Shown here: positions 1-64,000 of the stretch, piece after piece
How positions within the stretch are numbered: the stretch's first letter is position 1
Layout: every line of letters begins with the position of its first letter
Virus record (IMG/VR): IMGVR_UViG_3300047094_000227
Location: 1 to 64,000 of that record
Source of the DNA: an uncultured virus (IMG/VR IMGVR_UViG_3300047094_000227)
Taxonomy: Duplodnaviria; Heunggongvirae; Uroviricota; Caudoviricetes; Crassvirales
Strand: one strand, 5' to 3'
Length of the DNA: 64,000 bases
Translations under genes and position numbers: made by a program
Notes under the pieces: model-generated
Database searches by the model: none
What the model saw: only the letters and a program-made list of their open reading frames with translations
Told to the model about the DNA's origin: nothing

Positions 1-317
1 AACCTATGACTGTAAAAGGTTATGGATATGAAGATGTTTGTATGGGTACATGGTTAAAAGAGAACCAGATAAAAATCTATGATAAGTTTTTAGATTCAAA
101 TGTTTTACATAGACTATATCTAAATGGCTGGTTTCCCTTTCAAAGATATTTCAATGACCTTTGGAAAGAAGGAGATAGTTATGTACCTAAGATGCTAGCT
201 GATCTTACAGAAGAAGATGTTACATTTTTATGTAAACATGTAACACATCATTATATAAGACATAAAAGCTTTATGAAATATTTACACACTCTTCTAAATG
301 AAAAAAGCCCCAAATAG
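1..317 (+). CDS. C-terminal part of a probable GT-A glycosyltransferase (GT31/galactosyltransferase-like), probably truncated by the window edge
   Basis: Frame is open upstream of the ATG at 6. Contains YEDVCMGTWL, resembling the EDVxxGxW motif of GT31 enzymes. Confidence 0.45.
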   Translation, partial: PMTVKGYGYEDVCMGTWLKENQIKIYDKFLDSNVLHRLYLNGWFPFQRYFNDLWKEGDSYVPKMLADLTEEDVTFLCKHVTHHYIRHKSFMKYLHTLLNEKSPK

Positions 318-330
318 GGGCTTTTCTTTT
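301..330. terminator. Bidirectional intrinsic terminator
   Basis: AAAAAAGCCCC-AAATA-GGGGCTTTTCTTTT hairpin with A and T tails between convergent genes. Confidence 0.85.
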
Positions 331-332
331 AC

Positions 333-446
333 TCCCATAAGGAGCAGACTTATAATACTGAGACTATAAGGGGGAAATTTATGACTTCTTTAAGGGGCCC
401 TGTCTAGAATGGGTTACCACAACCTGAGCGTGCAGTTCTTATGGGA
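333..446. ncRNA. Candidate structured non-coding RNA or structured 3' UTR
   Basis: Terminal inverted repeat TCCCATAAG (333-341) / CTTATGGGA (438-446) encloses internal hairpins CTTATA..TATAAG (349-370) and GGTT..AACC (412-424). GC-richer than other intergenic DNA. Confidence 0.3.
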
Positions 447-463
447 TGCAGGAGAAGTACTCT

Positions 464-622
464 TTATTTTGAAAGCCTCTTCTGCTTCATAGGAAGCATA
501 GGACTCTTTCTTTGTAACTTTGTATCAGACTCCTTCATATAATTACCATTGATTGGTTTAGGAGCTGGTACCTTTGGTGCCTTACGAGGTGCACCTGATT
601 TCTTTGCTTTACCAGCAGTCAT
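464..622 (-). CDS. Small basic protein, 52 aa (MTAGKAKKSGAPRKAPK...)
   Basis: ATG at 622 lies just after the upstream stop at 624-626, so it is preferred over the track start at 664. Lys/Pro-rich. Confidence 0.7.
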   Translation of the reverse strand: MTAGKAKKSGAPRKAPKVPAPKPINGNYMKESDTKLQRKSPMLPMKQKRLSK

Positions 623-623
623 G

Positions 624-851
624 TTACTTGCAGCCATATTTGCATTTTTGCATAGATCCACCATTTTTCATTTTGGTAGCACCTAATTCTTTATCTTTTT
701 TCAAAACAGCTTTACCTTTAGCTTTAGCTAGTGTTTTCTCTTGAACCTTTGTCCAAGCACCTTTAGGATCTACAGGACCAACACGCTTTGTGCTAGCTTT
801 TAATCCAGATAAACTACCGTTACCCTTGCTTGATTTCTTTGCAGTTGCCAT
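624..851 (-). CDS. Small basic protein, 75 aa (MATAKK...)
   Basis: ORF track; tightly packed; Lys-rich; KMKNGG motif. Confidence 0.8.
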   Translation of the reverse strand: MATAKKSSKGNGSLSGLKASTKRVGPVDPKGAWTKVQEKTLAKAKGKAVLKKDKELGATKMKNGGSMQKCKYGCK

Positions 852-853
852 AA

Positions 854-1021
854 TTATTTCTTTTTAATAGATTTAACAATCTTCTTTGCTACAACAGCCT
901 TAGCTGCTTTCTTAATCATAGCACCCTTTTTAGCGATAACACCACGACCTTTAAGAATATCAGCTTTAGTAACCTTACCGTCCTTGTTTAAGTCAGGAAA
1001 ACTTTTTTTTGCAGTTGCCAT
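854..1021 (-). CDS. Small basic protein, 55 aa, with an EF-hand/dockerin-like loop (not in ORF track)
   Basis: Manual translation: MATAKKSFPDLNKDGKVTKADILKGRGVIAKKGAMIKKAAKAVVAKKIVKSIKKK*. DxNxDGxV loop; fills the gap between neighbours. Confidence 0.8.
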   Translation of the reverse strand: MATAKKSFPDLNKDGKVTKADILKGRGVIAKKGAMIKKAAKAVVAKKIVKSIKKK

Positions 1022-1026
1022 TTTAT

Positions 1027-1449
1027 TTATTTTTTAGATTTTGCTTTAATTTTTTTCTCTTGCTTTAACATAGCAGCTGTAGGTTTTTTACCTGAGCCTT
1101 TGTTAGCACGAATGTTATCCCATAAACCTCTTTTAGAATATGAACCATCAGCACGTTTAATCATACCGCCTCCTTCCATTTTCTTTTTAGGAGCTGCTTT
1201 TGCTTTCTTTATTTGAGCTTCTGAGAAGTTAGAAATCGCTTCTTTGAAAGGATTGTTTTTAATAGCAGGATTCTTTTTAGGAGCATATTTACCTTTACCA
1301 GCTTGTCTGTCTAAAGCATCAGCCATATCAGATTGATGCTTATCCATATCTTCTTTCTTGTATAGTCTATTAGTCATTTCACCACGGACATATCCTTTAG
1401 GGACATCTTTACCATATTGAGCTTTCGCTACTTTTTTTACTGTTGCCAT
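1027..1449 (-). CDS. Basic protein, 140 aa (MATVKK...)
   Basis: ORF track; Lys-rich; KAQYG and KMEGGG motifs; GLWDNIR segment. Confidence 0.8.
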   Translation of the reverse strand: MATVKKVAKAQYGKDVPKGYVRGEMTNRLYKKEDMDKHQSDMADALDRQAGKGKYAPKKNPAIKNNPFKEAISNFSEAQIKKAKAAPKKKMEGGGMIKRADGSYSKRGLWDNIRANKGSGKKPTAAMLKQEKKIKAKSKK

Positions 1450-1461
1450 AATATTATTGTT

Positions 1462-1809
1462 TTAACAATTCCATTTTCTTAATGCTAATGTTTTCCTTGT
1501 TGGTTCACCATTAGGTTTTTTTGCAGGTCCTTTAACTCCTGACATTCTAGCACAGAAAGACTTACGTCTATTCGCAGCTTTACTTCCTTTCTTCAGTTTA
1601 GAAGGAGGAGTGGTAACTGCCATCTTTAATTTGCTGCCAGGATTAGCACGTCTATAAGAGGCTACACCTTTTTTATTAAGACCACCTTTTGGATCTTTTC
1701 CCTCAGAACGAGTCCAAGCAGGTGTAGATCCGCCATTCTTTAATGATGTACCATCTTTTTTAATTAGATGACCATTAGGTACAGGAGTAGGTTTTTTGAC
1801 AGTTGCCAT
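1462..1809 (-). CDS. Basic phage protein, DUF6321-like
   Basis: PAWTRSEGKDPKGGLN...RRKSFCARM...ALRKWNC resembles a widespread environmental-phage family (recalled, not searched). Confidence 0.7.
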   Translation of the reverse strand: MATVKKPTPVPNGHLIKKDGTSLKNGGSTPAWTRSEGKDPKGGLNKKGVASYRRANPGSKLKMAVTTPPSKLKKGSKAANRRKSFCARMSGVKGPAKKPNGEPTRKTLALRKWNC

Positions 1810-1955
1810 TATTTACGTTTTTTAGCCATTGCTTTAAATGTCTTAGCTAATGCTTTCCTTTTAGGAGTGCACGTAGCTTTGGTCATAGGTGTGCAATAAC
1901 CTTTGTGTTTAGGGTTAACAGCATCTTGTATCCAATTTTTCTTAGCAGTGGCCAT
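1809..1955 (-). CDS. Small basic protein, 48 aa (not in ORF track)
   Basis: Manual translation: MATAKKNWIQDAVNPKHKGYCTPMTKATCTPKRKALAKTFKAMAKKRK*. TAATG stop/start overlap with the next gene. Confidence 0.8.
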   Translation of the reverse strand: MATAKKNWIQDAVNPKHKGYCTPMTKATCTPKRKALAKTFKAMAKKRK

Positions 1956-1965
1956 AATATATTTT

Positions 1966-2241
1966 TTATAAACTTGATTTAGGAACTTCAGGAGCTTCTA
2001 CAATAATGCCAATTTCAACATTTCTTGCTAAAATAGCTTCTACTTTATCTGCAGTTTCTGCAGCTAAGAACAATGCTTGTGCTTCTTGAGTTGATGTAAC
2101 ACCACGTAAAGCATTTAAAATTGCACCAAACTCTGCACCAGAAACTACAATGCTAACATCACCAGGCCATGTATATTTCTTATTAGGATCAAATTTTGGA
2201 GCTTCTTGTCCAACTTCTTGAATTTCAATTTCTTCTGACAT
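1966..2241 (-). CDS. Hypothetical acidic protein, 91 aa
   Basis: ORF track; operon packing; AT-rich leader. Confidence 0.75.
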   Translation of the reverse strand: MSEEIEIQEVGQEAPKFDPNKKYTWPGDVSIVVSGAEFGAILNALRGVTSTQEAQALFLAAETADKVEAILARNVEIGIIVEAPEVPKSSL

Positions 2242-2265
2242 AACTTTATTTTTTTGGTTTAATAG

Positions 2266-2296
2266 CGAAGATATATATTTATTAGGAATCTTCCAA
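2266..2296 (-). promoter_or_regulatory. Bacteroidota-type sigma promoter (variant -7 TATCTTCG)
   Basis: TTG at 2296-2294, then 20 nt, then TATCTTCG at 2273-2266, upstream of the ATG at 2241. Confidence 0.5.
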
Positions 2297-2572
2297 ATTT
2301 ATTTCAAATGTAATAGTAGATGAATTTTTAATACTTTTAGATAACTCTAGTCTGATTTTAAACATATTATGAAACTTCAATAGCTCCTGTAAAAGAGACT
2401 CAGTGTATTTTGGTACACTAGGAGCCAATCTAAAATGATAGGAGCGAGGATTTTTAACTATCTCCAAAGTAGATAGTTCATCTATTGAGTCAATTATTCC
2501 CTCTAGGTGAGCAAAATAAATCATTTCATTATCTTGCATCACCTTAGGGAAGTATTTTTTGTTTATCTGCAT
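2282..2572 (-). CDS. Hypothetical protein, 96 aa
   Basis: ORF track; TAATG coupling to the upstream gene. Confidence 0.75.
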   Translation of the reverse strand: MQINKKYFPKVMQDNEMIYFAHLEGIIDSIDELSTLEIVKNPRSYHFRLAPSVPKYTESLLQELLKFHNMFKIRLELSKSIKNSSTITFEINLEDS

Positions 2573-2976
2573 TAAGACAGAGTTAATAGATATTTTGTTT
2601 TAGCTGCTTCACCGCTTAATGCATCAGCTAAATTAGCTATATCATGATAGCTATTTGATTCAGCATAGCTTTTTAATGAAGATGCAAAAGATAAAAGATT
2701 TGAAACACACTCGTTTCCTGTACAATTTGTAAGAGGTTCTATCTTGTATGGAGCAGGTCTTTTACCTGTGTAGCCCATAAGCTTCTCAATAACACCATCT
2801 TTGAAATCATGTACATAATCATACAATCCTCCTAAAGCTTGGTGTTCAGCATAACTCTTTGTTTGCCAATGAGTTAAATGTAGTTGCTCATGAAAATACG
2901 TAAGCTTTCCAGCTATTGTTTCCAAGTTTAATTCTCCTGATTTCATCATCTCATCAGGGAACAATGATTTTGCCAT
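2572..2976 (-). CDS. Ferritin/Dps-like four-helix protein (DUF5856-like)
   Basis: HLTHWQTKSYAEHQALGGLY...D..IE...KTKYLL pattern typical of phage Dps-like proteins. Confidence 0.7.
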   Translation of the reverse strand: MAKSLFPDEMMKSGELNLETIAGKLTYFHEQLHLTHWQTKSYAEHQALGGLYDYVHDFKDGVIEKLMGYTGKRPAPYKIEPLTNCTGNECVSNLLSFASSLKSYAESNSYHDIANLADALSGEAAKTKYLLTLS

Positions 2977-2991
2977 GTTGTTTGGTTTTTA

Positions 2992-3183
2992 CTATTCTGG
3001 AATAGCTGTAGTAGTTGTACTAGTTGTACTAGTTGTAGGCACATACTCACAACATTCTGTTATAGCGATTTCATGCCATCTTCCAACTGTAGGTTTCTTT
3101 CTTCTAAAGATAAGACTACCTGCAACTACTCTACCACTACCATCATAGCGGACGTAAGCTTTTAAATTTTGATTGCTTCCCAT
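2992..3183 (-). CDS. Small protein with C-terminal poly-Thr tail
   Basis: 63 aa ending CCEYVPTTSTTSTTTTAIPE. Confidence 0.8.
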   Translation of the reverse strand: MGSNQNLKAYVRYDGSGRVVAGSLIFRRKKPTVGRWHEIAITECCEYVPTTSTTSTTTTAIPE

Positions 3184-3202
3184 AATTTTGTTTTTAATTA
3201 GG

Positions 3203-4219
3203 TTAATAGTTAAGGTTATATTTGTTTTTTAATTCTAATAGTTTTTTAACATAGTAATATGTACCATGTTTTTTAGACTCATCACTAGTATGCACTACAT
3301 ACATGTGACTATCACTGAAAGGATCTTTACCTGTGTGGTATGTTCCTTTATAGAACGCAGGGTAGCCATACATTGTTTTAGCTGTCACTCCTGCATTATG
3401 AAAGAGTCCTAGTTTCTCCACCTTTTCAATTGGGTCTGTTGCCCAAGAGAAATCCATCTCAGGGATGTTTTTAGTTTCTTGGTCTCTTAACCAAAGGTTC
3501 CATAACACGGCCCACATATCTGCACACCAGCTTTGAAATCCTTTATCTTCACTACCAAAGAACTCTTTGTTTATATGTTGAAGATAGCTACGAATAACAA
3601 TACAGTCATTCATCACCTTCTTCCAGAAGGTAGCATCCACATTCTTTAAGAAGTATTGAGCTCCTCCTGAATGTTCATTGTTAGCTTCAGCTATTTCTCT
3701 ATTGATTCCTATTAAGCTTGTAAGCTCAGCTAGGACATCTCTATTTTTGTATTCTTCCAGTTTAGCAGGAAGAACATCTTTTATTTTACTATCAAAGTAT
3801 GAAGCATTTATGTAGCTGTTTGTGTCAGACAAGTAGCAGACTTCATCGTCTCTATACTTCTCTACATCAAATTTATCTGTAAACAGAATATCACAGTCAC
3901 AGTAGAACACTGCTTTGCTTATCATCTCAGGGTGTTCCTGAAAGTATCTCATCAAGACATATGGACGTAAAACAGGAATATAAACTCCTAAGTATTTACT
4001 TACATCTCCTGTGTCTTTATAGAAAGCAAACTCTGCTTCTGGATACAGATCAACTATTTTTTGCCATTTATCACTTTTTTCTCTAAAGCTAGGAGTGTAT
4101 ATTAACACAATTGCTTTGTCCAAGTGCCCAATTTCTTTTAAACTTTCTAACCAGGCATGTACTTGCCAAGTATAGTAGGTATCATCTGGCTGAGCACAGA
4201 TAAACTTTAAATCCTTCAT
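3203..4219 (-). CDS. GT-A glycosyltransferase resembling peptidyl O-glycosyltransferases (HPAT / serine galactosyltransferase-like)
   Basis: N-terminal YYTWQ, DxD motif (YCDCDILF) and WCADMWA, resembling the YxxWQ, DxD and WxxEMY motifs of plant HPAT/SGT enzymes. Confidence 0.6.
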   Translation of the reverse strand: MKDLKFICAQPDDTYYTWQVHAWLESLKEIGHLDKAIVLIYTPSFREKSDKWQKIVDLYPEAEFAFYKDTGDVSKYLGVYIPVLRPYVLMRYFQEHPEMISKAVFYCDCDILFTDKFDVEKYRDDEVCYLSDTNSYINASYFDSKIKDVLPAKLEEYKNRDVLAELTSLIGINREIAEANNEHSGGAQYFLKNVDATFWKKVMNDCIVIRSYLQHINKEFFGSEDKGFQSWCADMWAVLWNLWLRDQETKNIPEMDFSWATDPIEKVEKLGLFHNAGVTAKTMYGYPAFYKGTYHTGKDPFSDSHMYVVHTSDESKKHGTYYYVKKLLELKNKYNLNY

Positions 4220-4246
4220 ATGTAGTTATTGTTGGTTTTCTATTTA

Positions 4247-4402
4247 TTAAGGAGTTGCTGTAGTGGTAGTTGTGGTAGTTAAGCCTGCAGTGTTTTTAAC
4301 TACAGCTCCTACTTGTCCAATCAACTGCTCCATTTGTTTTGATATAGCCCACAATTGTTGTGAAACTGGATCTTGCCCTATGGGCCTTGCTGGTATTGCC
4401 AT
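4247..4402 (-). CDS. Small protein, 51 aa, with C-terminal poly-Thr tail (not in ORF track)
   Basis: Manual translation: [51 protein letters not shown]. Promoter motif immediately upstream. Confidence 0.8.
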   Translation of the reverse strand: MAIPARPIGQDPVSQQLWAISKQMEQLIGQVGAVVKNTAGLTTTTTTTATP

Positions 4403-4421
4403 GTTATAAAAAATTAATTTT

Positions 4422-4451
4422 CAAAGATATGTTGTTTTTTACTATAACCAA
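4422..4451 (-). promoter_or_regulatory. Bacteroidota-type sigma promoter
   Basis: TTG (4451-4449), 19 nt, TATCTTTG (4429-4422). Confidence 0.65.
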
Positions 4452-4550
4452 TGAGGTTTATGAAATTGGTATAACCAAATCAATTAACTCAACTCTAATC
4501 AAGTTAGTTATAGATTTTAGTTTAGAAATGTTTGTATATTGGTAGTAATA

Positions 4551-4679
4551 CTACTTACCTTGACCTTTATATTTCTTTACTGGTTTGTCTTTTGGACCTT
4601 GTGATTTAGCAGCTTTGCCACCTTTACGTTTTCCAAAAGTTACTTTTTGTGAGGATGATCCTCCTTTAGCCTTTGCCAT
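4551..4679 (-). CDS. Small basic protein, 42 aa, ending KKYKGQGK
   Basis: Internal ATG at 4679 (MAKAKGG) avoids overlap with the upstream gene. C-terminus resembles the KxYRGQG small phage proteins. Confidence 0.7.
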   Translation of the reverse strand: MAKAKGGSSSQKVTFGKRKGGKAAKSQGPKDKPVKKYKGQGK

Positions 4680-4687
4680 GTTGATTT

Positions 4688-5077
4688 TTATCTTTTTATA
4701 GTGAAGAATTGTAATACTATAACACCAATCAGTACCATTTTTTGAGCAAACTCCCACCCACTATTATCTTTAGCAATAGGTATACGCATATTTAACCTTT
4801 CATCATATCTTGCTCTGTACTGATTTGTAACTGCATGCAAGCTATCGTATGTTATTTTGTCTTTGCTTATAATGCTATCTTTTATATAAACATACGTCTT
4901 CAACGAATCAATTGTAGTTTGATTAGACTGAAACTTATCATTTATAGTGTTTGCCTGTTTCAAGGTCATAACTACAACAGAATCATTTCCTATTTTCTTA
5001 ACGATTGGATACTGGCAATAACCTAAATTTGACACCAGTGTCACTAAGATTACTATCAAGTTTACTTTTAACATCAT
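4688..5077 (-). CDS. Membrane/secreted protein of the lysis region (spanin candidate)
   Basis: N-terminal hydrophobic signal, central coiled-coil-like region, C-terminal TM segment; overlaps the upstream lipoprotein gene by 80 nt. Confidence 0.55.
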   Translation of the reverse strand: MMLKVNLIVILVTLVSNLGYCQYPIVKKIGNDSVVVMTLKQANTINDKFQSNQTTIDSLKTYVYIKDSIISKDKITYDSLHAVTNQYRARYDERLNMRIPIAKDNSGWEFAQKMVLIGVIVLQFFTIKR

Positions 5078-5327
5078 TTAATTCAGATTTTAATGAACTA
5101 ACCTCTGCTTTTAACGATACTATTTGGTTAACTGCTTGGTTTACTATTTTTGTTTGTGCTTTGGTAGCACCTTCTTGTACAGCTGCACCAGCCTTATTGT
5201 TTTCTGAAACTTTGTTAAGTAGAAGTTCAAATTCCTTATCTTCCTTAGCTGTTCCATCAACTTGCTGAGCTGTACCAATTTGACATCCATATGCAAATAA
5301 TACTAATATATATAATATATTTTTCAT
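4998..5327 (-). CDS. Predicted lipoprotein with coiled coil (spanin candidate)
   Basis: Start at 5327 gives MKNILYILVLFAYGC (lipobox-like); heptad pattern IVSLKAEVSSLKSELNDVKSKL. Confidence 0.6.
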   Translation of the reverse strand: MKNILYILVLFAYGCQIGTAQQVDGTAKEDKEFELLLNKVSENNKAGAAVQEGATKAQTKIVNQAVNQIVSLKAEVSSLKSELNDVKSKLDSNLSDTGVKFRLLPVSNR

Positions 5328-5328
5328 A

Positions 5329-5631
5329 TTATTTAAGTTTTTTGATTGCACCTAATTGTTGTAGAGTTTGTAACTGAGTGGTAGTCACAGCTTTAGTACT
5401 GTCACTAACTCTTAATGCTTCTTGCACCTTATCTAATCTAGTTTCTACCTTTTCAATACGTACATTCTGAGAAGTTGCCTGCTCTTTAAATGTTGTACGA
5501 ACATCTATGTATAGATATGAAATAGCAATGAGCACCAAGAAAAGGGTGCCCACTATTGGGTTTTTAGCAAACTCTTTAAACGATATAGGTAAAGGATTTG
5601 CTGATACATTTAAGTCTTTTTTCGCTGCCAT
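5329..5631 (-). CDS. Single-TM coiled-coil protein (i-spanin/holin candidate)
   Basis: TM segment IVGTLFLVLIAISYLYI followed by a coiled coil; directly downstream of the endolysin. Confidence 0.6.
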   Translation of the reverse strand: MAAKKDLNVSANPLPISFKEFAKNPIVGTLFLVLIAISYLYIDVRTTFKEQATSQNVRIEKVETRLDKVQEALRVSDSTKAVTTTQLQTLQQLGAIKKLK

Positions 5632-6236
5632 TATATGCTTCCGTTTAATAAGTTATTATATTCATTGAAATGTTTGATACGATCTGGTAGACCAATTGTT
5701 CCACCATTAACACGCTTGGTCACCTTGGTTACTACAGCATCTGTAGCCCCCTCATCAGCAATCTTATGTAATCCATTCTTATGGAAGAACCAAGCTGCAG
5801 ATAAAAGTGGGTACTTTGTAGCTACAAGATCAGGAGTGGCAACAATATCATCTTCTACTGACTTATCAAAAGCTGTGTAGTTATCTTTACCAGTCAACTG
5901 GATATATCCACGACCTCTAAATTTCCAACCTTCACCACTAGCTTGAGGACCATTACCCATGCGATTAGCATAAACAATATTAGCAATCTTTTCAGGCTTG
6001 CGTTCATACTCTTTAGCACTCACAGGAGTAAAGTATTTTTTAAAGATGCTCTGTAAACCAGCAGCACCGTAGTTTAAGTTCTCTGAAACAGCTTTAAAGC
6101 CACCAGATTCATGTCCACATTGAGCCAAGAAATGAGCTAAACGTAAAGGAGTATTGATCTCAAACTTCTCTTGTACAGCAGGGATTTGAGCAATCACTGT
6201 GTCAGGAATGTGTCCTTTTAATTTATCTAAATTCAT
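5631..6236 (-). CDS. Endolysin, glycoside hydrolase family 19 (chitinase/lysozyme-like)
   Basis: LAHFLAQCGHESGGF, FRGRGYIQLTGKDNY, SAAWFF and VNGGTIGLPDR motifs. Confidence 0.93.
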   Translation of the reverse strand: MNLDKLKGHIPDTVIAQIPAVQEKFEINTPLRLAHFLAQCGHESGGFKAVSENLNYGAAGLQSIFKKYFTPVSAKEYERKPEKIANIVYANRMGNGPQASGEGWKFRGRGYIQLTGKDNYTAFDKSVEDDIVATPDLVATKYPLLSAAWFFHKNGLHKIADEGATDAVVTKVTKRVNGGTIGLPDRIKHFNEYNNLLNGSI

Positions 6237-6394
6237 TTTTTCTTTTTCTTTTTATAGTTAACTTTTTCTATTTTCTCTTCAGAACCATTAACTACAGACT
6301 TAACTTCTTTCTCTAAGCTTTTGATAGTTAATAGTTTTTTAGCAAAAGAGCCTTCACCAAAAAGGCTTTTGACAAGTTCAATAATTTTTTTCAT
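6233..6394 (-). CDS. Small protein, 53 aa, with amphipathic N-terminus and poly-Lys tail (not in ORF track)
   Basis: Manual translation: MKKIIELVKSLFGEGSFAKK...NYKKKKKK*. ATGA overlap with the endolysin start. Confidence 0.7.
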   Translation of the reverse strand: MKKIIELVKSLFGEGSFAKKLLTIKSLEKEVKSVVNGSEEKIEKVNYKKKKKK

Positions 6395-6399
6395 GTGTT

Positions 6400-6999
6400 T
6401 TATTTAATTTTCCAATATGATTGAAAACCATATATAACTTGACTATTATTGTTGATTCCAATATTTAATCCAAATATTTTATCTTTTTTAGATTTATACA
6501 ATAGCCCTCCTTGTAAAATATTCAAACTATTCCTATCACTTGCAATACCCCCCCCTATAAATAGAGCACCTTTATTAGGAGCATACTTAGTAATGGTGGT
6601 TGTTACAGTGACTGTAGGAACCTTATAGTTGTATTTATAAGATCTATTTAGTAATTCATTTTTATACACTGTATCAGCTACAGCTACATAACCTAATGTA
6701 TCCAACTTCACTGTGTCAGCATAAACATTCTTAGCTAAGAACGCTGATACCAATGCTTCATACTGAAGCTTAAGAATTGGATAATTTGTGTCTGCTATAT
6801 ATTCTGGAGGAGTGGCAATAGTGTCATGTATTGTCTCTTTAATCTTTATCTTCTTAACAATCAATGAATCATGAACCTGCCAAGTAGTGTCATGTACAGT
6901 TACTATTTCAGACTTTTTGTCTATGTAAGTGCACCCATCATTTTGAAAAAATATAAATGCTAGTAAAACAACAATTACAACACTAAGTAGTTTATTCAT
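6400..6999 (-). CDS. N-terminally anchored protein with beta-rich C-terminus ending YWKIK (lysis region, spanin-like candidate)
   Basis: Start at 6999 (MNKLLSVVIVVLLAFIFF); repeated VHDT/IHDT; amphipathic C-terminal strands. Confidence 0.65.
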   Translation of the reverse strand: MNKLLSVVIVVLLAFIFFQNDGCTYIDKKSEIVTVHDTTWQVHDSLIVKKIKIKETIHDTIATPPEYIADTNYPILKLQYEALVSAFLAKNVYADTVKLDTLGYVAVADTVYKNELLNRSYKYNYKVPTVTVTTTITKYAPNKGALFIGGGIASDRNSLNILQGGLLYKSKKDKIFGLNIGINNNSQVIYGFQSYWKIK

Positions 7000-7243
7000 T
7001 ATCTTCAGTTTGGTTTTTCTTATTGATAAACTTGTCAACAGAAGCAATACCAAAACAAGCTATAGTCAAGATTTTAAATGAGTCATATATGAACTCATTA
7101 ACTAACAACGGTTTATTCATAGCCCCTGTAACAATATCTGTCAAAGCAAATACTATCATGATTACAAAAGAAGCAAAGCCAATTACAGCCTTCTCATTGA
7201 TTGAGTTGCTGTCATCAAATAAATCAGAAAAGAATTTCTTCAT
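6992..7243 (-). CDS. Holin candidate with two TM segments
   Basis: Start at 7243 (MKKFFSDLF); two hydrophobic segments; charged C-terminus; upstream of the endolysin. Confidence 0.6.
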   Translation of the reverse strand: MKKFFSDLFDDSNSINEKAVIGFASFVIMIVFALTDIVTGAMNKPLLVNEFIYDSFKILTIACFGIASVDKFINKKNQTEDNE

Positions 7244-7529
7244 ATTTTTTATTTTTAATTGTTTTTTTGTTAGGTAGAATAGCATAGCTTTCCATTTCTA
7301 AGTCTGTACTAGGTAAATCAAAGGGAAGAGATGCTGTTTTATTATAAACTACTCTTTCTAAATTATCAATACGTGTCTTGTCTATATTAGACTGAGCCAT
7401 TAGTAACTTTACATCAGACTTGATTTCATTAACATCATTCCAGATTAGAAGACTAACTATTGATACTAAGCTTGGAAATATCCAAACTTTAAATGTTGCA
7501 ATAGAAGAATTTTCTTGTTTTGTTGTCAT
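7224..7529 (-). CDS. Single-TM protein with short coiled coil
   Basis: VWIFPSLVSIVSLLIW followed by EIKSDVK..RIDNLE. Confidence 0.7.
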   Translation of the reverse strand: MTTKQENSSIATFKVWIFPSLVSIVSLLIWNDVNEIKSDVKLLMAQSNIDKTRIDNLERVVYNKTASLPFDLPSTDLEMESYAILPNKKTIKNKKYEEILF

Positions 7530-7605
7530 TTTTTAAAAATAGAAAATAGAATGCCTGTCCCCCTATTTGGGAGAAGATCATTCTATGTAGTTTATAAATA
7601 AAATT

Positions 7606-7812
7606 TTATTTCTTCAATCCGTACTTAATCCACTTGTACCAGAAACGTTCGTGAAGATAGTATTGAACAGGCTTGTAGATAAGCTCAGCTACCCCAAAGG
7701 CAGCCCCCACCTTGATAGAATCACTGATCCACCACATTATTAGGAAACCTATTAAGGTGCTGATTATTCTATAGCTAATAGTCTTAGCTATGTGTCTCTT
7801 TACCAATGGCAT
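7606..7812 (-). CDS. DUF2061-like small membrane protein
   Basis: RHIAKTISYRIIST...YYLHERFW signature. Likely start at ATG 7812. Confidence 0.8.
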   Translation of the reverse strand: MPLVKRHIAKTISYRIISTLIGFLIMWWISDSIKVGAAFGVAELIYKPVQYYLHERFWYKWIKYGLKK

Positions 7813-7821
7813 ATGTATGAG

Positions 7822-7852
7822 CAAAACTATGTAAAAGATTTGATATAACCAA
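7822..7852 (-). promoter_or_regulatory. Bacteroidota-type promoter overlapped by an inverted repeat
   Basis: TTG (7852-7850), 20 nt, TAGTTTTG (7829-7822). Inverted repeat AAAAGATTTG/CAAATCTTTT at 7833-7859. Confidence 0.55.
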
Positions 7853-7860
7853 ATCTTTTT

Positions 7861-8229
7861 TTAGTAAGGGTTGTATGATTTCTCCTCTACAAACTCAGAG
7901 AGGTACTTAATATTAATTTCTTTTTTAATATGTGCTCTTTTATCATTCAATTTGTACACTGACCTAGCCAGATCAACAAATTCTGGGCCAAAACTACCAG
8001 CTCTTTCAAAGTCTCTGAGCAAGTCTTCCACATCCCAAAGAGCTTTATTTGTCTTAAGTAGGTCATCTACTAGTGGATCATGTAGAATTTCAGGGTCAAT
8101 CACTGTATTTAAGTAGTTTTTCTCAACAAAAACGTTCTTAAGTTTGTCTTTGTCTGTAATGTTCAAAGCCTTGATGGAAAGGATGGTCCATTTGTCCACA
8201 ACTTCCCCAATACTTACTTCTATTTGCAT
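7861..8229 (-). CDS. DUF6165-like protein
   Basis: IEVSIGEVVDKWTILSIK...LWDVED.LR...ARSVY.LND.RA..K..IN pattern. Confidence 0.8.
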   Translation of the reverse strand: MQIEVSIGEVVDKWTILSIKALNITDKDKLKNVFVEKNYLNTVIDPEILHDPLVDDLLKTNKALWDVEDLLRDFERAGSFGPEFVDLARSVYKLNDKRAHIKKEINIKYLSEFVEEKSYNPY

Positions 8230-8239
8230 AAAAATTTTG

Positions 8240-8270
8240 TTGTTTATTTACAACAAATATACTAATTTTG
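8240..8270. promoter_or_regulatory. Divergent Bacteroidota-type promoters
   Basis: Plus strand: TTG (8240-8242), 20 nt, TAATTTTG (8263-8270). Minus strand: TATATTTG (8261-8254), without a clear -33 element. Confidence 0.6.
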
Positions 8271-8288
8271 TTCAAAATAACCAGCATT

Positions 8289-11200
8289 ATGCCAAATAGT
8301 TATACTTTTTACAAACCTGAGATTAAGAAATACTTTGAACATCATGTTCCTACACATAAAAAGATATTAGATGTTGGTCCTGGACAGGGTACTTATGCTA
8401 AGCTTTTAGAAGATATTGGTTATGATATAGATGCTGTTGAAGCTTGGGCCCCTTACATTGAAGAATTCAAACTGAAAGATTGGTACGGAACAGTACACAA
8501 TGCAGACATCCGTGAGTTTGACTGGTCAGAATATGACTACATCATCCTAGGAGATATACTAGAACATCTTACAGCTGAAGAAGGTCAGAAGCTTATTACA
8601 AATATAACAGATGCAGGCAAAGAATGTTTAGTGGCTGTACCATATATGATGGCTCAAGATGGTGAAGAGTATGGTAATACATACGAAACTCATCTCCAGG
8701 AAGACCTAACTCACAGGGTAATGAAGACTAGATACCCCCAGCTAGTTGAACTTTATAGTAATCATTTGTATGGGTATTATACGAATAAGCATATAAAAGC
8801 TGAAAAAGCGTACGTTTTATATGCAAATGCATCTTATGTTCCTACTGTTAAAGCTTGTGTAGCTTCTATAAGAAGATATAGCGAGCTTCCCATCTACGTA
8901 TATTTATTAGATACTATTGCAGATATTCCTGGTGCTACAACAATTATGTGGAAGTCTAATCTACCAAAGCTTTCTATCAACAAATACATTGATAGAAGTG
9001 ATAAGAATGTCTATAGACTGTTGATAGAACGTCCAATGATTGTTAAAGATGCTCTATTGAACTGTGCTCATACAGTAGCTTATATAGACTCTGATAGTGT
9101 AGCCACAGAATACGTTGATAGCATATTTGATATGTATCCTAAAATGAACTATCCCTATTTTGTAGAAGGTATTTATGACTATCTACACATCAATGGTAGA
9201 GGTGGGGCTGATACTAGAGAAGATATGTCTACAACATTAGAAGCACCAGCATGTGAATTGTTTGGTGTCAATCAATATGTTAGACAGAGATATAGACAAA
9301 CAGGTTATTTTGTAGCCAACCATTACTGCTTTGACTTCTTAGATGAGTGGTACTGGATGTGTACTCATCCTAAAGTGATGGCTAACCATGAGTGGTATGC
9401 TCCATACCATGAAGAAACAATAGCTAACGTCTTATTGTGGAAGTGGGGAGTGTTAGATGGCCTACCTTACATCTACACCAATGCTAGCCTAGATAGAATA
9501 GAAGACATCTACGATAAGCTTGAGTGGGGAAAACACCACGGAAGCTGGTCAAGATTACCAGATAATAAACATAAGTTATTATTCTTACATGGAGAGAAAG
9601 ATCCAAAGGTGATGAATAAGATGATACAAACTCTAGAGAGTGCAGAGAAACAACTAAGTGTATTGTTCTTAGCTCCTCACTTATCTACAGGTGGTATGCC
9701 TGGTTTCCTCCTAAAAAGAGTGCAGGAACTACAACATTTCGTACGAATTTATGTAGTGGAGTACTCTGATTTCAGTCCTGTGTATGTTGTGCAGAAGAAT
9801 GAAATCAAGAAGCTTCTACCTGAAAATAGGATATTTACACTAGGAGAGAACAAGATGGAACTGATTGACATCATCAAAAAGAATAGTATTGATGTTGTAC
9901 ATGTAGAAGAAATGTTAGAAGGGTTTGAGAGCTTTAATCAAGTAAGCCCTCAGTTATTAGATGCATTGTATGCTCCTGATAGAACCTGGAGAATAGTTGA
10001 GACATGTCATAACGTTTGGTTTAATCCTGACGAACTTAAGAAGTATGAACCAGAGGCTTATGCTTTCTGTACACCATATCATTATAAGACATTTGCTAAC
10101 ATGAAGGCTTATAAAGATGTAATTGAATTCCCTATAGAAGATAAGAGACCAAGTATTGTACATAAGGTGGATGCTAAAGATGAGTTAGGATTTAATTTGA
10201 ATAGACCTAATGTTGTAAATGTAGGGCTATGGACCCCAGGAAAGAATCAGAAAGAAGGAATAGAGATAGCTAGAAAATATCCTAGTATGGACTTCCATTT
10301 TGTAGGTAACCAAGCTCCTAACTTTAAAGACTATTGGGAACCATTGATGGAAAACTTACCAAAGAATGTAACCATATGGGGAGAGAGAAGTGACATTGAA
10401 ACATTCTTAAAAGCTGCAGACATATTCATGTTTAACAGCACATGGGAATGTAATCCTCTTGTACTTAGAGAAGCAATCAGCTATGCACTTCCTGTAGTAG
10501 CTAGAAATCTTCCTCAGTATGAAGATATGTTTACTAGATACATCCTACCTATAGATAGTGATCTAGATAAAGTGAATGAAAAATATCCTGTTGGTGTTGT
10601 TTTTCATGACATACCAGATAACAGATTTGCACAAGATCATGTACACTTGTATAATAAAACGCTTGATATACCTATTGTTCCTAGAAAGAAAAAGAAAACA
10701 AAGGTGAATATATCTTTGCTATTTGTAGAGAGTCCCACCTTAGAAATTACAGGAAACAGTGATAGTAACTTCTTAATCAAATTCTTTGATGAGAAAGGGG
10801 TTTGCCATTATGAAAATACAATTACTAGCAACCGTTGGGTTAAGTTAAATAGACAATGGTTTACCAAGTGGACAGCTATGGTATGGGAAGATGGAGAACT
10901 CATCTTTGAAGAAACGTTAAACTATGAAGGTAAGCGTGTATACATCTGTATAGATAGTCAATCATTAGGTGATACTATTGCCTGGATACCGTATTGCAAT
11001 GAGTTCAGAAAGAAACACAACTGTCACGTTGTAGTGAGCACATACAAGAACTTCTTATTTGAGAAAGCGTATCCAGAGCTTGAGTTTGTCACTCCAGGAA
11101 GTGTAGTGGGCAACATCCACGGTCAGTATATTGTTGGCTGGAGATATGGTAAAGATAAAGAACCTGTGTTATGTAACACTATCCCTTTACAGAAAGCAGC

Positions 11201-11765
11201 TAGTAACATACTAGGGTTAGAATTTAAAGAGATTAGACCTAGATTTGCTTACGAGCCAGTTAAATTTAGTGGCAAAGATACATTTGTAACAATTGCTACT
11301 AATAGTACATCAGGATGTAAGTTCTGGACTAAGCAAGGTTGGCAAGCTTTGATTAACTATCTAGTTGATAATGGATACAAAGTGTACAATGTATCTAAAG
11401 AAAAAAATCCATTTGATAACTGTACGCAGATAGAAGACACTTCTATGGATAACACTATCAATATGATTTGGAACAGTAAGTTCTTTATAGGATTAAGCTC
11501 AGGGTTAAGCTGGTTAGCTTGGATGATGGGTAAGCAAACTGTAATGATTAGTAACTTTACAGAAGCAGATCATGAGTTTCAATCTAATTGTTTAAGAATT
11601 ACAGATACAAACTTATGTCATGGTTGTTGGAACAATCCTAACTTTAAGTTTGATAAAGGTGATTGGGATTGGTGTCCTGTACATAAAGGAACTAATAGAC
11701 AATTTGAATGTCATAAAGGTATATCTGCAGAAACAGTAATTAATAAAATAAAACACTTACTATGA
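8289..11765 (+). CDS. Multidomain enzyme: class I methyltransferase + GT-A + GT4 (GT-B) + TibC/Aah-like O-heptosyltransferase
   Basis: ILDVGPGQG (SAM binding); YIDSDS (DxD); PHLSTGGMP...KNQK...ECNPLVLREA (GT4); SLGDTIAWIPY...FIGLSSGLSWLAW...CHGCWN...WCP.H...QFEC (autotransporter heptosyltransferase with Cys cluster). ATG at 8289 preferred over the TTG at 8268. Confidence 0.85.
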   Translation: MPNSYTFYKPEIKKYFEHHVPTHKKILDVGPGQGTYAKLLEDIGYDIDAVEAWAPYIEEFKLKDWYGTVHNADIREFDWSEYDYIILGDILEHLTAEEGQKLITNITDAGKECLVAVPYMMAQDGEEYGNTYETHLQEDLTHRVMKTRYPQLVELYSNHLYGYYTNKHIKAEKAYVLYANASYVPTVKACVASIRRYSELPIYVYLLDTIADIPGATTIMWKSNLPKLSINKYIDRSDKNVYRLLIERPMIVKDALLNCAHTVAYIDSDSVATEYVDSIFDMYPKMNYPYFVEGIYDYLHINGRGGADTREDMSTTLEAPACELFGVNQYVRQRYRQTGYFVANHYCFDFLDEWYWMCTHPKVMANHEWYAPYHEETIANVLLWKWGVLDGLPYIYTNASLDRIEDIYDKLEWGKHHGSWSRLPDNKHKLLFLHGEKDPKVMNKMIQTLESAEKQLSVLFLAPHLSTGGMPGFLLKRVQELQHFVRIYVVEYSDFSPVYVVQKNEIKKLLPENRIFTLGENKMELIDIIKKNSIDVVHVEEMLEGFESFNQVSPQLLDALYAPDRTWRIVETCHNVWFNPDELKKYEPEAYAFCTPYHYKTFANMKAYKDVIEFPIEDKRPSIVHKVDAKDELGFNLNRPNVVNVGLWTPGKNQKEGIEIARKYPSMDFHFVGNQAPNFKDYWEPLMENLPKNVTIWGERSDIETFLKAADIFMFNSTWECNPLVLREAISYALPVVARNLPQYEDMFTRYILPIDSDLDKVNEKYPVGVVFHDIPDNRFAQDHVHLYNKTLDIPIVPRKKKKTKVNISLLFVESPTLEITGNSDSNFLIKFFDEKGVCHYENTITSNRWVKLNRQWFTKWTAMVWEDGELIFEETLNYEGKRVYICIDSQSLGDTIAWIPYCNEFRKKHNCHVVVSTYKNFLFEKAYPELEFVTPGSVVGNIHGQYIVGWRYGKDKEPVLCNTIPLQKAASNILGLEFKEIRPRFAYEPVKFSGKDTFVTIATNSTSGCKFWTKQGWQALINYLVDNGYKVYNVSKEKNPFDNCTQIEDTSMDNTINMIWNSKFFIGLSSGLSWLAWMMGKQTVMISNFTEADHEFQSNCLRITDTNLCHGCWNNPNFKFDKGDWDWCPVHKGTNRQFECHKGISAETVINKIKHLL

Positions 11766-12199
11766 TAATAGTATTATTTGGTCAACCTGCATCAGGTAAA
11801 ACAACTCTCGCTAAGAAATTTATAGCAGAGGGATTTCATCACATAGATGGAGATGAGTTAAGAGACCTTTTTAAAAATAAAGACTATAGTAGAGAAGGTA
11901 GAATTAAGAATTTAAATAGAGCTAGTGATATAGCTCATTATTTAGATAAGATAAAAAACTACAATGTAGTGCTCTCATTAGTATATCCTTATGAAGAAGC
12001 TAGAGAGTACCTTAGTAAATTAAACAGAGGTGTTAAATGGATCTACCTTATCTATGAAGAAGATAGAGGTAGAGATGACTTTAAAGTGAAAGACTTTGAG
12101 GTTCCTCACATGGATAATGTAGATTTAATTATTAATACTTCTAACACTTCTATTGAAGACAGTTTAGATAAAATCAAGCGTATATGCAGAATATTTTAG
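11762..12199 (+). CDS. cysC: Adenylylsulfate (APS) kinase-like
   Basis: P-loop GQPASGKTT; IDGDELR, YSREGR..N and FEVP motifs; ATGA-coupled to the upstream gene. Confidence 0.8.
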   Translation: MIIVLFGQPASGKTTLAKKFIAEGFHHIDGDELRDLFKNKDYSREGRIKNLNRASDIAHYLDKIKNYNVVLSLVYPYEEAREYLSKLNRGVKWIYLIYEEDRGRDDFKVKDFEVPHMDNVDLIINTSNTSIEDSLDKIKRICRIF

Positions 12200-12570
12200 C
12201 GGAGGGAAATCGTAAGACAGATGGGTATGCTATGTTTATAGGAAGATGGCAACCATGGCACGCTGGTCACAGATGGTTAATTGATCAACAATTGAACCAG
12301 GGAAAGAAGGTGTTGCTATGTGTAAGAGATGTTAAAGAGGATGAAAAGAATCCTTGGTCTGCGTATCAAATCATGATGAACTTAGCAGAAGCATTAAATG
12401 ATTTAATTGAAGAAGGTAAGGTGAGACTTATGATTATCCCTGACATTGAGTCTATAAACTTTGGAAGAGGAGTGGGTTATGATGTTATTGAGCACGTACC
12501 ACCACAAGAGATACATGATATTTCTGCTACACAAATTAGAGAACAAATGAAAAAAGAAGGTAAACTATGA
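12184..12570 (+). CDS. HxGH nucleotidyltransferase (cytidyltransferase-like superfamily)
   Basis: FIGRWQPWHAGH and ISATQIR motifs. Confidence 0.85.
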   Translation: MQNILAEGNRKTDGYAMFIGRWQPWHAGHRWLIDQQLNQGKKVLLCVRDVKEDEKNPWSAYQIMMNLAEALNDLIEEGKVRLMIIPDIESINFGRGVGYDVIEHVPPQEIHDISATQIREQMKKEGKL

Positions 12571-13433
12571 ATATAATATTTCAAATTAATGGTGGTATAG
12601 GCAAGGTGATTGCCTCCACAGCTGTGTGTGCTTCAATAAAAACTAAGTACCCTGATTGTAAACTAATTGTTGTCTCTGGTTATCCAGATGTATTTCTAGG
12701 TAATTCTAATGTAGATAGAGCTTATGGCTTTGGTCAACAAGCTTATTTCTATAAGGAGTATATTGAGAATCAAGAAGTGTTAGTGTTTGCTCACGATCCT
12801 TATTTAGAAACAAAGCACATCAAACAAGAAGAACATCTTATTGAAACTTGGTGTAAGCTATATGACTTACCTGTAACTAAAACTGTTGGGGAATTATTTC
12901 TTACAAAAAGAGAAATAGATTTCTTTAGTAAGAAGTTTGTATCTGATAAACCTATTTTGCTATTACAAACAAATGGTGGGACTGAATCTGATGTTAAATA
13001 CTCATGGGCTAGAGATATTCCTAGTTATGTAGTGGAGAATGTTATACATGAATTTAGAGAACAATATAACATTGTTCACATAAGAAGAGAAGATCAAATA
13101 AATTATGAAGGTACATTTCCTGTAACTGATACATTCAGAGCACTTCTTGTACTTATAAGTATAAGTGATAAAAGATTAATGATGGATAGCTTTGGTCAAC
13201 ATGCTGCAGCTGCTTTGAATAAACCATCCACTGTACTGTGGGTTGTGAACGTTCCTAATGTATTTGGATATGATATTCATACAAACATTACAGCTAATCC
13301 AGAAACAAGTTCCTCTGAACTAAGAAACTCTTATTTGAACAAATATAATATATCAGGTGAGCTTATAGAGTTTCCTTACAATAATGAGTCTGAAATATTT
13401 AATGTAAACGATGTAATTAAATCTTTAAAATAA
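12567..13433 (+). CDS. GT9-like (GT-B) glycosyltransferase
   Basis: GGIGKVI N-terminal loop; MDSFGQHAAAALNKPSTVLW resembles the GT9 DSGxxHxAxA motif. Confidence 0.7.
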   Translation: MNIIFQINGGIGKVIASTAVCASIKTKYPDCKLIVVSGYPDVFLGNSNVDRAYGFGQQAYFYKEYIENQEVLVFAHDPYLETKHIKQEEHLIETWCKLYDLPVTKTVGELFLTKREIDFFSKKFVSDKPILLLQTNGGTESDVKYSWARDIPSYVVENVIHEFREQYNIVHIRREDQINYEGTFPVTDTFRALLVLISISDKRLMMDSFGQHAAAALNKPSTVLWVVNVPNVFGYDIHTNITANPETSSSELRNSYLNKYNISGELIEFPYNNESEIFNVNDVIKSLK

Positions 13434-14254
13434 TGGAAAAAATATTCTATCAAAGTTCATTACCTAGGTCAGGATCTACATTGTTACAAAACATTCTTGC
13501 ACAGAACCCTGATATATATGCTACACCTACATCTGGTGTACTTGAATTAATATTTGGAGCACGTAATAATTATACTAATTCAGCAGAGTTTAAAGCTCAA
13601 GATGCTGAACTTATGAAAAAAGGATGGCAGGCATTTGCTAAATCTGGTATGGATGCTTTCTATAGTGCTATTACAGATAAGAAATATGTTATAGATAAAA
13701 GCAGAGGTTGGGGCATACACTATGATTTCTTACAATTTGTACATAATGAAGAACCAAAAATCATTTGTATGGTGAGAGATTTACGTGATATATTTGCATC
13801 TATGGAAGGTAACTTTAGAAAACATCCAGAGAAGCAATCTGATATTCTAGATTGGTCTAAAGGACAGGGAACCACCGTACCTAAGCGTATAGATATATGG
13901 GCATCACAACCTCCTGTAGGACTTGCCATTGAAAGACTTAGTGAGATATTTAGAACAGGAATTAATAACAAAATGTTATTTGTAAAGTTTGAAGACTTAT
14001 GTTTATATCCAGAATCTACAATGATTAAGATTTATGATTACTTAGGTGTACCATTTTATGAACATGACTTTGATAACATTGAACAAGTAACTAAAGAAGA
14101 TGATGAAATCTATGGTGCATTTGGTGATCACGTTATTCGTACAAAACTTGAACCTGTAAGAAGTAAAGCCAAAGAGTTATTAGGTAAGGACGTAACAGAT
14201 TGGATCTATACCAATTACAAATGGTTCTATGACACATTTAGATATAGTAAATAA
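13433..14254 (+). CDS. PAPS-dependent sulfotransferase
   Basis: 5'-PSB motif LPRSGSTLL; 3'-PB motif VRDLRDIFAS; KFEDL. Confidence 0.9.
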   Translation: MEKIFYQSSLPRSGSTLLQNILAQNPDIYATPTSGVLELIFGARNNYTNSAEFKAQDAELMKKGWQAFAKSGMDAFYSAITDKKYVIDKSRGWGIHYDFLQFVHNEEPKIICMVRDLRDIFASMEGNFRKHPEKQSDILDWSKGQGTTVPKRIDIWASQPPVGLAIERLSEIFRTGINNKMLFVKFEDLCLYPESTMIKIYDYLGVPFYEHDFDNIEQVTKEDDEIYGAFGDHVIRTKLEPVRSKAKELLGKDVTDWIYTNYKWFYDTFRYSK

Positions 14255-14261
14255 TAAAAAC

Positions 14262-14292
14262 AAAAAAGCCCAGAATTAACTGGGCTTTTTTT
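14262..14292. terminator. Bidirectional intrinsic terminator
   Basis: AAAAAAGCCCAG-AATTAA-CTGGGCTTTTTT between convergent operons. Confidence 0.9.
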
Positions 14293-14314
14293 ATTACTTC
14301 ACCTTAAATTAATA

Positions 14315-14659
14315 TTACAATACATTAAGGTTATTGCTAACTTCTTTGAACTCCACTACAGATGTTCCTAATTTAGCTGCAACAATTTGAAACAACTCTT
14401 CATCATTTGTACCCCAGTTAGCTACTTCTGCAGCAGTTAACACAAGTTGTGTACGTTGAGGAGCTCTCTGTAAATAATCTATATTATTTACATTTTTGAT
14501 GTTGCCATAAACAACTACAAACTCATGTTTTTCATTTCCTGGAACATAATTTACACCAATCACTCCTAAGTGATCAAATGATACAACTGTTGCAGAACTG
14601 AATGGGTTCTCATCTTTTTGAGAGAAAGATGCACTTGGATTAATTTTAGCTACTAACAT
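14315..14659 (-). CDS. Hypothetical protein downstream of the fibre genes (possible fibre accessory)
   Basis: ORF track, 114 aa; function inferred from position only. Confidence 0.7.
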   Translation of the reverse strand: MLVAKINPSASFSQKDENPFSSATVVSFDHLGVIGVNYVPGNEKHEFVVVYGNIKNVNNIDYLQRAPQRTQLVLTAAEVANWGTNDEELFQIVAAKLGTSVVEFKEVSNNLNVL

Positions 14660-14687
14660 AACTTTATTTTTTATTTTTGTTTTTAAA

Positions 14688-17600
14688 TTATTTATTTTTT
14701 AATTCTTCTAATTGTAAAGTTAATGAATCTACACAAGATGTCAAAATTTGTATACCCTTTGTTAAAATAGGTAATAATTTTGATGAATCAAATGTATAGT
14801 ATCCACTAAAGGTCATTTTTACTGATTCAGGTACTACGTCTTTAACTTGTTGAGCAATGAATCCTACTTGTCTTCCTTCTCCATTTTCTTTATTATCACT
14901 ATTGAATTCATAGAATGAAGGAACTAATTTGTTAATGTCACAAAGTTGATACTCAACAGGTTGAATGCAACACTTTAATCTAGCATCAGATGTATTCTTA
15001 ACAATTATTCCACTAGAGTTTGCACAAATTGCACCTCCTCCAGATAAATTACCTGCAGCAAAACAACTAGCGTGGTTTACAAATGAGTTCATTGACATTA
15101 TGCTACATCCACTTACAGTACTTCCTGCTCCCATGGTCATGTTAAAACAACCACCAGTAACAGCAGAAGCTGCAGCTGTTGTGCTGTTAGATTGTCCAGC
15201 AAGAATACCACTCATTGCTGAACTCGCGAAGTTTTGACATCCAGCAACAATACCTGACTTATCAGTACTCATTCCTGCAGCTATAGTATTGTTACTTCCA
15301 CCTCCAATGAAACCCCAACCACCACAAGCCCTATTGGTTTGTCCACCTCCAACAAATGAATAACCAGGTAATGTACCATAAGTTCCACTAGCAGTGGTAT
15401 TACTAGCACCGCCTGCAATAGCTGAACAATTAGCACTTGCAGTATTAGCAAAACCTCCTATTATAGCTGAATTACATCCATTTGCACCACCAACGTCACC
15501 ACCACCAATAAACGACTTTGCTCCAAAAGCGTTGTTGGAAGTACCAGCAACTACTCCAGAAAAATCACCAAATGTTCCATTCTGACATCCACCACCAACA
15601 TAAGAAAATGGATTTGAAGCAGTGTTTCCATATCCACCACTAACTGTTGAACCACATGCATTTGCATTATTACCTCTACCACCTCCAATAAATGCACATC
15701 TTCCATATGCTGAAATAGTATTACAAAATCCCCCACCTATTGTTCCATAGTCACCACAAACTCTATTACAAGCTCCACCCCCAACTGTTTCTCCATAAGT
15801 ACCAAAAGGATAAGCACTATGCGTATAGTTATTATATCCACCACCAATGAATGAACATCTGCCCTGATTACTGTTAAAATTACCACCAGCGATTACAGAA
15901 TACTCGCCAAATGTATTGTTACCATAACCACTTAAAGAACCAGAGAAGTTACCCATTGCCATGTTACCAGCTCCACATCTTTCTGTAGAACCAGTTCCCA
16001 TTCCTTGTACAATGATGCTTGAGCCACCACCACCACCAGCAGTTAAACATAATTTACCAAATGAATCAAAGCTTATGCTACAACCCATTCCGTAAAATGC
16101 ACTGAATGATGTGATTGCTAAATTATTAACCATGTGTGTACATGCTAATGAATTCATTAAACCACATCCAGACACAGTTGCATAGCTTGCCTGAGCAGAG
16201 TTAGAATTTCCTCCAGTTACAGTTGCACCTACAGCATATGCACTAATACTGTTACTAGATCCTCCAGATATAGTACCTTGAACTGCAGACATTCCTAAAG
16301 TATGAGAAGTACCACCACCAATTGTACTACCAGCTGAATTCATACTAATTGTGTGGAACCCACCGCCTGCAATTACACTATCACCAGAATAACTACTAAT
16401 TGTATTCATGCTACCACCACCAATTACAGAACTAACAGCAGATGTATCAATGTTATTACTAGATCCTCCACCTATCGTAGAACATGATGCATTTGTTTGT
16501 ATTCTGTTACATCTTCCACCACCAATTGTAGAACATCCTGAATTTGCAAATATTTTATTGAATTGACCACCAGAGATTGTTGAATGAGATGGATCAACAC
16601 AGTTAGTTTCACCACCACCAATGAATACGTTACTTCCAGCATTCACACAGTTAAAGAAACCCCCTGCAATAGTAGAATACATTCCAGAGTTACTATTAAA
16701 TCCACCACCAGCAATAAGTGATCCATTGCTAGAACTATTATTGGTAGTACCACTTAAAGCACTAGCAAAAAATCCACTTGCAACGTTACTACATCCATTA
16801 CCTATAATTGAACAACATCCAGTGCCAGCAACCATTACACCACCGCCACCAGCTGTATAAGCAATAAGCTCACCCAGAGGTCCTGCACACACTGCACATC
16901 CACCTATTGCAGCATTACTTAAATTAGGTTGAACAAAACAATTAGACATGAATGAACATGCTAAACTGTTTGATAAACCACATCCAAATACACCAGAATA
17001 ATTTCCCATTGCAGTATTACCTGAACCTCCTAGTACTGCTGAAAAGAATCCATTAGCACTATTATTGCTACCACCAACTACCACTCCAGATGTTCCTGCA
17101 GCTCCGTTACCTAATCCACCACCAACAAATGAAAATTCTCCAGTAGCATTATTAAGTTCACCTCCTACTACAGAACTACAGTTTCCTGTTGCTGTATTAC
17201 TAGCCCCACATCTTACAGAAGATAATATACCATCTCCAAGAATAATAACAGCACTAGAACCAACATTCACACCACTAGATCCAGAAGATCCAGATGTACC
17301 ATTAGATCCTGCAGCTCCTTCAGCTCCTGATGTACCACTAGTTCCAGTTGTACCACTTGTTCCAGTTGTACCACTAGTTCCGTTTGAGCCATTAATACCA
17401 CTTGATCCACTTGTTCCAGAAGTACCAGTAGTACCGCTTGTGCCAGTGGTGCCTGATGTACCATTAATACCTGACGTACCAGCAGTGCCAGAAGAACCGC
17501 TAGTACCTGTAGTTCCAGAAGTACCGTTTGATCCATTAACTCCTGAAGTTCCAGAGGTACCAGTTGTACCTGATGTACCGTTTATTCCACTAGTTCCACT

Positions 17601-20600
17601 TGTTCCTGTTGTGCCAGATGAACCACTTGTACCAGTGGTACCTGAGGTTCCAGTTGTTCCAGAAGTTCCTCCTGTACCATTAGTTCCAGATGTACCACCT
17701 GTACCGTTTGTACCTGAAGAGCCTGAAGAGCCTGATGTACCAGTAGTACCTGAAGTACCACCAGTTCCATTAGTAGCTGAAGTTCCAGAAGTTGCTGACG
17801 TACCACTAGTTCCATTACTACCACTAACACCAGAAGATCCTGATGTTCCTGTAGTACCAGATGTTCCACTTGTTGCACTAGTTCCACTAGTACCTGTTGT
17901 ACCACTGGTTCCAGTTGTGCCACTTGTTCCACTTGTACCACCAGTTCCATTAGTACCACTAGAACCTGAAGTTCCACTTGTACCAGATGTACCTCCAGTT
18001 CCATTAGTTCCTGAACTTCCTGATGTACCAGTGGTACCAGAAGTTGCAGATGAGCCAGATGAACCAGAAGAGCCAGATGTTCCTGTTGTACCAGAACTTC
18101 CACTTACACCACTAGACCCTGAAGTACCAGTGGTACCGCTTGTTCCTGAAGTTCCGCTTGTTCCAGAAGAACCTGAAGAACCTGAGTTTCCACTAGTACC
18201 TGAAGTTCCAGAAGGAGCAGTAAAAGTTGTTTGAACGTAAGAATAATTGCTTGTACCCTCTGTATAAAAAGTTACATTAACACTTGACCCACCACTATGG
18301 GTTGCGTATATTTGACAATAAAGTCTATCTGTTGCAACCAATGCTGTTTGACCTAAAAATAAATCTGTAAAAAATTCCTTGATAACACCAGTGTTTAATG
18401 CTTCTGTGTCAAGGTTTGTAGTGCCTAACAAAGTAGACACTCCACCAACTGTATATTTATATAATTCTACATCTATACCTATAGTAGTATTTGAATTAAC
18501 AGAGATGTGATTAACAAAAGCCCATAATCCTGATGGTATGTTTGTAACACCAGGAACACCAGAGTCTGTTGCAAATTTTGCAATCAAAGTTCTACTAGAG
18601 CCAGGAACTGTTACAGTTACAGTCTGTTCAGTTCCACCTGTTGCAGTTGGAGACAATTGTTTATATGTTGGAGAACCAAAAGCACTATTTGTATTTGCAG
18701 ATTGATTCATGTAATAAACCTGACCACCAGAAATACCATTAAGTCCAGATGTACCTGCAGTACCTGAAGACCCACTTGTACCTGTTGTACCACTAGAGCC
18801 ACTTGTACCTGTTGTACCAGACGTACCACTAGTTCCTGTAGAACCACTGGTTCCACTTGTACCACTTGTGCCTGAGCTTCCTGAAGTTCCAGAAGTACCA
18901 GAGCTACCTGATGTGCCACTGGTTCCACCAGTTCCATTAGTTCCACTAGAACCACTTGTTCCTGTTGTACCTGAAGTGCCACCTGTTCCATTAGTTCCAC
19001 TAGATCCAGAACTACCACTTGTACCAGATGATCCACTTGTACCAGTAGTTCCACTAGAGCCTGAAGTACCTGTAGATCCACTAGTTCCACTAGTTCCACC
19101 AGTACCATTAGTACCGCTAGTTCCACTAGTACCACTTGTACCAGTTGTGCCTGAAGATCCACTTGTGCCATCAATAGCACTTGTACCTGAAGTACCACTT
19201 GTTCCAGTGGTTCCACTTGTTCCGTCTACACCAGTAGTTCCACTTGTGCCAGACGTACCTGTTGACCCACTAGTACCACTAGTACCAGTTGTGCCAGAAG
19301 TTCCGTTAGTACCATCTATACCAGTTGTACCTGAGGTACCTGAAGTACCACCACTACCTGACGTTCCAGTGGTACCAGATGTACCACTTGTGCCATCTAT
19401 TGCAGAAGTTCCTGAGGTACCAGTAGTACCAGCAGTTCCTGAAGAGCCACTTGTTCCACTAGTTCCAGATGTGCCTGTTGTACCAGATGTTCCGCTAGTT
19501 GCAGAAGATCCTGAGGTTCCACTTGTGCCACTAGTTCCATTTGTACCATCAATTCCTGATGTACCACTTGATCCACTTGATCCACTAGTACCACCTGTAC
19601 CATTGGTAGCAGATGTTCCACTTGAACCAGATGTACCGCTTGTACCTGTTGTACCGCTTGTACCTGTTGTACCACTAGTTCCTGAGGTTCCAGTTGTACC
19701 AGATGTTCCATCAATAGCTGATGTTCCACTTGTACCAGCTGTTCCACTAGTTCCAGTTGTGCCACTTGTACCGCTAGTTCCATGTGTTCCAGATGTTCCA
19801 CTTGTACCACTGGTTCCTGTTGTTCCAGCAGTTCCAGAAGAGCCACTAGTCCCAGAAGATCCTGAAGTACCAGTAGTGCCAGATGTTCCAGAAGAACCAT
19901 CTCCTCCAGAAGCACCATCTAAGTTAACTATCCAGCTAGTATATGTACCACTACCAACTGTTCTAGTTGGAGAGCCAAAAATTAACTCACCATTAACTGG
20001 ATTATAGAATACCACTTCACATTCTTGGAAGTTGTTTATATCATGAGCTATTACAATAGATTGAGCTACTGTATATGCAAGTTGTGTTCCTACAACAATG
20101 GCCCCATTACTACCTAAATTAAATGATGATGTAGAAGTTGTTGCAAATTGGTCACCTGTTTCTCCAGAAGTACCTGATGAACCAGATGTACCATTACTAC
20201 CATCAGCACCACTGGTTCCACTAGTTCCACTAGTTCCAGATGTGCCATCTATTGCTGATGTTCCAGATGAGCCTGAAGACCCACTAGTTCCTGAAGTACC
20301 GTCTGTTGCACTTGTACCACTTGAACCTGAAGTTCCACTTGTACCAGATGTACCTCCACTACCACCAGCACCATCAATACCTGAACTACCACTAGTTCCA
20401 GATGTACCAGAGGTACCTGAAGTACCTGAAGTACCTGCACTTCCAGATGTACCATCATCACCAGGAGAACCAGAAGCAATTACTTCCCAAAGGTTATAAC
20501 TACCACTACCTACAGATTTGGTTGGTGTAAAAACCAACTGTCCTGTAGCAGGATTGTAAGAAACAACCTGACCAAAAATATAGTCAGTACTATCTGCTAT

Positions 20601-20672
20601 TAGCTGGATAAATTGTCCAGTGATAAAAGATAGACCTGTTTGAGTGGTTATTGTTATGTTAGAATAAGCCAT
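14688..20672 (-). CDS. Tail fibre/spike: Gly-Thr-Ser repeat shaft, GGxxN beta-roll repeats, C-terminal intramolecular chaperone (peptidase S74-like)
   Basis: Three GTS tracts; many (I/V)GGGxxN repeats; TSDARLK...GFIAQQV...P and a terminal coiled coil. Confidence 0.85.
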   Translation of the reverse strand: MAYSNITITTQTGLSFITGQFIQLIADSTDYIFGQVVSYNPATGQLVFTPTKSVGSGSYNLWEVIASGSPGDDGTSGSAGTSGTSGTSGTSGTSGSSGIDGAGGSGGTSGTSGTSGSSGTSATDGTSGTSGSSGSSGTSAIDGTSGTSGTSGTSGADGSNGTSGSSGTSGETGDQFATTSTSSFNLGSNGAIVVGTQLAYTVAQSIVIAHDINNFQECEVVFYNPVNGELIFGSPTRTVGSGTYTSWIVNLDGASGGDGSSGTSGTTGTSGSSGTSGSSGTAGTTGTSGTSGTSGTHGTSGTSGTTGTSGTAGTSGTSAIDGTSGTTGTSGTSGTTGTSGTTGTSGTSGSSGTSATNGTGGTSGSSGSSGTSGIDGTNGTSGTSGTSGSSATSGTSGTTGTSGTSGTSGSSGTAGTTGTSGTSAIDGTSGTSGTTGTSGSGGTSGTSGTTGIDGTNGTSGTTGTSGTSGSTGTSGTSGTTGVDGTSGTTGTSGTSGTSAIDGTSGSSGTTGTSGTSGTSGTNGTGGTSGTSGSTGTSGSSGTTGTSGSSGTSGSSGSSGTNGTGGTSGTTGTSGSSGTNGTGGTSGTSGSSGTSGTSGSSGTSGTSGTSGSTGTSGTSGTTGTSGSSGTTGTSGSSGTAGTSGLNGISGGQVYYMNQSANTNSAFGSPTYKQLSPTATGGTEQTVTVTVPGSSRTLIAKFATDSGVPGVTNIPSGLWAFVNHISVNSNTTIGIDVELYKYTVGGVSTLLGTTNLDTEALNTGVIKEFFTDLFLGQTALVATDRLYCQIYATHSGGSSVNVTFYTEGTSNYSYVQTTFTAPSGTSGTSGNSGSSGSSGTSGTSGTSGTTGTSGSSGVSGSSGTTGTSGSSGSSGSSATSGTTGTSGSSGTNGTGGTSGTSGTSGSSGTNGTGGTSGTSGTTGTSGTTGTSGTSATSGTSGTTGTSGSSGVSGSNGTSGTSATSGTSATNGTGGTSGTTGTSGSSGSSGTNGTGGTSGTNGTGGTSGTTGTSGTTGTSGSSGTTGTSGTSGINGTSGTTGTSGTSGVNGSNGTSGTTGTSGSSGTAGTSGINGTSGTTGTSGTTGTSGTSGSSGINGSNGTSGTTGTSGTTGTSGTSGAEGAAGSNGTSGSSGSSGVNVGSSAVIILGDGILSSVRCGASNTATGNCSSVVGGELNNATGEFSFVGGGLGNGAAGTSGVVVGGSNNSANGFFSAVLGGSGNTAMGNYSGVFGCGLSNSLACSFMSNCFVQPNLSNAAIGGCAVCAGPLGELIAYTAGGGGVMVAGTGCCSIIGNGCSNVASGFFASALSGTTNNSSSNGSLIAGGGFNSNSGMYSTIAGGFFNCVNAGSNVFIGGGETNCVDPSHSTISGGQFNKIFANSGCSTIGGGRCNRIQTNASCSTIGGGSSNNIDTSAVSSVIGGGSMNTISSYSGDSVIAGGGFHTISMNSAGSTIGGGTSHTLGMSAVQGTISGGSSNSISAYAVGATVTGGNSNSAQASYATVSGCGLMNSLACTHMVNNLAITSFSAFYGMGCSISFDSFGKLCLTAGGGGGSSIIVQGMGTGSTERCGAGNMAMGNFSGSLSGYGNNTFGEYSVIAGGNFNSNQGRCSFIGGGYNNYTHSAYPFGTYGETVGGGACNRVCGDYGTIGGGFCNTISAYGRCAFIGGGRGNNANACGSTVSGGYGNTASNPFSYVGGGCQNGTFGDFSGVVAGTSNNAFGAKSFIGGGDVGGANGCNSAIIGGFANTASANCSAIAGGASNTTASGTYGTLPGYSFVGGGQTNRACGGWGFIGGGSNNTIAAGMSTDKSGIVAGCQNFASSAMSGILAGQSNSTTAAASAVTGGCFNMTMGAGSTVSGCSIMSMNSFVNHASCFAAGNLSGGGAICANSSGIIVKNTSDARLKCCIQPVEYQLCDINKLVPSFYEFNSDNKENGEGRQVGFIAQQVKDVVPESVKMTFSGYYTFDSSKLLPILTKGIQILTSCVDSLTLQLEELKNK
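17270..18210 (-). repeat. Gly-X-Y (GTS/GTT/GSS) coding repeat tract
   Basis: Degenerate 9-nt periodicity; boundaries approximate. Confidence 0.9.
18740..19910 (-). repeat. Gly-X-Y (GTS) coding repeat tract
   Basis: Degenerate 9-nt periodicity; boundaries approximate. Confidence 0.9.
20160..20460 (-). repeat. Gly-X-Y (GTS) coding repeat tract
   Basis: Degenerate 9-nt periodicity; boundaries approximate. Confidence 0.85.
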
Positions 20673-20701
20673 TTATATTGATTTTATATTTTTATATTTT
20701 A

Positions 20702-23700
20702 TTAACATGATGAACAAGCACTTGTAACTGTAGCTAGAGAGTTTCCATTAATTACAGATACTGATACAACTTGACCTCCAAAAGATACATACCATGTACC
20801 TGTTGCTGCAGCTGCAAATATTGCACCTGTAAATGTAGTGCTGGTACAGAAAGTAGAAGCATTACCTGTTACAGAACCAGTTGCAGTTGGAAGACAAGCG
20901 TCTTCAGGAGCTCCACCAAATCCAATAGTATTACTAAAGTTTGCAGCAGTCGTTGTTGTAGTTGTTGTTGTTGGAATTGGTCCAGAACATGAAAAACAAC
21001 TACCTGATGCAGTTAATAATGTTGAACCTCCACCTGTAGAAGTAAATTCTCTACTATCAATTCCATCAGAAACATAATAAGTACCTGCTGGTATTGATGT
21101 TGCATTGGCTGCATTTAAAGAAGTGCAATCACAAAGAGTTGTTCCTCCGCTATATGCATAAGTAGGTAAGTTATAAGCACCTGAAGCTGTACAAGCAAGT
21201 GCACTATTAAGGTCAACGTACAAAGTAGGTGCTGGAGGTATACAACTTTCTATACTTGTTATTATACCAGATTCAGCAATTCCAAATGGATCACCATCAA
21301 GACCTATATAATATGTGCCTGGAGGATTTGAATATGTAAAAGGATTTGTTAAATATGGATCCTCATACAATTGTGTTCCTACTTGAATAGGTAATGATGC
21401 TACATATAATGGAATAAAAGGACCAACACCATCACAAGGACTAAAAGGACCAAAAAGACTTGGGCTAATACCACTAGCCGTAACTTCAATACCAAGAGGA
21501 CAAGTTACATAGTTTGTAAGTTCTCCATTAACATCAACTTCTACTGCATAGTCAACACCTAATCTTGTTAATTTTCTCCATCCCACTGAACCAATAAATG
21601 GTGTTGTTAAACTTGGGCTATCATAAAAAATCATTCCTACAATAGGAACAGTATACCCAGGTAAAGCATAAACAGTACTTGTTGTAGTTGAACCATCACA
21701 AGCCAATGCTGCACTACCTGTAGCTGCATTATCAATTACATATGCTACAGGACCAGCTGTTGTTGTACTTGTAGTTGTAGTTGTAGCTTGTGCAGGAGGA
21801 AGTGTAATTGTATTACTACTTGTACCGTATAATAATGTAGAGCTACCAGATGTACCTGATGTGCCACTGGTACCAGAAGTACCACTAGTTCCACTTGTGC
21901 CACTAGATCCTGATGTACCTGAGGTTCCGTTAGTACCATCTATTCCACTTGTTCCAGATGTGCCAGATGAACCAGCTGTACCACTTGAGCCTGAGGTGCC
22001 ATCTATACCAGATGTTCCTGTTGTGCCTGACGTTCCACTAGTACCTGATGTTCCGTCTACACCTGAAGTGCCAGATGTTCCACTAGTTCCACTTGAGCCT
22101 GAGGTGCCAGTAGTTCCTGAAGAACCAGAAGTTCCTGAGGTGCCACTAGTTGCTGAGGTACCACTAGTTCCAGTTGTACCACTAGTACCAGATGAACCTG
22201 AAGTGCCAGAAGTTCCGTCAATTCCAGAAGTTCCATCTGTACCACTTGTACCGTCAGTACCACTAGTTCCGTCAACTCCACTTGTACCTGAGGTTCCATC
22301 TATGCCAGAAGTACCGTCAGTACCAGATGTTCCATCAGTTCCTGATGTTCCGTCTGTACCAGAAGTACCACTTGAGCCAGAAGTTCCTGAAGTGCCATCA
22401 ATACCACTAGAGCCTGATGTACCGCTTGTGCCTGAAGTACCAGTGCTTCCACTTGTACCACTTGTTCCGTTAGTACCATCAATACCAGAAGTACCAGAAG
22501 TTCCACTAGAACCACTAGTTCCAGTTGTTCCACTAGATCCTGACGTACCGCTTGTTCCAGAGGTTCCACTTGTACCTGATGAGCCATCAGTACCAGAAGT
22601 ACCAGATGTGCCTGTAGTTCCAGAAGTGCCAGAAGTGCCATCTATTCCAGATGTACCACTTGTACCTGAGCTACCATCACCGCCAGACGCACCATCAAGG
22701 TTTACTATCCAACTTGTATATGTGCCTGAACCCACTGTTCTAAAAGGGGCACCAAAACTTAATTCGCCTGTTAATGGGTTATAAGCTGTAACCTCACACT
22801 CTTGGAAGTTATTAGCATCATAAACCACAATTATTGATTGAGCCACTGAGTAAGCTAAACCTGTAGCAACTGTTAATGTACCAGAGTTACCTAATGTAAA
22901 GCTATCAGTAGATGTTGTTCTATATTTATCACCTTGTTCTCCAGAAGTACCACTTGTCCCACTAGTGCCATCTATTCCAGATGACCCTGATGTTCCTGTA
23001 GACCCTGATGTTCCATGGCTACCGTCTGTACCACTTGTACCACTAGATCCAGAAGTACCTGTTGTACCACTAGATCCTGATTCACCGCTAGTACCACTTG
23101 TTCCAGTAGTTCCAGATGTTCCGTTACTACCATCACTTCCTGAGGTTCCTGAACTACCACTTGTACCTGTAGTGCCACTAGTACCACTTGTTCCATCAAC
23201 TCCAGAAGACCCACTAGTTCCAGAAGATCCACTTGTTGCTGATGTTCCACTTGTACCGTGTGTTCCGCTAGTACCAGATGTACCAGTCGTACCTGAAGTT
23301 CCTGATTCACCACTAGTTCCACTAGTACCGTCAGATCCTGATGTACCAGATGTTCCATCAACACCACTTGTTCCAGCAGTTCCTGATGATCCAGACGTAC
23401 CTGTTGTTCCTGAAGTACCACTTGTACCTGTAGATCCACTTGTACCTGATGTACCGCTTGTTGCAGATGTTCCAGAAGTTCCACTTGTTCCATCTATTCC
23501 ACTTGTACCAGAGGTACCATCTTCACCTGAAGATCCGCTTGTTCCAGCAGTTCCACTAGTTGCAGAAGTTCCACTTGTACCATCTACACCTGAAGTGCCA
23601 CTGGTCCCTGTAGTGCCTGATGTTCCTGATGTACCGTCTATTGCAGAAGTGCCACTTGTTCCAGAGGTTCCACTTGTTGCAGATGAACCACTAGTACCAC

Positions 23701-24295
23701 TTGTACCGTCAGTTCCACTTGTACCATCAATGCCAGATGTACCTGAGCTTCCAGCAGTTCCTGAAGAACCTGCTGATCCATTTACACCATTTGTTCCATT
23801 AATACCTGACGTACCAGAGGTGCCACGTGTTCCTGATGTACCACTAGTACCTGTAGTTCCACTTGATCCAGCAGCACCGTTCACTCCACTTGTACCGCTT
23901 GTACCACTTGTACCTGAGACACCAGTAGTACCAGAAGTTCCAGAAGTACCACGTGTACCAGACGTACCATCTACACCACTTGTACCTGAAGTTCCAGTTA
24001 AACCACTAGTACCTGATGTACCACGTGTTCCTGAGGTTCCAGAAACCCCACTTGTACCAGAGGTTCCATTGATACCATTTGTACCATCAGAACCAGAGGT
24101 TCCACTAGTACCTGAAGTACCAGCTGAACCACTACCGCCTCCTCCATTACCAATAGCTTGATCAATTTTTTCTAAAGCTGTCTGAATGGAATCATTAGTG
24201 TTGATACCTGTATAAACAAGATTAGCACCCTCGTAAAATACGCAGGTGCTGTTAAGTATGACTGGGCAAGGAGTTGCAGAACATGTAACGTTCAT
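20702..24295 (-). CDS. Fibre-like virion protein: Cys-containing N-terminal domain, GTS repeats, poly-Thr linkers and four Cys-capped C-terminal modules
   Basis: ORF track, 1197 aa; shares an internal ~85-aa domain with the downstream fibre. Confidence 0.8.
21840..22680 (-). repeat. Gly-X-Y (GTS) coding repeat tract
   Basis: Degenerate 9-nt periodicity; boundaries approximate. Confidence 0.9.
22935..24125 (-). repeat. Gly-X-Y (GTS) coding repeat tract
   Basis: Degenerate 9-nt periodicity; boundaries approximate. Confidence 0.9.
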
Positions 24296-24332
24296 AGTAA
24301 AGTTGTATTATGTGTAATCTATTGATATACAA

Positions 24333-24400
24333 ATAGGCACATAGCTTTGAAATAGCTTGTGCCTATAGGTACAAAAATAGCTAAAATTATTTAATTTCAA
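24333..24400 (-). promoter_or_regulatory. Bacteroidota-type promoter with leader hairpin upstream of the fibre operon
   Basis: TTG (24400-24398), 18 nt, TATTTTTG (24379-24372); hairpin ATAGGCACA..TGTGCCTAT at 24333-24366. Confidence 0.55.
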
Positions 24401-24448
24401 TGAGTTGTAAAAAACTATGCTATATAATATAGCATTTATTTTGATTAT

Positions 24449-27400
24449 TTATTTAGCATATCCAGATTGAGATTGTGCTTTTATTCCAAGATCTTTTGCT
24501 GCTTCTGGATAGAATGCTGGTAAATACGCTCCTGCTTGACTTGTTATAGGGAATTGCTTCATTACATATTTAAGTACAAAGTTTTTCTTAACAGCTTTTT
24601 CATCAGGCTCTACGTATAAGTAAAACAATTCTGTACCACCATTCTTAATCACCTTAATAAAGTTTTCTATAATTGCTAGTGAAGGGAAGATACCTTTAGA
24701 TACAAGTCCAGCCATACTAGTTGGATCATAGAAATAAGTAATCTCATCTTTAAACTTATCTACAGCTCTCATCAAATATTTATATTTGTTTCTCACTGCT
24801 GGATCTTCATCCTCATCAGGAGCGAAAGCTTTAAGTCCCATAACAAGAGCCCACATACTAGCAAGGAATATTACATCTAACATTTGAGACTTCATGTTTT
24901 GATTAACTAAACCTAAGAATTCTCCTTCAGTCATCTCAAGATCCTTACCTGTATCTGCTTTATAATCAGCAGCTTTCTTTTCAAATAAAGCTTGCATTTG
25001 AGCAACCCATTGATCATCATTACCTTTAATAGCACTTGTTAAACTCTTTAAAGATCCTAATAAGTCATCTGAAATCACTCTATACATCATACGCATTCTA
25101 CCCCACTCATACGCATCAGAAGCTGAGTTGTACTTTAAGTTACCCATTCTAACATCCACAAGTCTAGGAATCCAGTTCTTAAACAACATGAATGATGATC
25201 CGTATATAGTTTGGTTGATAGGACGTATATCATCATCACTTAATGTACCTAAAGCATTCTTAGTTAATGATTGTACGTTTCTTCTTAAGTTAACAACTGA
25301 CTCAGATTTTCTTTCTACACCAGGAATAACTAGTTTATTATCAACTAGTTCTGCCAGTTTCATCACTCCTTTTTCTTCTACAAGTTGCTTAACGTCTTCT
25401 TCAAACTTATCTCTTCTAGTTTTTCTTTCATCTGATGTACCAGTGAACATGTTTTCATATTCAGGTGTGCTTCTTAAATATTCTCTAGCGTTTACCACTT
25501 GTCCGTCTAATACAATAGAGTTGTCTAAGAAACTATAGAAGTTAGTTGTCTGTACATTCAAATCAGATTTTCTCATAAGAATCATTAAGAAATCTTGAAT
25601 TCTTTCTTGAGTTAAGTTGCTCAAAGACAATGTTTTAGCTACCTCTCTATTATAGTTTTCTGAAAGAGGAAGGAAATATTCTAACGCTGCAATGTATTTC
25701 TTCTTATCTCCACCAATCATTTTACCTGGAAGTACCCACAGTTGGTTTCTAAGATAGTCTGCTTTAGTAAAATACTTACCAGAGTTAATAATAGATTGAG
25801 AGTTACCACCAAAGTAGTTAGATGCTGAGGACAATAAGTTTAAACCTAATGCGTTTACAGCAAACTGATTGTTAATATTATTAATCACTTTGTTGAAGCT
25901 AATTTGTTTTCCCTTGAGATTTTTTGGAAACAAATCACGTCCAATCTTTTTATTTATCTTTTCTCCAAAGTCACCAAACTTACCTAATATCTGGTCAAAG
26001 CTTTCACTAGTTATATACTTCTGTCCATAGATGATAGACTTAACCATATCATCAAGAAGTTTAGTGTTCTCACTATTGTCTGGTGTATAAGTTAGATCAC
26101 CGTTTGCATCCTTTTGAGTTTTACCAAATATAGATGTGGCAATAGCTTTTTTATTTCTTTCTGTTGCTACTAATCCCTGAGCTTGTTCTTCAATCTCACT
26201 TACATATTTATACTTAATAGCCATTTCATTATATAAAGCCATTGTTCTAAACAAGTCAGTGCTAACTTCTCCATCAATCTCTCTTGTGAAGTATTTAGGG
26301 ATGGTGTTTATAGGTCTACCTGTAATAGGGTCAAACTTACCAAATCCTGTATCACCTTCATCAACAGTGATGCTTCTAATGAACTGTTCTCCCACAGTTA
26401 TCTTTCCACCAAATATAAGCTTCTCTGTTAATCCCTTTCTAACATAAGGAAGGAATGTTCTAGCTTCTCCTTTATAGATGTAACCAAGTTCTGCATATTC
26501 ATTATTCTTTTCTATAATGTAATCATAGAAATCTTTAGCTGCTCTATTCTGAGGCTTGTTAAGTTCTACCCATTCTGCAGACTCCCATTTAGTATCAGGA
26601 TGTTTGTTAATTAAACTGTATTGGAACCAACCAGCACCTTTAGGATTAGAGATGTCATACTTTCTTCTCATCTGAGAAATCTCATCAGCCTCTGCCTCTA
26701 AGTTCTGTACATCAGTACCAACTCTACCAGCCATCTTGCCTTCAATTCTTGCTGTCTCTTCAGCTATCTTTTCTTCAAGAGCTGCTTTGTACGCTTCAAT
26801 ATCTATATTATTTTTAATCCAATCTACATCTTTATCATTAATTTTTTTCTTTAATGTAGTGTAGAAGTCAGGATTGTATTGATCAATTAACTCATTACTA
26901 TCCTTCTTTTTAAGAATGTCAAAATAGTTCTTAGGATTAAGTCCTTTAGATTTAGCCCACTTATCAAAGTTTGCTTTATAAGTTCCTAATCTTCTAGTCT
27001 CATCAAGTGTATCATATCCTGCATAAGCAAAAGCTTTATTAGCTTTCTTATACAAAACTTGAATAGCTTTGCTTTGGAATGTAGAAGTGGTACCAAACCA
27101 CTTACCTAATCCCTTGATAATCTTTTCAGGAGATATCAATTTCTTTACATCTACACTAGCAGCAACTACATCTTCATTAAAATCATCAGATAGTTTTCTT
27201 AATTGCACCTGTAATTTTCTAGCATCCTTTACAGTTTTTGTTAAATCCTCTTCAAGTTGCTTAGCTTCTTCAGATGAATCATTTTCAAACAAGAAGTCAA
27301 GATCTGTATCTAATGTTGTGTAAATACTAATAGTTGCCTCAGCACGATTGATTTCTAAACTCATTCTGTTTATTTCAGCCTCATCAAATGTCTTAGCATC

Positions 27401-30400
27401 TTTACCTTTAAACTGAGTGTTGTATTTATCAATAAGATTTGTAAGTTGTCTATTCAAAACCTTAGCTTGAGTTAACAATGGACCAAGGTCACCTCTCATT
27501 TGTAACTGTCTAATACTTGTAAATAGAATGTTCAATTGCTCATTCTTATTAAGTCTCTCAGAAGGAGGTACACCTTTTTCAGCAAGTCTTGAATACTCAG
27601 CATTAAGTTTAACCAATAAAGCATCAATCTCTTTACTTCCTGTAGTTTCTGTTTCCAGACCTAATGGAATTAAATAGTTCTTAGTAATTTCTTGAGCATC
27701 AGGATCTCCTATCTCAACACTTAACACTCTAGGAAGTTCTTTAGTTACGTTATTTATATTTGAATACTCAGCTCTAATAGGAATCATCCTTGTTTGCTCA
27801 AAGTCTTTTGGATTAATACCATAGCTATCTTGAAGGATAAGCTTGTATTGTCCCATTTGTTTTCTCCAAGAGCTTGTATAATACCAAGGTAGATCACCCT
27901 TGTTCATCTTTATATCAATGTCTACAAACTTCCAGTCAAGGATATTCACCTTTCCTTCAGGAGTGATAGCCAAGAAATCTATTGTACCAGCAACACCTCT
28001 TTTAGGATCATACACAATAACCTCAGCCATAAACTTAGTTCCTTCAGGGAAAGAGTTTAATCTTATTTGTAAGTTATCTCTAAGTGTTTCATAGAACTTT
28101 CTGTTGTTAGGATCTAATTGAGATATGTATCCGTCATCATTTAATGGATCAGCTCTCAAGTCACCATTCTCATCTACAAATAAACCAAAGGCATATTCAA
28201 TATCAGAGTGACCTTTAGTACCATTAAGTGCCTTTTCATTATCTATAAGTTTCTTATACTCAGACTTAGTTAATTCATTTGCATCAAGTAAATCTTTATT
28301 CCAGCCTTTAATAAGCTCTGTAACCCTAGTAGGAATCTTCTTACCATTTATATAATAACCGTCATCTCTCTTCTCAATCTTGGATCTCACCTCATTAATC
28401 TTATCATAAACTTGTTGTTGAGAATTCTTTTGGAAATACACCTCACCCTCTTTAGCTCTAATGTCTGCAGCTGTACCCATTGCCTCACCAGACATCACTT
28501 TAATAGCAGCTTGGTCCATACCTGACTTAGCAAATAAATTCTTAATAGAAGTTATTATGCTCTGCCACCAGTTTTCCACCTTAGCTAAGTTCTGAGGAAT
28601 TTCTGTTCTACCCTCAGCTTTATTAATAATAGTTTCAGCTAACACCTTACCAATAGCTTCCTTCTTTAATTTAATAACATCAGGTTTACCATCTTTGGTT
28701 TGATAGTTAGGGTCATTACCGTATAACTTAAACACCTTATCAAGAATAGCGTAACCGTTAATCTCTTTCAATAACTGGTTAAATAACTTAGGGTCAGTTT
28801 GTTGTATAATCTCTACAGCAAAGTGCATAGCTTCTTCAGGAAGAGCTACATCTTCTTTACCCTCTATAACTTGTACAAGCTTTTGCATAATCAATGCAGC
28901 ACCGTTAGCATCTTGTTTTGCCCCATCAACTATGATAGACTTAAGTGTTTGAATATCAACACCTGCTCTCTTTAAGAAATCTTTAAAAATAGCTACACTA
29001 GCTGGAGAAGCTGGAGAAGCAGGTAATTTATTACTTGTTTCTGCTGCTGGTTGCTTAGCTTCTAAACCATATAGTACAGGAGTGTTATAGTTGTAATTGC
29101 TTAAATCAACTAAGTAACCACCAGCACCACCTTTAATTCCTTTGATACTAGGCTGCCATATAAGTTTAATCCCTGGGATTTGACTCATAGCATTATACAA
29201 TGCTCCTGTCTCAATAGGTCTACCCTTAGTTAATTGTAATATTTCACTTGTAATTCTTGAAGCATTGAATCTACCTTCCTTCTTAAACTCACTCAATGCT
29301 TTGTTAACTTCTTCAGTGGTTGGATTTGTAACTGAACGTAGTAACCCTAAATTTTGAGCAGCTTCTTTTTTAATCTCTCTAACTTGCTCAGGAGTGAAAG
29401 GAATCTCTTCCTTACCAGCATAGATTAAAGCTGTTTGTTTATTTCCTTGTGTAAGAAGAGTGATATCATGACCACTAAAATACATAGGTGTTTCTTTTCC
29501 AGCCTCTTTGATATGCTTTTGAAGAAGATGATGTACTAATGGAGTGAAGTAGTTCATCTCTATGTTCAACGTTTCTTTAGCTATTTCTTCTGGATTTTTA
29601 TACTTCTTACTTAATTCTTTTGCACTCTTATCTGCATCTGCTAAAGCTTGTTTATAGAAACCTTCTTGTTGTTCTAATAGTTCATCTAAATTTTCATTAG
29701 AGTTAGTTTGTTTTTGAAGTAGGTCTATTTCAATTTGTTTATCTACAGCTTGTTTTAATAATTCTTCATTATAATTAATGCTATTAATTACTTGAATAAA
29801 TTGATTACGTGTAATCTTTAATAAGTTCTTTTGGAAATTATAAACGCTTTCAGCTTTTAAAGCCCCAAGTTTTTGCTTTTTTTGATCTGTTATTGACTTA
29901 TTGAACTCTTCCATTATCTTCTTCTCACTATTATACAATAGATATTTAATAGAAGGATTCAATCCAGTTCTTCCACGTTTAGCAGCAATGTCTAATTTAA
30001 ATTTAAGATATGTATTCTTATACGTTGCATTTAGATAGTTATTAATCTTCTCTTCAATCTCCTTAATGCGATAATCACTTTTAAAATAACCAATGTCTTC
30101 AGATATATTATCAAATCTACCTTCTGCAAAAGCAATTACATCTTCAATGTTTTTGATATCTTCAGCTGATAAAATAGAACTCGCACCTCCTTTTCTAAAG
30201 AAATCTTGATATTGTCTTCTTCCAGAGTAAAGTCTATCTAATGTATTATTTATATTTATAAGTGTTTCTGCACCACGGTTTCCTTCGTATAGATCTGTTC
30301 TTTCTCGTAGGTTTATTAACAATCTTTCATGCAGTATTTCAATTTCTTGAATTGATGGTGTATCACCTACCACTTGATTGTCTTTAAGAAATCTGTATAA

Positions 30401-32794
30401 ATAGTTTTCATTAAAAACAGGTGATACTCTCGTTGATGTACTTACTACCATACCTTCAAAAGAAGGATCTTCACTTCTTCCAGAAAAACTTATAAATCCA
30501 TCTTTTGCTTTAACAACCTTAAGTCCACCATTACGAAGCTGTTGTAAGTTCTCAACTAATGTTTCTTCTAAATCATTTTTAAATTGTAACAATTGATTAT
30601 CAAGGTTAAGCTCATTGGGCTTAAACTCTCTTAAGAACTCAATATTGTCATTCTGTATTTCATGTAATAACACAGCATCTTTAAATGTGTTATTTCCTGT
30701 ATAGAAATAAGTTAAGTTACCCCATGCTGATGGAGATAATTTAAAGTGAGTTGATCTATCAGCAAAGTATTTATCATTAAATCTTAATGACACTTTGTTA
30801 TGATAGACAGAAGGGTTTTGTTTTGTAAGTCCTGTAAGTTGAATAAGTCTTTGTCTCTCTGCCATAGGCATTTGAGCTAGTGTCTCATCATTAAGGTTTG
30901 TCATATCAACATCTTCATCTGTTGTTCTATCAGGAACCTCAGTGAATGTTTGATCTATTCTATATGATAAGTATTGATCTTCGTTAGCAAATCCTAATAA
31001 GTAATTGACTTTTAAGTAGTTACTCACTTCATTCACTAAATCTTCTGCACTAATACTTTTCTTTGTAGGATTTTCTTCTTTAATCATACCCATTACAGCA
31101 TTGATTACAAGCAATTCTTGTTTCTTAGCTGTATCCATCTTCAATGGTTCTGATAAAGATATAGGATTCTTACTATACTTCTTCAATACATCAGGTAACA
31201 CCTTTAATGTTGGAGTGATGTTTGTATAGTTGTTTGTATGAATAAGAGCTTCTTTTTCTATTGGAGAAAGCTTCTTAGTTATTTCTACATTAGTTAGTCT
31301 AGGACGAAAATCACCGTAACTACGTAATCCACCTTCACTATCTAAAATTTTATATTGTTTCTTGAGAGTTTTAGATAAGAATCTACTTCTTTGTTTAAAT
31401 GTCTTATTCAATAATCTATCAAAGAATATTTCATTGTCTTTAACTTCTTGTAAAGATCTTTCTTGTCTTAATGTATATTGAGGAACGTTATTGAAGATCC
31501 AAACATCTAATTCTTCTCTTGTATCAAATGCAGGAGATGGTGCAACATTTACAGCATCATTAAATCCTGCATCAAGATTAGCAACTTCATTCTCATCATC
31601 AATATATGTTTCATAAAGTCTTTCTCCAAATACCCATCTATATCTTTGTGCCACACCATCAGGATATCTTACTAGGTTATCTGTAAAGCCAGTGAGTATT
31701 TCCACTCTACCAAGGTCAGCAATAATACTTGTATCTACAGGAGAGACAGATTGGTCACTCACCACAGAATCAATATAAACAGAATTATTCAATGCATTGT
31801 ATTCTTCCCAGCTCATTAAGTCTGTTAGGTCAGAAGACAAGATCTTCATAGCAGCTACATCATATGGATCTGCTTCTGTAGATTTAAACATGTCAACAAT
31901 GCTATTAATCCATTCAATAAACTTCTTTAAGAATGAATAATCCTCAGGGGCAGCGTTTCTTTGTTCAATACGTTGAATAGCTTCAGCAATTAGTTGACCT
32001 ATGGCTTCTTCTCTTATAGCAGATAGAGCAGGAAGCTGTGTAACATTTCCATCTTCATCTAATGCTAATTGACTAATCACCTTAGGTCCCTCATATAAAT
32101 CTCCATATAAAGAATCTCTAAGTTCTGATTCTTTTCTAGTAGTGGCAGCAGAAGTTAATAAAGCCTCCTTTAGTTCAGAATTCTTATCTAACAATCTATA
32201 CCACCAGTGTGCTGCTTCTTCTGGAAGTTTATTCCAAGCAGCTGGTCTTTTATTTAAGTCATCAAGAATATCCACTGTACCATTAACAAAGTTTGCTGCA
32301 GCCAATGCTCCTTCTACAACAGAACCATCTTCTGCTAAGAACTCAGGAACAAGTCTTTGTTCTATTCCTATGTTCTCTAAGAACTTACCAACAGCACTTA
32401 ATGTATTAATATGGAAATCTAAATTGCTTTTATCTAATCCAAATAAGGAAGACTGAGTAGATATTTGTGGACCATCGCCCTCTCTTAATTCATTCTTCTC
32501 TTGTTCATACAAAGCAGCATCAGACTTAAAGAAGTCAAGGTCTCTCTCAAACTTCTTTTCTGCAACTGATTGTCTAGCAAATTCTCTATCAACAGCTTCA
32601 TCTAATCTAGAAATAATAATTCTATATCCCCCTTGTCCTGATGTTTGTTGTACAGATGCAATAGATCCCCAGTTGCTATTTAATTTAACAGCTGCATTTC
32701 TAGCATCCTTTTCTCTAAAACCCCAATAATCATTTTGAGTTAAGGTGTCTATGTTCGCATCAATTGCTTTTCTAATTTCTATTTTACAAGGCAT
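24449..32794 (-). CDS. Giant virion cargo/polyvalent protein with a duplicated zincin-like domain and a PD-(D/E)XK nuclease domain
   Basis: 2781 aa; LPEEAAH and LPEEAMH repeats; LHEIQND; GTKGH...AGTIDFL...NILDWK; follows the RNAP gene as in crAss-like phages. Confidence 0.75.
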   Translation of the reverse strand: MPCKIEIRKAIDANIDTLTQNDYWGFREKDARNAAVKLNSNWGSIASVQQTSGQGGYRIIISRLDEAVDREFARQSVAEKKFERDLDFFKSDAALYEQEKNELREGDGPQISTQSSLFGLDKSNLDFHINTLSAVGKFLENIGIEQRLVPEFLAEDGSVVEGALAAANFVNGTVDILDDLNKRPAAWNKLPEEAAHWWYRLLDKNSELKEALLTSAATTRKESELRDSLYGDLYEGPKVISQLALDEDGNVTQLPALSAIREEAIGQLIAEAIQRIEQRNAAPEDYSFLKKFIEWINSIVDMFKSTEADPYDVAAMKILSSDLTDLMSWEEYNALNNSVYIDSVVSDQSVSPVDTSIIADLGRVEILTGFTDNLVRYPDGVAQRYRWVFGERLYETYIDDENEVANLDAGFNDAVNVAPSPAFDTREELDVWIFNNVPQYTLRQERSLQEVKDNEIFFDRLLNKTFKQRSRFLSKTLKKQYKILDSEGGLRSYGDFRPRLTNVEITKKLSPIEKEALIHTNNYTNITPTLKVLPDVLKKYSKNPISLSEPLKMDTAKKQELLVINAVMGMIKEENPTKKSISAEDLVNEVSNYLKVNYLLGFANEDQYLSYRIDQTFTEVPDRTTDEDVDMTNLNDETLAQMPMAERQRLIQLTGLTKQNPSVYHNKVSLRFNDKYFADRSTHFKLSPSAWGNLTYFYTGNNTFKDAVLLHEIQNDNIEFLREFKPNELNLDNQLLQFKNDLEETLVENLQQLRNGGLKVVKAKDGFISFSGRSEDPSFEGMVVSTSTRVSPVFNENYLYRFLKDNQVVGDTPSIQEIEILHERLLINLRERTDLYEGNRGAETLININNTLDRLYSGRRQYQDFFRKGGASSILSAEDIKNIEDVIAFAEGRFDNISEDIGYFKSDYRIKEIEEKINNYLNATYKNTYLKFKLDIAAKRGRTGLNPSIKYLLYNSEKKIMEEFNKSITDQKKQKLGALKAESVYNFQKNLLKITRNQFIQVINSINYNEELLKQAVDKQIEIDLLQKQTNSNENLDELLEQQEGFYKQALADADKSAKELSKKYKNPEEIAKETLNIEMNYFTPLVHHLLQKHIKEAGKETPMYFSGHDITLLTQGNKQTALIYAGKEEIPFTPEQVREIKKEAAQNLGLLRSVTNPTTEEVNKALSEFKKEGRFNASRITSEILQLTKGRPIETGALYNAMSQIPGIKLIWQPSIKGIKGGAGGYLVDLSNYNYNTPVLYGLEAKQPAAETSNKLPASPASPASVAIFKDFLKRAGVDIQTLKSIIVDGAKQDANGAALIMQKLVQVIEGKEDVALPEEAMHFAVEIIQQTDPKLFNQLLKEINGYAILDKVFKLYGNDPNYQTKDGKPDVIKLKKEAIGKVLAETIINKAEGRTEIPQNLAKVENWWQSIITSIKNLFAKSGMDQAAIKVMSGEAMGTAADIRAKEGEVYFQKNSQQQVYDKINEVRSKIEKRDDGYYINGKKIPTRVTELIKGWNKDLLDANELTKSEYKKLIDNEKALNGTKGHSDIEYAFGLFVDENGDLRADPLNDDGYISQLDPNNRKFYETLRDNLQIRLNSFPEGTKFMAEVIVYDPKRGVAGTIDFLAITPEGKVNILDWKFVDIDIKMNKGDLPWYYTSSWRKQMGQYKLILQDSYGINPKDFEQTRMIPIRAEYSNINNVTKELPRVLSVEIGDPDAQEITKNYLIPLGLETETTGSKEIDALLVKLNAEYSRLAEKGVPPSERLNKNEQLNILFTSIRQLQMRGDLGPLLTQAKVLNRQLTNLIDKYNTQFKGKDAKTFDEAEINRMSLEINRAEATISIYTTLDTDLDFLFENDSSEEAKQLEEDLTKTVKDARKLQVQLRKLSDDFNEDVVAASVDVKKLISPEKIIKGLGKWFGTTSTFQSKAIQVLYKKANKAFAYAGYDTLDETRRLGTYKANFDKWAKSKGLNPKNYFDILKKKDSNELIDQYNPDFYTTLKKKINDKDVDWIKNNIDIEAYKAALEEKIAEETARIEGKMAGRVGTDVQNLEAEADEISQMRRKYDISNPKGAGWFQYSLINKHPDTKWESAEWVELNKPQNRAAKDFYDYIIEKNNEYAELGYIYKGEARTFLPYVRKGLTEKLIFGGKITVGEQFIRSITVDEGDTGFGKFDPITGRPINTIPKYFTREIDGEVSTDLFRTMALYNEMAIKYKYVSEIEEQAQGLVATERNKKAIATSIFGKTQKDANGDLTYTPDNSENTKLLDDMVKSIIYGQKYITSESFDQILGKFGDFGEKINKKIGRDLFPKNLKGKQISFNKVINNINNQFAVNALGLNLLSSASNYFGGNSQSIINSGKYFTKADYLRNQLWVLPGKMIGGDKKKYIAALEYFLPLSENYNREVAKTLSLSNLTQERIQDFLMILMRKSDLNVQTTNFYSFLDNSIVLDGQVVNAREYLRSTPEYENMFTGTSDERKTRRDKFEEDVKQLVEEKGVMKLAELVDNKLVIPGVERKSESVVNLRRNVQSLTKNALGTLSDDDIRPINQTIYGSSFMLFKNWIPRLVDVRMGNLKYNSASDAYEWGRMRMMYRVISDDLLGSLKSLTSAIKGNDDQWVAQMQALFEKKAADYKADTGKDLEMTEGEFLGLVNQNMKSQMLDVIFLASMWALVMGLKAFAPDEDEDPAVRNKYKYLMRAVDKFKDEITYFYDPTSMAGLVSKGIFPSLAIIENFIKVIKNGGTELFYLYVEPDEKAVKKNFVLKYVMKQFPITSQAGAYLPAFYPEAAKDLGIKAQSQSGYAK

Positions 32795-32795
32795 A

Positions 32796-35700
32796 TTAAC
32801 AAGTTTTCTTATATGTGATAGCTTTAGCTAAAATAACTTCTTTTTCAGCAACAGTTAACTTTGGTTCTTTTCCAAAATTATTCTTAGTTGCGTCTATAAT
32901 TTTTCCATCATTCAATACAAAATAATCAGTCCCATTGTAGTTAGCAACTTTAATGCTACCATTTTGAATTTGTTGTCTAGCAGTTATTTGATTTATAACT
33001 CCTTGGTCTTTAACAATATTACCATTACCATAGGTTATATCACCGTTAGGTTTTAAAAAATAGTAAGTGCCACCTATTAAAAACTGCTTATCTTCTTGAA
33101 CAGGAATTGCAGGTAAAGGTACATTATTTTCTTCTACAACTTGTAACTTTTTATCAAAATAATCAATAATACTTTGATTAGTAAGTTCACCTTTTACATG
33201 AACAGTTCCATTGTTAAATACAGACTCTCTGTTATCATCATACATTTCTGTAGCATATTGACCATCTCCCCAAAGATTGATAGCTTTGTAGTAGTATTTA
33301 GAACCTCTTACAAAATCTGTACCATCTTCATATTTAACTTTTTGGAAGCCCATTACATCATTTAAAGATGTGTCACCTATTGCTTTTCTCTTCTCAAAAT
33401 CAGCACGTGATACGCTCTCTCCATTAATTATATCAATTCTTTCATTACCGTTTTTAACCACTCTAGGAACTAAAATGTAATCAGATGCTACATCTTTAAA
33501 GTTATCAAATCTATCAAGCACTAACACTTGTTTAACTCCTTCTGTAGATATACCTTCTAGTGTTGGGAACTCATCAAACTCAACTTCACTAACAAACTCT
33601 CCAAGATCATTTACCCCTTCTCCAAAGAAGCTTGGTGCAATATCAGTGATCTTTTTAAATATAGCTTCATCGTTCCAGTTGTTTCTTTGGAATGCCCCCA
33701 CCTTACTGAAGTTATCTAACTTTAAATCAGAAGCTAATGAATTAACAACATCTTTTAATCTCTCAGAATAGTCTTCAATAGGGACAATGTTCTTAATAGA
33801 TATAGCTGATTGGTAGGTTCCCTGAAGGATAGCCAAGTCTACTATTCTATTATATAAACCATTTGTAGCTGGGTTATCTCTAAGCTCTCTCATCATGCCT
33901 TGATATAAGTTATTATCATAAGCAGTTTTAAGATTTGCTTTTAGTCTAAGACTCTTAGCACCCCCAACTCTATCAGAAGAAACTTGTTCTAATTGTTGTA
34001 AAATCTCCATGTCTGGATAATCCTTCTTTGCTTTAGCTACATCAGTAACTACAGCTGTATAAGGATCAACTAACAACTCTGTTAGTCTAGAACGTAGATT
34101 AGTTCTAGTTAGGAATATATAATCAAGGAACGATGTCTTAACCTTATTACCCACTCTATCAAAGTCATCAGCAGCCAAGTACTCATCTTCTTTATATGGA
34201 TCTAACACCTTATTAGTGATTACAGCAAACTGAACTTGGTCAAGTTTTAATATAGGAGATAATGCATTTATAGCATTCTCAGTGATGTTAGCTTTCTCAC
34301 CTACAAAGGAATTATTCAACACATCTCCAACAGATGAAATTATATTTGTTTTATCAGCTAAAGTAGTTCTCAATCTCTTCTTACTCATAGCTTCTGCACT
34401 TCCAAACTTAGTAGTGTCGTAGTTAGTAGCTTGTGTAAACTTAAATAAGAACTGACCCATCTTATGGTATTTCAAGAATTCAACCAATATTCTTTGTTGT
34501 TCAACATTGTCAATAGCTGTACCAGCATAGTAATTTTTAATATTAGGAGCTAAGTTCTTCATATCAATCTTATTACTAACTACAGCTTTTCTATCAGCTG
34601 GGAACTTCTTACGAATAAAGTCTAAGTTCTTCTTGCTATACACAGAGCTAGAACCAATACTATCTAGATAGTTCATGTACTCTTTAATGATAGGTTGGTT
34701 TAAGAACAATGCGGTTGTCTTTACAGGAGTTCCTATTCTAGTCAAGAACATTGCTGTACTGATGATGTTATTGCTGCTTAAGATTTTAAGAATGTAAGGA
34801 TCTTTAGCCACATCCACAAATGATGTAATGAATCCTGATAAGTTATCAGAGATGTATTTGTTTGCTCTATCTAATACACCAGACAAAGATATTCTATCTT
34901 GTCCATTGATTCTCACTGTGTTATGAGGAAGTATCACTCTACCGTCACCTATTATCTTTCTTTCATAATCAGATAGCTGAGAGAACTTTAATGGATCAAT
35001 ATACCCTTCTATTTTTTGGAACAATGAATGGTTAGTGATATTAACAGCACCAATACCCACCCACTTCTTAGCTACAACAAACGCATGTCTTAGCATAGTT
35101 AAGAAGTTACCATCAAGGATTCTATTTTCTATTTTGCTTTCATCCACTCCTCTAAGACCATCAAGTTCATCAGCAATACCTTTTAATCCTGCATCAGAGA
35201 TAGGAGTGATTAATCTATCATAGTTCTCATCAAGAGTTAATATATCCTCAAGACTCTCATAATATTCATTCTCAACAGATTGTTTGTATAACTTATCAGA
35301 TAATACAGTATAATCATCTTCTCCAACAACTACAAAGTCATCTTCTAGATTAAGCATGCTTTCAATATCTTCTTTTAATATGAAGTTTTTAATAGCATCT
35401 TTAGCCTGCTCACCATACCCAAAGAAAGGAACTTGTTTCAATTGACCTTTAGAGTTGATGTATGTATTCTTTAAATACATATTAAGCTTATCTATATCAA
35501 AGTCAGATCCTGCTATCTCTGTAATCTCAGAAGGTAACACAACTGTCTTACCCATAGATTGAGGTAGGAAACCTTTTATCTTAAACACTAATGAAGAACT
35601 TGCAGCCTGGTTAGGGATACGGAAACCAATACCCTTAAGAATTGATTCATTCTCAGGCTTATTTAAATATTCCAATAACTCTTCATCAGACTTAAATCCA

Positions 35701-38700
35701 GCCTTCTTAAACTGCTCCTTAAACCAATAAGGAACTAGTATCTCCATGTAACGATTTTCTTTAGTGTAGGACTTAAGGGTACCGTCTGTAAATACTTTCT
35801 TACCATTAATTTCAACCACACCTCTCTTCTCTCCAGACTTCTCCCACATAGTTACAGGAACCTGTACAGCAGGGAAACCATTCACCTTAGGAGAACCAAT
35901 TGCTTTGTCCACCATAGAATAAAGAATATCTCTAATCTGTACATAAGCAGTAGATGCTTCAAATGGAATTGGAAACTCTCCATTTGCATCAGTTCTGATT
36001 GTATCTATAGCATTATCATCTAGCTCTCTTCTTAACATTTCATATTCAAGAGATTTAGATACAGCAGTTGGGTCCACTATATTATATACACCACCAAGAT
36101 CTTCAACACCTAACTTCTTTAATAACTGATTGTAATTTTCTAAGAATAAGTTATTTAACGCTTTTACATTACGAGTGTATGCTTTTTGAATCACTTCAGC
36201 TCTTTCAGGATCTGCAGTTCTAGGTTTACCATTTTCAAATAAATCTAAGCTAGCTATCTTAGTAGGCTGAGAACCAAGGGTTTGTCCAGTACCTCCATCA
36301 TAACTATTCTCCACTTGAATACCATAAGTCTTCCAAGCTACAGGAATCATCTTACCAAAAGGTGCTGTGTTTACATCTCCTGTTTCAAGATCGTATAAAT
36401 CAAACAACTCTTCAGCACCCACCTTTCTACCAGATTCAAATATAGCGTATTCAGCTTTCTCCTTCCACATCTTTATGTAGAAGTCTCCTAAGTTATAATC
36501 CTCTAAGTCTTTATAATATAAAGGCATTTGAGAAGTTTTATCTAGCACTAAGTCAATTCTATTTGAACCATACTTAGGACCAGACACAATAGGCTTTAAC
36601 ACCTCTCTGATAAACTCAGGCTCAGGAGTGCTAAGAAGCTTATCATCATGAGCTTTTAATTTCGTATTATTTCCATAGGTCCATTCAACATCTTTTCTCT
36701 TATCAAGAGCTCTTCTTGTATAAGCCATGTTCCACTGATAGTTATCTTCAGCAAGACCATTTAAATCCCATTGACCATTTCTAAGCTTAACACTTCTATA
36801 CACGTGATCCATTATCCAAGAACCAGCATCTGCTTCATTTATCTTACCTCTAACTGTTACATCTCTAAGAGTGACAGTGTTCATGTAAGGTTTGAACAAA
36901 TGGTGTCCTGGATCATTTTCAGTTAATTGCACTCCACCAGCATTGTTATATTTTTGGTTATGGAATGTATTAAACTCAGGATGATCAAATGTTGTTTTTC
37001 TACCAGACAAGAAAGACTTAACACGTTTAGTTTCATCTAATTTACCTTTCTTTGTAGCAAACTGATATGGATCACCAAATAAGATTTTATGGAACTCTAT
37101 ATTGTTAATGATGTAGTTTATTCTAGCAAATGTTAGAATATCAGTTACATCATCTTGTGATAGTTTGTTTTTATTTAATTGCTCAGCTTTAGCAAACTTA
37201 CTATCTAAGTCTTCATAAGTTACTGTCTTATTAGGATTATTAGTAAGCTTATAGTTGTCTACTAATATTTTATTAGTAGCTGCTACATTACGTTCAATGT
37301 ATGCTTTTACATCTGCATTAATAGCTTCTGCATTCTCCTTAATGTATGCATCAATTTGATCTTGTGTAGCACCATTGATAATCAAGTTGTTAACACCAGC
37401 TAGCGTTTTACCCTTAAGGATATCTTTAAAGAACCTAAGCTCTTTTGCCTTTCCTAAGTTCTTAAAGTCATCAGTGACATTAGCTAACTTCTCTCTATTT
37501 TCAAAATCTAATGCTAATGCAATATCATCTTTTAAGTATCCTTGGAAGATTGTATTCACCTTTCCCCAAGCTAATCCACCAGCAACTTCTTTAAAGCTGA
37601 TGTTATTACCTAAGTTCATCATCCATTCTGTAGAACTATCTGCAGGGATTAATATATGGTAGTTACCATTAAGGTTTTGATTAATCTCTTGAGTGAATCT
37701 ATTACCAAGTGTTAAGCCTGTAGTGCTTTTATCTACACCAGTGTTTTGGTTCTTTGTACCACCAATGTGAGAAACTACTAAAGTTTTAATCTTCTTACCA
37801 TCTTTATTGTAGAACAGTCCTCCCTTCTTGAAGAACAAACCGTTTGTAGAGAATACATCATTAAGCTCAGGTCTATTTGATTTTAATTCTTCAACTGTAT
37901 CAGCCTCATTAAATTCATTTGCAAGTAATGAAGGAGCATTGTTTTCTGTATATGCTTGTGTATTCTCACCTTCTACGTTAGGATATGTAGTGTCCTGGAT
38001 AGGATTTTCCACTCTAACATATAAGTCAGCTAATGTATCTAATGGTCCATCAATTCCTAATGTCTTACCACTCACTGTAGCCACCTCACCTGTCTTTCCA
38101 AAATATGCATGAATAGAACCCACTGCCTTAACAAAATCATCTCTTTGTTCAGGCTTCAATCTTAAATATGTGTCCATTGTATATGTAACACCAATCCTAT
38201 TTAAGAAGTCTACCATTTGTTGAGGTGATTCAATATCTACACCTTCTGTAGACACCACCTTATATCTTCCCTGTCCTTTGTTAAATCTAACTAAAGAATT
38301 AGGATCAGTTGACAAGTCTTTAAGATTGTTCATCCAACCTGTCTTAGTTTGCTTACTTACAGTGAATTGATCAGCAGGAGATGTATACACCTCATCAGCG
38401 TTAACGTATTGTATTAATGCATTAGGTCTTTGCTTTGTAAAAGTTTGGTAGAATTGTACAAACAATCTCCAATCATGTGGCTCAAACTTACTGAAATCAA
38501 TAGCAACCATCTCACCACTTTCTCCAGTGGTTCCTTTCAAACGTGTAAACAATCTAACATAGTTAGAGTCATATTTAGCTAAGTCTACTAACTTATCTAC
38601 CATCTTGCTCACCTTAGTGGTATTAGCTAACTTGTCTATCACTGTAGCAAATGCCCTACTGAAGTTTACAAGCTTTAAGAAATACTTATCAGTGGTAGCT

Positions 38701-41700
38701 AAAGCAGGTAGAGATAGTGTAGAACTATCAACTTGGTTAGTAGGAACTGTTTCTAATAGTGTACCTATTAACAATTTGATTTGATATGAAGAACTCTTCT
38801 TCCAATCTGTAGTGAATGCTTCAGCAGCATACATTCTATTAGTTACATTCTCTGCATTAATATCTAATATATCATCTTTATTAAACTCAATCTTAAACGT
38901 ACGTAAGAAATCTTTTGTCTTATCTACAAGAGCTAACCAACTCTTTTCTCCAATTATCTTATTCTCTTCTTCATATTCAGCTTTGATAGCATCAAATAGT
39001 TCAGGAGCAGTTAAGTTAGAAATCTCATACAAAGATTTGTTTGTACCAAACACCTTTGCAAAGAATCTAGCAGTCATATCTCTTACAACATCATTAGTGT
39101 CCTTCTCACTTAATCCTTCAACAGCTCTATATTCTGGAGCTAAGGATTTAGCAGATTCAGGAATAGTGTAACTCTTATACTTACCTGTATCAATAGCTTT
39201 AAACAATTGTTCTTTTGCTGAAGGCTTGTTTACAAATGATTTAACAAATGCAATGATATCTCTAAAGAACTTTAATATAGCTTCACCAATATTTCTAGCA
39301 GGAAGTTTACCAAGTCTAAAGTCAGCAAAATCATCCATGATTCTTTCCTTAGCCTGTTGATCTGTAGCCTCTTCATAGAACAACATCTTACCAGATTCTC
39401 TATCTTTAAACTTACCAGCCTTAGCTTTGAATTCATCAAGAAGAGATTGTTGTTCTTCAGGAGATAAGAAAACATTCCATATACCTTCACCAATCTCATG
39501 ATACTCTGTACCTCTCTGACCACCTTTGTAGAATTTAGCTACACCATTTTCAAACACACCCCAAGCTTTCTCACCATCATATGTAGTGATGATACGATCT
39601 AATATCTCAAAAGGAATACCAGGAACATTCTTACGTGCCCACTCTTTAAATAACTGAATCTCAGCATCAGTCATTCTTTCAGTCTTATCAGCACCAAGTC
39701 TTCTATATTGAGAACCTTTAGGTGCTTTAGATTTACTAAAGTCTACATCTGAAGGTTTATCTTCTTTCACATCTACAGACTCTGTAGAAGTGGTAACTGC
39801 AGGAGCAGCTTCTGTACCATAAGGAGTGGTTTGTGTAACCGTAGCAGCTGTAGATGTAGGAGCAGCTTGATCTTTGCTCTTAATCTCATTAGCTATTTGA
39901 ATCTTAAGATAGTCTTTAACTATACCAAGATCATCTTTAGTAGCATCAAATCTTTCTGCTTGTTTTAAATACTCAACAATTTGTAAAACCTTAGCTTCAG
40001 TGTTAGCTATATCTGTAACTGTTTGATTATCAGTTATTTTAATAAATAATCCATCCTTAGTTTTCTTAGCTGTAAATAAGACAGGACCTGTAGAAACATC
40101 ATAGATGTTTTCTGTAGTGCCATCTAAATTATATCCACCAACAACATCAGGTGATGTTGGAGTGGTTGTAGCTGTAGCAGGAGGAGTAGGTAATTGTTCA
40201 GGAAGTTCCATTCCTTCTAAGACAGCATACTTCTGTTTGAAGTTGTAAGGAACAGCATCTGTAATCTTTGCTACGTTTGTAGACAAAGGAGTTTCACTAA
40301 CAGGTCTAGATGACCCATTAGGAAACTTGTTTCCCAATAAATATGTTTGATAGTTCTCCCACTCACTGATGATTAAATTACCATCAGGACCAATGTGTGG
40401 TTCTAAGAATTTTTCGTGGAATTTTTTAGTAAGTGTATCTCTATTAAGATTCTGATACACGCTCTTTAATTGATCAACTATTTGATCTTCTAATTCAGCT
40501 ATTTTAGTTAGGTCATACTTTTCTTTACCTAACTCAAGATTCATTGTGTTAGTGTTAATAAAGATTTGGTTGTTTGAACTAGCTCCTTTGCTCTTCCAAT
40601 ACAATACATTCTGCAAATATGTAGAATATAATCTATTGATTTTAATTGATTTACCAGCAGCTAATTGGCTATTAACCTCTTCAGAGATTTTCTTTAGCAC
40701 TTCAAACACACCCTTTGCTTCCTTAGCTGAGAAGTTTCTACTTCTTACATTCTGTAATGTATCACCATATTGGATATAAGGATGTCCAATAGACACCTTA
40801 ACTTGCTTACCCTTATGGAATATAAATCCAGTGTTAGAAACTTGAATCAATCCTTCTTGTGTAGAAATAACAGATTCAGGAACTAGTGTTTCACCAATAT
40901 GATTTCTTTCTCCTTTTGTAAGTTCAGGAATACCTTTAGACACTGTGAAATTATAAACCTTATATCCAGGTTCTTTAAATAACTCAGCTCTTTTAATCTT
41001 CCAACCAGCTTGCTTAGCTTCAGCTAAAGCTTTTTGTTCAGCTCTGTATTTAGGAGATTTGTCTTTATATCTTAAATCTGTAGTGGGCATAGTGTTGTAT
41101 ACCAACTTACTCATGTCCATTGTCTCACCCACCTTAGCAACACGCTTACCATCTTTGTCTACAAAGTAAACATTACTACCATCTTGTTCTACGTATACAG
41201 CAGCCACTAAGCCAATATCTACATTTGTAGCATCAGGCACTTCATCTTTAGGAACACCATATTGCATCTCAGTTAATCCTGTTAAACCAAGAGAGTCTTC
41301 TTGATTAGGAGTTACTAAAATGGCTCTTATTTTAGATCTGTTAGGAAACTTACCAACGTTGTTTAAGAACTCAACAGCACGAAGTTGATGAGGTTTAAAA
41401 GATGCTATGTCTTCTTCTTTTTCAGAAGTTGTACGCTCAAACAATATATTAGCATCTACCAATCTACCTTCATCTTCTGATTTTGTAATTGGTGTATCTA
41501 CAATAGCAACATCACCAGAGTTAAGTTCAATCTCTGCCTGTTCTTTATTTACATCATCAGCAAACTTCTGTAACTTCTCTTGGTCAGTTTGAATCTTCTC
41601 ATATCCAGACAATTGATCAGGAGCAATGTTCTTAATGTCTCCATTAACATCTTCCACCTTAACTGTACCATCTTCATTAAGACCAATTACTCTCACCTTA

Positions 41701-44567
41701 GTAAGATCAGCTAAGTCACTATTAATATCTTCTAATGCAGCTTTTGCAGATTCTTCTGATTTGAATGATGTCACAGTTCCATCAGGAGAAGTAACTTGCC
41801 ATCTATCATCAGCTATTTTATTTAATGTAGCTAATTTAGATTTACCAATTTCATACTCTCTTCCTTCTTGTACAGCTTCTTTCTCACCACCCTTGTTTAC
41901 AAAATCATAAGCTGTTTCTGCAATTGGTTCTTCCACCACTTCCTCTTCTGCAACCACTTCATCTTCTTCAACCTCAGCAGCTTTCTCTTTAGATATTTGA
42001 TCAGCTTCTTCAAAGTATTTCTCAAATCCTTCTTTGGTAGTTAATTTATCATAAGCTTCAGAGGCTTTTTGCTTTCTCTCTCCTAGTTTATTAATGTCAA
42101 CACCATAGTTACGTAAGTCATTAGCACTACCTAAAGGAAGCACATCAGATTTAGTTGCATCTTGACCATTCAATTCAAAGTTTAATAACTTCTCAAAGGT
42201 CTTATCATCCACCTTCCCCTCTTTCAATAAGAGATTGATCTTCTCAGCGTTTGTACGCAAAGCTTTAATTTGATCTCTACCTGCTTTTCTTTCAGCAGCG
42301 TTAGTGTACAAATCAATTGTTTCACTTAAGCCTGCAGCTTTTTGTTCGTAGAAATCACGTAACTCTGTTAGTCCCTCTCTATTAGTAAGTTGTGCAAGCA
42401 TGCTATTACTGATCAAAGGGTTTACATTGCTTACAGAAGTTTGAATAGATTGTAATCTACCATCTATATTCTTATTTGTAACAGCATAGTAAGCTAAGTC
42501 AGTTTTATAATCTTCAAATGTATTATAATTACTAGCTTCAATTAATGTATTTACATCATCAAAGTTAGGAGCATTCTTAAATGGATTCTTGAAAGTTTTG
42601 TTAATTAAGTCTGAAGTTTCTTTAATTTGATTTGCTTTATCAATTAAATTGTCTACATACTCACTTACAGTTTGTTTATTTGTAGCATCAAAATCTAATT
42701 GGAACATGCTTTCAAACTGATCTTTAGGAAGATCCTTAAGCATTTTTAATTGCTCAATTGTTACATCATGCATTCCACTAGGAATACGTGATTGCACAAA
42801 GCTAAAGAATTGTGTATCTTGTAAGTTTTTGTATTTAAATACATCATTAGAAGCGTTTGCTTCTTGCATTTGTTTAGCAATAAAAGCAGATGTTTGTGTA
42901 TTATCATACATTTGCTTTATTGTATTGGTAAGCCCTTGTGTATTAAGAACATTAATAGCATTACCTAATCTAGCATCTACTCCTTGCTTTTTATAATTAT
43001 CAAACAAGCTCTGTCCTGTACCAACAACCAATCCTGTAAGGGCACCAATCACCATGTTTTCAATACCTTGTTGAGTACCAAACTGTTGATTTAAACCATA
43101 CACAGTTGACTTAATAATTTCATCTAATTCATCTCTAGTGTCCTTATTGTCTTTAGACTTATACTGTCTTGTATAATAATCATACGTTCCTTTTTCTGTA
43201 CCATATTGTAAACCTTCTTCAGCTACCCCTTCTGTAAACATTGTAGCTAGCTTTGGCTTAACTACATCCCAAGCTTTTCCAGCAACTGATTCTACAGCCT
43301 TTCTTTCAAATACATCTAAGCTACCTTCTTTTAATCCTATCTTACCAAATTCTTCTAAGCTTTTTTGTAAACCACCTGTAACAGGTCCTCCTCCAGCAAT
43401 TATAGATTTAAATGCATTACCAAAGAACAATCCATTAGATGCAGTGAGTAATGCCATGTTGATACCAAACCTAGTGTTCATACCATCACGAGAGTAATTT
43501 TCTATTTCCTCCATTGCTGCAGCATCTGGCTCTTGACCAAAGTGATCAAACTTGTATTGGTTAACAAGTTCTTCCTTAATTGCTCTATAACTATCTCTTC
43601 CTTCTGTACCTGCCTCATTCATAGAAGCTCCTAGAACAGCCATACCATATCTAAACTTGGTTCCTAAAGAAGCAGCAGCAGACATTTGAGCAAGCTTTTC
43701 TAAAGCAACCATTTGGTTCTTACTCTTTCCTAACTCTTCTCCTAATTGTCTAAGTTTAGTTAATTTTGAAAGTTGGGTTGCACCAATTGCCTTACCCACC
43801 ATAGTTTCAGCACTGAATAATTTATTTAAATATAAAGATGCTTTACCAAGTTGAGAAGCTACTAATGGAATTTCTCCAATAGCTCCTGTCATAGCACCAA
43901 TAGCAACATCTTGAGCAGCAGCTGATGCAAAAGATCCTGCCATAAATCCTAAGTTAGGCATAAACTTCTCACCCCAGAAATAAGAACTTCCTGGTGCAAA
44001 AGGAATAATACCAACAAACGGATGTTCTTTAGCATAAGTGCTTTGATATGTAGGGATAAAATTATCCATACTTTCCATCCAGCCATCTATAGTTCCTTCT
44101 ACACCATTGGGGTCACCTGACAGTTTAGATGCATCTCCGCTTTTAATAGCAGAAATAAGATTGGGAATATTAAACATACCCTCAGCAAAAGAACCAACAG
44201 TTCTACCAGTAAATTTAACTAAACCTCTTCCAAGGTTACCTAATGCAGTTTGGCTCTGTGCATTAATATCTTCTAAGTCACCAACCTCTCTTCCGTATAT
44301 AGGATAGCGTTGGTTTTCAATAAGTTCACTTTGTGGAATATATCCAAATGGTTGACCAAATCCCCCAGGACCAGGCATGTTAGCAACTTCTGATAATTGT
44401 TCAAGCGTCAACCCCTTAGGACTTACAGGAGCAGTTATAGGACCACCAGTAGTAATGTTATCTACATTAAGTAAATTTGGAGATGCCATTGAAACTATAG
44501 GTCCACCTAACGTTGGATCTAAAGGTAGATGTTGATCTTCGTCTAATTGATTATCTAAAATTGCCAT
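32796..44567 (-). CDS. Giant virion-associated RNA polymerase (crAss-like), with N-terminal hydrophobic region and zincin-like domain
   Basis: 3923 aa; catalytic-type motif GSDFDIDK at ~35487-35510 preceded by IGFRIPNQ; YHEIGEG at ~39483-39503. Confidence 0.9.
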   Translation of the reverse strand: MAILDNQLDEDQHLPLDPTLGGPIVSMASPNLLNVDNITTGGPITAPVSPKGLTLEQLSEVANMPGPGGFGQPFGYIPQSELIENQRYPIYGREVGDLEDINAQSQTALGNLGRGLVKFTGRTVGSFAEGMFNIPNLISAIKSGDASKLSGDPNGVEGTIDGWMESMDNFIPTYQSTYAKEHPFVGIIPFAPGSSYFWGEKFMPNLGFMAGSFASAAAQDVAIGAMTGAIGEIPLVASQLGKASLYLNKLFSAETMVGKAIGATQLSKLTKLRQLGEELGKSKNQMVALEKLAQMSAAASLGTKFRYGMAVLGASMNEAGTEGRDSYRAIKEELVNQYKFDHFGQEPDAAAMEEIENYSRDGMNTRFGINMALLTASNGLFFGNAFKSIIAGGGPVTGGLQKSLEEFGKIGLKEGSLDVFERKAVESVAGKAWDVVKPKLATMFTEGVAEEGLQYGTEKGTYDYYTRQYKSKDNKDTRDELDEIIKSTVYGLNQQFGTQQGIENMVIGALTGLVVGTGQSLFDNYKKQGVDARLGNAINVLNTQGLTNTIKQMYDNTQTSAFIAKQMQEANASNDVFKYKNLQDTQFFSFVQSRIPSGMHDVTIEQLKMLKDLPKDQFESMFQLDFDATNKQTVSEYVDNLIDKANQIKETSDLINKTFKNPFKNAPNFDDVNTLIEASNYNTFEDYKTDLAYYAVTNKNIDGRLQSIQTSVSNVNPLISNSMLAQLTNREGLTELRDFYEQKAAGLSETIDLYTNAAERKAGRDQIKALRTNAEKINLLLKEGKVDDKTFEKLLNFELNGQDATKSDVLPLGSANDLRNYGVDINKLGERKQKASEAYDKLTTKEGFEKYFEEADQISKEKAAEVEEDEVVAEEEVVEEPIAETAYDFVNKGGEKEAVQEGREYEIGKSKLATLNKIADDRWQVTSPDGTVTSFKSEESAKAALEDINSDLADLTKVRVIGLNEDGTVKVEDVNGDIKNIAPDQLSGYEKIQTDQEKLQKFADDVNKEQAEIELNSGDVAIVDTPITKSEDEGRLVDANILFERTTSEKEEDIASFKPHQLRAVEFLNNVGKFPNRSKIRAILVTPNQEDSLGLTGLTEMQYGVPKDEVPDATNVDIGLVAAVYVEQDGSNVYFVDKDGKRVAKVGETMDMSKLVYNTMPTTDLRYKDKSPKYRAEQKALAEAKQAGWKIKRAELFKEPGYKVYNFTVSKGIPELTKGERNHIGETLVPESVISTQEGLIQVSNTGFIFHKGKQVKVSIGHPYIQYGDTLQNVRSRNFSAKEAKGVFEVLKKISEEVNSQLAAGKSIKINRLYSTYLQNVLYWKSKGASSNNQIFINTNTMNLELGKEKYDLTKIAELEDQIVDQLKSVYQNLNRDTLTKKFHEKFLEPHIGPDGNLIISEWENYQTYLLGNKFPNGSSRPVSETPLSTNVAKITDAVPYNFKQKYAVLEGMELPEQLPTPPATATTTPTSPDVVGGYNLDGTTENIYDVSTGPVLFTAKKTKDGLFIKITDNQTVTDIANTEAKVLQIVEYLKQAERFDATKDDLGIVKDYLKIQIANEIKSKDQAAPTSTAATVTQTTPYGTEAAPAVTTSTESVDVKEDKPSDVDFSKSKAPKGSQYRRLGADKTERMTDAEIQLFKEWARKNVPGIPFEILDRIITTYDGEKAWGVFENGVAKFYKGGQRGTEYHEIGEGIWNVFLSPEEQQSLLDEFKAKAGKFKDRESGKMLFYEEATDQQAKERIMDDFADFRLGKLPARNIGEAILKFFRDIIAFVKSFVNKPSAKEQLFKAIDTGKYKSYTIPESAKSLAPEYRAVEGLSEKDTNDVVRDMTARFFAKVFGTNKSLYEISNLTAPELFDAIKAEYEEENKIIGEKSWLALVDKTKDFLRTFKIEFNKDDILDINAENVTNRMYAAEAFTTDWKKSSSYQIKLLIGTLLETVPTNQVDSSTLSLPALATTDKYFLKLVNFSRAFATVIDKLANTTKVSKMVDKLVDLAKYDSNYVRLFTRLKGTTGESGEMVAIDFSKFEPHDWRLFVQFYQTFTKQRPNALIQYVNADEVYTSPADQFTVSKQTKTGWMNNLKDLSTDPNSLVRFNKGQGRYKVVSTEGVDIESPQQMVDFLNRIGVTYTMDTYLRLKPEQRDDFVKAVGSIHAYFGKTGEVATVSGKTLGIDGPLDTLADLYVRVENPIQDTTYPNVEGENTQAYTENNAPSLLANEFNEADTVEELKSNRPELNDVFSTNGLFFKKGGLFYNKDGKKIKTLVVSHIGGTKNQNTGVDKSTTGLTLGNRFTQEINQNLNGNYHILIPADSSTEWMMNLGNNISFKEVAGGLAWGKVNTIFQGYLKDDIALALDFENREKLANVTDDFKNLGKAKELRFFKDILKGKTLAGVNNLIINGATQDQIDAYIKENAEAINADVKAYIERNVAATNKILVDNYKLTNNPNKTVTYEDLDSKFAKAEQLNKNKLSQDDVTDILTFARINYIINNIEFHKILFGDPYQFATKKGKLDETKRVKSFLSGRKTTFDHPEFNTFHNQKYNNAGGVQLTENDPGHHLFKPYMNTVTLRDVTVRGKINEADAGSWIMDHVYRSVKLRNGQWDLNGLAEDNYQWNMAYTRRALDKRKDVEWTYGNNTKLKAHDDKLLSTPEPEFIREVLKPIVSGPKYGSNRIDLVLDKTSQMPLYYKDLEDYNLGDFYIKMWKEKAEYAIFESGRKVGAEELFDLYDLETGDVNTAPFGKMIPVAWKTYGIQVENSYDGGTGQTLGSQPTKIASLDLFENGKPRTADPERAEVIQKAYTRNVKALNNLFLENYNQLLKKLGVEDLGGVYNIVDPTAVSKSLEYEMLRRELDDNAIDTIRTDANGEFPIPFEASTAYVQIRDILYSMVDKAIGSPKVNGFPAVQVPVTMWEKSGEKRGVVEINGKKVFTDGTLKSYTKENRYMEILVPYWFKEQFKKAGFKSDEELLEYLNKPENESILKGIGFRIPNQAASSSLVFKIKGFLPQSMGKTVVLPSEITEIAGSDFDIDKLNMYLKNTYINSKGQLKQVPFFGYGEQAKDAIKNFILKEDIESMLNLEDDFVVVGEDDYTVLSDKLYKQSVENEYYESLEDILTLDENYDRLITPISDAGLKGIADELDGLRGVDESKIENRILDGNFLTMLRHAFVVAKKWVGIGAVNITNHSLFQKIEGYIDPLKFSQLSDYERKIIGDGRVILPHNTVRINGQDRISLSGVLDRANKYISDNLSGFITSFVDVAKDPYILKILSSNNIISTAMFLTRIGTPVKTTALFLNQPIIKEYMNYLDSIGSSSVYSKKNLDFIRKKFPADRKAVVSNKIDMKNLAPNIKNYYAGTAIDNVEQQRILVEFLKYHKMGQFLFKFTQATNYDTTKFGSAEAMSKKRLRTTLADKTNIISSVGDVLNNSFVGEKANITENAINALSPILKLDQVQFAVITNKVLDPYKEDEYLAADDFDRVGNKVKTSFLDYIFLTRTNLRSRLTELLVDPYTAVVTDVAKAKKDYPDMEILQQLEQVSSDRVGGAKSLRLKANLKTAYDNNLYQGMMRELRDNPATNGLYNRIVDLAILQGTYQSAISIKNIVPIEDYSERLKDVVNSLASDLKLDNFSKVGAFQRNNWNDEAIFKKITDIAPSFFGEGVNDLGEFVSEVEFDEFPTLEGISTEGVKQVLVLDRFDNFKDVASDYILVPRVVKNGNERIDIINGESVSRADFEKRKAIGDTSLNDVMGFQKVKYEDGTDFVRGSKYYYKAINLWGDGQYATEMYDDNRESVFNNGTVHVKGELTNQSIIDYFDKKLQVVEENNVPLPAIPVQEDKQFLIGGTYYFLKPNGDITYGNGNIVKDQGVINQITARQQIQNGSIKVANYNGTDYFVLNDGKIIDATKNNFGKEPKLTVAEKEVILAKAITYKKTC

Positions 44568-44568
44568 A

Positions 44569-47205
44569 TTATTTCCAAGTTTTCATTGCTTGTTGAACAC
44601 CAACATTACTTATTCCATTCATCATGTTTACTATTCCACCTGATTGAACATATCCTGTATGCATTCTTTTTCCTTTCCATCCAGTTCCTCCAGGAGGATG
44701 AACATACATAATTAAACTATAACCATCAGATTCTGTTCCATTATTATCTGGATTTCCTTCTATGTCAAATCTAACTAATGGAGCAAGAGGATCGTTTGCT
44801 AATAAAGGAACATCATATCCTGTTATTCCTGCATTTACAGCATTCGTTGCATCCACTTCACTATCTCTTTGATTTGCTTTATTTGTAGTGTGATTCTCAG
44901 AATTTGCTATATTGTCTATGTATCTGTTTAGTATACTAGTCTTCTTAACTTTAGGAAAGAAATCTTGCTCTAATGTTTTCATAGCAACAACTTGGCTTTG
45001 TGATCCATCAGGGCTAATTGCTAACATTTGAGTACTACCATCTCTAGATTTTTGTATTTCAAATCTTGTATTACCACCATTCTCTCCATTCATCCATCCT
45101 AAAACTGTAGATGCAGATTTACCACCAGTGTTTAATTCTTCAGAAAGTTTACCAGTTAGGAACTTATCTATTGCAGCTTTCTCATTTTTATCACTCATGT
45201 TAAGTGCACTTCTTTGAATAAGTGACCTTGGGTTATGTTCAGCTAAGTAATCACTTTCAATTTTGCGTGACTCGTTATTTATAGTGTTTATTGTAGATGT
45301 TGCATTATCTAAAACCTTCTTAATTTCTTTTTGTTTTGGAGTGGCATTAAAACTAAAATTACCATTATAATAATCATTATATAATTGTAAATACTTTCCT
45401 CCAGCATAAGTTTTAAAATATTTTGATGCAGCTTCAGTATCAAATCTAGTTATTCCTCTAGGGCCAATCCTATTAAATTGTTGCAATTGTTTAGACATTT
45501 CTCCTATAGCCTCACCTGTATACCCAGCTGCTCCTTTTATCTTATCTTTAACTTCAGTGTTTACATATTCTTTTACTTTTCTTTGAGCAGCAGTTACTAA
45601 GTTAGCCTGAGCAACAAACGCATTCTCAGCCACCTCATGTTGTTTTAAAAAGTCTAATTGATCAGGACTATAATTTGCTTTAGGATTTGTAGCATAATCT
45701 TTTAATAGCTTATTAAATCCAGCTCTCTTTTGATCATCAGTCATACCAGAAAATAATCTACTTGCAAACTTATTTTCTAAAGCTGTAATTGCATTTGCTT
45801 TTTCAGTTAACACCACTGTTTCACTTGCTACTGTTGGAGCAGAACCACCTGTAGGAAGTGTACCTGGTAATACAACATCACCAGGAGGTAAAGGATTATC
45901 TCTTGCGTCTTTTTCTTTATCAAAGGTAAGTCTATCTCTAGTAGTTTGAATAGATGCCCAACCTCTAGCACTTTCATCAGCAAACTTATTTTGATCAAAC
46001 AAAAACTTTTGTTTATCCATATATGATTTGAAATATGGATTATCATCTAACTCTTGCTTATAGCTTCTAGTAGACATATCTGTTGCCATATTCATCAAAT
46101 GCTTTTGAGTATATATGTCAGTTTTATACTTTTCTAAATTCTCAGGCTTTTGAAGTGCTTGTAATGTAGCGTTTAATTCTTTATCTATCACTCCATCTTT
46201 CTCATTAGTCTGAAGTTGATTTAACTTAGCTTTTAATGTAGCTTTTTGTAAATCAGTTAAATCTGGATTTTTTAAAGCTACAGCTGTATTAACTATTTCT
46301 TGAGATTGAAATTGTTTTTTATTATTAAAAACATCAACTATATCTTTTGTAAATGCCTCAGCTGTAATACCTCTGTATTTAGCTTTAGCGTCAATTCTTA
46401 ATTGTTGTGCAGCTCTACTATCTATACTGTCTAAGAAGTTATTAAATAGCTTACTAGCAGAGGTACCTTTTATAGATAACTTAAGTAAAGCATCATCAAC
46501 TTTTTCTTTACCTTTAGAAGGATCTAAAGAATAAACTTCTCTAGTTACAGGCTGTTTAGTTTTAGGATTTATTACTGTCTTACCCTTTGCATCTTTTACC
46601 ACTTCATTGTAGAAATACTTTGTCCTTCCATCTGCATCTCTTTGCCAAGGATTATCTACAATATATTCATCTGGACGACTTAATATCTTATCAGCCCTTT
46701 CCATAAGACTTTTATCTACATCATAGAACTCATTGTATTGACCGTTAAATGGAGAATTAATATTATCATCATTTAACCAAGCTGTTTTTTGATCAATCCA
46801 ATCACGGTCATTGTTAGGAGAAGTCTTACCTGCTTTAGCAGCAGCTTCCCTATCAGTATCTCCTTTTTTAATCTTTTGTGCAGAATAAATAGCAGTTTGA
46901 ACTGTTGGATCTTTAATAATGCTTGTAGCCATACCACCAACAGAGTTAACTAGTTGTTGGTTTGAGAAGTCTCCAGCAGCCACAGTTTTTAACTTACCAC
47001 CTAATTCATCAAGTTTAGATTGAAGGTATGCTTTGTGCTTATCTGTTACATCCAACCCAGCTATGTTATCCATATAGGACTGGATCTTTTGTACACCAGC
47101 ATCATATTGTTGCTGTTTGTACATACCTACCTTCACCATTGCCTCTGAAGGCAATTGTGCTACGTAGGGATTAAATTTTGATATCTGGTCTGTAAATGAA
47201 GCCAT
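44569..47205 (-). CDS. Probable virion cargo protein, 878 aa
   Basis: N-terminal FNPYVAQLP and helical composition; immediately upstream of the RNAP gene. Confidence 0.65.
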   Translation of the reverse strand: MASFTDQISKFNPYVAQLPSEAMVKVGMYKQQQYDAGVQKIQSYMDNIAGLDVTDKHKAYLQSKLDELGGKLKTVAAGDFSNQQLVNSVGGMATSIIKDPTVQTAIYSAQKIKKGDTDREAAAKAGKTSPNNDRDWIDQKTAWLNDDNINSPFNGQYNEFYDVDKSLMERADKILSRPDEYIVDNPWQRDADGRTKYFYNEVVKDAKGKTVINPKTKQPVTREVYSLDPSKGKEKVDDALLKLSIKGTSASKLFNNFLDSIDSRAAQQLRIDAKAKYRGITAEAFTKDIVDVFNNKKQFQSQEIVNTAVALKNPDLTDLQKATLKAKLNQLQTNEKDGVIDKELNATLQALQKPENLEKYKTDIYTQKHLMNMATDMSTRSYKQELDDNPYFKSYMDKQKFLFDQNKFADESARGWASIQTTRDRLTFDKEKDARDNPLPPGDVVLPGTLPTGGSAPTVASETVVLTEKANAITALENKFASRLFSGMTDDQKRAGFNKLLKDYATNPKANYSPDQLDFLKQHEVAENAFVAQANLVTAAQRKVKEYVNTEVKDKIKGAAGYTGEAIGEMSKQLQQFNRIGPRGITRFDTEAASKYFKTYAGGKYLQLYNDYYNGNFSFNATPKQKEIKKVLDNATSTINTINNESRKIESDYLAEHNPRSLIQRSALNMSDKNEKAAIDKFLTGKLSEELNTGGKSASTVLGWMNGENGGNTRFEIQKSRDGSTQMLAISPDGSQSQVVAMKTLEQDFFPKVKKTSILNRYIDNIANSENHTTNKANQRDSEVDATNAVNAGITGYDVPLLANDPLAPLVRFDIEGNPDNNGTESDGYSLIMYVHPPGGTGWKGKRMHTGYVQSGGIVNMMNGISNVGVQQAMKTWK

Positions 47206-47219
47206 AGTGTATTAATTAG

Positions 47220-47250
47220 CAAATGTAAATTAAAATATCAGAAATACCAA
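47220..47250 (-). promoter_or_regulatory. Bacteroidota-type promoter for the cargo/RNAP operon
   Basis: TTG (47250-47248), 20 nt, TACATTTG (47227-47220), 15 nt upstream of the ATG at 47205. Confidence 0.65.
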
Positions 47251-47291
47251 GAACAATAACAGATTTTGTTAATTTGGTATAACTGGATTGG

Positions 47292-50200
47292 TTAGATGTT
47301 TTTGAGAGCTTTTACAATAGAACCGTTCATAGATTTGATCTTAGCACCACTTTTAGCAACTAGTTCAAATTTATTAGCAACTCCTGTTTTATTATCATAA
47401 TCTATAGGACGATATGTCTTACCGCCAATATTTATTGTACCATTAGTAGAACCTGGTGTTGTTGATCCTGCTACAGGAGTATTAAAGAAGTAAGGATTGT
47501 TTGCATTGTATAAACGGTCATTTTGACCAAATCTATATCCATACAAATTCTCCATTGTATTAGTGTTTCTAGTCTCAAGCTTGTTTTGAGCAATCTTGTC
47601 ACCAATAGATTTAAGAGCTTCAATAGTTTGTTCTTTAGTTTTAGATCTAGCTGTTGATTGTCTAACTTGTTGAGTATCAAGGATTCCTATATTCTTTAAT
47701 ACAGAATCATTAATAGCCTGTCTATTAGCTTGGAACACTTGAGCTCTAGTAGCTTGGTTGAATCTAAATTGCTCTCCTAACACCTTATTCTTTTGATCAG
47801 CAGCTTGAGACATAATGTAAGCCTGAGCAGAAGGATTATCACGAGCAGCTCTAATAGCAGCTCTAGATTGAGAATCAATAGCGTTTAATTGATCTTGTAA
47901 TGAAATGTCATAAACATTGTCTAACATTGGTTGATATGTTTGAGCATATACAGGTTCTACTTGGTTATTACCTAATGCATACATCTCACCCATTAATTGA
48001 CTACCATCTAATGGATTTTGAGTTCTAGGTCTAAAATAGTCACCTAATCCAGAAGCTAAAGTTTTAGCTAACATTTCCCAATCAAACTTTCCTTTCTTCT
48101 TCTTACTTTTAGCCATTTGTAGATCAAGAGGTTTGCCAGTAAAAGTTACTGGAGGTAATCCCATTTTAGGAAGATTAGTTTCTCTCTTTATAATTTGTAG
48201 TGGTTCTTTTGACTTTGGACGTTTTCCTGTAACCTGAACCTCAGGCAACATAGCTGAACCCTCTCCCATAAATCCTGGTTTGCTCATTCCTCTTTTAATC
48301 ATTTCAAGATCTGCAGCACTTAGCACTTGAGGTTCTTCATAACCAGATACATCTTCCCAATCTGGATGCCAAGTCACACCACTTTGAGCCTTCTTTAAGT
48401 TTAAACCATTCTTACCAATTAATGGATCTTTGATAGGCTTTAGCTTTCCTTTAGCCAACCCATCACTTTCTACATTGTATTCTTTAGCTGTATCAAGAAT
48501 AGCATTCTGTACCACAGCTGCTCTTTGTTTTTTATCAGCAATATCTTTTAATTTCATATTAGCTCCTAATAAGTTAGCACGGCTAGCGTTCATTGTTAAT
48601 TGATCAAATGGATTATCATTCTTAATGCTGTTAACTAGCTTTGTTGATTTATCTATAATTTTGTTTTGTTTAGCTTCTGTTCTGCTAAGATCTGCAATGT
48701 AGTTTTTAAACTTCTTACCCTTAGCTTTGTCATCACCTATTTCATTCACACCATATTTAGGAATAACCATGTTACCAAATACAACTAGGTTGTCTTCTTG
48801 ACCACCATCTTGTAATTTAACAGCTGGTTCTCCACCTTCTACCTCTACACCATTCTCACCATAACTAACTGGCATACCACCGTTGTCATGAGAAGGTCCT
48901 CTGAACATAACTGTTTCTCCATCTCCTGGTAAGTATGGATTGTAAGACATAGTTTCTGCTTTACCACGGTGAACCTTTAAATCACCACCCATGGCCATCT
49001 GTCCACCATACTCCATATTAGGTGCTGTATATCCTGGTAATCCACCAGGCATAGCATCATTCATTTGTTGCATGTATCCTTGAGCTTTCTTCTCATTTAA
49101 CATATCATATCTATCCATGATTTGTTTTTTACCAATCAAGTTAAGGAATGGTCTACGCTCTTCTGTTCTACGAAGTTCATTTACAGCAGGTTGCCCTTCT
49201 GTAGCCATTCTTGTAAACTCTGAAAACTTATTACCATTATCTCTACCATATGAATAAACTTCCTGAGATGGTTGGTTATCATAATAGTCTTTAGTGTATT
49301 GAGCACTTGTAAAGTCTTGATTATAATTACTTCTACCATTTCTATTTGTATCAGTAGTATTCATTTGTGTATAAGCTTTAATATTGCTCAATCGTGGATT
49401 TGCCATAGCACCACCAGTAGGTGCAACTTCTACACCTGGTTCATTTGTTCTCTTCATCCATTTACCATACTGAGCTCTATCTGTATACATAGCTGCAGCA
49501 CTAGGAGGAGTGTATTCTTTTAAATGTCCACCAGCACGTAGCATATCAGCATCATGAGGAGACTTTAATAATTCATCCATAGAATAATCACCAAACTTAG
49601 CAATCACTTGTGGTTGCCAATCATTACTAACCCATCCACCATCTTCCATGAAACTAGAATATGTAGATTGTATATTTTGAGCACCTTGTGCCCAAGCAGC
49701 TCTCTCTGTATTTTTAGCTGTTGTATCTTGTAAGTTAGCAAGTCTATTAGCATCTTTAGCACCACCTAATAAGTTACCAACAACACCACCTAACGCTCCA
49801 CCAACCATACCACCAATTGGACCAAACACACTACCAACAGCAGAACCTACACCTTTACCAATAGATGCTTGACCTGAGTCTTGGAAGTAATCTCCAAACT
49901 CTGCTGTAGGTAAATTACCACCATAAGCATATTGTTTAGCGTTATCATCATTCAATGGAGTGAATCCAAGGTCTGAATATATATCTAAAGGGCTATTATA
50001 TGTATTCTGAATCTCTGTTGAATTACCTCCAACAGATCTACCATTCTGAGCTAAATAGTTTGTACCAGCACCTTGAGGATTACCTAATTGTCCAGGTTGT
50101 ACCAAAGCATCTTCTGGTCTTGTATATCTACGTTTTTGTAATAAAGGTTGTGACTCAGCAGCTTGTGCTGTAATTCCTGAAACTTGAGCAGTTTGATCAG

Positions 50201-50990
50201 CTTGTTTAATTGCTTGCTTTTGTTCTTTAATTTGACCAATACCTTGTAAGATTTGAGGAGCAGCATTTAATATTCCTACACCAGCAGCTTTACCAGCAGC
50301 TTTTAATCCTTCTGATGTTCCTAGTTGTTTTAATCCTCCTTTTAACCCAAGATCTTTAAACATAGCTTGACTAGAATCTATAAGTCCTTTACCTGTTCCT
50401 TTTGTACGACTGAACATATCAACTAGACCACTACCAAGTCCACCTTGTCCTTGAAAAGCACTTCCAATAGAATTACCAAGACTAGTTAATCCACCACCAC
50501 CTTGGTATTTATATAAGTCACCACCATATCTATGAATAGGTAAATCATTTACAATATCTCCAACATCTCCATCTCCACCCTCTTTAATAAATTGACCAGC
50601 AATCCCAGATAACGTTTTTGCAAACCCACCATCAACTGGTTCAGCAGGAGCATTTTGTGCTTCAAGAGCAGCCAGGTTATCTTGCCTCATTTGTTCCTCT
50701 TTACTAACACCAGCATTAGTAGCTCTCGCTCCAGTCATTAAGTCATTGAAGCCTACAGGTTTAAGCTTAGGGTTTAAATTGTCACCACCAATCATTGCAC
50801 CTACTTGTGCCATAGGAGGGTTACCAAAGTCAGTTAATTGGTCTAGTTGAGTTTCTACCATCTTAGCACCCATAGCAGCTTTTTTAAATGCTTTACCATG
50901 AGCTTTCATGAATGCTTCTTCTGTAGGATACTTCTTGTAGAATTCCTTTTCAGACTTTACTTTAGCAATCTTTAGGATTTGATCTTTCAT
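47292..50990 (-). CDS. Probable virion cargo/ejection protein with Gly-rich membrane-like helices
   Basis: 1232 aa; GVGSAVGSVFGPIGGMVGGALGG; GPSHDNGG...VEVEGGE motif; many xxGG motifs. Confidence 0.7.
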   Translation of the reverse strand: MKDQILKIAKVKSEKEFYKKYPTEEAFMKAHGKAFKKAAMGAKMVETQLDQLTDFGNPPMAQVGAMIGGDNLNPKLKPVGFNDLMTGARATNAGVSKEEQMRQDNLAALEAQNAPAEPVDGGFAKTLSGIAGQFIKEGGDGDVGDIVNDLPIHRYGGDLYKYQGGGGLTSLGNSIGSAFQGQGGLGSGLVDMFSRTKGTGKGLIDSSQAMFKDLGLKGGLKQLGTSEGLKAAGKAAGVGILNAAPQILQGIGQIKEQKQAIKQADQTAQVSGITAQAAESQPLLQKRRYTRPEDALVQPGQLGNPQGAGTNYLAQNGRSVGGNSTEIQNTYNSPLDIYSDLGFTPLNDDNAKQYAYGGNLPTAEFGDYFQDSGQASIGKGVGSAVGSVFGPIGGMVGGALGGVVGNLLGGAKDANRLANLQDTTAKNTERAAWAQGAQNIQSTYSSFMEDGGWVSNDWQPQVIAKFGDYSMDELLKSPHDADMLRAGGHLKEYTPPSAAAMYTDRAQYGKWMKRTNEPGVEVAPTGGAMANPRLSNIKAYTQMNTTDTNRNGRSNYNQDFTSAQYTKDYYDNQPSQEVYSYGRDNGNKFSEFTRMATEGQPAVNELRRTEERRPFLNLIGKKQIMDRYDMLNEKKAQGYMQQMNDAMPGGLPGYTAPNMEYGGQMAMGGDLKVHRGKAETMSYNPYLPGDGETVMFRGPSHDNGGMPVSYGENGVEVEGGEPAVKLQDGGQEDNLVVFGNMVIPKYGVNEIGDDKAKGKKFKNYIADLSRTEAKQNKIIDKSTKLVNSIKNDNPFDQLTMNASRANLLGANMKLKDIADKKQRAAVVQNAILDTAKEYNVESDGLAKGKLKPIKDPLIGKNGLNLKKAQSGVTWHPDWEDVSGYEEPQVLSAADLEMIKRGMSKPGFMGEGSAMLPEVQVTGKRPKSKEPLQIIKRETNLPKMGLPPVTFTGKPLDLQMAKSKKKKGKFDWEMLAKTLASGLGDYFRPRTQNPLDGSQLMGEMYALGNNQVEPVYAQTYQPMLDNVYDISLQDQLNAIDSQSRAAIRAARDNPSAQAYIMSQAADQKNKVLGEQFRFNQATRAQVFQANRQAINDSVLKNIGILDTQQVRQSTARSKTKEQTIEALKSIGDKIAQNKLETRNTNTMENLYGYRFGQNDRLYNANNPYFFNTPVAGSTTPGSTNGTINIGGKTYRPIDYDNKTGVANKFELVAKSGAKIKSMNGSIVKALKNI

Positions 50991-51010
50991 ATTATAATCT
51001 ATTGTATGAT

Positions 51011-54000
51011 TTATTTATATTTACTTAGCCAGCCACCATTTTTCTTTTGTGAAGCTCCTGCTATTCCAGCAACTCCTACTGCAGGAAGAAGAGCTTTATA
51101 TATATTTGGATTGTTCATATCAAACATTCCATTGTTACCTACAGCTGATTTAAGTTGTTTATTTGTTGGAAACACTATTTCATATGCGTCATTCCAAGGT
51201 CTAACGTTTGTTACATTAGGGTGTTTATTAGCAATAGCAGCATCATATCCAGTCAATCTTTCTTCAATAGGTATTTCTCCTTTCCAATTTGCTGTTCTAT
51301 TAAAATTAAACAAATCTCTTTTACCTCCTTCATTAACTAATTGTTCAGAACTAATTGGATTATTAGCTTGACCATATAATTCATAAACAGTAGGAGTATG
51401 TTCTTTTCCTCCTATAAATGAACGTGAAGAATAAGCATAACTATCAGCAACTGTTTTTGATGGTGTTGTATATATTCCAACTCCTGAATATCCAGCATCT
51501 CCTCTTTGAAATAATGCAGGGTCAAAAACATTAAACCTTTCTGGAGCTCCATGGTATAACATAATTGGAGAACCATCTGGATTTACTAACTTAGAGTTAC
51601 CAAATGCCTTTTTAAAGTTTTGACTTTGCTGTTGTACAAACTGTTCAGGAGTTCCTTTAAATTCACTACCATCAGGATTTTTCATCCATACATCATTGGC
51701 TTTAGTAGAGTTTTCTATATTAATATACTCCTCCATTAACTTTTTATTCTTAGGAATTTCAGGATTCCATTTAGCCCAGTCTATTTCAGATACTTTTGTT
51801 GATTTATTTTTAGAAACTTCTTTATATCCTTTTAACCAATCTTTCTTTAATATCTTACCTTCAGTTGTAGGTATATCTCTTTGAGCTATTTGACTCCATT
51901 CTTTTTTACCATATCTTTTTCCCCAGTCAGAAGCTGCTCTTGGTACCTCAGCAATAAATCCTTGTCCATACTGATCTGCTATATCAAATCTAGGACTATA
52001 GTAAGCTTTACTAAATTGTCTAGTAGTATTAAAGTTACCTATACTAGTGGGAGTTACATTTTGTTTAGCTCTAAACAGACCACTCTGTACTGCATCTTCC
52101 ATTCCTTCTTTTCCAAGCCCTCTATACATCATTCCTTCTGTAGGTTTAAATGCATAAGGATTTAGTTTATATGCATTAGAAAGTAATCCAGACTCCATTG
52201 ATTGAGCAACTTTTCCTGGAACTTTCAAAGCACTTCCTAAAGGATCTATTCCTAATGCTCCTGTACCAGCAGCTAATGCCAAAGATGTTGCAATAGCTTT
52301 TGGGTCTCTTGCTGCAATTGATTCTCCTAAAGCATCTGCTAAGACACCTACATATGTAGCTGGATTTAAGTAATCATCAAACATTTCTCCCACTCCACCA
52401 ACACTCTCAGGAAACAATCTAGCTTTTTCTGCTATATTAAAACTCCCAGGAACATTTACATCTCCTTTTGTTTTTCTTTTAGCTGCTCTTTCAGCTATAA
52501 TTTTTTCATCACGTTCTTTGGTTCTTTTTTGAGTTTCTTTATTTATTCTAGCATTCTCTTCTTGTTCTTTCTTTGTAAGAGGTCTTATAGGAGCAGCAAC
52601 TCTTGTAGCATCTTGACGCATTGGTTCAGGATATTTATCTAACCAACCACCACCTTGCATCATTGGATATTCTGTAACCTTATCACCATCAAACTTGTAA
52701 TCTTCTCCAGGATACATCATTTGTACATCTCCCATATCAGATACACCAAGTACAGGATAGTCAACTCCCTGCATTGTTATTTCATTAGAATCTATCTCTG
52801 TAATCTCACCTGGATGAGCCCACTGTCCTCTGTCATCTTTAATTACAGAACCATTCTTACTTATACTCTTAGGTTTGAAGTCTAGTCCTTCTTGGTAGAA
52901 TTTCATCTCTTTACCATTCTGAGCTTGGTCCATAGGAACTTCACCTTCATTCTTAGCTAGCTTATTCATTAAATATAATAAGTCTTTATCAGAATATCTT
53001 TGTTTAAGTCTATCTAACATTAACCCTGGATTTTTAGGAGCCTCAACTCCTTTTAAATTTCCTGGTGCTTTAGCTTTTTCAGATGGTAGATATTTTGTTT
53101 TTCCAGATGAATCTGATTTATACATCTGTTTATTTAACTCTGGAGATTTATATAATTCATTTAACATCTCAGGGGTCATATCTTTAACTCCTGATTTAGT
53201 TACATCCCATATTCCTTTCTTGTTTGCCAAATATCTAAGAGCCATTATGTCTGCTCTAACTTCTCCAATCAAATCATCATGCATTGATGTACTAGAAAGT
53301 TGTTGTTCTTCGTCAGCAAAATCTTTTATTTTACTTTGTCTCCAATCACCAACTGAAGAATATATAGGTTTGTTATCTGCAGTTGTTGGTATAGGGCTTA
53401 CCATATCTTGATACAAAGCATTTGCATCTCCCTTTCTATTTTTCAAAGCGTTATGGTTTAACATTATCATCACATTTCTAGGCTGTACTGATAATATTTC
53501 TTTTTCCATTGGATGAAACATCTCATGAGCAAATGCTAAATCCTTAGGTGCATTTAAATACTCATTAGGATTACCCATATTTATTATGTTTCCTTTATCA
53601 AATCCTGTCCTATCAAGTGGTTTGTAAGTATAACTTAAATTATTAATTTTATTAATTGCTTCTTTACTAATTTGAGCTGATTTATCTTTAATTCCAAAAT
53701 TTCCTTTATCATAAAGATTTTCTTTAAATCTGTCAGATGCATAATAACTTTTTGCAAAGTCTTTAACACTCTGTTCTTCTGCATCAGTTGCACCATACAA
53801 TTTCTTTCCATCCTGAGCACTTGCTTTAGTCTTCTTAGTATACTTACCATTAGCAGGAGCTGAACCAGCTGTGCGTGCGTATGTGAATCCTACAGCACCT
53901 GGCATACTTCCACCCATAGCAAACTGACCCCCCCATGCAGGAGAATAGTTTCTACCTTTTGTATTATAACCATCTCCTACAAAGCCAGGACCTACAGATG

Positions 54001-54100
54001 CTTTTACATCATTAGGATTAAACTTTTTACCAAAGTTATCTTTAGTCTTTTTCTTTAAGACCATTCCTCCTTGTTCATATTTATCTAACCACTTAGCCAT
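51011..54100 (-). CDS. Modular polyvalent protein: HExxH metallopeptidase plus two ADP-ribosyltransferase-like domains
   Basis: AHEMFH...EVRAD; MYRG...YYSP; LYHG...FD...GIYTTP...A..YA; three WL(D/S)KY repeats. Confidence 0.65.
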   Translation of the reverse strand: MAKWLDKYEQGGMVLKKKTKDNFGKKFNPNDVKASVGPGFVGDGYNTKGRNYSPAWGGQFAMGGSMPGAVGFTYARTAGSAPANGKYTKKTKASAQDGKKLYGATDAEEQSVKDFAKSYYASDRFKENLYDKGNFGIKDKSAQISKEAINKINNLSYTYKPLDRTGFDKGNIINMGNPNEYLNAPKDLAFAHEMFHPMEKEILSVQPRNVMIMLNHNALKNRKGDANALYQDMVSPIPTTADNKPIYSSVGDWRQSKIKDFADEEQQLSSTSMHDDLIGEVRADIMALRYLANKKGIWDVTKSGVKDMTPEMLNELYKSPELNKQMYKSDSSGKTKYLPSEKAKAPGNLKGVEAPKNPGLMLDRLKQRYSDKDLLYLMNKLAKNEGEVPMDQAQNGKEMKFYQEGLDFKPKSISKNGSVIKDDRGQWAHPGEITEIDSNEITMQGVDYPVLGVSDMGDVQMMYPGEDYKFDGDKVTEYPMMQGGGWLDKYPEPMRQDATRVAAPIRPLTKKEQEENARINKETQKRTKERDEKIIAERAAKRKTKGDVNVPGSFNIAEKARLFPESVGGVGEMFDDYLNPATYVGVLADALGESIAARDPKAIATSLALAAGTGALGIDPLGSALKVPGKVAQSMESGLLSNAYKLNPYAFKPTEGMMYRGLGKEGMEDAVQSGLFRAKQNVTPTSIGNFNTTRQFSKAYYSPRFDIADQYGQGFIAEVPRAASDWGKRYGKKEWSQIAQRDIPTTEGKILKKDWLKGYKEVSKNKSTKVSEIDWAKWNPEIPKNKKLMEEYINIENSTKANDVWMKNPDGSEFKGTPEQFVQQQSQNFKKAFGNSKLVNPDGSPIMLYHGAPERFNVFDPALFQRGDAGYSGVGIYTTPSKTVADSYAYSSRSFIGGKEHTPTVYELYGQANNPISSEQLVNEGGKRDLFNFNRTANWKGEIPIEERLTGYDAAIANKHPNVTNVRPWNDAYEIVFPTNKQLKSAVGNNGMFDMNNPNIYKALLPAVGVAGIAGASQKKNGGWLSKYK

Positions 54101-54966
54101 TACTTGTAAGAAATTTGAGCAGGTGTAATAATGAATTGAGATACCAATTGAGCCTCTGATGTATTATCAAGGATATGTCTTACCTTTAATTCTTTAGCTC
54201 TTAAAGGTTCTTTCTTATATGATCTTTTTCCGTAATCCATATTAGCTTGATTTACAATCTTGTCTATTGATAATGACTCACAGCTCACCGTAAACAAAGG
54301 TACGGCTTTATTTTTAACTAAACTCCAAAAAGTATTATACTGATAAAAATTATCAGATTTAGTATATGTGATAGTTTTGCTCTCAGCATTATATAAAGGA
54401 TATTGTAAATAGGCTTTTAGGTTATTAATTGGTTTTGGTACCAATTCTAATATACCTGTAGACTGCTGTCCGTTATATAATACTGCTTTATTAAACCATT
54501 GATTATCAGTTTCTATCTGAGCATTATCATTAAACACACCATCTGGTATAGGAAGATATTTATAAGCTTTTGTATAGTCTTTTACATTCTGAAGAATCTC
54601 ATCATATGATTGATATGAGAATGGATATTCAATAATGTAAGGTTCTACAATATCATAATACTTATTATAAATAGTTGTGTTAGCAAGATGTTTCCACAAA
54701 GAAGCTGTATTAATTGGAGTGTATGTAACAGCAGCTATTTGTTCAACAGTCATTGTTGTAATGTCTATATCAATAGTAGTCTTACACCTTCCTGTAGATT
54801 CTATAATAATTGAAGTAACAGCATCAGCAACACTCACTGTGTAACCATCAATAAGGTTATCCTTGGACACAGCTGTGCCCAAAACAGTACCTAAGTTATC
54901 ATAGATATTGAATGGTCCTGTTCTGTTACCAGCTCCTGTTAATTTTATTATTACTATTTTAGCCAT
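54100..54966 (-). CDS. Tail protein: IKLTGAG N-terminal module plus an apparent C-terminal part of the muzzle/stabilisation protein
   Basis: LWKH...PYIIEYPF...FNKAVLYNGQQSTG.LEL resembles the C-terminus of crAss-like tail stabilisation proteins (recalled). Confidence 0.6.
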   Translation of the reverse strand: MAKIVIIKLTGAGNRTGPFNIYDNLGTVLGTAVSKDNLIDGYTVSVADAVTSIIIESTGRCKTTIDIDITTMTVEQIAAVTYTPINTASLWKHLANTTIYNKYYDIVEPYIIEYPFSYQSYDEILQNVKDYTKAYKYLPIPDGVFNDNAQIETDNQWFNKAVLYNGQQSTGILELVPKPINNLKAYLQYPLYNAESKTITYTKSDNFYQYNTFWSLVKNKAVPLFTVSCESLSIDKIVNQANMDYGKRSYKKEPLRAKELKVRHILDNTSEAQLVSQFIITPAQISYK

Positions 54967-54977
54967 CTTTTATTTTA

Positions 54978-55784
54978 TTAAGGAGTTCCTGCTGTATAAG
55001 TTAAGTATACAACTCCATTTATTTTAATCTGAACTACATCTGCATATGGACCACCTCCAGGACATACAGAACTGTCATACCAGTATAATGAATTTGGAAT
55101 TACAAACGTGGTTCCTGGAGTTATTGTTGTAAACACAGATCCATTTAAATTCCATTGAACTGTTCCAGTTGGGGTTACAGGATCTCCATTACTATCTTTA
55201 AATGTTACAGTTAATGTTTCATAATATTCATTATAATATTGAGATTGTGCACCTTGACATTCTGAGAAAGTACTTCCTCCGTCACTAATTGCATATGTTA
55301 TAGTGGCAACATTTGTAGCTGCACAAGCTGCACAATCATTAAATACTGTATAAGTTCCTAATGCAGTACTAGCTCCAGGGAAATAGTTTCTAAGAACAGT
55401 AAAGCATACTTCAGATCCTCCATTAGCAAAACTATTAGTAAATATAACTTTCGTCTCATCTAATAAAGAAGTTGTGCTAAACGTTTCTGTATTATATGAA
55501 GAATTACAAGGGGTTGCTGTATAATACTTTGTTGTACTTGGACTCTCTGTAGTGGTAGAGGTTGTAGTTATTCCCATATCTACAGAGTTTGTACATAACA
55601 CACTCGCTGATTTAACTCTAACTGTAGTAGCACCTATAGGAATAAATGTATAGTATCCAGACAATAAATCAGCTTTACTAACTCCTGTTTCAAATGCTAC
55701 AGCAAAGCTATCTACATTTGAAAAAAGATTAAATGGTCCTGTATCTACTCCTGCTCCTGTTAATTTTATTACTGAATTTGCCAT
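54978..55784 (-). CDS. Probable tail decoration protein: IKLTGAG module, poly-Thr linker, Cys-rich modules
   Basis: N-terminal ~70 aa is paralogous to that of the downstream gene. Confidence 0.65.
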   Translation of the reverse strand: MANSVIKLTGAGVDTGPFNLFSNVDSFAVAFETGVSKADLLSGYYTFIPIGATTVRVKSASVLCTNSVDMGITTTSTTTESPSTTKYYTATPCNSSYNTETFSTTSLLDETKVIFTNSFANGGSEVCFTVLRNYFPGASTALGTYTVFNDCAACAATNVATITYAISDGGSTFSECQGAQSQYYNEYYETLTVTFKDSNGDPVTPTGTVQWNLNGSVFTTITPGTTFVIPNSLYWYDSSVCPGGGPYADVVQIKINGVVYLTYTAGTP

Positions 55785-55791
55785 TGATTAT

Positions 55792-58700
55792 TTAATTTAA
55801 ACATGAACTTACGTATGATCCTACAACTCCTGTTGTGCTACTATAGTTATATATAGGTGTAGGAAGCGATGAAAATAGTGTATCAGTTACATAAGTATAT
55901 GGAAAAGGAACTAAACCTTCTGGATCTTGGAATAATTTTACTACAGGATCAAAAAGTAATGTTCCTGGTTGATAATAAGCAGGACTTGCTACAGCAATAC
56001 ATGTTCCAAGAACACTGTTGCTAAAATGAAATCTATCTTCAGAATATAAGAAATAACTTTCTTGCACGCTACCTGCTGTTAAGGTACAATTTGCAGAAGG
56101 TGGTTCAGTGGTTGTTGTACTAGTAGTAGTACTACTAGTACTAGTAGTTGTTGTTGTTACTGGTATAACATATTCTGCTGTACCGCCTAAGTTACAATTT
56201 AATATAACTGTTGTTGTAGTTGTAGTAGTTGGACTAGGAATCTCCATAACAGCAATAGCTTCTAAGTCACATCCTTCATTCAGTCCTGAGTAGAAGAAGT
56301 TGTTTTCAGCTATGTAATAGTTAGGAATATAACTATGAAAACTTACCCAGCTTTGTATATTTACACTGTACGATAGGGTCCATGATTTGTTACAGAAGTA
56401 TTGTCTATCTGTTAAGCTAACTACCTTTCTTAAAGATAAATCACCATAAGCTTTATCAATATAATACTCACCTGTCAACTCATCATATTTAATAACACTT
56501 GCATATGCTGGTTGAGGAATATAGTCAAGTTTAGATATAATGATTCTATCATACTTACTATCATATACACCATGTAAACCACAAGCATTAAAATGATTAT
56601 CTGTATCAGCATTAGGATAGTAACGTAAGATTTCAAATGCTAGATGGTCTGTGAAGAACTTATTAAGTCCTGAACCAAATGCAGATAAGTCTTGTATTTG
56701 ACCACCCATTCCATTAATAAGAAATACTTGTCCTCTCTTGGCATCTATAGTCACTTGTCCATTAGGAATCTTTAATAAGAACTTATTTTGACTTCCTACA
56801 TATCCAAGGTCTGTCTCAGCAAAATCAATTGGAGGAGCAGATCTAAATAAAGAAGGATTGCCTAAATAAGCAGCTTGAGGATTACTTGTATTCATTGTTA
56901 ACAACGTGTTGTATAACAATGACTTATTCTCAAATCTAGCTAACACAGCTTTATTTTGAATACCATCTAGTGATGTTAACTTGCCATAGTTTTGAGGAAA
57001 ATCAAAGAATGCTACAGGTTTATAATTTAACCAACTATTTACTCTTACGCTTGGATTATCTGCTTGTGCCTCAGAATAAACTGCTCTGAATGGAAAGCTT
57101 GTATAACATTGGTCATCATCAAAATCTACAGGTAAGTGAGAGAAGAAGTTTTCTTTATTTTGTTTTGAATACGTTACATTATATGTATATGTATTGTCAA
57201 ACTGAATTGGAACAACAGATTGTTGTAACCAGTTATCAGGAATACCTGAGCTCACGTGTGGATAGTAATCACCTTCTAAGTTATTAAATGCTTGACGCAA
57301 GTCTACATTTATAGAACTTTCTACATAGTAATAAGGAATACCATAAGCAAATAGATACATCTTACCGTCATATGAATAGGTTGTATCACTCAAAGATGTA
57401 CTACCTGGAGCAGCTGTAGTAGAAGTAGTAGTAGTAGTATTACTTATAAAAGTATAATCATTAGGGCAATCAAGATAATGTGCCTTAATAGATATAATAT
57501 TTTTCATTAGTGTTGCACCAGCTTTATAATTGCTTAGTATAGATCTAGCTGAGTACCAGTATTGTGGGTAGGCAACATTACCTAATTCATCATAAAAAAT
57601 ATCACTATCATCAGGAGCCCCCACTCTATTATCAATAAAGAAAGGAAGTTTAGTTTTATAAGCAAATCTACCAATAAATGTATCTCCACCAAATACAGTA
57701 TCAACTCCTGCTACATCAGACAAATGTTTTTGAAAACCTGTATCAATTGTTTGATATGAATATAGTTGTCCCCACTGATTAATATTTATGTTCTTGATAG
57801 ACCCATAATAAGATACCACTTTAATAGGTTCTTGCATCTCTGGAGAAGCACAATTATCTCTTGAAGAAATTGTAAATCTTGAATCATCAGTAATTAAACT
57901 GTTTCCAGCAACCACTAAAGATGGAGTTTGTTCAGCAAATGGCAATGGAGTTATAGCATCTAATGTTTTTAAATAAACAGAAGATTCTCTTTGAAAGTTA
58001 TTTACATTATAAACATCACCAACAGATTGAAAACCAGGAATAAGATATTGATATAAATCAAGTTCTCTTTGTTTAACACCTATGTTACCAAATGCATCAG
58101 GAGCAGCATTTTGAACATCTGCATTGTAATCATATTGAGCAGTGGAATTAAATGAATATGTAAAGTTTCTTCTGCTAATACCATTAATATAAATTGTTAA
58201 ATACGCTTGGTAAGCAGTGAACATTGCAGTAGCATTAAATGGAGCTGTTATATTAGCAATATTGTAACTTGAGGTTAAAGCATCTACTTGTGCTTGTTTA
58301 GTAATTAACTTATATAATGCATGATTTTTAACTTGTACAAAGTGTGCTCTACCCCCTCCAAACATAGCACTTTCTAACTTAAGCACATTGCCTAAATAAG
58401 GTTGCCCAAAAGAAGTCTCTGGTGAATTAAACACCATTCTATATTTAGAACTATTATCAAATCCACTTAAATTAACTGGATAACAATTTGTATTTTTATT
58501 ATTAGTAGTCTCTAATATTGTATATCTAGGAGATCCACTTACACGACTAGGAACAGTTGTAGAACTAACAGTAATTGAAGTATTTACTGGAACAGTTACA
58601 TTAACACTCACTAGTGTAACTGGATCAGTATATATAAATGTAGTAGATGTTGAAGGAATTGATAGATAAGAAGTTAATGTATAAGATACAGCTGTAACAT

Positions 58701-60684
58701 TAGTAAATGTAGCAGATCCTGTAACTACTAAAGGAACTGTAATAGAACATATGCTAGTCATTCCTAAAGGCATAGCAACAGCAGTAACTTCTCCTGTATA
58801 ACAATCAGTTATTTGCATTGTACCAACTGTGGCAACTACAACTTTAAATGTTTGACATTGAGCGTTATAAGCATTATTATCTTTTAATAAAAATGGATCA
58901 GTCTTAATGTCATTATAAGGATAGTTAGGATAGTAATATTGTGTACCTTCTCTTTCATAAGTACCAACATTTCTTAACATACCTTTTGCTACAATAGATT
59001 TGTTTGTAGCCCTATCACCTCTTACAATTTTATATGCAACTATATCAGCTTTTTGATCAGCTGTTAGATTAGAGTTATCAATTAACGATATTACCTGTTG
59101 TGTATTTATTTTAACACCAATAGGATATAAAGCATTTGCTTTTTGAAGTTCTGGAAAATTATAGTTTGGAGCTTGTGACTCAAACATTGGACTAACTAGA
59201 ATATCAGGAAATTTATGATGACGAATCTTTTGTCCAGCTAAATCTCCATATACAAAAGTGTTACATGGATATTCCTCATTAGATTCCCAATACGCAAAAT
59301 CACCAAATTTATATGGTGTAGCATTTCCAATATTAGGTCCTAAAGCATCTCCAACTACAGTTGCAGTGTTGTATATTTTCCAATAAGGAGCAGTTGTTCC
59401 TGTACCAATAAAATCAGCATTTGTAGATTTATTAACAATTACTAAATCATCAGCTGTAGCAGCCCTACCAGGAATATGAAAACCATCTGTTTGCTTACCA
59501 TTTCTCAATAAGAAAACAATTTCAAATGCATATATTTCATCACGTAGATATCCACGTAAATTAGTAGCATTTAGTTCATCAGCGTAAGTTTCTCCAGCTG
59601 GAATTTTGTAAGTTTGCCATTGAAGATCAATTTTACTAGCAATACTTTGATAATTAATTTTATCAATAGATGTAAGTTGATCCCATACAAGAATATCTTG
59701 TACAGCTGTTAAATCTTGTGCAATCTCATAGTACGGAAACTTTTCAAATATATCAGCAATTGCTAAACTGATAGCTGTTACATCTTGTCCTGTATAAGTA
59801 ATTTGATTTGTAGCACCATCAATAAAATATGTACCTACTAATTGAACAGAGGTGATATCATTTATTGTTTTAATTACAGCTAGATTGTAATATTCAAAGT
59901 ATCCTGTTAAATCAATATTGCTTATATCAACTACAATAGATCTACCTACAGCGTAATCAAAGTTAGCTGTGGTTAATTTTGGATTAGCAATAGGAGTTGG
60001 ATTAGTTACTGAATAGTAAGACGTATAAGCATCTCCTTGTGCACTACAATATTGAATAGCAAATTGATATGTACCAGCTTTTAAATCTCCACCATTAATA
60101 ACATCAACAACTTCTAAATCTGGAATACTAAAATTAGGTTGTATCTTTAATTTATTACAATCAAGTATTGGTGTTACAATAGGATCACAAATAACACCAT
60201 CTGGAAAAGTTGTAATATATGGAATGTTATCAAGATCTAAATATCTTCTAGGGTTTAATCCATCTGTCCAATAAATCTCTGTACTACAATTTGAAATCTT
60301 GTGTACAGCTTTTTGTATTGGATAGTTAATATTAAAGTTTAAACAAAGTCCTTCTACGTACATGTGATAGATACAATCGTTGTTATCCATGTATCCAATC
60401 TGAGAAGCCCCAGTTTCAGGATTGGTTAAAAAGAATATATGTTGATTCTTCTCTTGAATAAAATGTGTTCCAATAAGAAGAAAGTTCTCAGGAAAGTTTA
60501 GACATACCTCATTACCTGGTTCATTTTGGTAGTTTACAGCAGTGGCACTAAAATTCTCAACAGATGCATTTAAGGCATACGTAAGCTTACCCTTCTCAAC
60601 TTGGTTTACAGATGAGTCCATGTTTAGTCCAGTTCTACCTAGACTAAATTCCTGTCTAATATTTCCTTGTTCTTGCTCTGCCAT
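55792..60684 (-). CDS. crAss-like muzzle / tail stabilisation protein
   Basis: 1630 aa; GLNMD...YALNA, YWTDGLNPRRY, GYLRDEIYAF, FGGDTFI, SWTLSY...WVSFHSY motifs; located downstream of the ring genes. Confidence 0.8.
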   Translation of the reverse strand: MAEQEQGNIRQEFSLGRTGLNMDSSVNQVEKGKLTYALNASVENFSATAVNYQNEPGNEVCLNFPENFLLIGTHFIQEKNQHIFFLTNPETGASQIGYMDNNDCIYHMYVEGLCLNFNINYPIQKAVHKISNCSTEIYWTDGLNPRRYLDLDNIPYITTFPDGVICDPIVTPILDCNKLKIQPNFSIPDLEVVDVINGGDLKAGTYQFAIQYCSAQGDAYTSYYSVTNPTPIANPKLTTANFDYAVGRSIVVDISNIDLTGYFEYYNLAVIKTINDITSVQLVGTYFIDGATNQITYTGQDVTAISLAIADIFEKFPYYEIAQDLTAVQDILVWDQLTSIDKINYQSIASKIDLQWQTYKIPAGETYADELNATNLRGYLRDEIYAFEIVFLLRNGKQTDGFHIPGRAATADDLVIVNKSTNADFIGTGTTAPYWKIYNTATVVGDALGPNIGNATPYKFGDFAYWESNEEYPCNTFVYGDLAGQKIRHHKFPDILVSPMFESQAPNYNFPELQKANALYPIGVKINTQQVISLIDNSNLTADQKADIVAYKIVRGDRATNKSIVAKGMLRNVGTYEREGTQYYYPNYPYNDIKTDPFLLKDNNAYNAQCQTFKVVVATVGTMQITDCYTGEVTAVAMPLGMTSICSITVPLVVTGSATFTNVTAVSYTLTSYLSIPSTSTTFIYTDPVTLVSVNVTVPVNTSITVSSTTVPSRVSGSPRYTILETTNNKNTNCYPVNLSGFDNSSKYRMVFNSPETSFGQPYLGNVLKLESAMFGGGRAHFVQVKNHALYKLITKQAQVDALTSSYNIANITAPFNATAMFTAYQAYLTIYINGISRRNFTYSFNSTAQYDYNADVQNAAPDAFGNIGVKQRELDLYQYLIPGFQSVGDVYNVNNFQRESSVYLKTLDAITPLPFAEQTPSLVVAGNSLITDDSRFTISSRDNCASPEMQEPIKVVSYYGSIKNININQWGQLYSYQTIDTGFQKHLSDVAGVDTVFGGDTFIGRFAYKTKLPFFIDNRVGAPDDSDIFYDELGNVAYPQYWYSARSILSNYKAGATLMKNIISIKAHYLDCPNDYTFISNTTTTTSTTAAPGSTSLSDTTYSYDGKMYLFAYGIPYYYVESSINVDLRQAFNNLEGDYYPHVSSGIPDNWLQQSVVPIQFDNTYTYNVTYSKQNKENFFSHLPVDFDDDQCYTSFPFRAVYSEAQADNPSVRVNSWLNYKPVAFFDFPQNYGKLTSLDGIQNKAVLARFENKSLLYNTLLTMNTSNPQAAYLGNPSLFRSAPPIDFAETDLGYVGSQNKFLLKIPNGQVTIDAKRGQVFLINGMGGQIQDLSAFGSGLNKFFTDHLAFEILRYYPNADTDNHFNACGLHGVYDSKYDRIIISKLDYIPQPAYASVIKYDELTGEYYIDKAYGDLSLRKVVSLTDRQYFCNKSWTLSYSVNIQSWVSFHSYIPNYYIAENNFFYSGLNEGCDLEAIAVMEIPSPTTTTTTTVILNCNLGGTAEYVIPVTTTTTSTSSTTTSTTTTEPPSANCTLTAGSVQESYFLYSEDRFHFSNSVLGTCIAVASPAYYQPGTLLFDPVVKLFQDPEGLVPFPYTYVTDTLFSSLPTPIYNYSSTTGVVGSYVSSCLN

Positions 60685-60689
60685 AATTA

Positions 60690-61658
60690 TTAATTATTTC
60701 TTCTCCTGCCGTATCTGTTAGTTCTGTTAGGTAACTCATACATTTGGAATCTGTTCAAGTCATTTTTAATTCTTCTTTGCTTCTCCCAAGGAGTTTGTTT
60801 CTTGATTTCAATATCAGCCATGATAAACGCTTCATCATGTAACTGTTTGTAATAAGCTAGCTTTTGTTGTATTTGTTGGAAGGTCTCATCATTAATTTGA
60901 TTTGAAAGAGTTTCAAACACTTTATATTTAATGAATGCTTCTACAAATTCTCTAATACGATAGTTATCAGGAATTAATTGATTACCTATATTATCATACT
61001 CTGTAGCATAAAATAATAGATGTACTACACCATTTCTGAAGTTAGTAACAAATTTATTATCTCTAATGTCAAATGAATCATAACCAGCAGAACCAGGGGT
61101 GAACTCATGTACTGTTGGAGGTGGAGCATAAAACTCCCAAGCATTGCTGTATTCAACCTCACAGTTGTTTCTTGCAGAAATGTTACCTGGTTTTAATAAA
61201 TATTCTTGTCTATAAGATCTAGCTATTGCATTGTTTGTTTTGTATACAGCTTGTATAAGCTCAGGCATACATGTAGGACAACCTGTTGTACAGTTAGGTT
61301 CTACGCAAGGAACTCCACCACTAGTGATAGGTGCTATTTGAATAGTTGTTTGAGATGCAGCTTGTGAGTAGAATGAGTTAGCTGATTGATAAGGATAACC
61401 TGGAATCTCAGTACACATCCAAGCTTCTCTAGCAGCATAAAAGTTATCAGGAAGCCTAGCTTCAAAGTCCTCAATATAAAGAACTTGCTCAGCAATAGCA
61501 TAAGTTGTCCTACCTAACTTGTTTAAACACTTGTTTAAATAAGTAGGGAAAAGCAAATCATCCACAGCTCCTGTGTCAAAATAGCTTTTTAATTCTTCTT
61601 TAACAGTTGCATAAACTGGTTCAGGAGATACAAATCTGTACTTATAATAGTATGACAT
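60690..61658 (-). CDS. crAss-like tail ring/tubular protein
   Basis: 322 aa; LPDNF...NFRNGVVHL.FY...IPD...AFIKYK; directly upstream of the muzzle gene. Confidence 0.65.
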   Translation of the reverse strand: MSYYYKYRFVSPEPVYATVKEELKSYFDTGAVDDLLFPTYLNKCLNKLGRTTYAIAEQVLYIEDFEARLPDNFYAAREAWMCTEIPGYPYQSANSFYSQAASQTTIQIAPITSGGVPCVEPNCTTGCPTCMPELIQAVYKTNNAIARSYRQEYLLKPGNISARNNCEVEYSNAWEFYAPPPTVHEFTPGSAGYDSFDIRDNKFVTNFRNGVVHLLFYATEYDNIGNQLIPDNYRIREFVEAFIKYKVFETLSNQINDETFQQIQQKLAYYKQLHDEAFIMADIEIKKQTPWEKQRRIKNDLNRFQMYELPNRTNRYGRRRNN

Positions 61659-61661
61659 AAT

Positions 61662-62138
61662 TTATTTTTTCCACTCACGATAGATGTGTTGATACGTATC
61701 GTTTGTTTTTATATAATGTGAGAGCAATCTTGATGTAACTCTTGAAGGTTTAAAATACCACAAGTCTATGTTTCTTAGTCTGGCAGTTTCTTTAAACCAT
61801 ACCCAGCCAAAAAAGTAACCCTCTGTGTGATAATTAAAGTTGTATATAATTTTTCCCTTCTCTTTAGACTTTTGCCAGTCTACTGGTAAGTTAATGTACT
61901 CCTTACCATTGATATCCTTAACCTTCTTTCTTTTCTTTTTATTGATTGAGAACTCACCAAACCCAAAAGGTAGCTTTGCTTTTTCTCCAGTTTCTAGTAT
62001 ATAACTTTTAAAATTCTCATTATAAGAATATAAAATGTTTCTCCACTCATCAAATGTAATTTTAATTGTGGGATGCTTCTTGCAAAAGTTATTGTAGTTT
62101 TCTTTACTGGAGCTTCTCCAATCAATTTTTATCCTCAT
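61662..62138 (-). CDS. crAss-like IHF/HU-related protein
   Basis: KLPFGFGEFSI arm, PVDWQKS and FNYHT.GY motifs. Confidence 0.7.
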   Translation of the reverse strand: MRIKIDWRSSSKENYNNFCKKHPTIKITFDEWRNILYSYNENFKSYILETGEKAKLPFGFGEFSINKKKRKKVKDINGKEYINLPVDWQKSKEKGKIIYNFNYHTEGYFFGWVWFKETARLRNIDLWYFKPSRVTSRLLSHYIKTNDTYQHIYREWKK

Positions 62139-62872
62139 TACTGGGTTGGTTGTGCATTAGGAGCTTGCCCATCAACACCGTTATCTGCCATATCTGTTTT
62201 AATACTAAAATATGTAGATAATAATTTTTGAGACGTAAGCTCTAATACTTGTTTCTCAAGATATCCTGGACAACCATATTCTTTATCCAAAGGATTTTTA
62301 CAGTATTCTTCATCAGTAACCTCAGGACCAGTACCACAACCACATTCTGGATACGCAATATCATTAGGAATATCTTCTTCAAAGAATGCTGATATCCTAA
62401 CTGATTTTAAATTTGGATTACTCAAATATAAGTAACCTTCATTTGCTATCCAATAGTATGTTTGTTTTTTAATAATAGGAAGTCCCAGTAAGTTTAAATA
62501 TCTATTGATTGTAATCTCTTTAAACTTTGTACCCATTCCTCCCATAGCGTTTATAGAATAAACACCTTGTATCAAATATTGATAATTTCCTTCTGTAATT
62601 CTAGGAAGTTTATATTTACTTCTAGAAACAGTACATGGATCTACGTAATTACAACAGTCAGAAATAGGAACTTCTACCATTTCCAAACATTGGATGGTAT
62701 TAAAGACAGTATCAGTAGCCCAAAGCTTTCTGAGATTTGTCTCACGTTTAACTAATAACTGTGTGTTGTTTCTAATCTCTGATGCAATAACCCTATCTGT
62801 GATAACGTTATCTGTGGATATAAGCTTATGCATTCCACGCACATCTGAAACTAACTTACGTAATGTTGCCAT
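62138..62872 (-). CDS. crAss-like tail ring protein
   Basis: 244 aa; MATLRKLV..., Q...CLEM..V...CC, YLY, FED pattern; position in the tail module. Confidence 0.65.
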   Translation of the reverse strand: MATLRKLVSDVRGMHKLISTDNVITDRVIASEIRNNTQLLVKRETNLRKLWATDTVFNTIQCLEMVEVPISDCCNYVDPCTVSRSKYKLPRITEGNYQYLIQGVYSINAMGGMGTKFKEITINRYLNLLGLPIIKKQTYYWIANEGYLYLSNPNLKSVRISAFFEEDIPNDIAYPECGCGTGPEVTDEEYCKNPLDKEYGCPGYLEKQVLELTSQKLLSTYFSIKTDMADNGVDGQAPNAQPTQ

Positions 62873-64000
62873 TATAAATACTGTTTAAATATATTTGTCA
62901 TTCCTGACCCTTGTTCTATTAAGAATCCAGTCACTTCTGCTTTAGACATTGTGTGACCGTTCTTATCATCCCAAAGGCTTTTAGCATTAGAAAATGCTGG
63001 TATTTGGTAAAATTTAATACCATTAAAGTCGTGACTTACTTCATGGTGTTTGTCTCCTGTGAATATGTAGAAGTTGTTATGGAAAGACCATCCTTCTCTA
63101 AATTCTATTGGGAATAGTGCTGCTAACTTAGCAGGTTTGATTGCATCTCCATGGTTAAACATCATTGCTGAATTACCATAGCTTATATACTTTCTATACT
63201 TAGGAGAACAGTCAAAAGTTAATCTATCTGTATTTCTAAAATAGGTTTGTAACCAATTAACCATGTGCCATCCTACAAACTCATCATGATTACCTGCTAC
63301 GTACACAACATTCACATTTTCAGCATATTGTAATAACATTGTAATCATTAACACCTCATGCCCACAGATGTATTCAAAAGATGTTTGATATGTATGAGTG
63401 TTTGTTTGAGGAGTACCTTTTGTAGTCATTCCTGTAAACTCACTGTTAAACTCATCAGAACCAATGATGTATGTAATTTGCTCTAAGTTGTTGGAAAGCT
63501 GTGCTTGATTAGCAATCAACTCTACCTTGTACATGATGTTAGAAAGTCTATCAACTATATCATTGTTGCCATCAATGTCATATTTGTTTAAGTGAGAGTC
63601 TTGTTTATTGATAACCAACATACCATTACTCTTACCGTTTACAAACTTAGGACTCATAATGTCCTGACTAACAGGCTTATATGAAGCTAAAAAGTCCACA
63701 AAGCTATCTTGAAACACTTGCTCTGCAGACTTCTTTCCTAACCAGGCTTTTACTTGCCAGTGTGGACTATCTCCGTTTCCCCAATAGTTTTGTACGTATT
63801 TAGTTATCTCCCACTTATCTGTGTCTATCTTACACTTCTCAATAAGCTCATCAAGGCTTTTAATCTCTTCTGTAACGTTAGCTACAATCTCTCCAGTTCC
63901 TTTCACTAGGTCTTCTGTAAACTTAACTACAGTGTCCTCTAAATCAGATATATAGTTGCCAACTATGGCTTCATCTTCTCTTTTTCTAATATCTGTTAAC
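62872..64000 (-). CDS. Calcineurin-like metallophosphoesterase, 5' end beyond the window
   Basis: DSH, GSD, GNHD, HGD and GDKHH motifs. The frame stays open from the track start (63906) to the window end. Confidence 0.85.
   Translation of the reverse strand, partial: LTDIRKREDEAIVGNYISDLEDTVVKFTEDLVKGTGEIVANVTEEIKSLDELIEKCKIDTDKWEITKYVQNYWGNGDSPHWQVKAWLGKKSAEQVFQDSFVDFLASYKPVSQDIMSPKFVNGKSNGMLVINKQDSHLNKYDIDGNNDIVDRLSNIMYKVELIANQAQLSNNLEQITYIIGSDEFNSEFTGMTTKGTPQTNTHTYQTSFEYICGHEVLMITMLLQYAENVNVVYVAGNHDEFVGWHMVNWLQTYFRNTDRLTFDCSPKYRKYISYGNSAMMFNHGDAIKPAKLAALFPIEFREGWSFHNNFYIFTGDKHHEVSHDFNGIKFYQIPAFSNAKSLWDDKNGHTMSKAEVTGFLIEQGSGMTNIFKQYL

Follow-up and report, generated by a model that had tools for sequence, protein, structure and literature searches.

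The window, meaning the whole 64,000-nucleotide stretch analysed here, comes from the record of an uncultured Crassvirales phage, and on its plus strand two overlapping genes span positions 11762-12570. The first (11762..12199) encodes a short APS (adenylyl-sulfate) kinase of 145 aa that scores 36.4 bits against Pfam APS_kinase (cut-off 21.1), and the second (12184..12570) encodes a 128-aa HxGH (HIGH-type) nucleotidyltransferase, hereafter NT, a candidate mini sulfate adenylyltransferase that reaches 23.5 bits against CTP_transf_like (cut-off 21). The two reading frames share 16 bases, the kinase stop TAG lying at 12197-12199, and for the NT there are two candidate start codons, the ATG at 12184 or an in-frame ATG at 12232 (M17). 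Confidence of the AlphaFold model is low over residues 1-14 (block mean pLDDT 53), and matches to cellular homologues begin at residue 15. The NT gene itself is real, as shown by 6269 homologues of 70-224 aa at E<=0.001 and by a mean pLDDT of 90.5 for its AlphaFold model.

The pair sits inside a larger cassette. Upstream, a multidomain glycan-tailoring protein of 1165 aa (8268..11765, plus strand) combines a methyltransferase (Methyltransf_23/11), a GT1 domain (Glycos_transf_1, 49 bits) and a GT9-like C-terminus (Glyco_transf_9, 18.7 bits, below the cut-off), and its stop overlaps the kinase start. Downstream on the same strand lies a probable glycosyltransferase of 288 aa (12567..13433) with a faint GT9 heptosyltransferase likeness; it has no Pfam match, reaches NCBIfam heptosyltransferase models only at E=0.014-0.095, matches phrog_8954 at E=4.8e-9, and is found together with the cassette in 32/80 viral loci. 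It is followed by a sulfotransferase of 273 aa (13433..14254, plus strand), presumed to use PAPS, which begins 860 bases downstream of the gene pair (Sulfotransfer_3 66.6 bits, Sulfotransfer_1 49.9 bits, phrog_27463 E=1.7e-43) and matches NoeE weakly, far under the cut-off (E=5.4e-9). A sulfotransferase of this type occurs together with kinase and NT in 32/80 viral loci, and within the available DNA of each locus it was not seen in the other 48.

The minus strand encodes a small DUF2061 membrane protein (7606..7824; PF09834, 56 bits) and a DUF6165 protein (7861..8229; PF19662, 38.2 bits), the latter a variable cassette member present in 8/80 viral loci. DUF2061 is a frequent phage companion of the NT, found in 50/80 viral loci, mostly directly downstream of it, and in one case (P0163) fused to it; among the paper titles searched we found none on its function. 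Beyond the sulfotransferase, also on the minus strand, is a 1994-aa fibre, collagen-like and rich in Ser/Thr, that has an S74 chaperone domain at its C-terminus (14688..20672; Collagen 289 bits, Peptidase_S74 44.6 bits). From its position next to the cassette, this fibre is a possible acceptor of a sulfated glycan. The phage carries crAss-type structural genes, which we take to suggest a Bacteroidota host.

Much of this had been anticipated. The original prediction had read an APS kinase and a sulfotransferase from the sequence, both now borne out by Pfam (36.4 bits to APS_kinase and 66.6 bits to Sulfotransfer_3), and had described a 128-aa HxGH nucleotidyltransferase with a SATQIR motif overlapping the kinase gene, which agrees with the 16-base overlap and with motifs at residues 25-29 and 113-119. 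It had also seen no Sat or CysD/CysN in the window, and this absence of Sat and CysD extends to the whole 75-kb record (~65% complete), in which a PF01747 search finds only the NT and a PF01507 search, aimed at CysD/CysH-type proteins, finds nothing.

The upstream gene is an APS kinase (PF01583) by profile, by fold and by its conserved catalytic and APS-site residues. The P-loop, DGDxxR, R47, N50, P76, R81, R102 and P115 are invariant in alignment with canonical CysC, and relatives of the kinase score 58-70 bits to APS_kinase. Its model has a pLDDT of 92.2, and the ten top-ranked Foldseek chains are all APS kinases (best 7yq1, E=1.6e-9, TMq 0.82), while its best solved relatives are the APS kinases 2yvu and 8a8h. 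About 19 lid residues of canonical CysC are missing, and because of this missing segment the protein stays below the equivalog TIGR00455 (32.4 bits against 138.7).

The NT belongs to the HIGH (cytidylyltransferase-like) superfamily, having the PF01467 profile, a Rossmann-like fold and both HxGH and ISxTxxR motifs. The first motif reads W-H-A-G-H (residues 25-29) and the second I-S-A-T-Q-I-R (residues 113-119). Across 35 aligned family members H26 and R119 never vary, and conservation is 90% or more at G28, H29, S114, T116 and I118. The family alignment as a whole is marked by GRWQPxHxGH, RDxxxDxxNP, IPDIxSxxYGRGVGY and ISATxIR, with YGRGVGY nearly invariant (G94, R95, V97, G98, Y99). Among Pfam models only the general CTP_transf_like (PF01467) is passed, at 23.5 bits against 21, and TIGR00125 gives 29.6 bits against a cut-off of 27.7. 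At 128 aa the protein has the ordinary size of the smallest members of the HIGH superfamily. Its matches in the ESM Atlas are to viral "cytidylyltransferase-like" clusters only. A complex prediction for kinase and NT scored 0.00, a value that we do not use as evidence on binding either way.

By sequence and fold the nearest relatives of the NT are archaeal/NadM NMN adenylyltransferases and PPAT. The Foldseek and VIA matches listed are NMNAT, NadM, PPAT and similar chains, with 1ej2 as the top Foldseek match and with PPAT (Z 10.8, rmsd 2.9, 111 aligned) and NMNAT (Z 10.3) in VIA; no Sat chain is among those listed, though a weaker Sat match may lie below them. This kinship is the ground for reading the NT as an NMN or NaMN adenylyltransferase of NAD salvage, with the adjacent P-loop kinase being of the ribosylnicotinamide type, as in NadR. 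The best NCBIfam and PDB sequence matches are indeed archaeal/NadM NMNATs with GRxQPxHxGH (TIGR01527 and NF002243; 1ej2, 1f9a and 2qjo), with which the NT also has the Rossmann-like core and ISxTxxR in common, and some homologues are annotated as NMNAT or nicotinamide riboside kinase. The NCBIfam matches, however, fall far short of the equivalog cut-offs, reaching 31-36 bits where 127-181 are needed (TIGR01527 31.2 against 181.2, NF002243 35.8 against 127). The NT is ~40 residues shorter than these enzymes; sequence is missing from the stretch that joins the fourth strand to ISxTxxR, ~24 residues in the alignment, and its RD and YGRGVGY motifs are specific to its own family. NT-bearing genomes examined for it have their own NMNAT or NadD: a marine group III archaeon (G030) encodes, in addition to the NT, a genuine archaeal NMNAT that scores 185 bits, and all five bacteria checked have a NadD over the cut-off. 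Pfam, residues and fold all mark the partner kinase as APS-kinase-like, and the context, with APS kinase and sulfotransferases, is one of sulfation and not of NAD metabolism. The NMN adenylyltransferase role named as an alternative in the original prediction is thereby weakened, and we regard it as very unlikely.

The relationship to Sat is more distant. That the two share a superfamily with HxxH and SxTxxR motifs, as had been proposed, agrees with the Sat sequences examined, which show HxxH as QTRNP(L/M)HRAH together with SG(S/T)xxR, and with the NT passing PF01467. The HxGH of the NT (H26, H29) lies in the NMNAT-like context GRWQPWHAGH, whereas in Sat the context is QxRNPxHxxH. The NT misses the ATP-sulfurylase model PF01747 (cut-off 24.3) with 14.1 bits in the protein search and 10.1 bits in six frames, and the best scores among family members, 19-22 bits, are likewise all below the cut-off. 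In hhalign, five Sat domains aligned to the NT family only over the C-terminal 37 columns (the ISxTxxR helix, 61% probability), on which ground we claim no homology to Sat beyond the superfamily level. The GRDHAG loop of Sat was not found as such in the NT family; YGRGVGY is present there and hhalign does not align it to GRDHAG. Since PF01747 is not reached, the alignment to Sat is C-terminal only and the nearest relatives are NMNAT and PPAT, the NT is a separate small family within the superfamily it shares with Sat, and by sequence and fold it is not Sat. The earlier description of a stripped-down ATP sulfurylase thus survives in one half: a candidate sulfurylase role fits the comparative evidence, but the protein is not a cut-down Sat (14.1 against 24.3 bits). 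Such chemistry would have a precedent, because Sat itself carries HxxH and SG(S/T)xxR and the sub-threshold PF01747 matches fall on the same HxGH and ISATxIR regions of the NT family.

Gene partnership carries a large part of the argument. The original prediction had named gene-neighbourhood and fusion analysis with cysC as a way to check its reading, and a kinase HMM placed an APS kinase on the same strand as the NT in 78/80 viral loci (69 within 300 nt, 9 farther), the remaining two having too little upstream DNA to judge. For 80 cellular loci the count was 71 on the same strand, with 17 fused, 46 within 300 nt and 8 farther, and 9 without the kinase. A fusion scan covered the 48 longer proteins among 150 listed representatives and found APS_kinase fused to the NT in 31 of them, in both orders (7 NT-kinase, 24 kinase-NT); 11 of the fused kinases score 140-231 bits, that is, as full canonical CysC. 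A further 108 proteins of at least 225 aa match the NT, most of them carrying PF01583. Pfam sulfotransferases of four families (Sulfotransfer_1/3, _2 and _5) lie beside the pair, and CysQ-like Inositol_P genes and polysaccharide export genes are found near it. Not every setting is of this kind: the NT of Nitrospiraceae-labelled genomes has no linked kinase gene and adjoins a Glycos_transf_3 gene.

The neighbouring glycosyltransferases raise another reading, in which the NT activates a sugar phosphate for the GT9-like and GT1 enzymes, as an HldC-like heptose-1-phosphate adenylyltransferase or as a glycerol-phosphate or other cytidylyltransferase. GT9-like, heptosyltransferase-like domains do occur in the cassette, sugar and polyol-phosphate cytidylyltransferases are among the small HIGH transferases of comparable size, and in one locus (L030) the NT comes immediately after genes for a PfkB kinase and an epimerase. 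We rejected this last locus as support for an HldC role, as the same layout occurs elsewhere with a separate HldC-like gene; its apparent want of an APS kinase is explained by a contig end that cuts the layout, the kinase lying ~2.5 kb upstream elsewhere. Where a full heptose set of PfkB kinase and epimerase stands between kinase and NT (L020, L037, L041), the set includes a distinct HldC-like transferase, which scores 48-61 bits to PF01467, and the NT comes after it as an extra gene. These related phage operons weaken the HldC-like alternative that had been offered at the outset. We regard activation of a sugar phosphate as very unlikely; it would also leave unexplained the fusion to canonical CysC and the complementarity with Sat and CysD described below.

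That complementarity was seen when genomes were scanned with a closer alignment of 11 sequences as query. Among 50 NT-bearing cellular genomes Sat was found in 5, CysD in 4 and neither in 41, the last including one with the NT on a 0.97-Mb contig (G017) and one with a 4.5-Mb chromosome (G034); the absence calls are drawn from MAGs and SAGs whose completeness is not given. The 9 that do have Sat or CysD speak against a simple replacement. In three genomes labelled Marinoscillum, where Sat and CysD were not found, an unlinked NT occurs in addition to a canonical CysC. In the order of a third NT-bearing genome (G050), 77 of 151 genomes have an APS kinase; all 69 of these without the NT have CysD, whereas CysD and Sat are both missing from all 8 that carry the NT (Fisher p=4.8e-11, uncorrected for phylogeny). 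In the phylum of G017 (121 genomes), Sat or CysD occurs in 0/3 NT-positive genomes against 70/79 that have CysC and no NT (p=0.0025), the other 9 of these 79 also being without Sat and CysD, which shows real background noise. In each lineage the NT-positive genomes may represent a single clade, and the p-values overstate their independence.

We consider it likely, from gene partners and genome distribution, that the 128-aa NT is a small unrecognised sulfate adenylyltransferase, a mini ATP sulfurylase built on the HIGH fold. This role best fits the data because of the linkage and fusion to APS kinase, the complementarity with Sat and CysD, and the sulfotransferase and CysQ-like neighbours. The NT would bind ATP through HxGH and ISATxIR, like its relatives, and sulfate would attack the alpha-phosphate to give APS and pyrophosphate; the short kinase would then phosphorylate the 3'-OH of APS to PAPS, pulling the unfavourable first step along. 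The sulfotransferase at 13433-14254 could then transfer sulfate from this PAPS to a glycan that the adjacent glycosyltransferases build, perhaps one on the collagen-like fibres of the phage. The data show the genes themselves, the family and fold of kinase and sulfotransferase, the linkage and fusions, and the complementarity with Sat and CysD, and from them we infer sulfate as the substrate of the NT, the physical cooperation of NT and kinase, and the sulfated target.

Tight linkage and fusion show cooperation and not a substrate, and the NT might therefore work with the APS kinase on sulfonucleotides without forming APS, as a regulatory or salvage adenylyltransferase or as the maker of another 3'-phosphorylatable adenylate. 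The logic would be that of PPAT and dephospho-CoA kinase, in which the adenylate produced by a HIGH transferase receives a 3'-phosphate from a P-loop kinase, and PPAT is first in the VIA ranking (Z 10.8). In one locus (L126) cysD-like and cysN-like genes lie directly beside an NT-CysC fusion, where they could supply APS and would be redundant if the NT makes it. In Xylella and Stenotrophomonas phages the fusion gene lies among DNA-metabolism genes with no visible sulfotransferase, and loci of the jumbo-phage type have a DNA methylase downstream and again no visible sulfotransferase. Such a role would leave unexplained, however, why Sat and CysD are absent from genomes with NT and CysC and present in those with CysC and no NT; it also has to contend with fused kinases that are canonical CysC, up to 231 bits, and with the sulfotransferases and CysQ-like genes as neighbours. 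On balance we hold it to be unlikely.

The activation of sulfate is a central reaction, and to our knowledge only two types of enzyme, Sat and CysDN, carry it out. Taking the NT as a sulfate adenylyltransferase, the reaction would be that of Sat and the PAPS synthases (PF01747), and as in the Sat-CysC fusions of Aquifex (2gks) and human PAPSS1 (1x6v), both of which are among the Foldseek matches of the kinase model, an adenylyltransferase is paired with or fused to an APS kinase, here in both domain orders. What Sat and NT have in common is the broad HIGH/HxxH nucleotidyltransferase superfamily and a C-terminal motif of the SxTxxR type; the NT family has 110-130 aa against ~350-400 for Sat, and is without the N-terminal beta-barrel domain of the latter. 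With CysDN, a PAPS_reduct-type CysD plus the GTPase CysN forming a GTPase-coupled ATP sulfurylase, the NT has no homology and an unrelated fold, yet this is the enzyme it apparently replaces, the two being complementary in distribution among CysC-bearing genomes. A parallel in organisation is offered by rhizobia, where nodPQ with nodH/noeE provides a dedicated PAPS supply inside a glycan-tailoring gene cluster. The phage cassette likewise places a private sulfate-activation module beside a sulfotransferase and glycosyltransferases, but NodPQ is a paralogue of CysDN/CysC, whereas here a small NT is the proposed first enzyme and a phage the carrier. Among titles and abstracts outside the subscription journals we found no description of the NT family as a sulfurylase, and the papers found there on ATP sulfurylase, APS kinase and cytidylyltransferase all treat canonical enzymes.

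Viewed more broadly, it seems rather probable that the NT represents a third ATP sulfurylase family, of 110-130 residues and with the HIGH fold, derived from an NMNAT-like branch and not from Sat. Paired with the lid-less 145-residue kinase it would be the smallest PAPS synthase known. In lineages labelled as SAR406/Marinimicrobia, Flavobacteriales, Acidobacteriota, candidate-phyla bacteria and marine archaea it would take the place of Sat and CysDN, and many phages would use it to make their own sulfate donor for glycans, perhaps on fibres. If this is true, many genomes that are at present interpreted as lacking sulfate activation would have it, including those of abundant marine lineages, some of ~1 Mb, and their CysC, CysQ-like and sulfotransferase genes would make sense. 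A very compact PAPS-generating module would also become available to biotechnology. For the phages, it would mean a complete PAPS supply of their own in no more than ~270 residues, and sulfated glycans on virions or host surfaces would be indicated.

Five plus-strand genes at 8268-14254 form a head-to-tail row in which the ends overlap or abut. The row opens with a 1165-aa methyltransferase/GT1/GT9-like protein and continues with a 145-aa kinase (11762-12199; Pfam APS_kinase, 36.4 bits), the 128-aa nucleotidyltransferase (12184-12570; Pfam CTP_transf_like, 23.5 bits), a 288-aa protein with faint heptosyltransferase likeness and, last, a 273-aa sulfotransferase (Pfam Sulfotransfer_3, 66.6 bits). 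The original prediction, that kinase, nucleotidyltransferase and sulfotransferase occur together without Sat, was borne out by these matches and by the absence of any Sat or PAPS_reduct-type protein from the viral record, which at 75 kb is about 65% complete and includes the window. The overlap and motifs it described were likewise found: the kinase and nucleotidyltransferase genes share 16 bases, with WHAGH at residues 25-29 and ISATQIR at 113-119 of the latter.

Structural genes at 55792-63906 (minus strand) match the crAss-type muzzle protein (131 bits), tail ring protein 1 and tail ring protein 2, and the phage is therefore crAss-like. Also on the minus strand, 14688-24295 encodes two fibre proteins, one 1994 aa long and the other 1197 aa, in which collagen repeats rich in Ser/Thr make up most of the sequence (Pfam Collagen scores 289 and 296 bits); the longer has a Peptidase_S74 chaperone domain at its end. 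Adjoining the glycosylation/sulfation cassette, both fibres are acceptor candidates. Two giant ORFs on the same strand (2781 and 3923 aa; 24449-44567) give no Pfam hit at E<=0.001, and 51011-54100, likewise on this strand, encodes a 1029-aa protein whose residues 841-992 form an ART-PolyVal ADP-ribosyltransferase domain (52.8 bits).

The best solved relatives of the kinase by sequence, 2yvu and 8a8h, are both APS kinases, as are all ten top-ranked Foldseek chains for its model (pLDDT 92.2), the best being 7yq1 (E=1.6e-9, TMq 0.82). Aligned with canonical CysC, the P-loop, DGDxxR, R47, N50, P76, R81, R102 and P115 are invariant, and a lid segment of ~19 residues is missing.

Structural alignment of the nucleotidyltransferase model (pLDDT 90.5) gives Z 10.8 with PPAT and Z 10.3 with archaeal NMNAT, and Foldseek ranks NMNAT 1ej2 first; archaeal/NadM NMNAT models are its best sequence matches, far under their cut-offs. 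The Sat profile PF01747 reaches 14.1 bits, below its 24.3 cut-off, and against five Sat domains the nucleotidyltransferase profile aligns only at the C-terminal helix bearing ISxTxxR. For these reasons we rejected a reduced Sat: of the "stripped-down ATP sulfurylase" originally proposed, the sulfurylase role is supported, and we consider it fairly probable, while derivation by reduction from Sat does not stand. The protein instead belongs to a separate small family, new within the HIGH superfamily, with motifs of its own (GRWQPxHxGH, RDxxxDxxNP, IPDIxSxxYGRGVGY and ISATxIR). Its nearest matches could suggest an NMN adenylyltransferase, an alternative raised in the original prediction, but NMNAT has some 24 residues ahead of ISxTxxR that this protein lacks, a marine group III archaeon carries the family protein alongside a true NMNAT (185 bits), and NadD scored above cut-off in all five bacteria tested that carry the family, all of which weakens that reading.

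Family matches number 6269 among proteins of 70-224 aa (E<=0.001), 1101 among cluster representatives (library clustered at 50% identity) and 542 among stretches of viral contigs. Cellular copies, some on contigs 0.4-4.5 Mb long, come from genomes labelled Marinimicrobia/Fidelibacterota, Flavobacteriales and other Bacteroidota, Acidobacteriota, Nitrospiraceae, Patescibacteria, Omnitrophota, marine group III archaea and Thaumarchaeota. The titles and abstract openings searched hold no account of the family as a sulfurylase.

Linkage to APS kinase, counted with HMMs from our own alignments over 80 viral and 80 cellular loci, agrees with the original prediction. In 78 of the 80 viral loci a kinase is found on the strand of the nucleotidyltransferase gene (69 within 300 nt, two at 318-403 nt and seven at about 2.3-2.6 kb), the upstream DNA of the other two being too short to tell. 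Of the cellular loci, 17 are fusions, 46 have the kinase no more than 300 nt away, 8 have it at a greater distance and 9 lack it. A Pfam scan of the 48 longer proteins among 150 listed representatives found APS_kinase joined to the family domain in 31 (kinase first in 24, last in 7), 11 of them with a full canonical CysC of 140-231 bits; 108 more longer proteins match the family, most with PF01583. In phages of Xylella, Xanthomonas and Stenotrophomonas the fusion corresponds to PHROG 10255, annotated "kinase". The kinase-nucleotidyltransferase fusions at L001 5578-6324 (Xylella phage Salvo gp32) and L002 5593-6324, annotated "kinase" or hypothetical, have DNA-metabolism neighbours (MazG-like, topoisomerase, DNA ligase) and no sulfotransferase nearby.

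Of the 80 viral loci, 32 combine the pair with a sulfotransferase of the window type, and L078 and L080 additionally have a Sulfotransfer_2 enzyme. In cells, where parts of 30 neighbourhoods were scanned, the setting is polysaccharide clusters. Loci L163 and L153 run CysC, nucleotidyltransferase, a 236-244-aa protein, a CysQ-like Inositol_P gene, a flippase and then sulfotransferases (two in L163, at least one in L153, where one intervening ORF fell outside the scan); L106 runs polysaccharide export protein, Wzz-like protein, short kinase, nucleotidyltransferase, aminotransferase, Sulfotransfer_5 and flippase/glycosyltransferase. The 236-244-aa protein (L163 6474-7181, L153 6522-7253), conserved in these Flavobacteriales-labelled genomes, has no clear family and weak DeoC/TIM-barrel hints. 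A small HAD phosphatase of 112-117 aa with PNKP 3'-phosphatase-domain likeness (L077 4387-4722, L080 4654-4989, L121 6372-6722) sits between the pair or directly after the nucleotidyltransferase; speculatively, it could be a pyrophosphatase pulling the reaction, or a PAP 3'-phosphatase. The small membrane protein DUF2061 (window 7606-7824; loci L004-L083) occurs with the family in 50 of 80 viral loci, fused to it once (P0163); none of the chromosomal loci examined in Marinimicrobia and Flavobacteriales has it.

Less probably, the nucleotidyltransferase may have another role beside CysC, a reading favoured by L126, where a nucleotidyltransferase-CysC fusion has cysD-like and cysN-like genes next to it, and by loci that show no sulfotransferase. 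No window-type sulfotransferase was found in the available DNA of L049-L056 and L060 (contigs of 109-321 kb, jumbo-phage size) or of L047 and L067 (short contigs), all with the pair; in the Pfam-scanned L049, L060, L047 and L067 an N6_N4 DNA methylase lies directly downstream, with no sulfotransferase. An HldC-like role, also originally suggested, would place the enzyme in heptose activation, but in L020, L037 and L041 a cupin, a small HAD-like protein (Pfam match weak or none), a distinct HldC-like transferase, a PfkB kinase and an epimerase lie between the pair; heptose activation there is thus served by a separate transferase, which weakens this reading. L030, with the same layout cut by the contig end, was dropped as HldC support. 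This heptose-type donor cassette spans L020 2403-5016, recurs in L037 and L041 (likewise Pfam-scanned), and is recognised in L029, L039 and L044 by ORF layout only.

The sulfurylase reading draws further on the distribution of canonical enzymes. Across 50 cellular genomes with the family, Sat occurs in 5, CysD in 4 and neither in 41, calls that include MAGs and SAGs with completeness not reported; a canonical sulfurylase thus stands besides the family in 9, and the 41 include G017 (gene on a 0.97-Mb contig) and G034 (4.5-Mb chromosome). Nitrospiraceae-labelled genomes account for three of the five Sat matches, each a Sat-CysC fusion with degenerate GRDHAG, and there the nucleotidyltransferase is not beside a kinase. 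These fusions (L166/L167/L168 in G037, G040 and G035; 582-588 aa) read GWDYAS, VEPNYA or GQDYAS at that motif, with the HxxH context altered in two, and the unlinked nucleotidyltransferase adjoins a Glycos_transf_3 gene. Among 151 genomes from the order of G050 (record title Flavobacteriales), 8 carry the family, 77 have APS kinase and 110 have CysD; every one of the 8 has an adjoining kinase and neither CysD nor Sat, whereas all 69 kinase-positive genomes without the family have CysD (Fisher p=4.8e-11, relatedness ignored; the positives may be a single clade). Among 121 genomes from the phylum of G017, all three with the family have a kinase and lack Sat and CysD, while 70 of 79 kinase-positive genomes without it have Sat or CysD and 9 lack both (p=0.0025; again possibly a single clade). 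Three Marinoscillum-labelled genomes pair an unlinked copy with canonical CysC and have no Sat or CysD. Any APS kinase requires a source of APS, and in these genomes without Sat or CysD the nucleotidyltransferase is the sole consistently present candidate; the family probably represents an unrecognised mini ATP sulfurylase.
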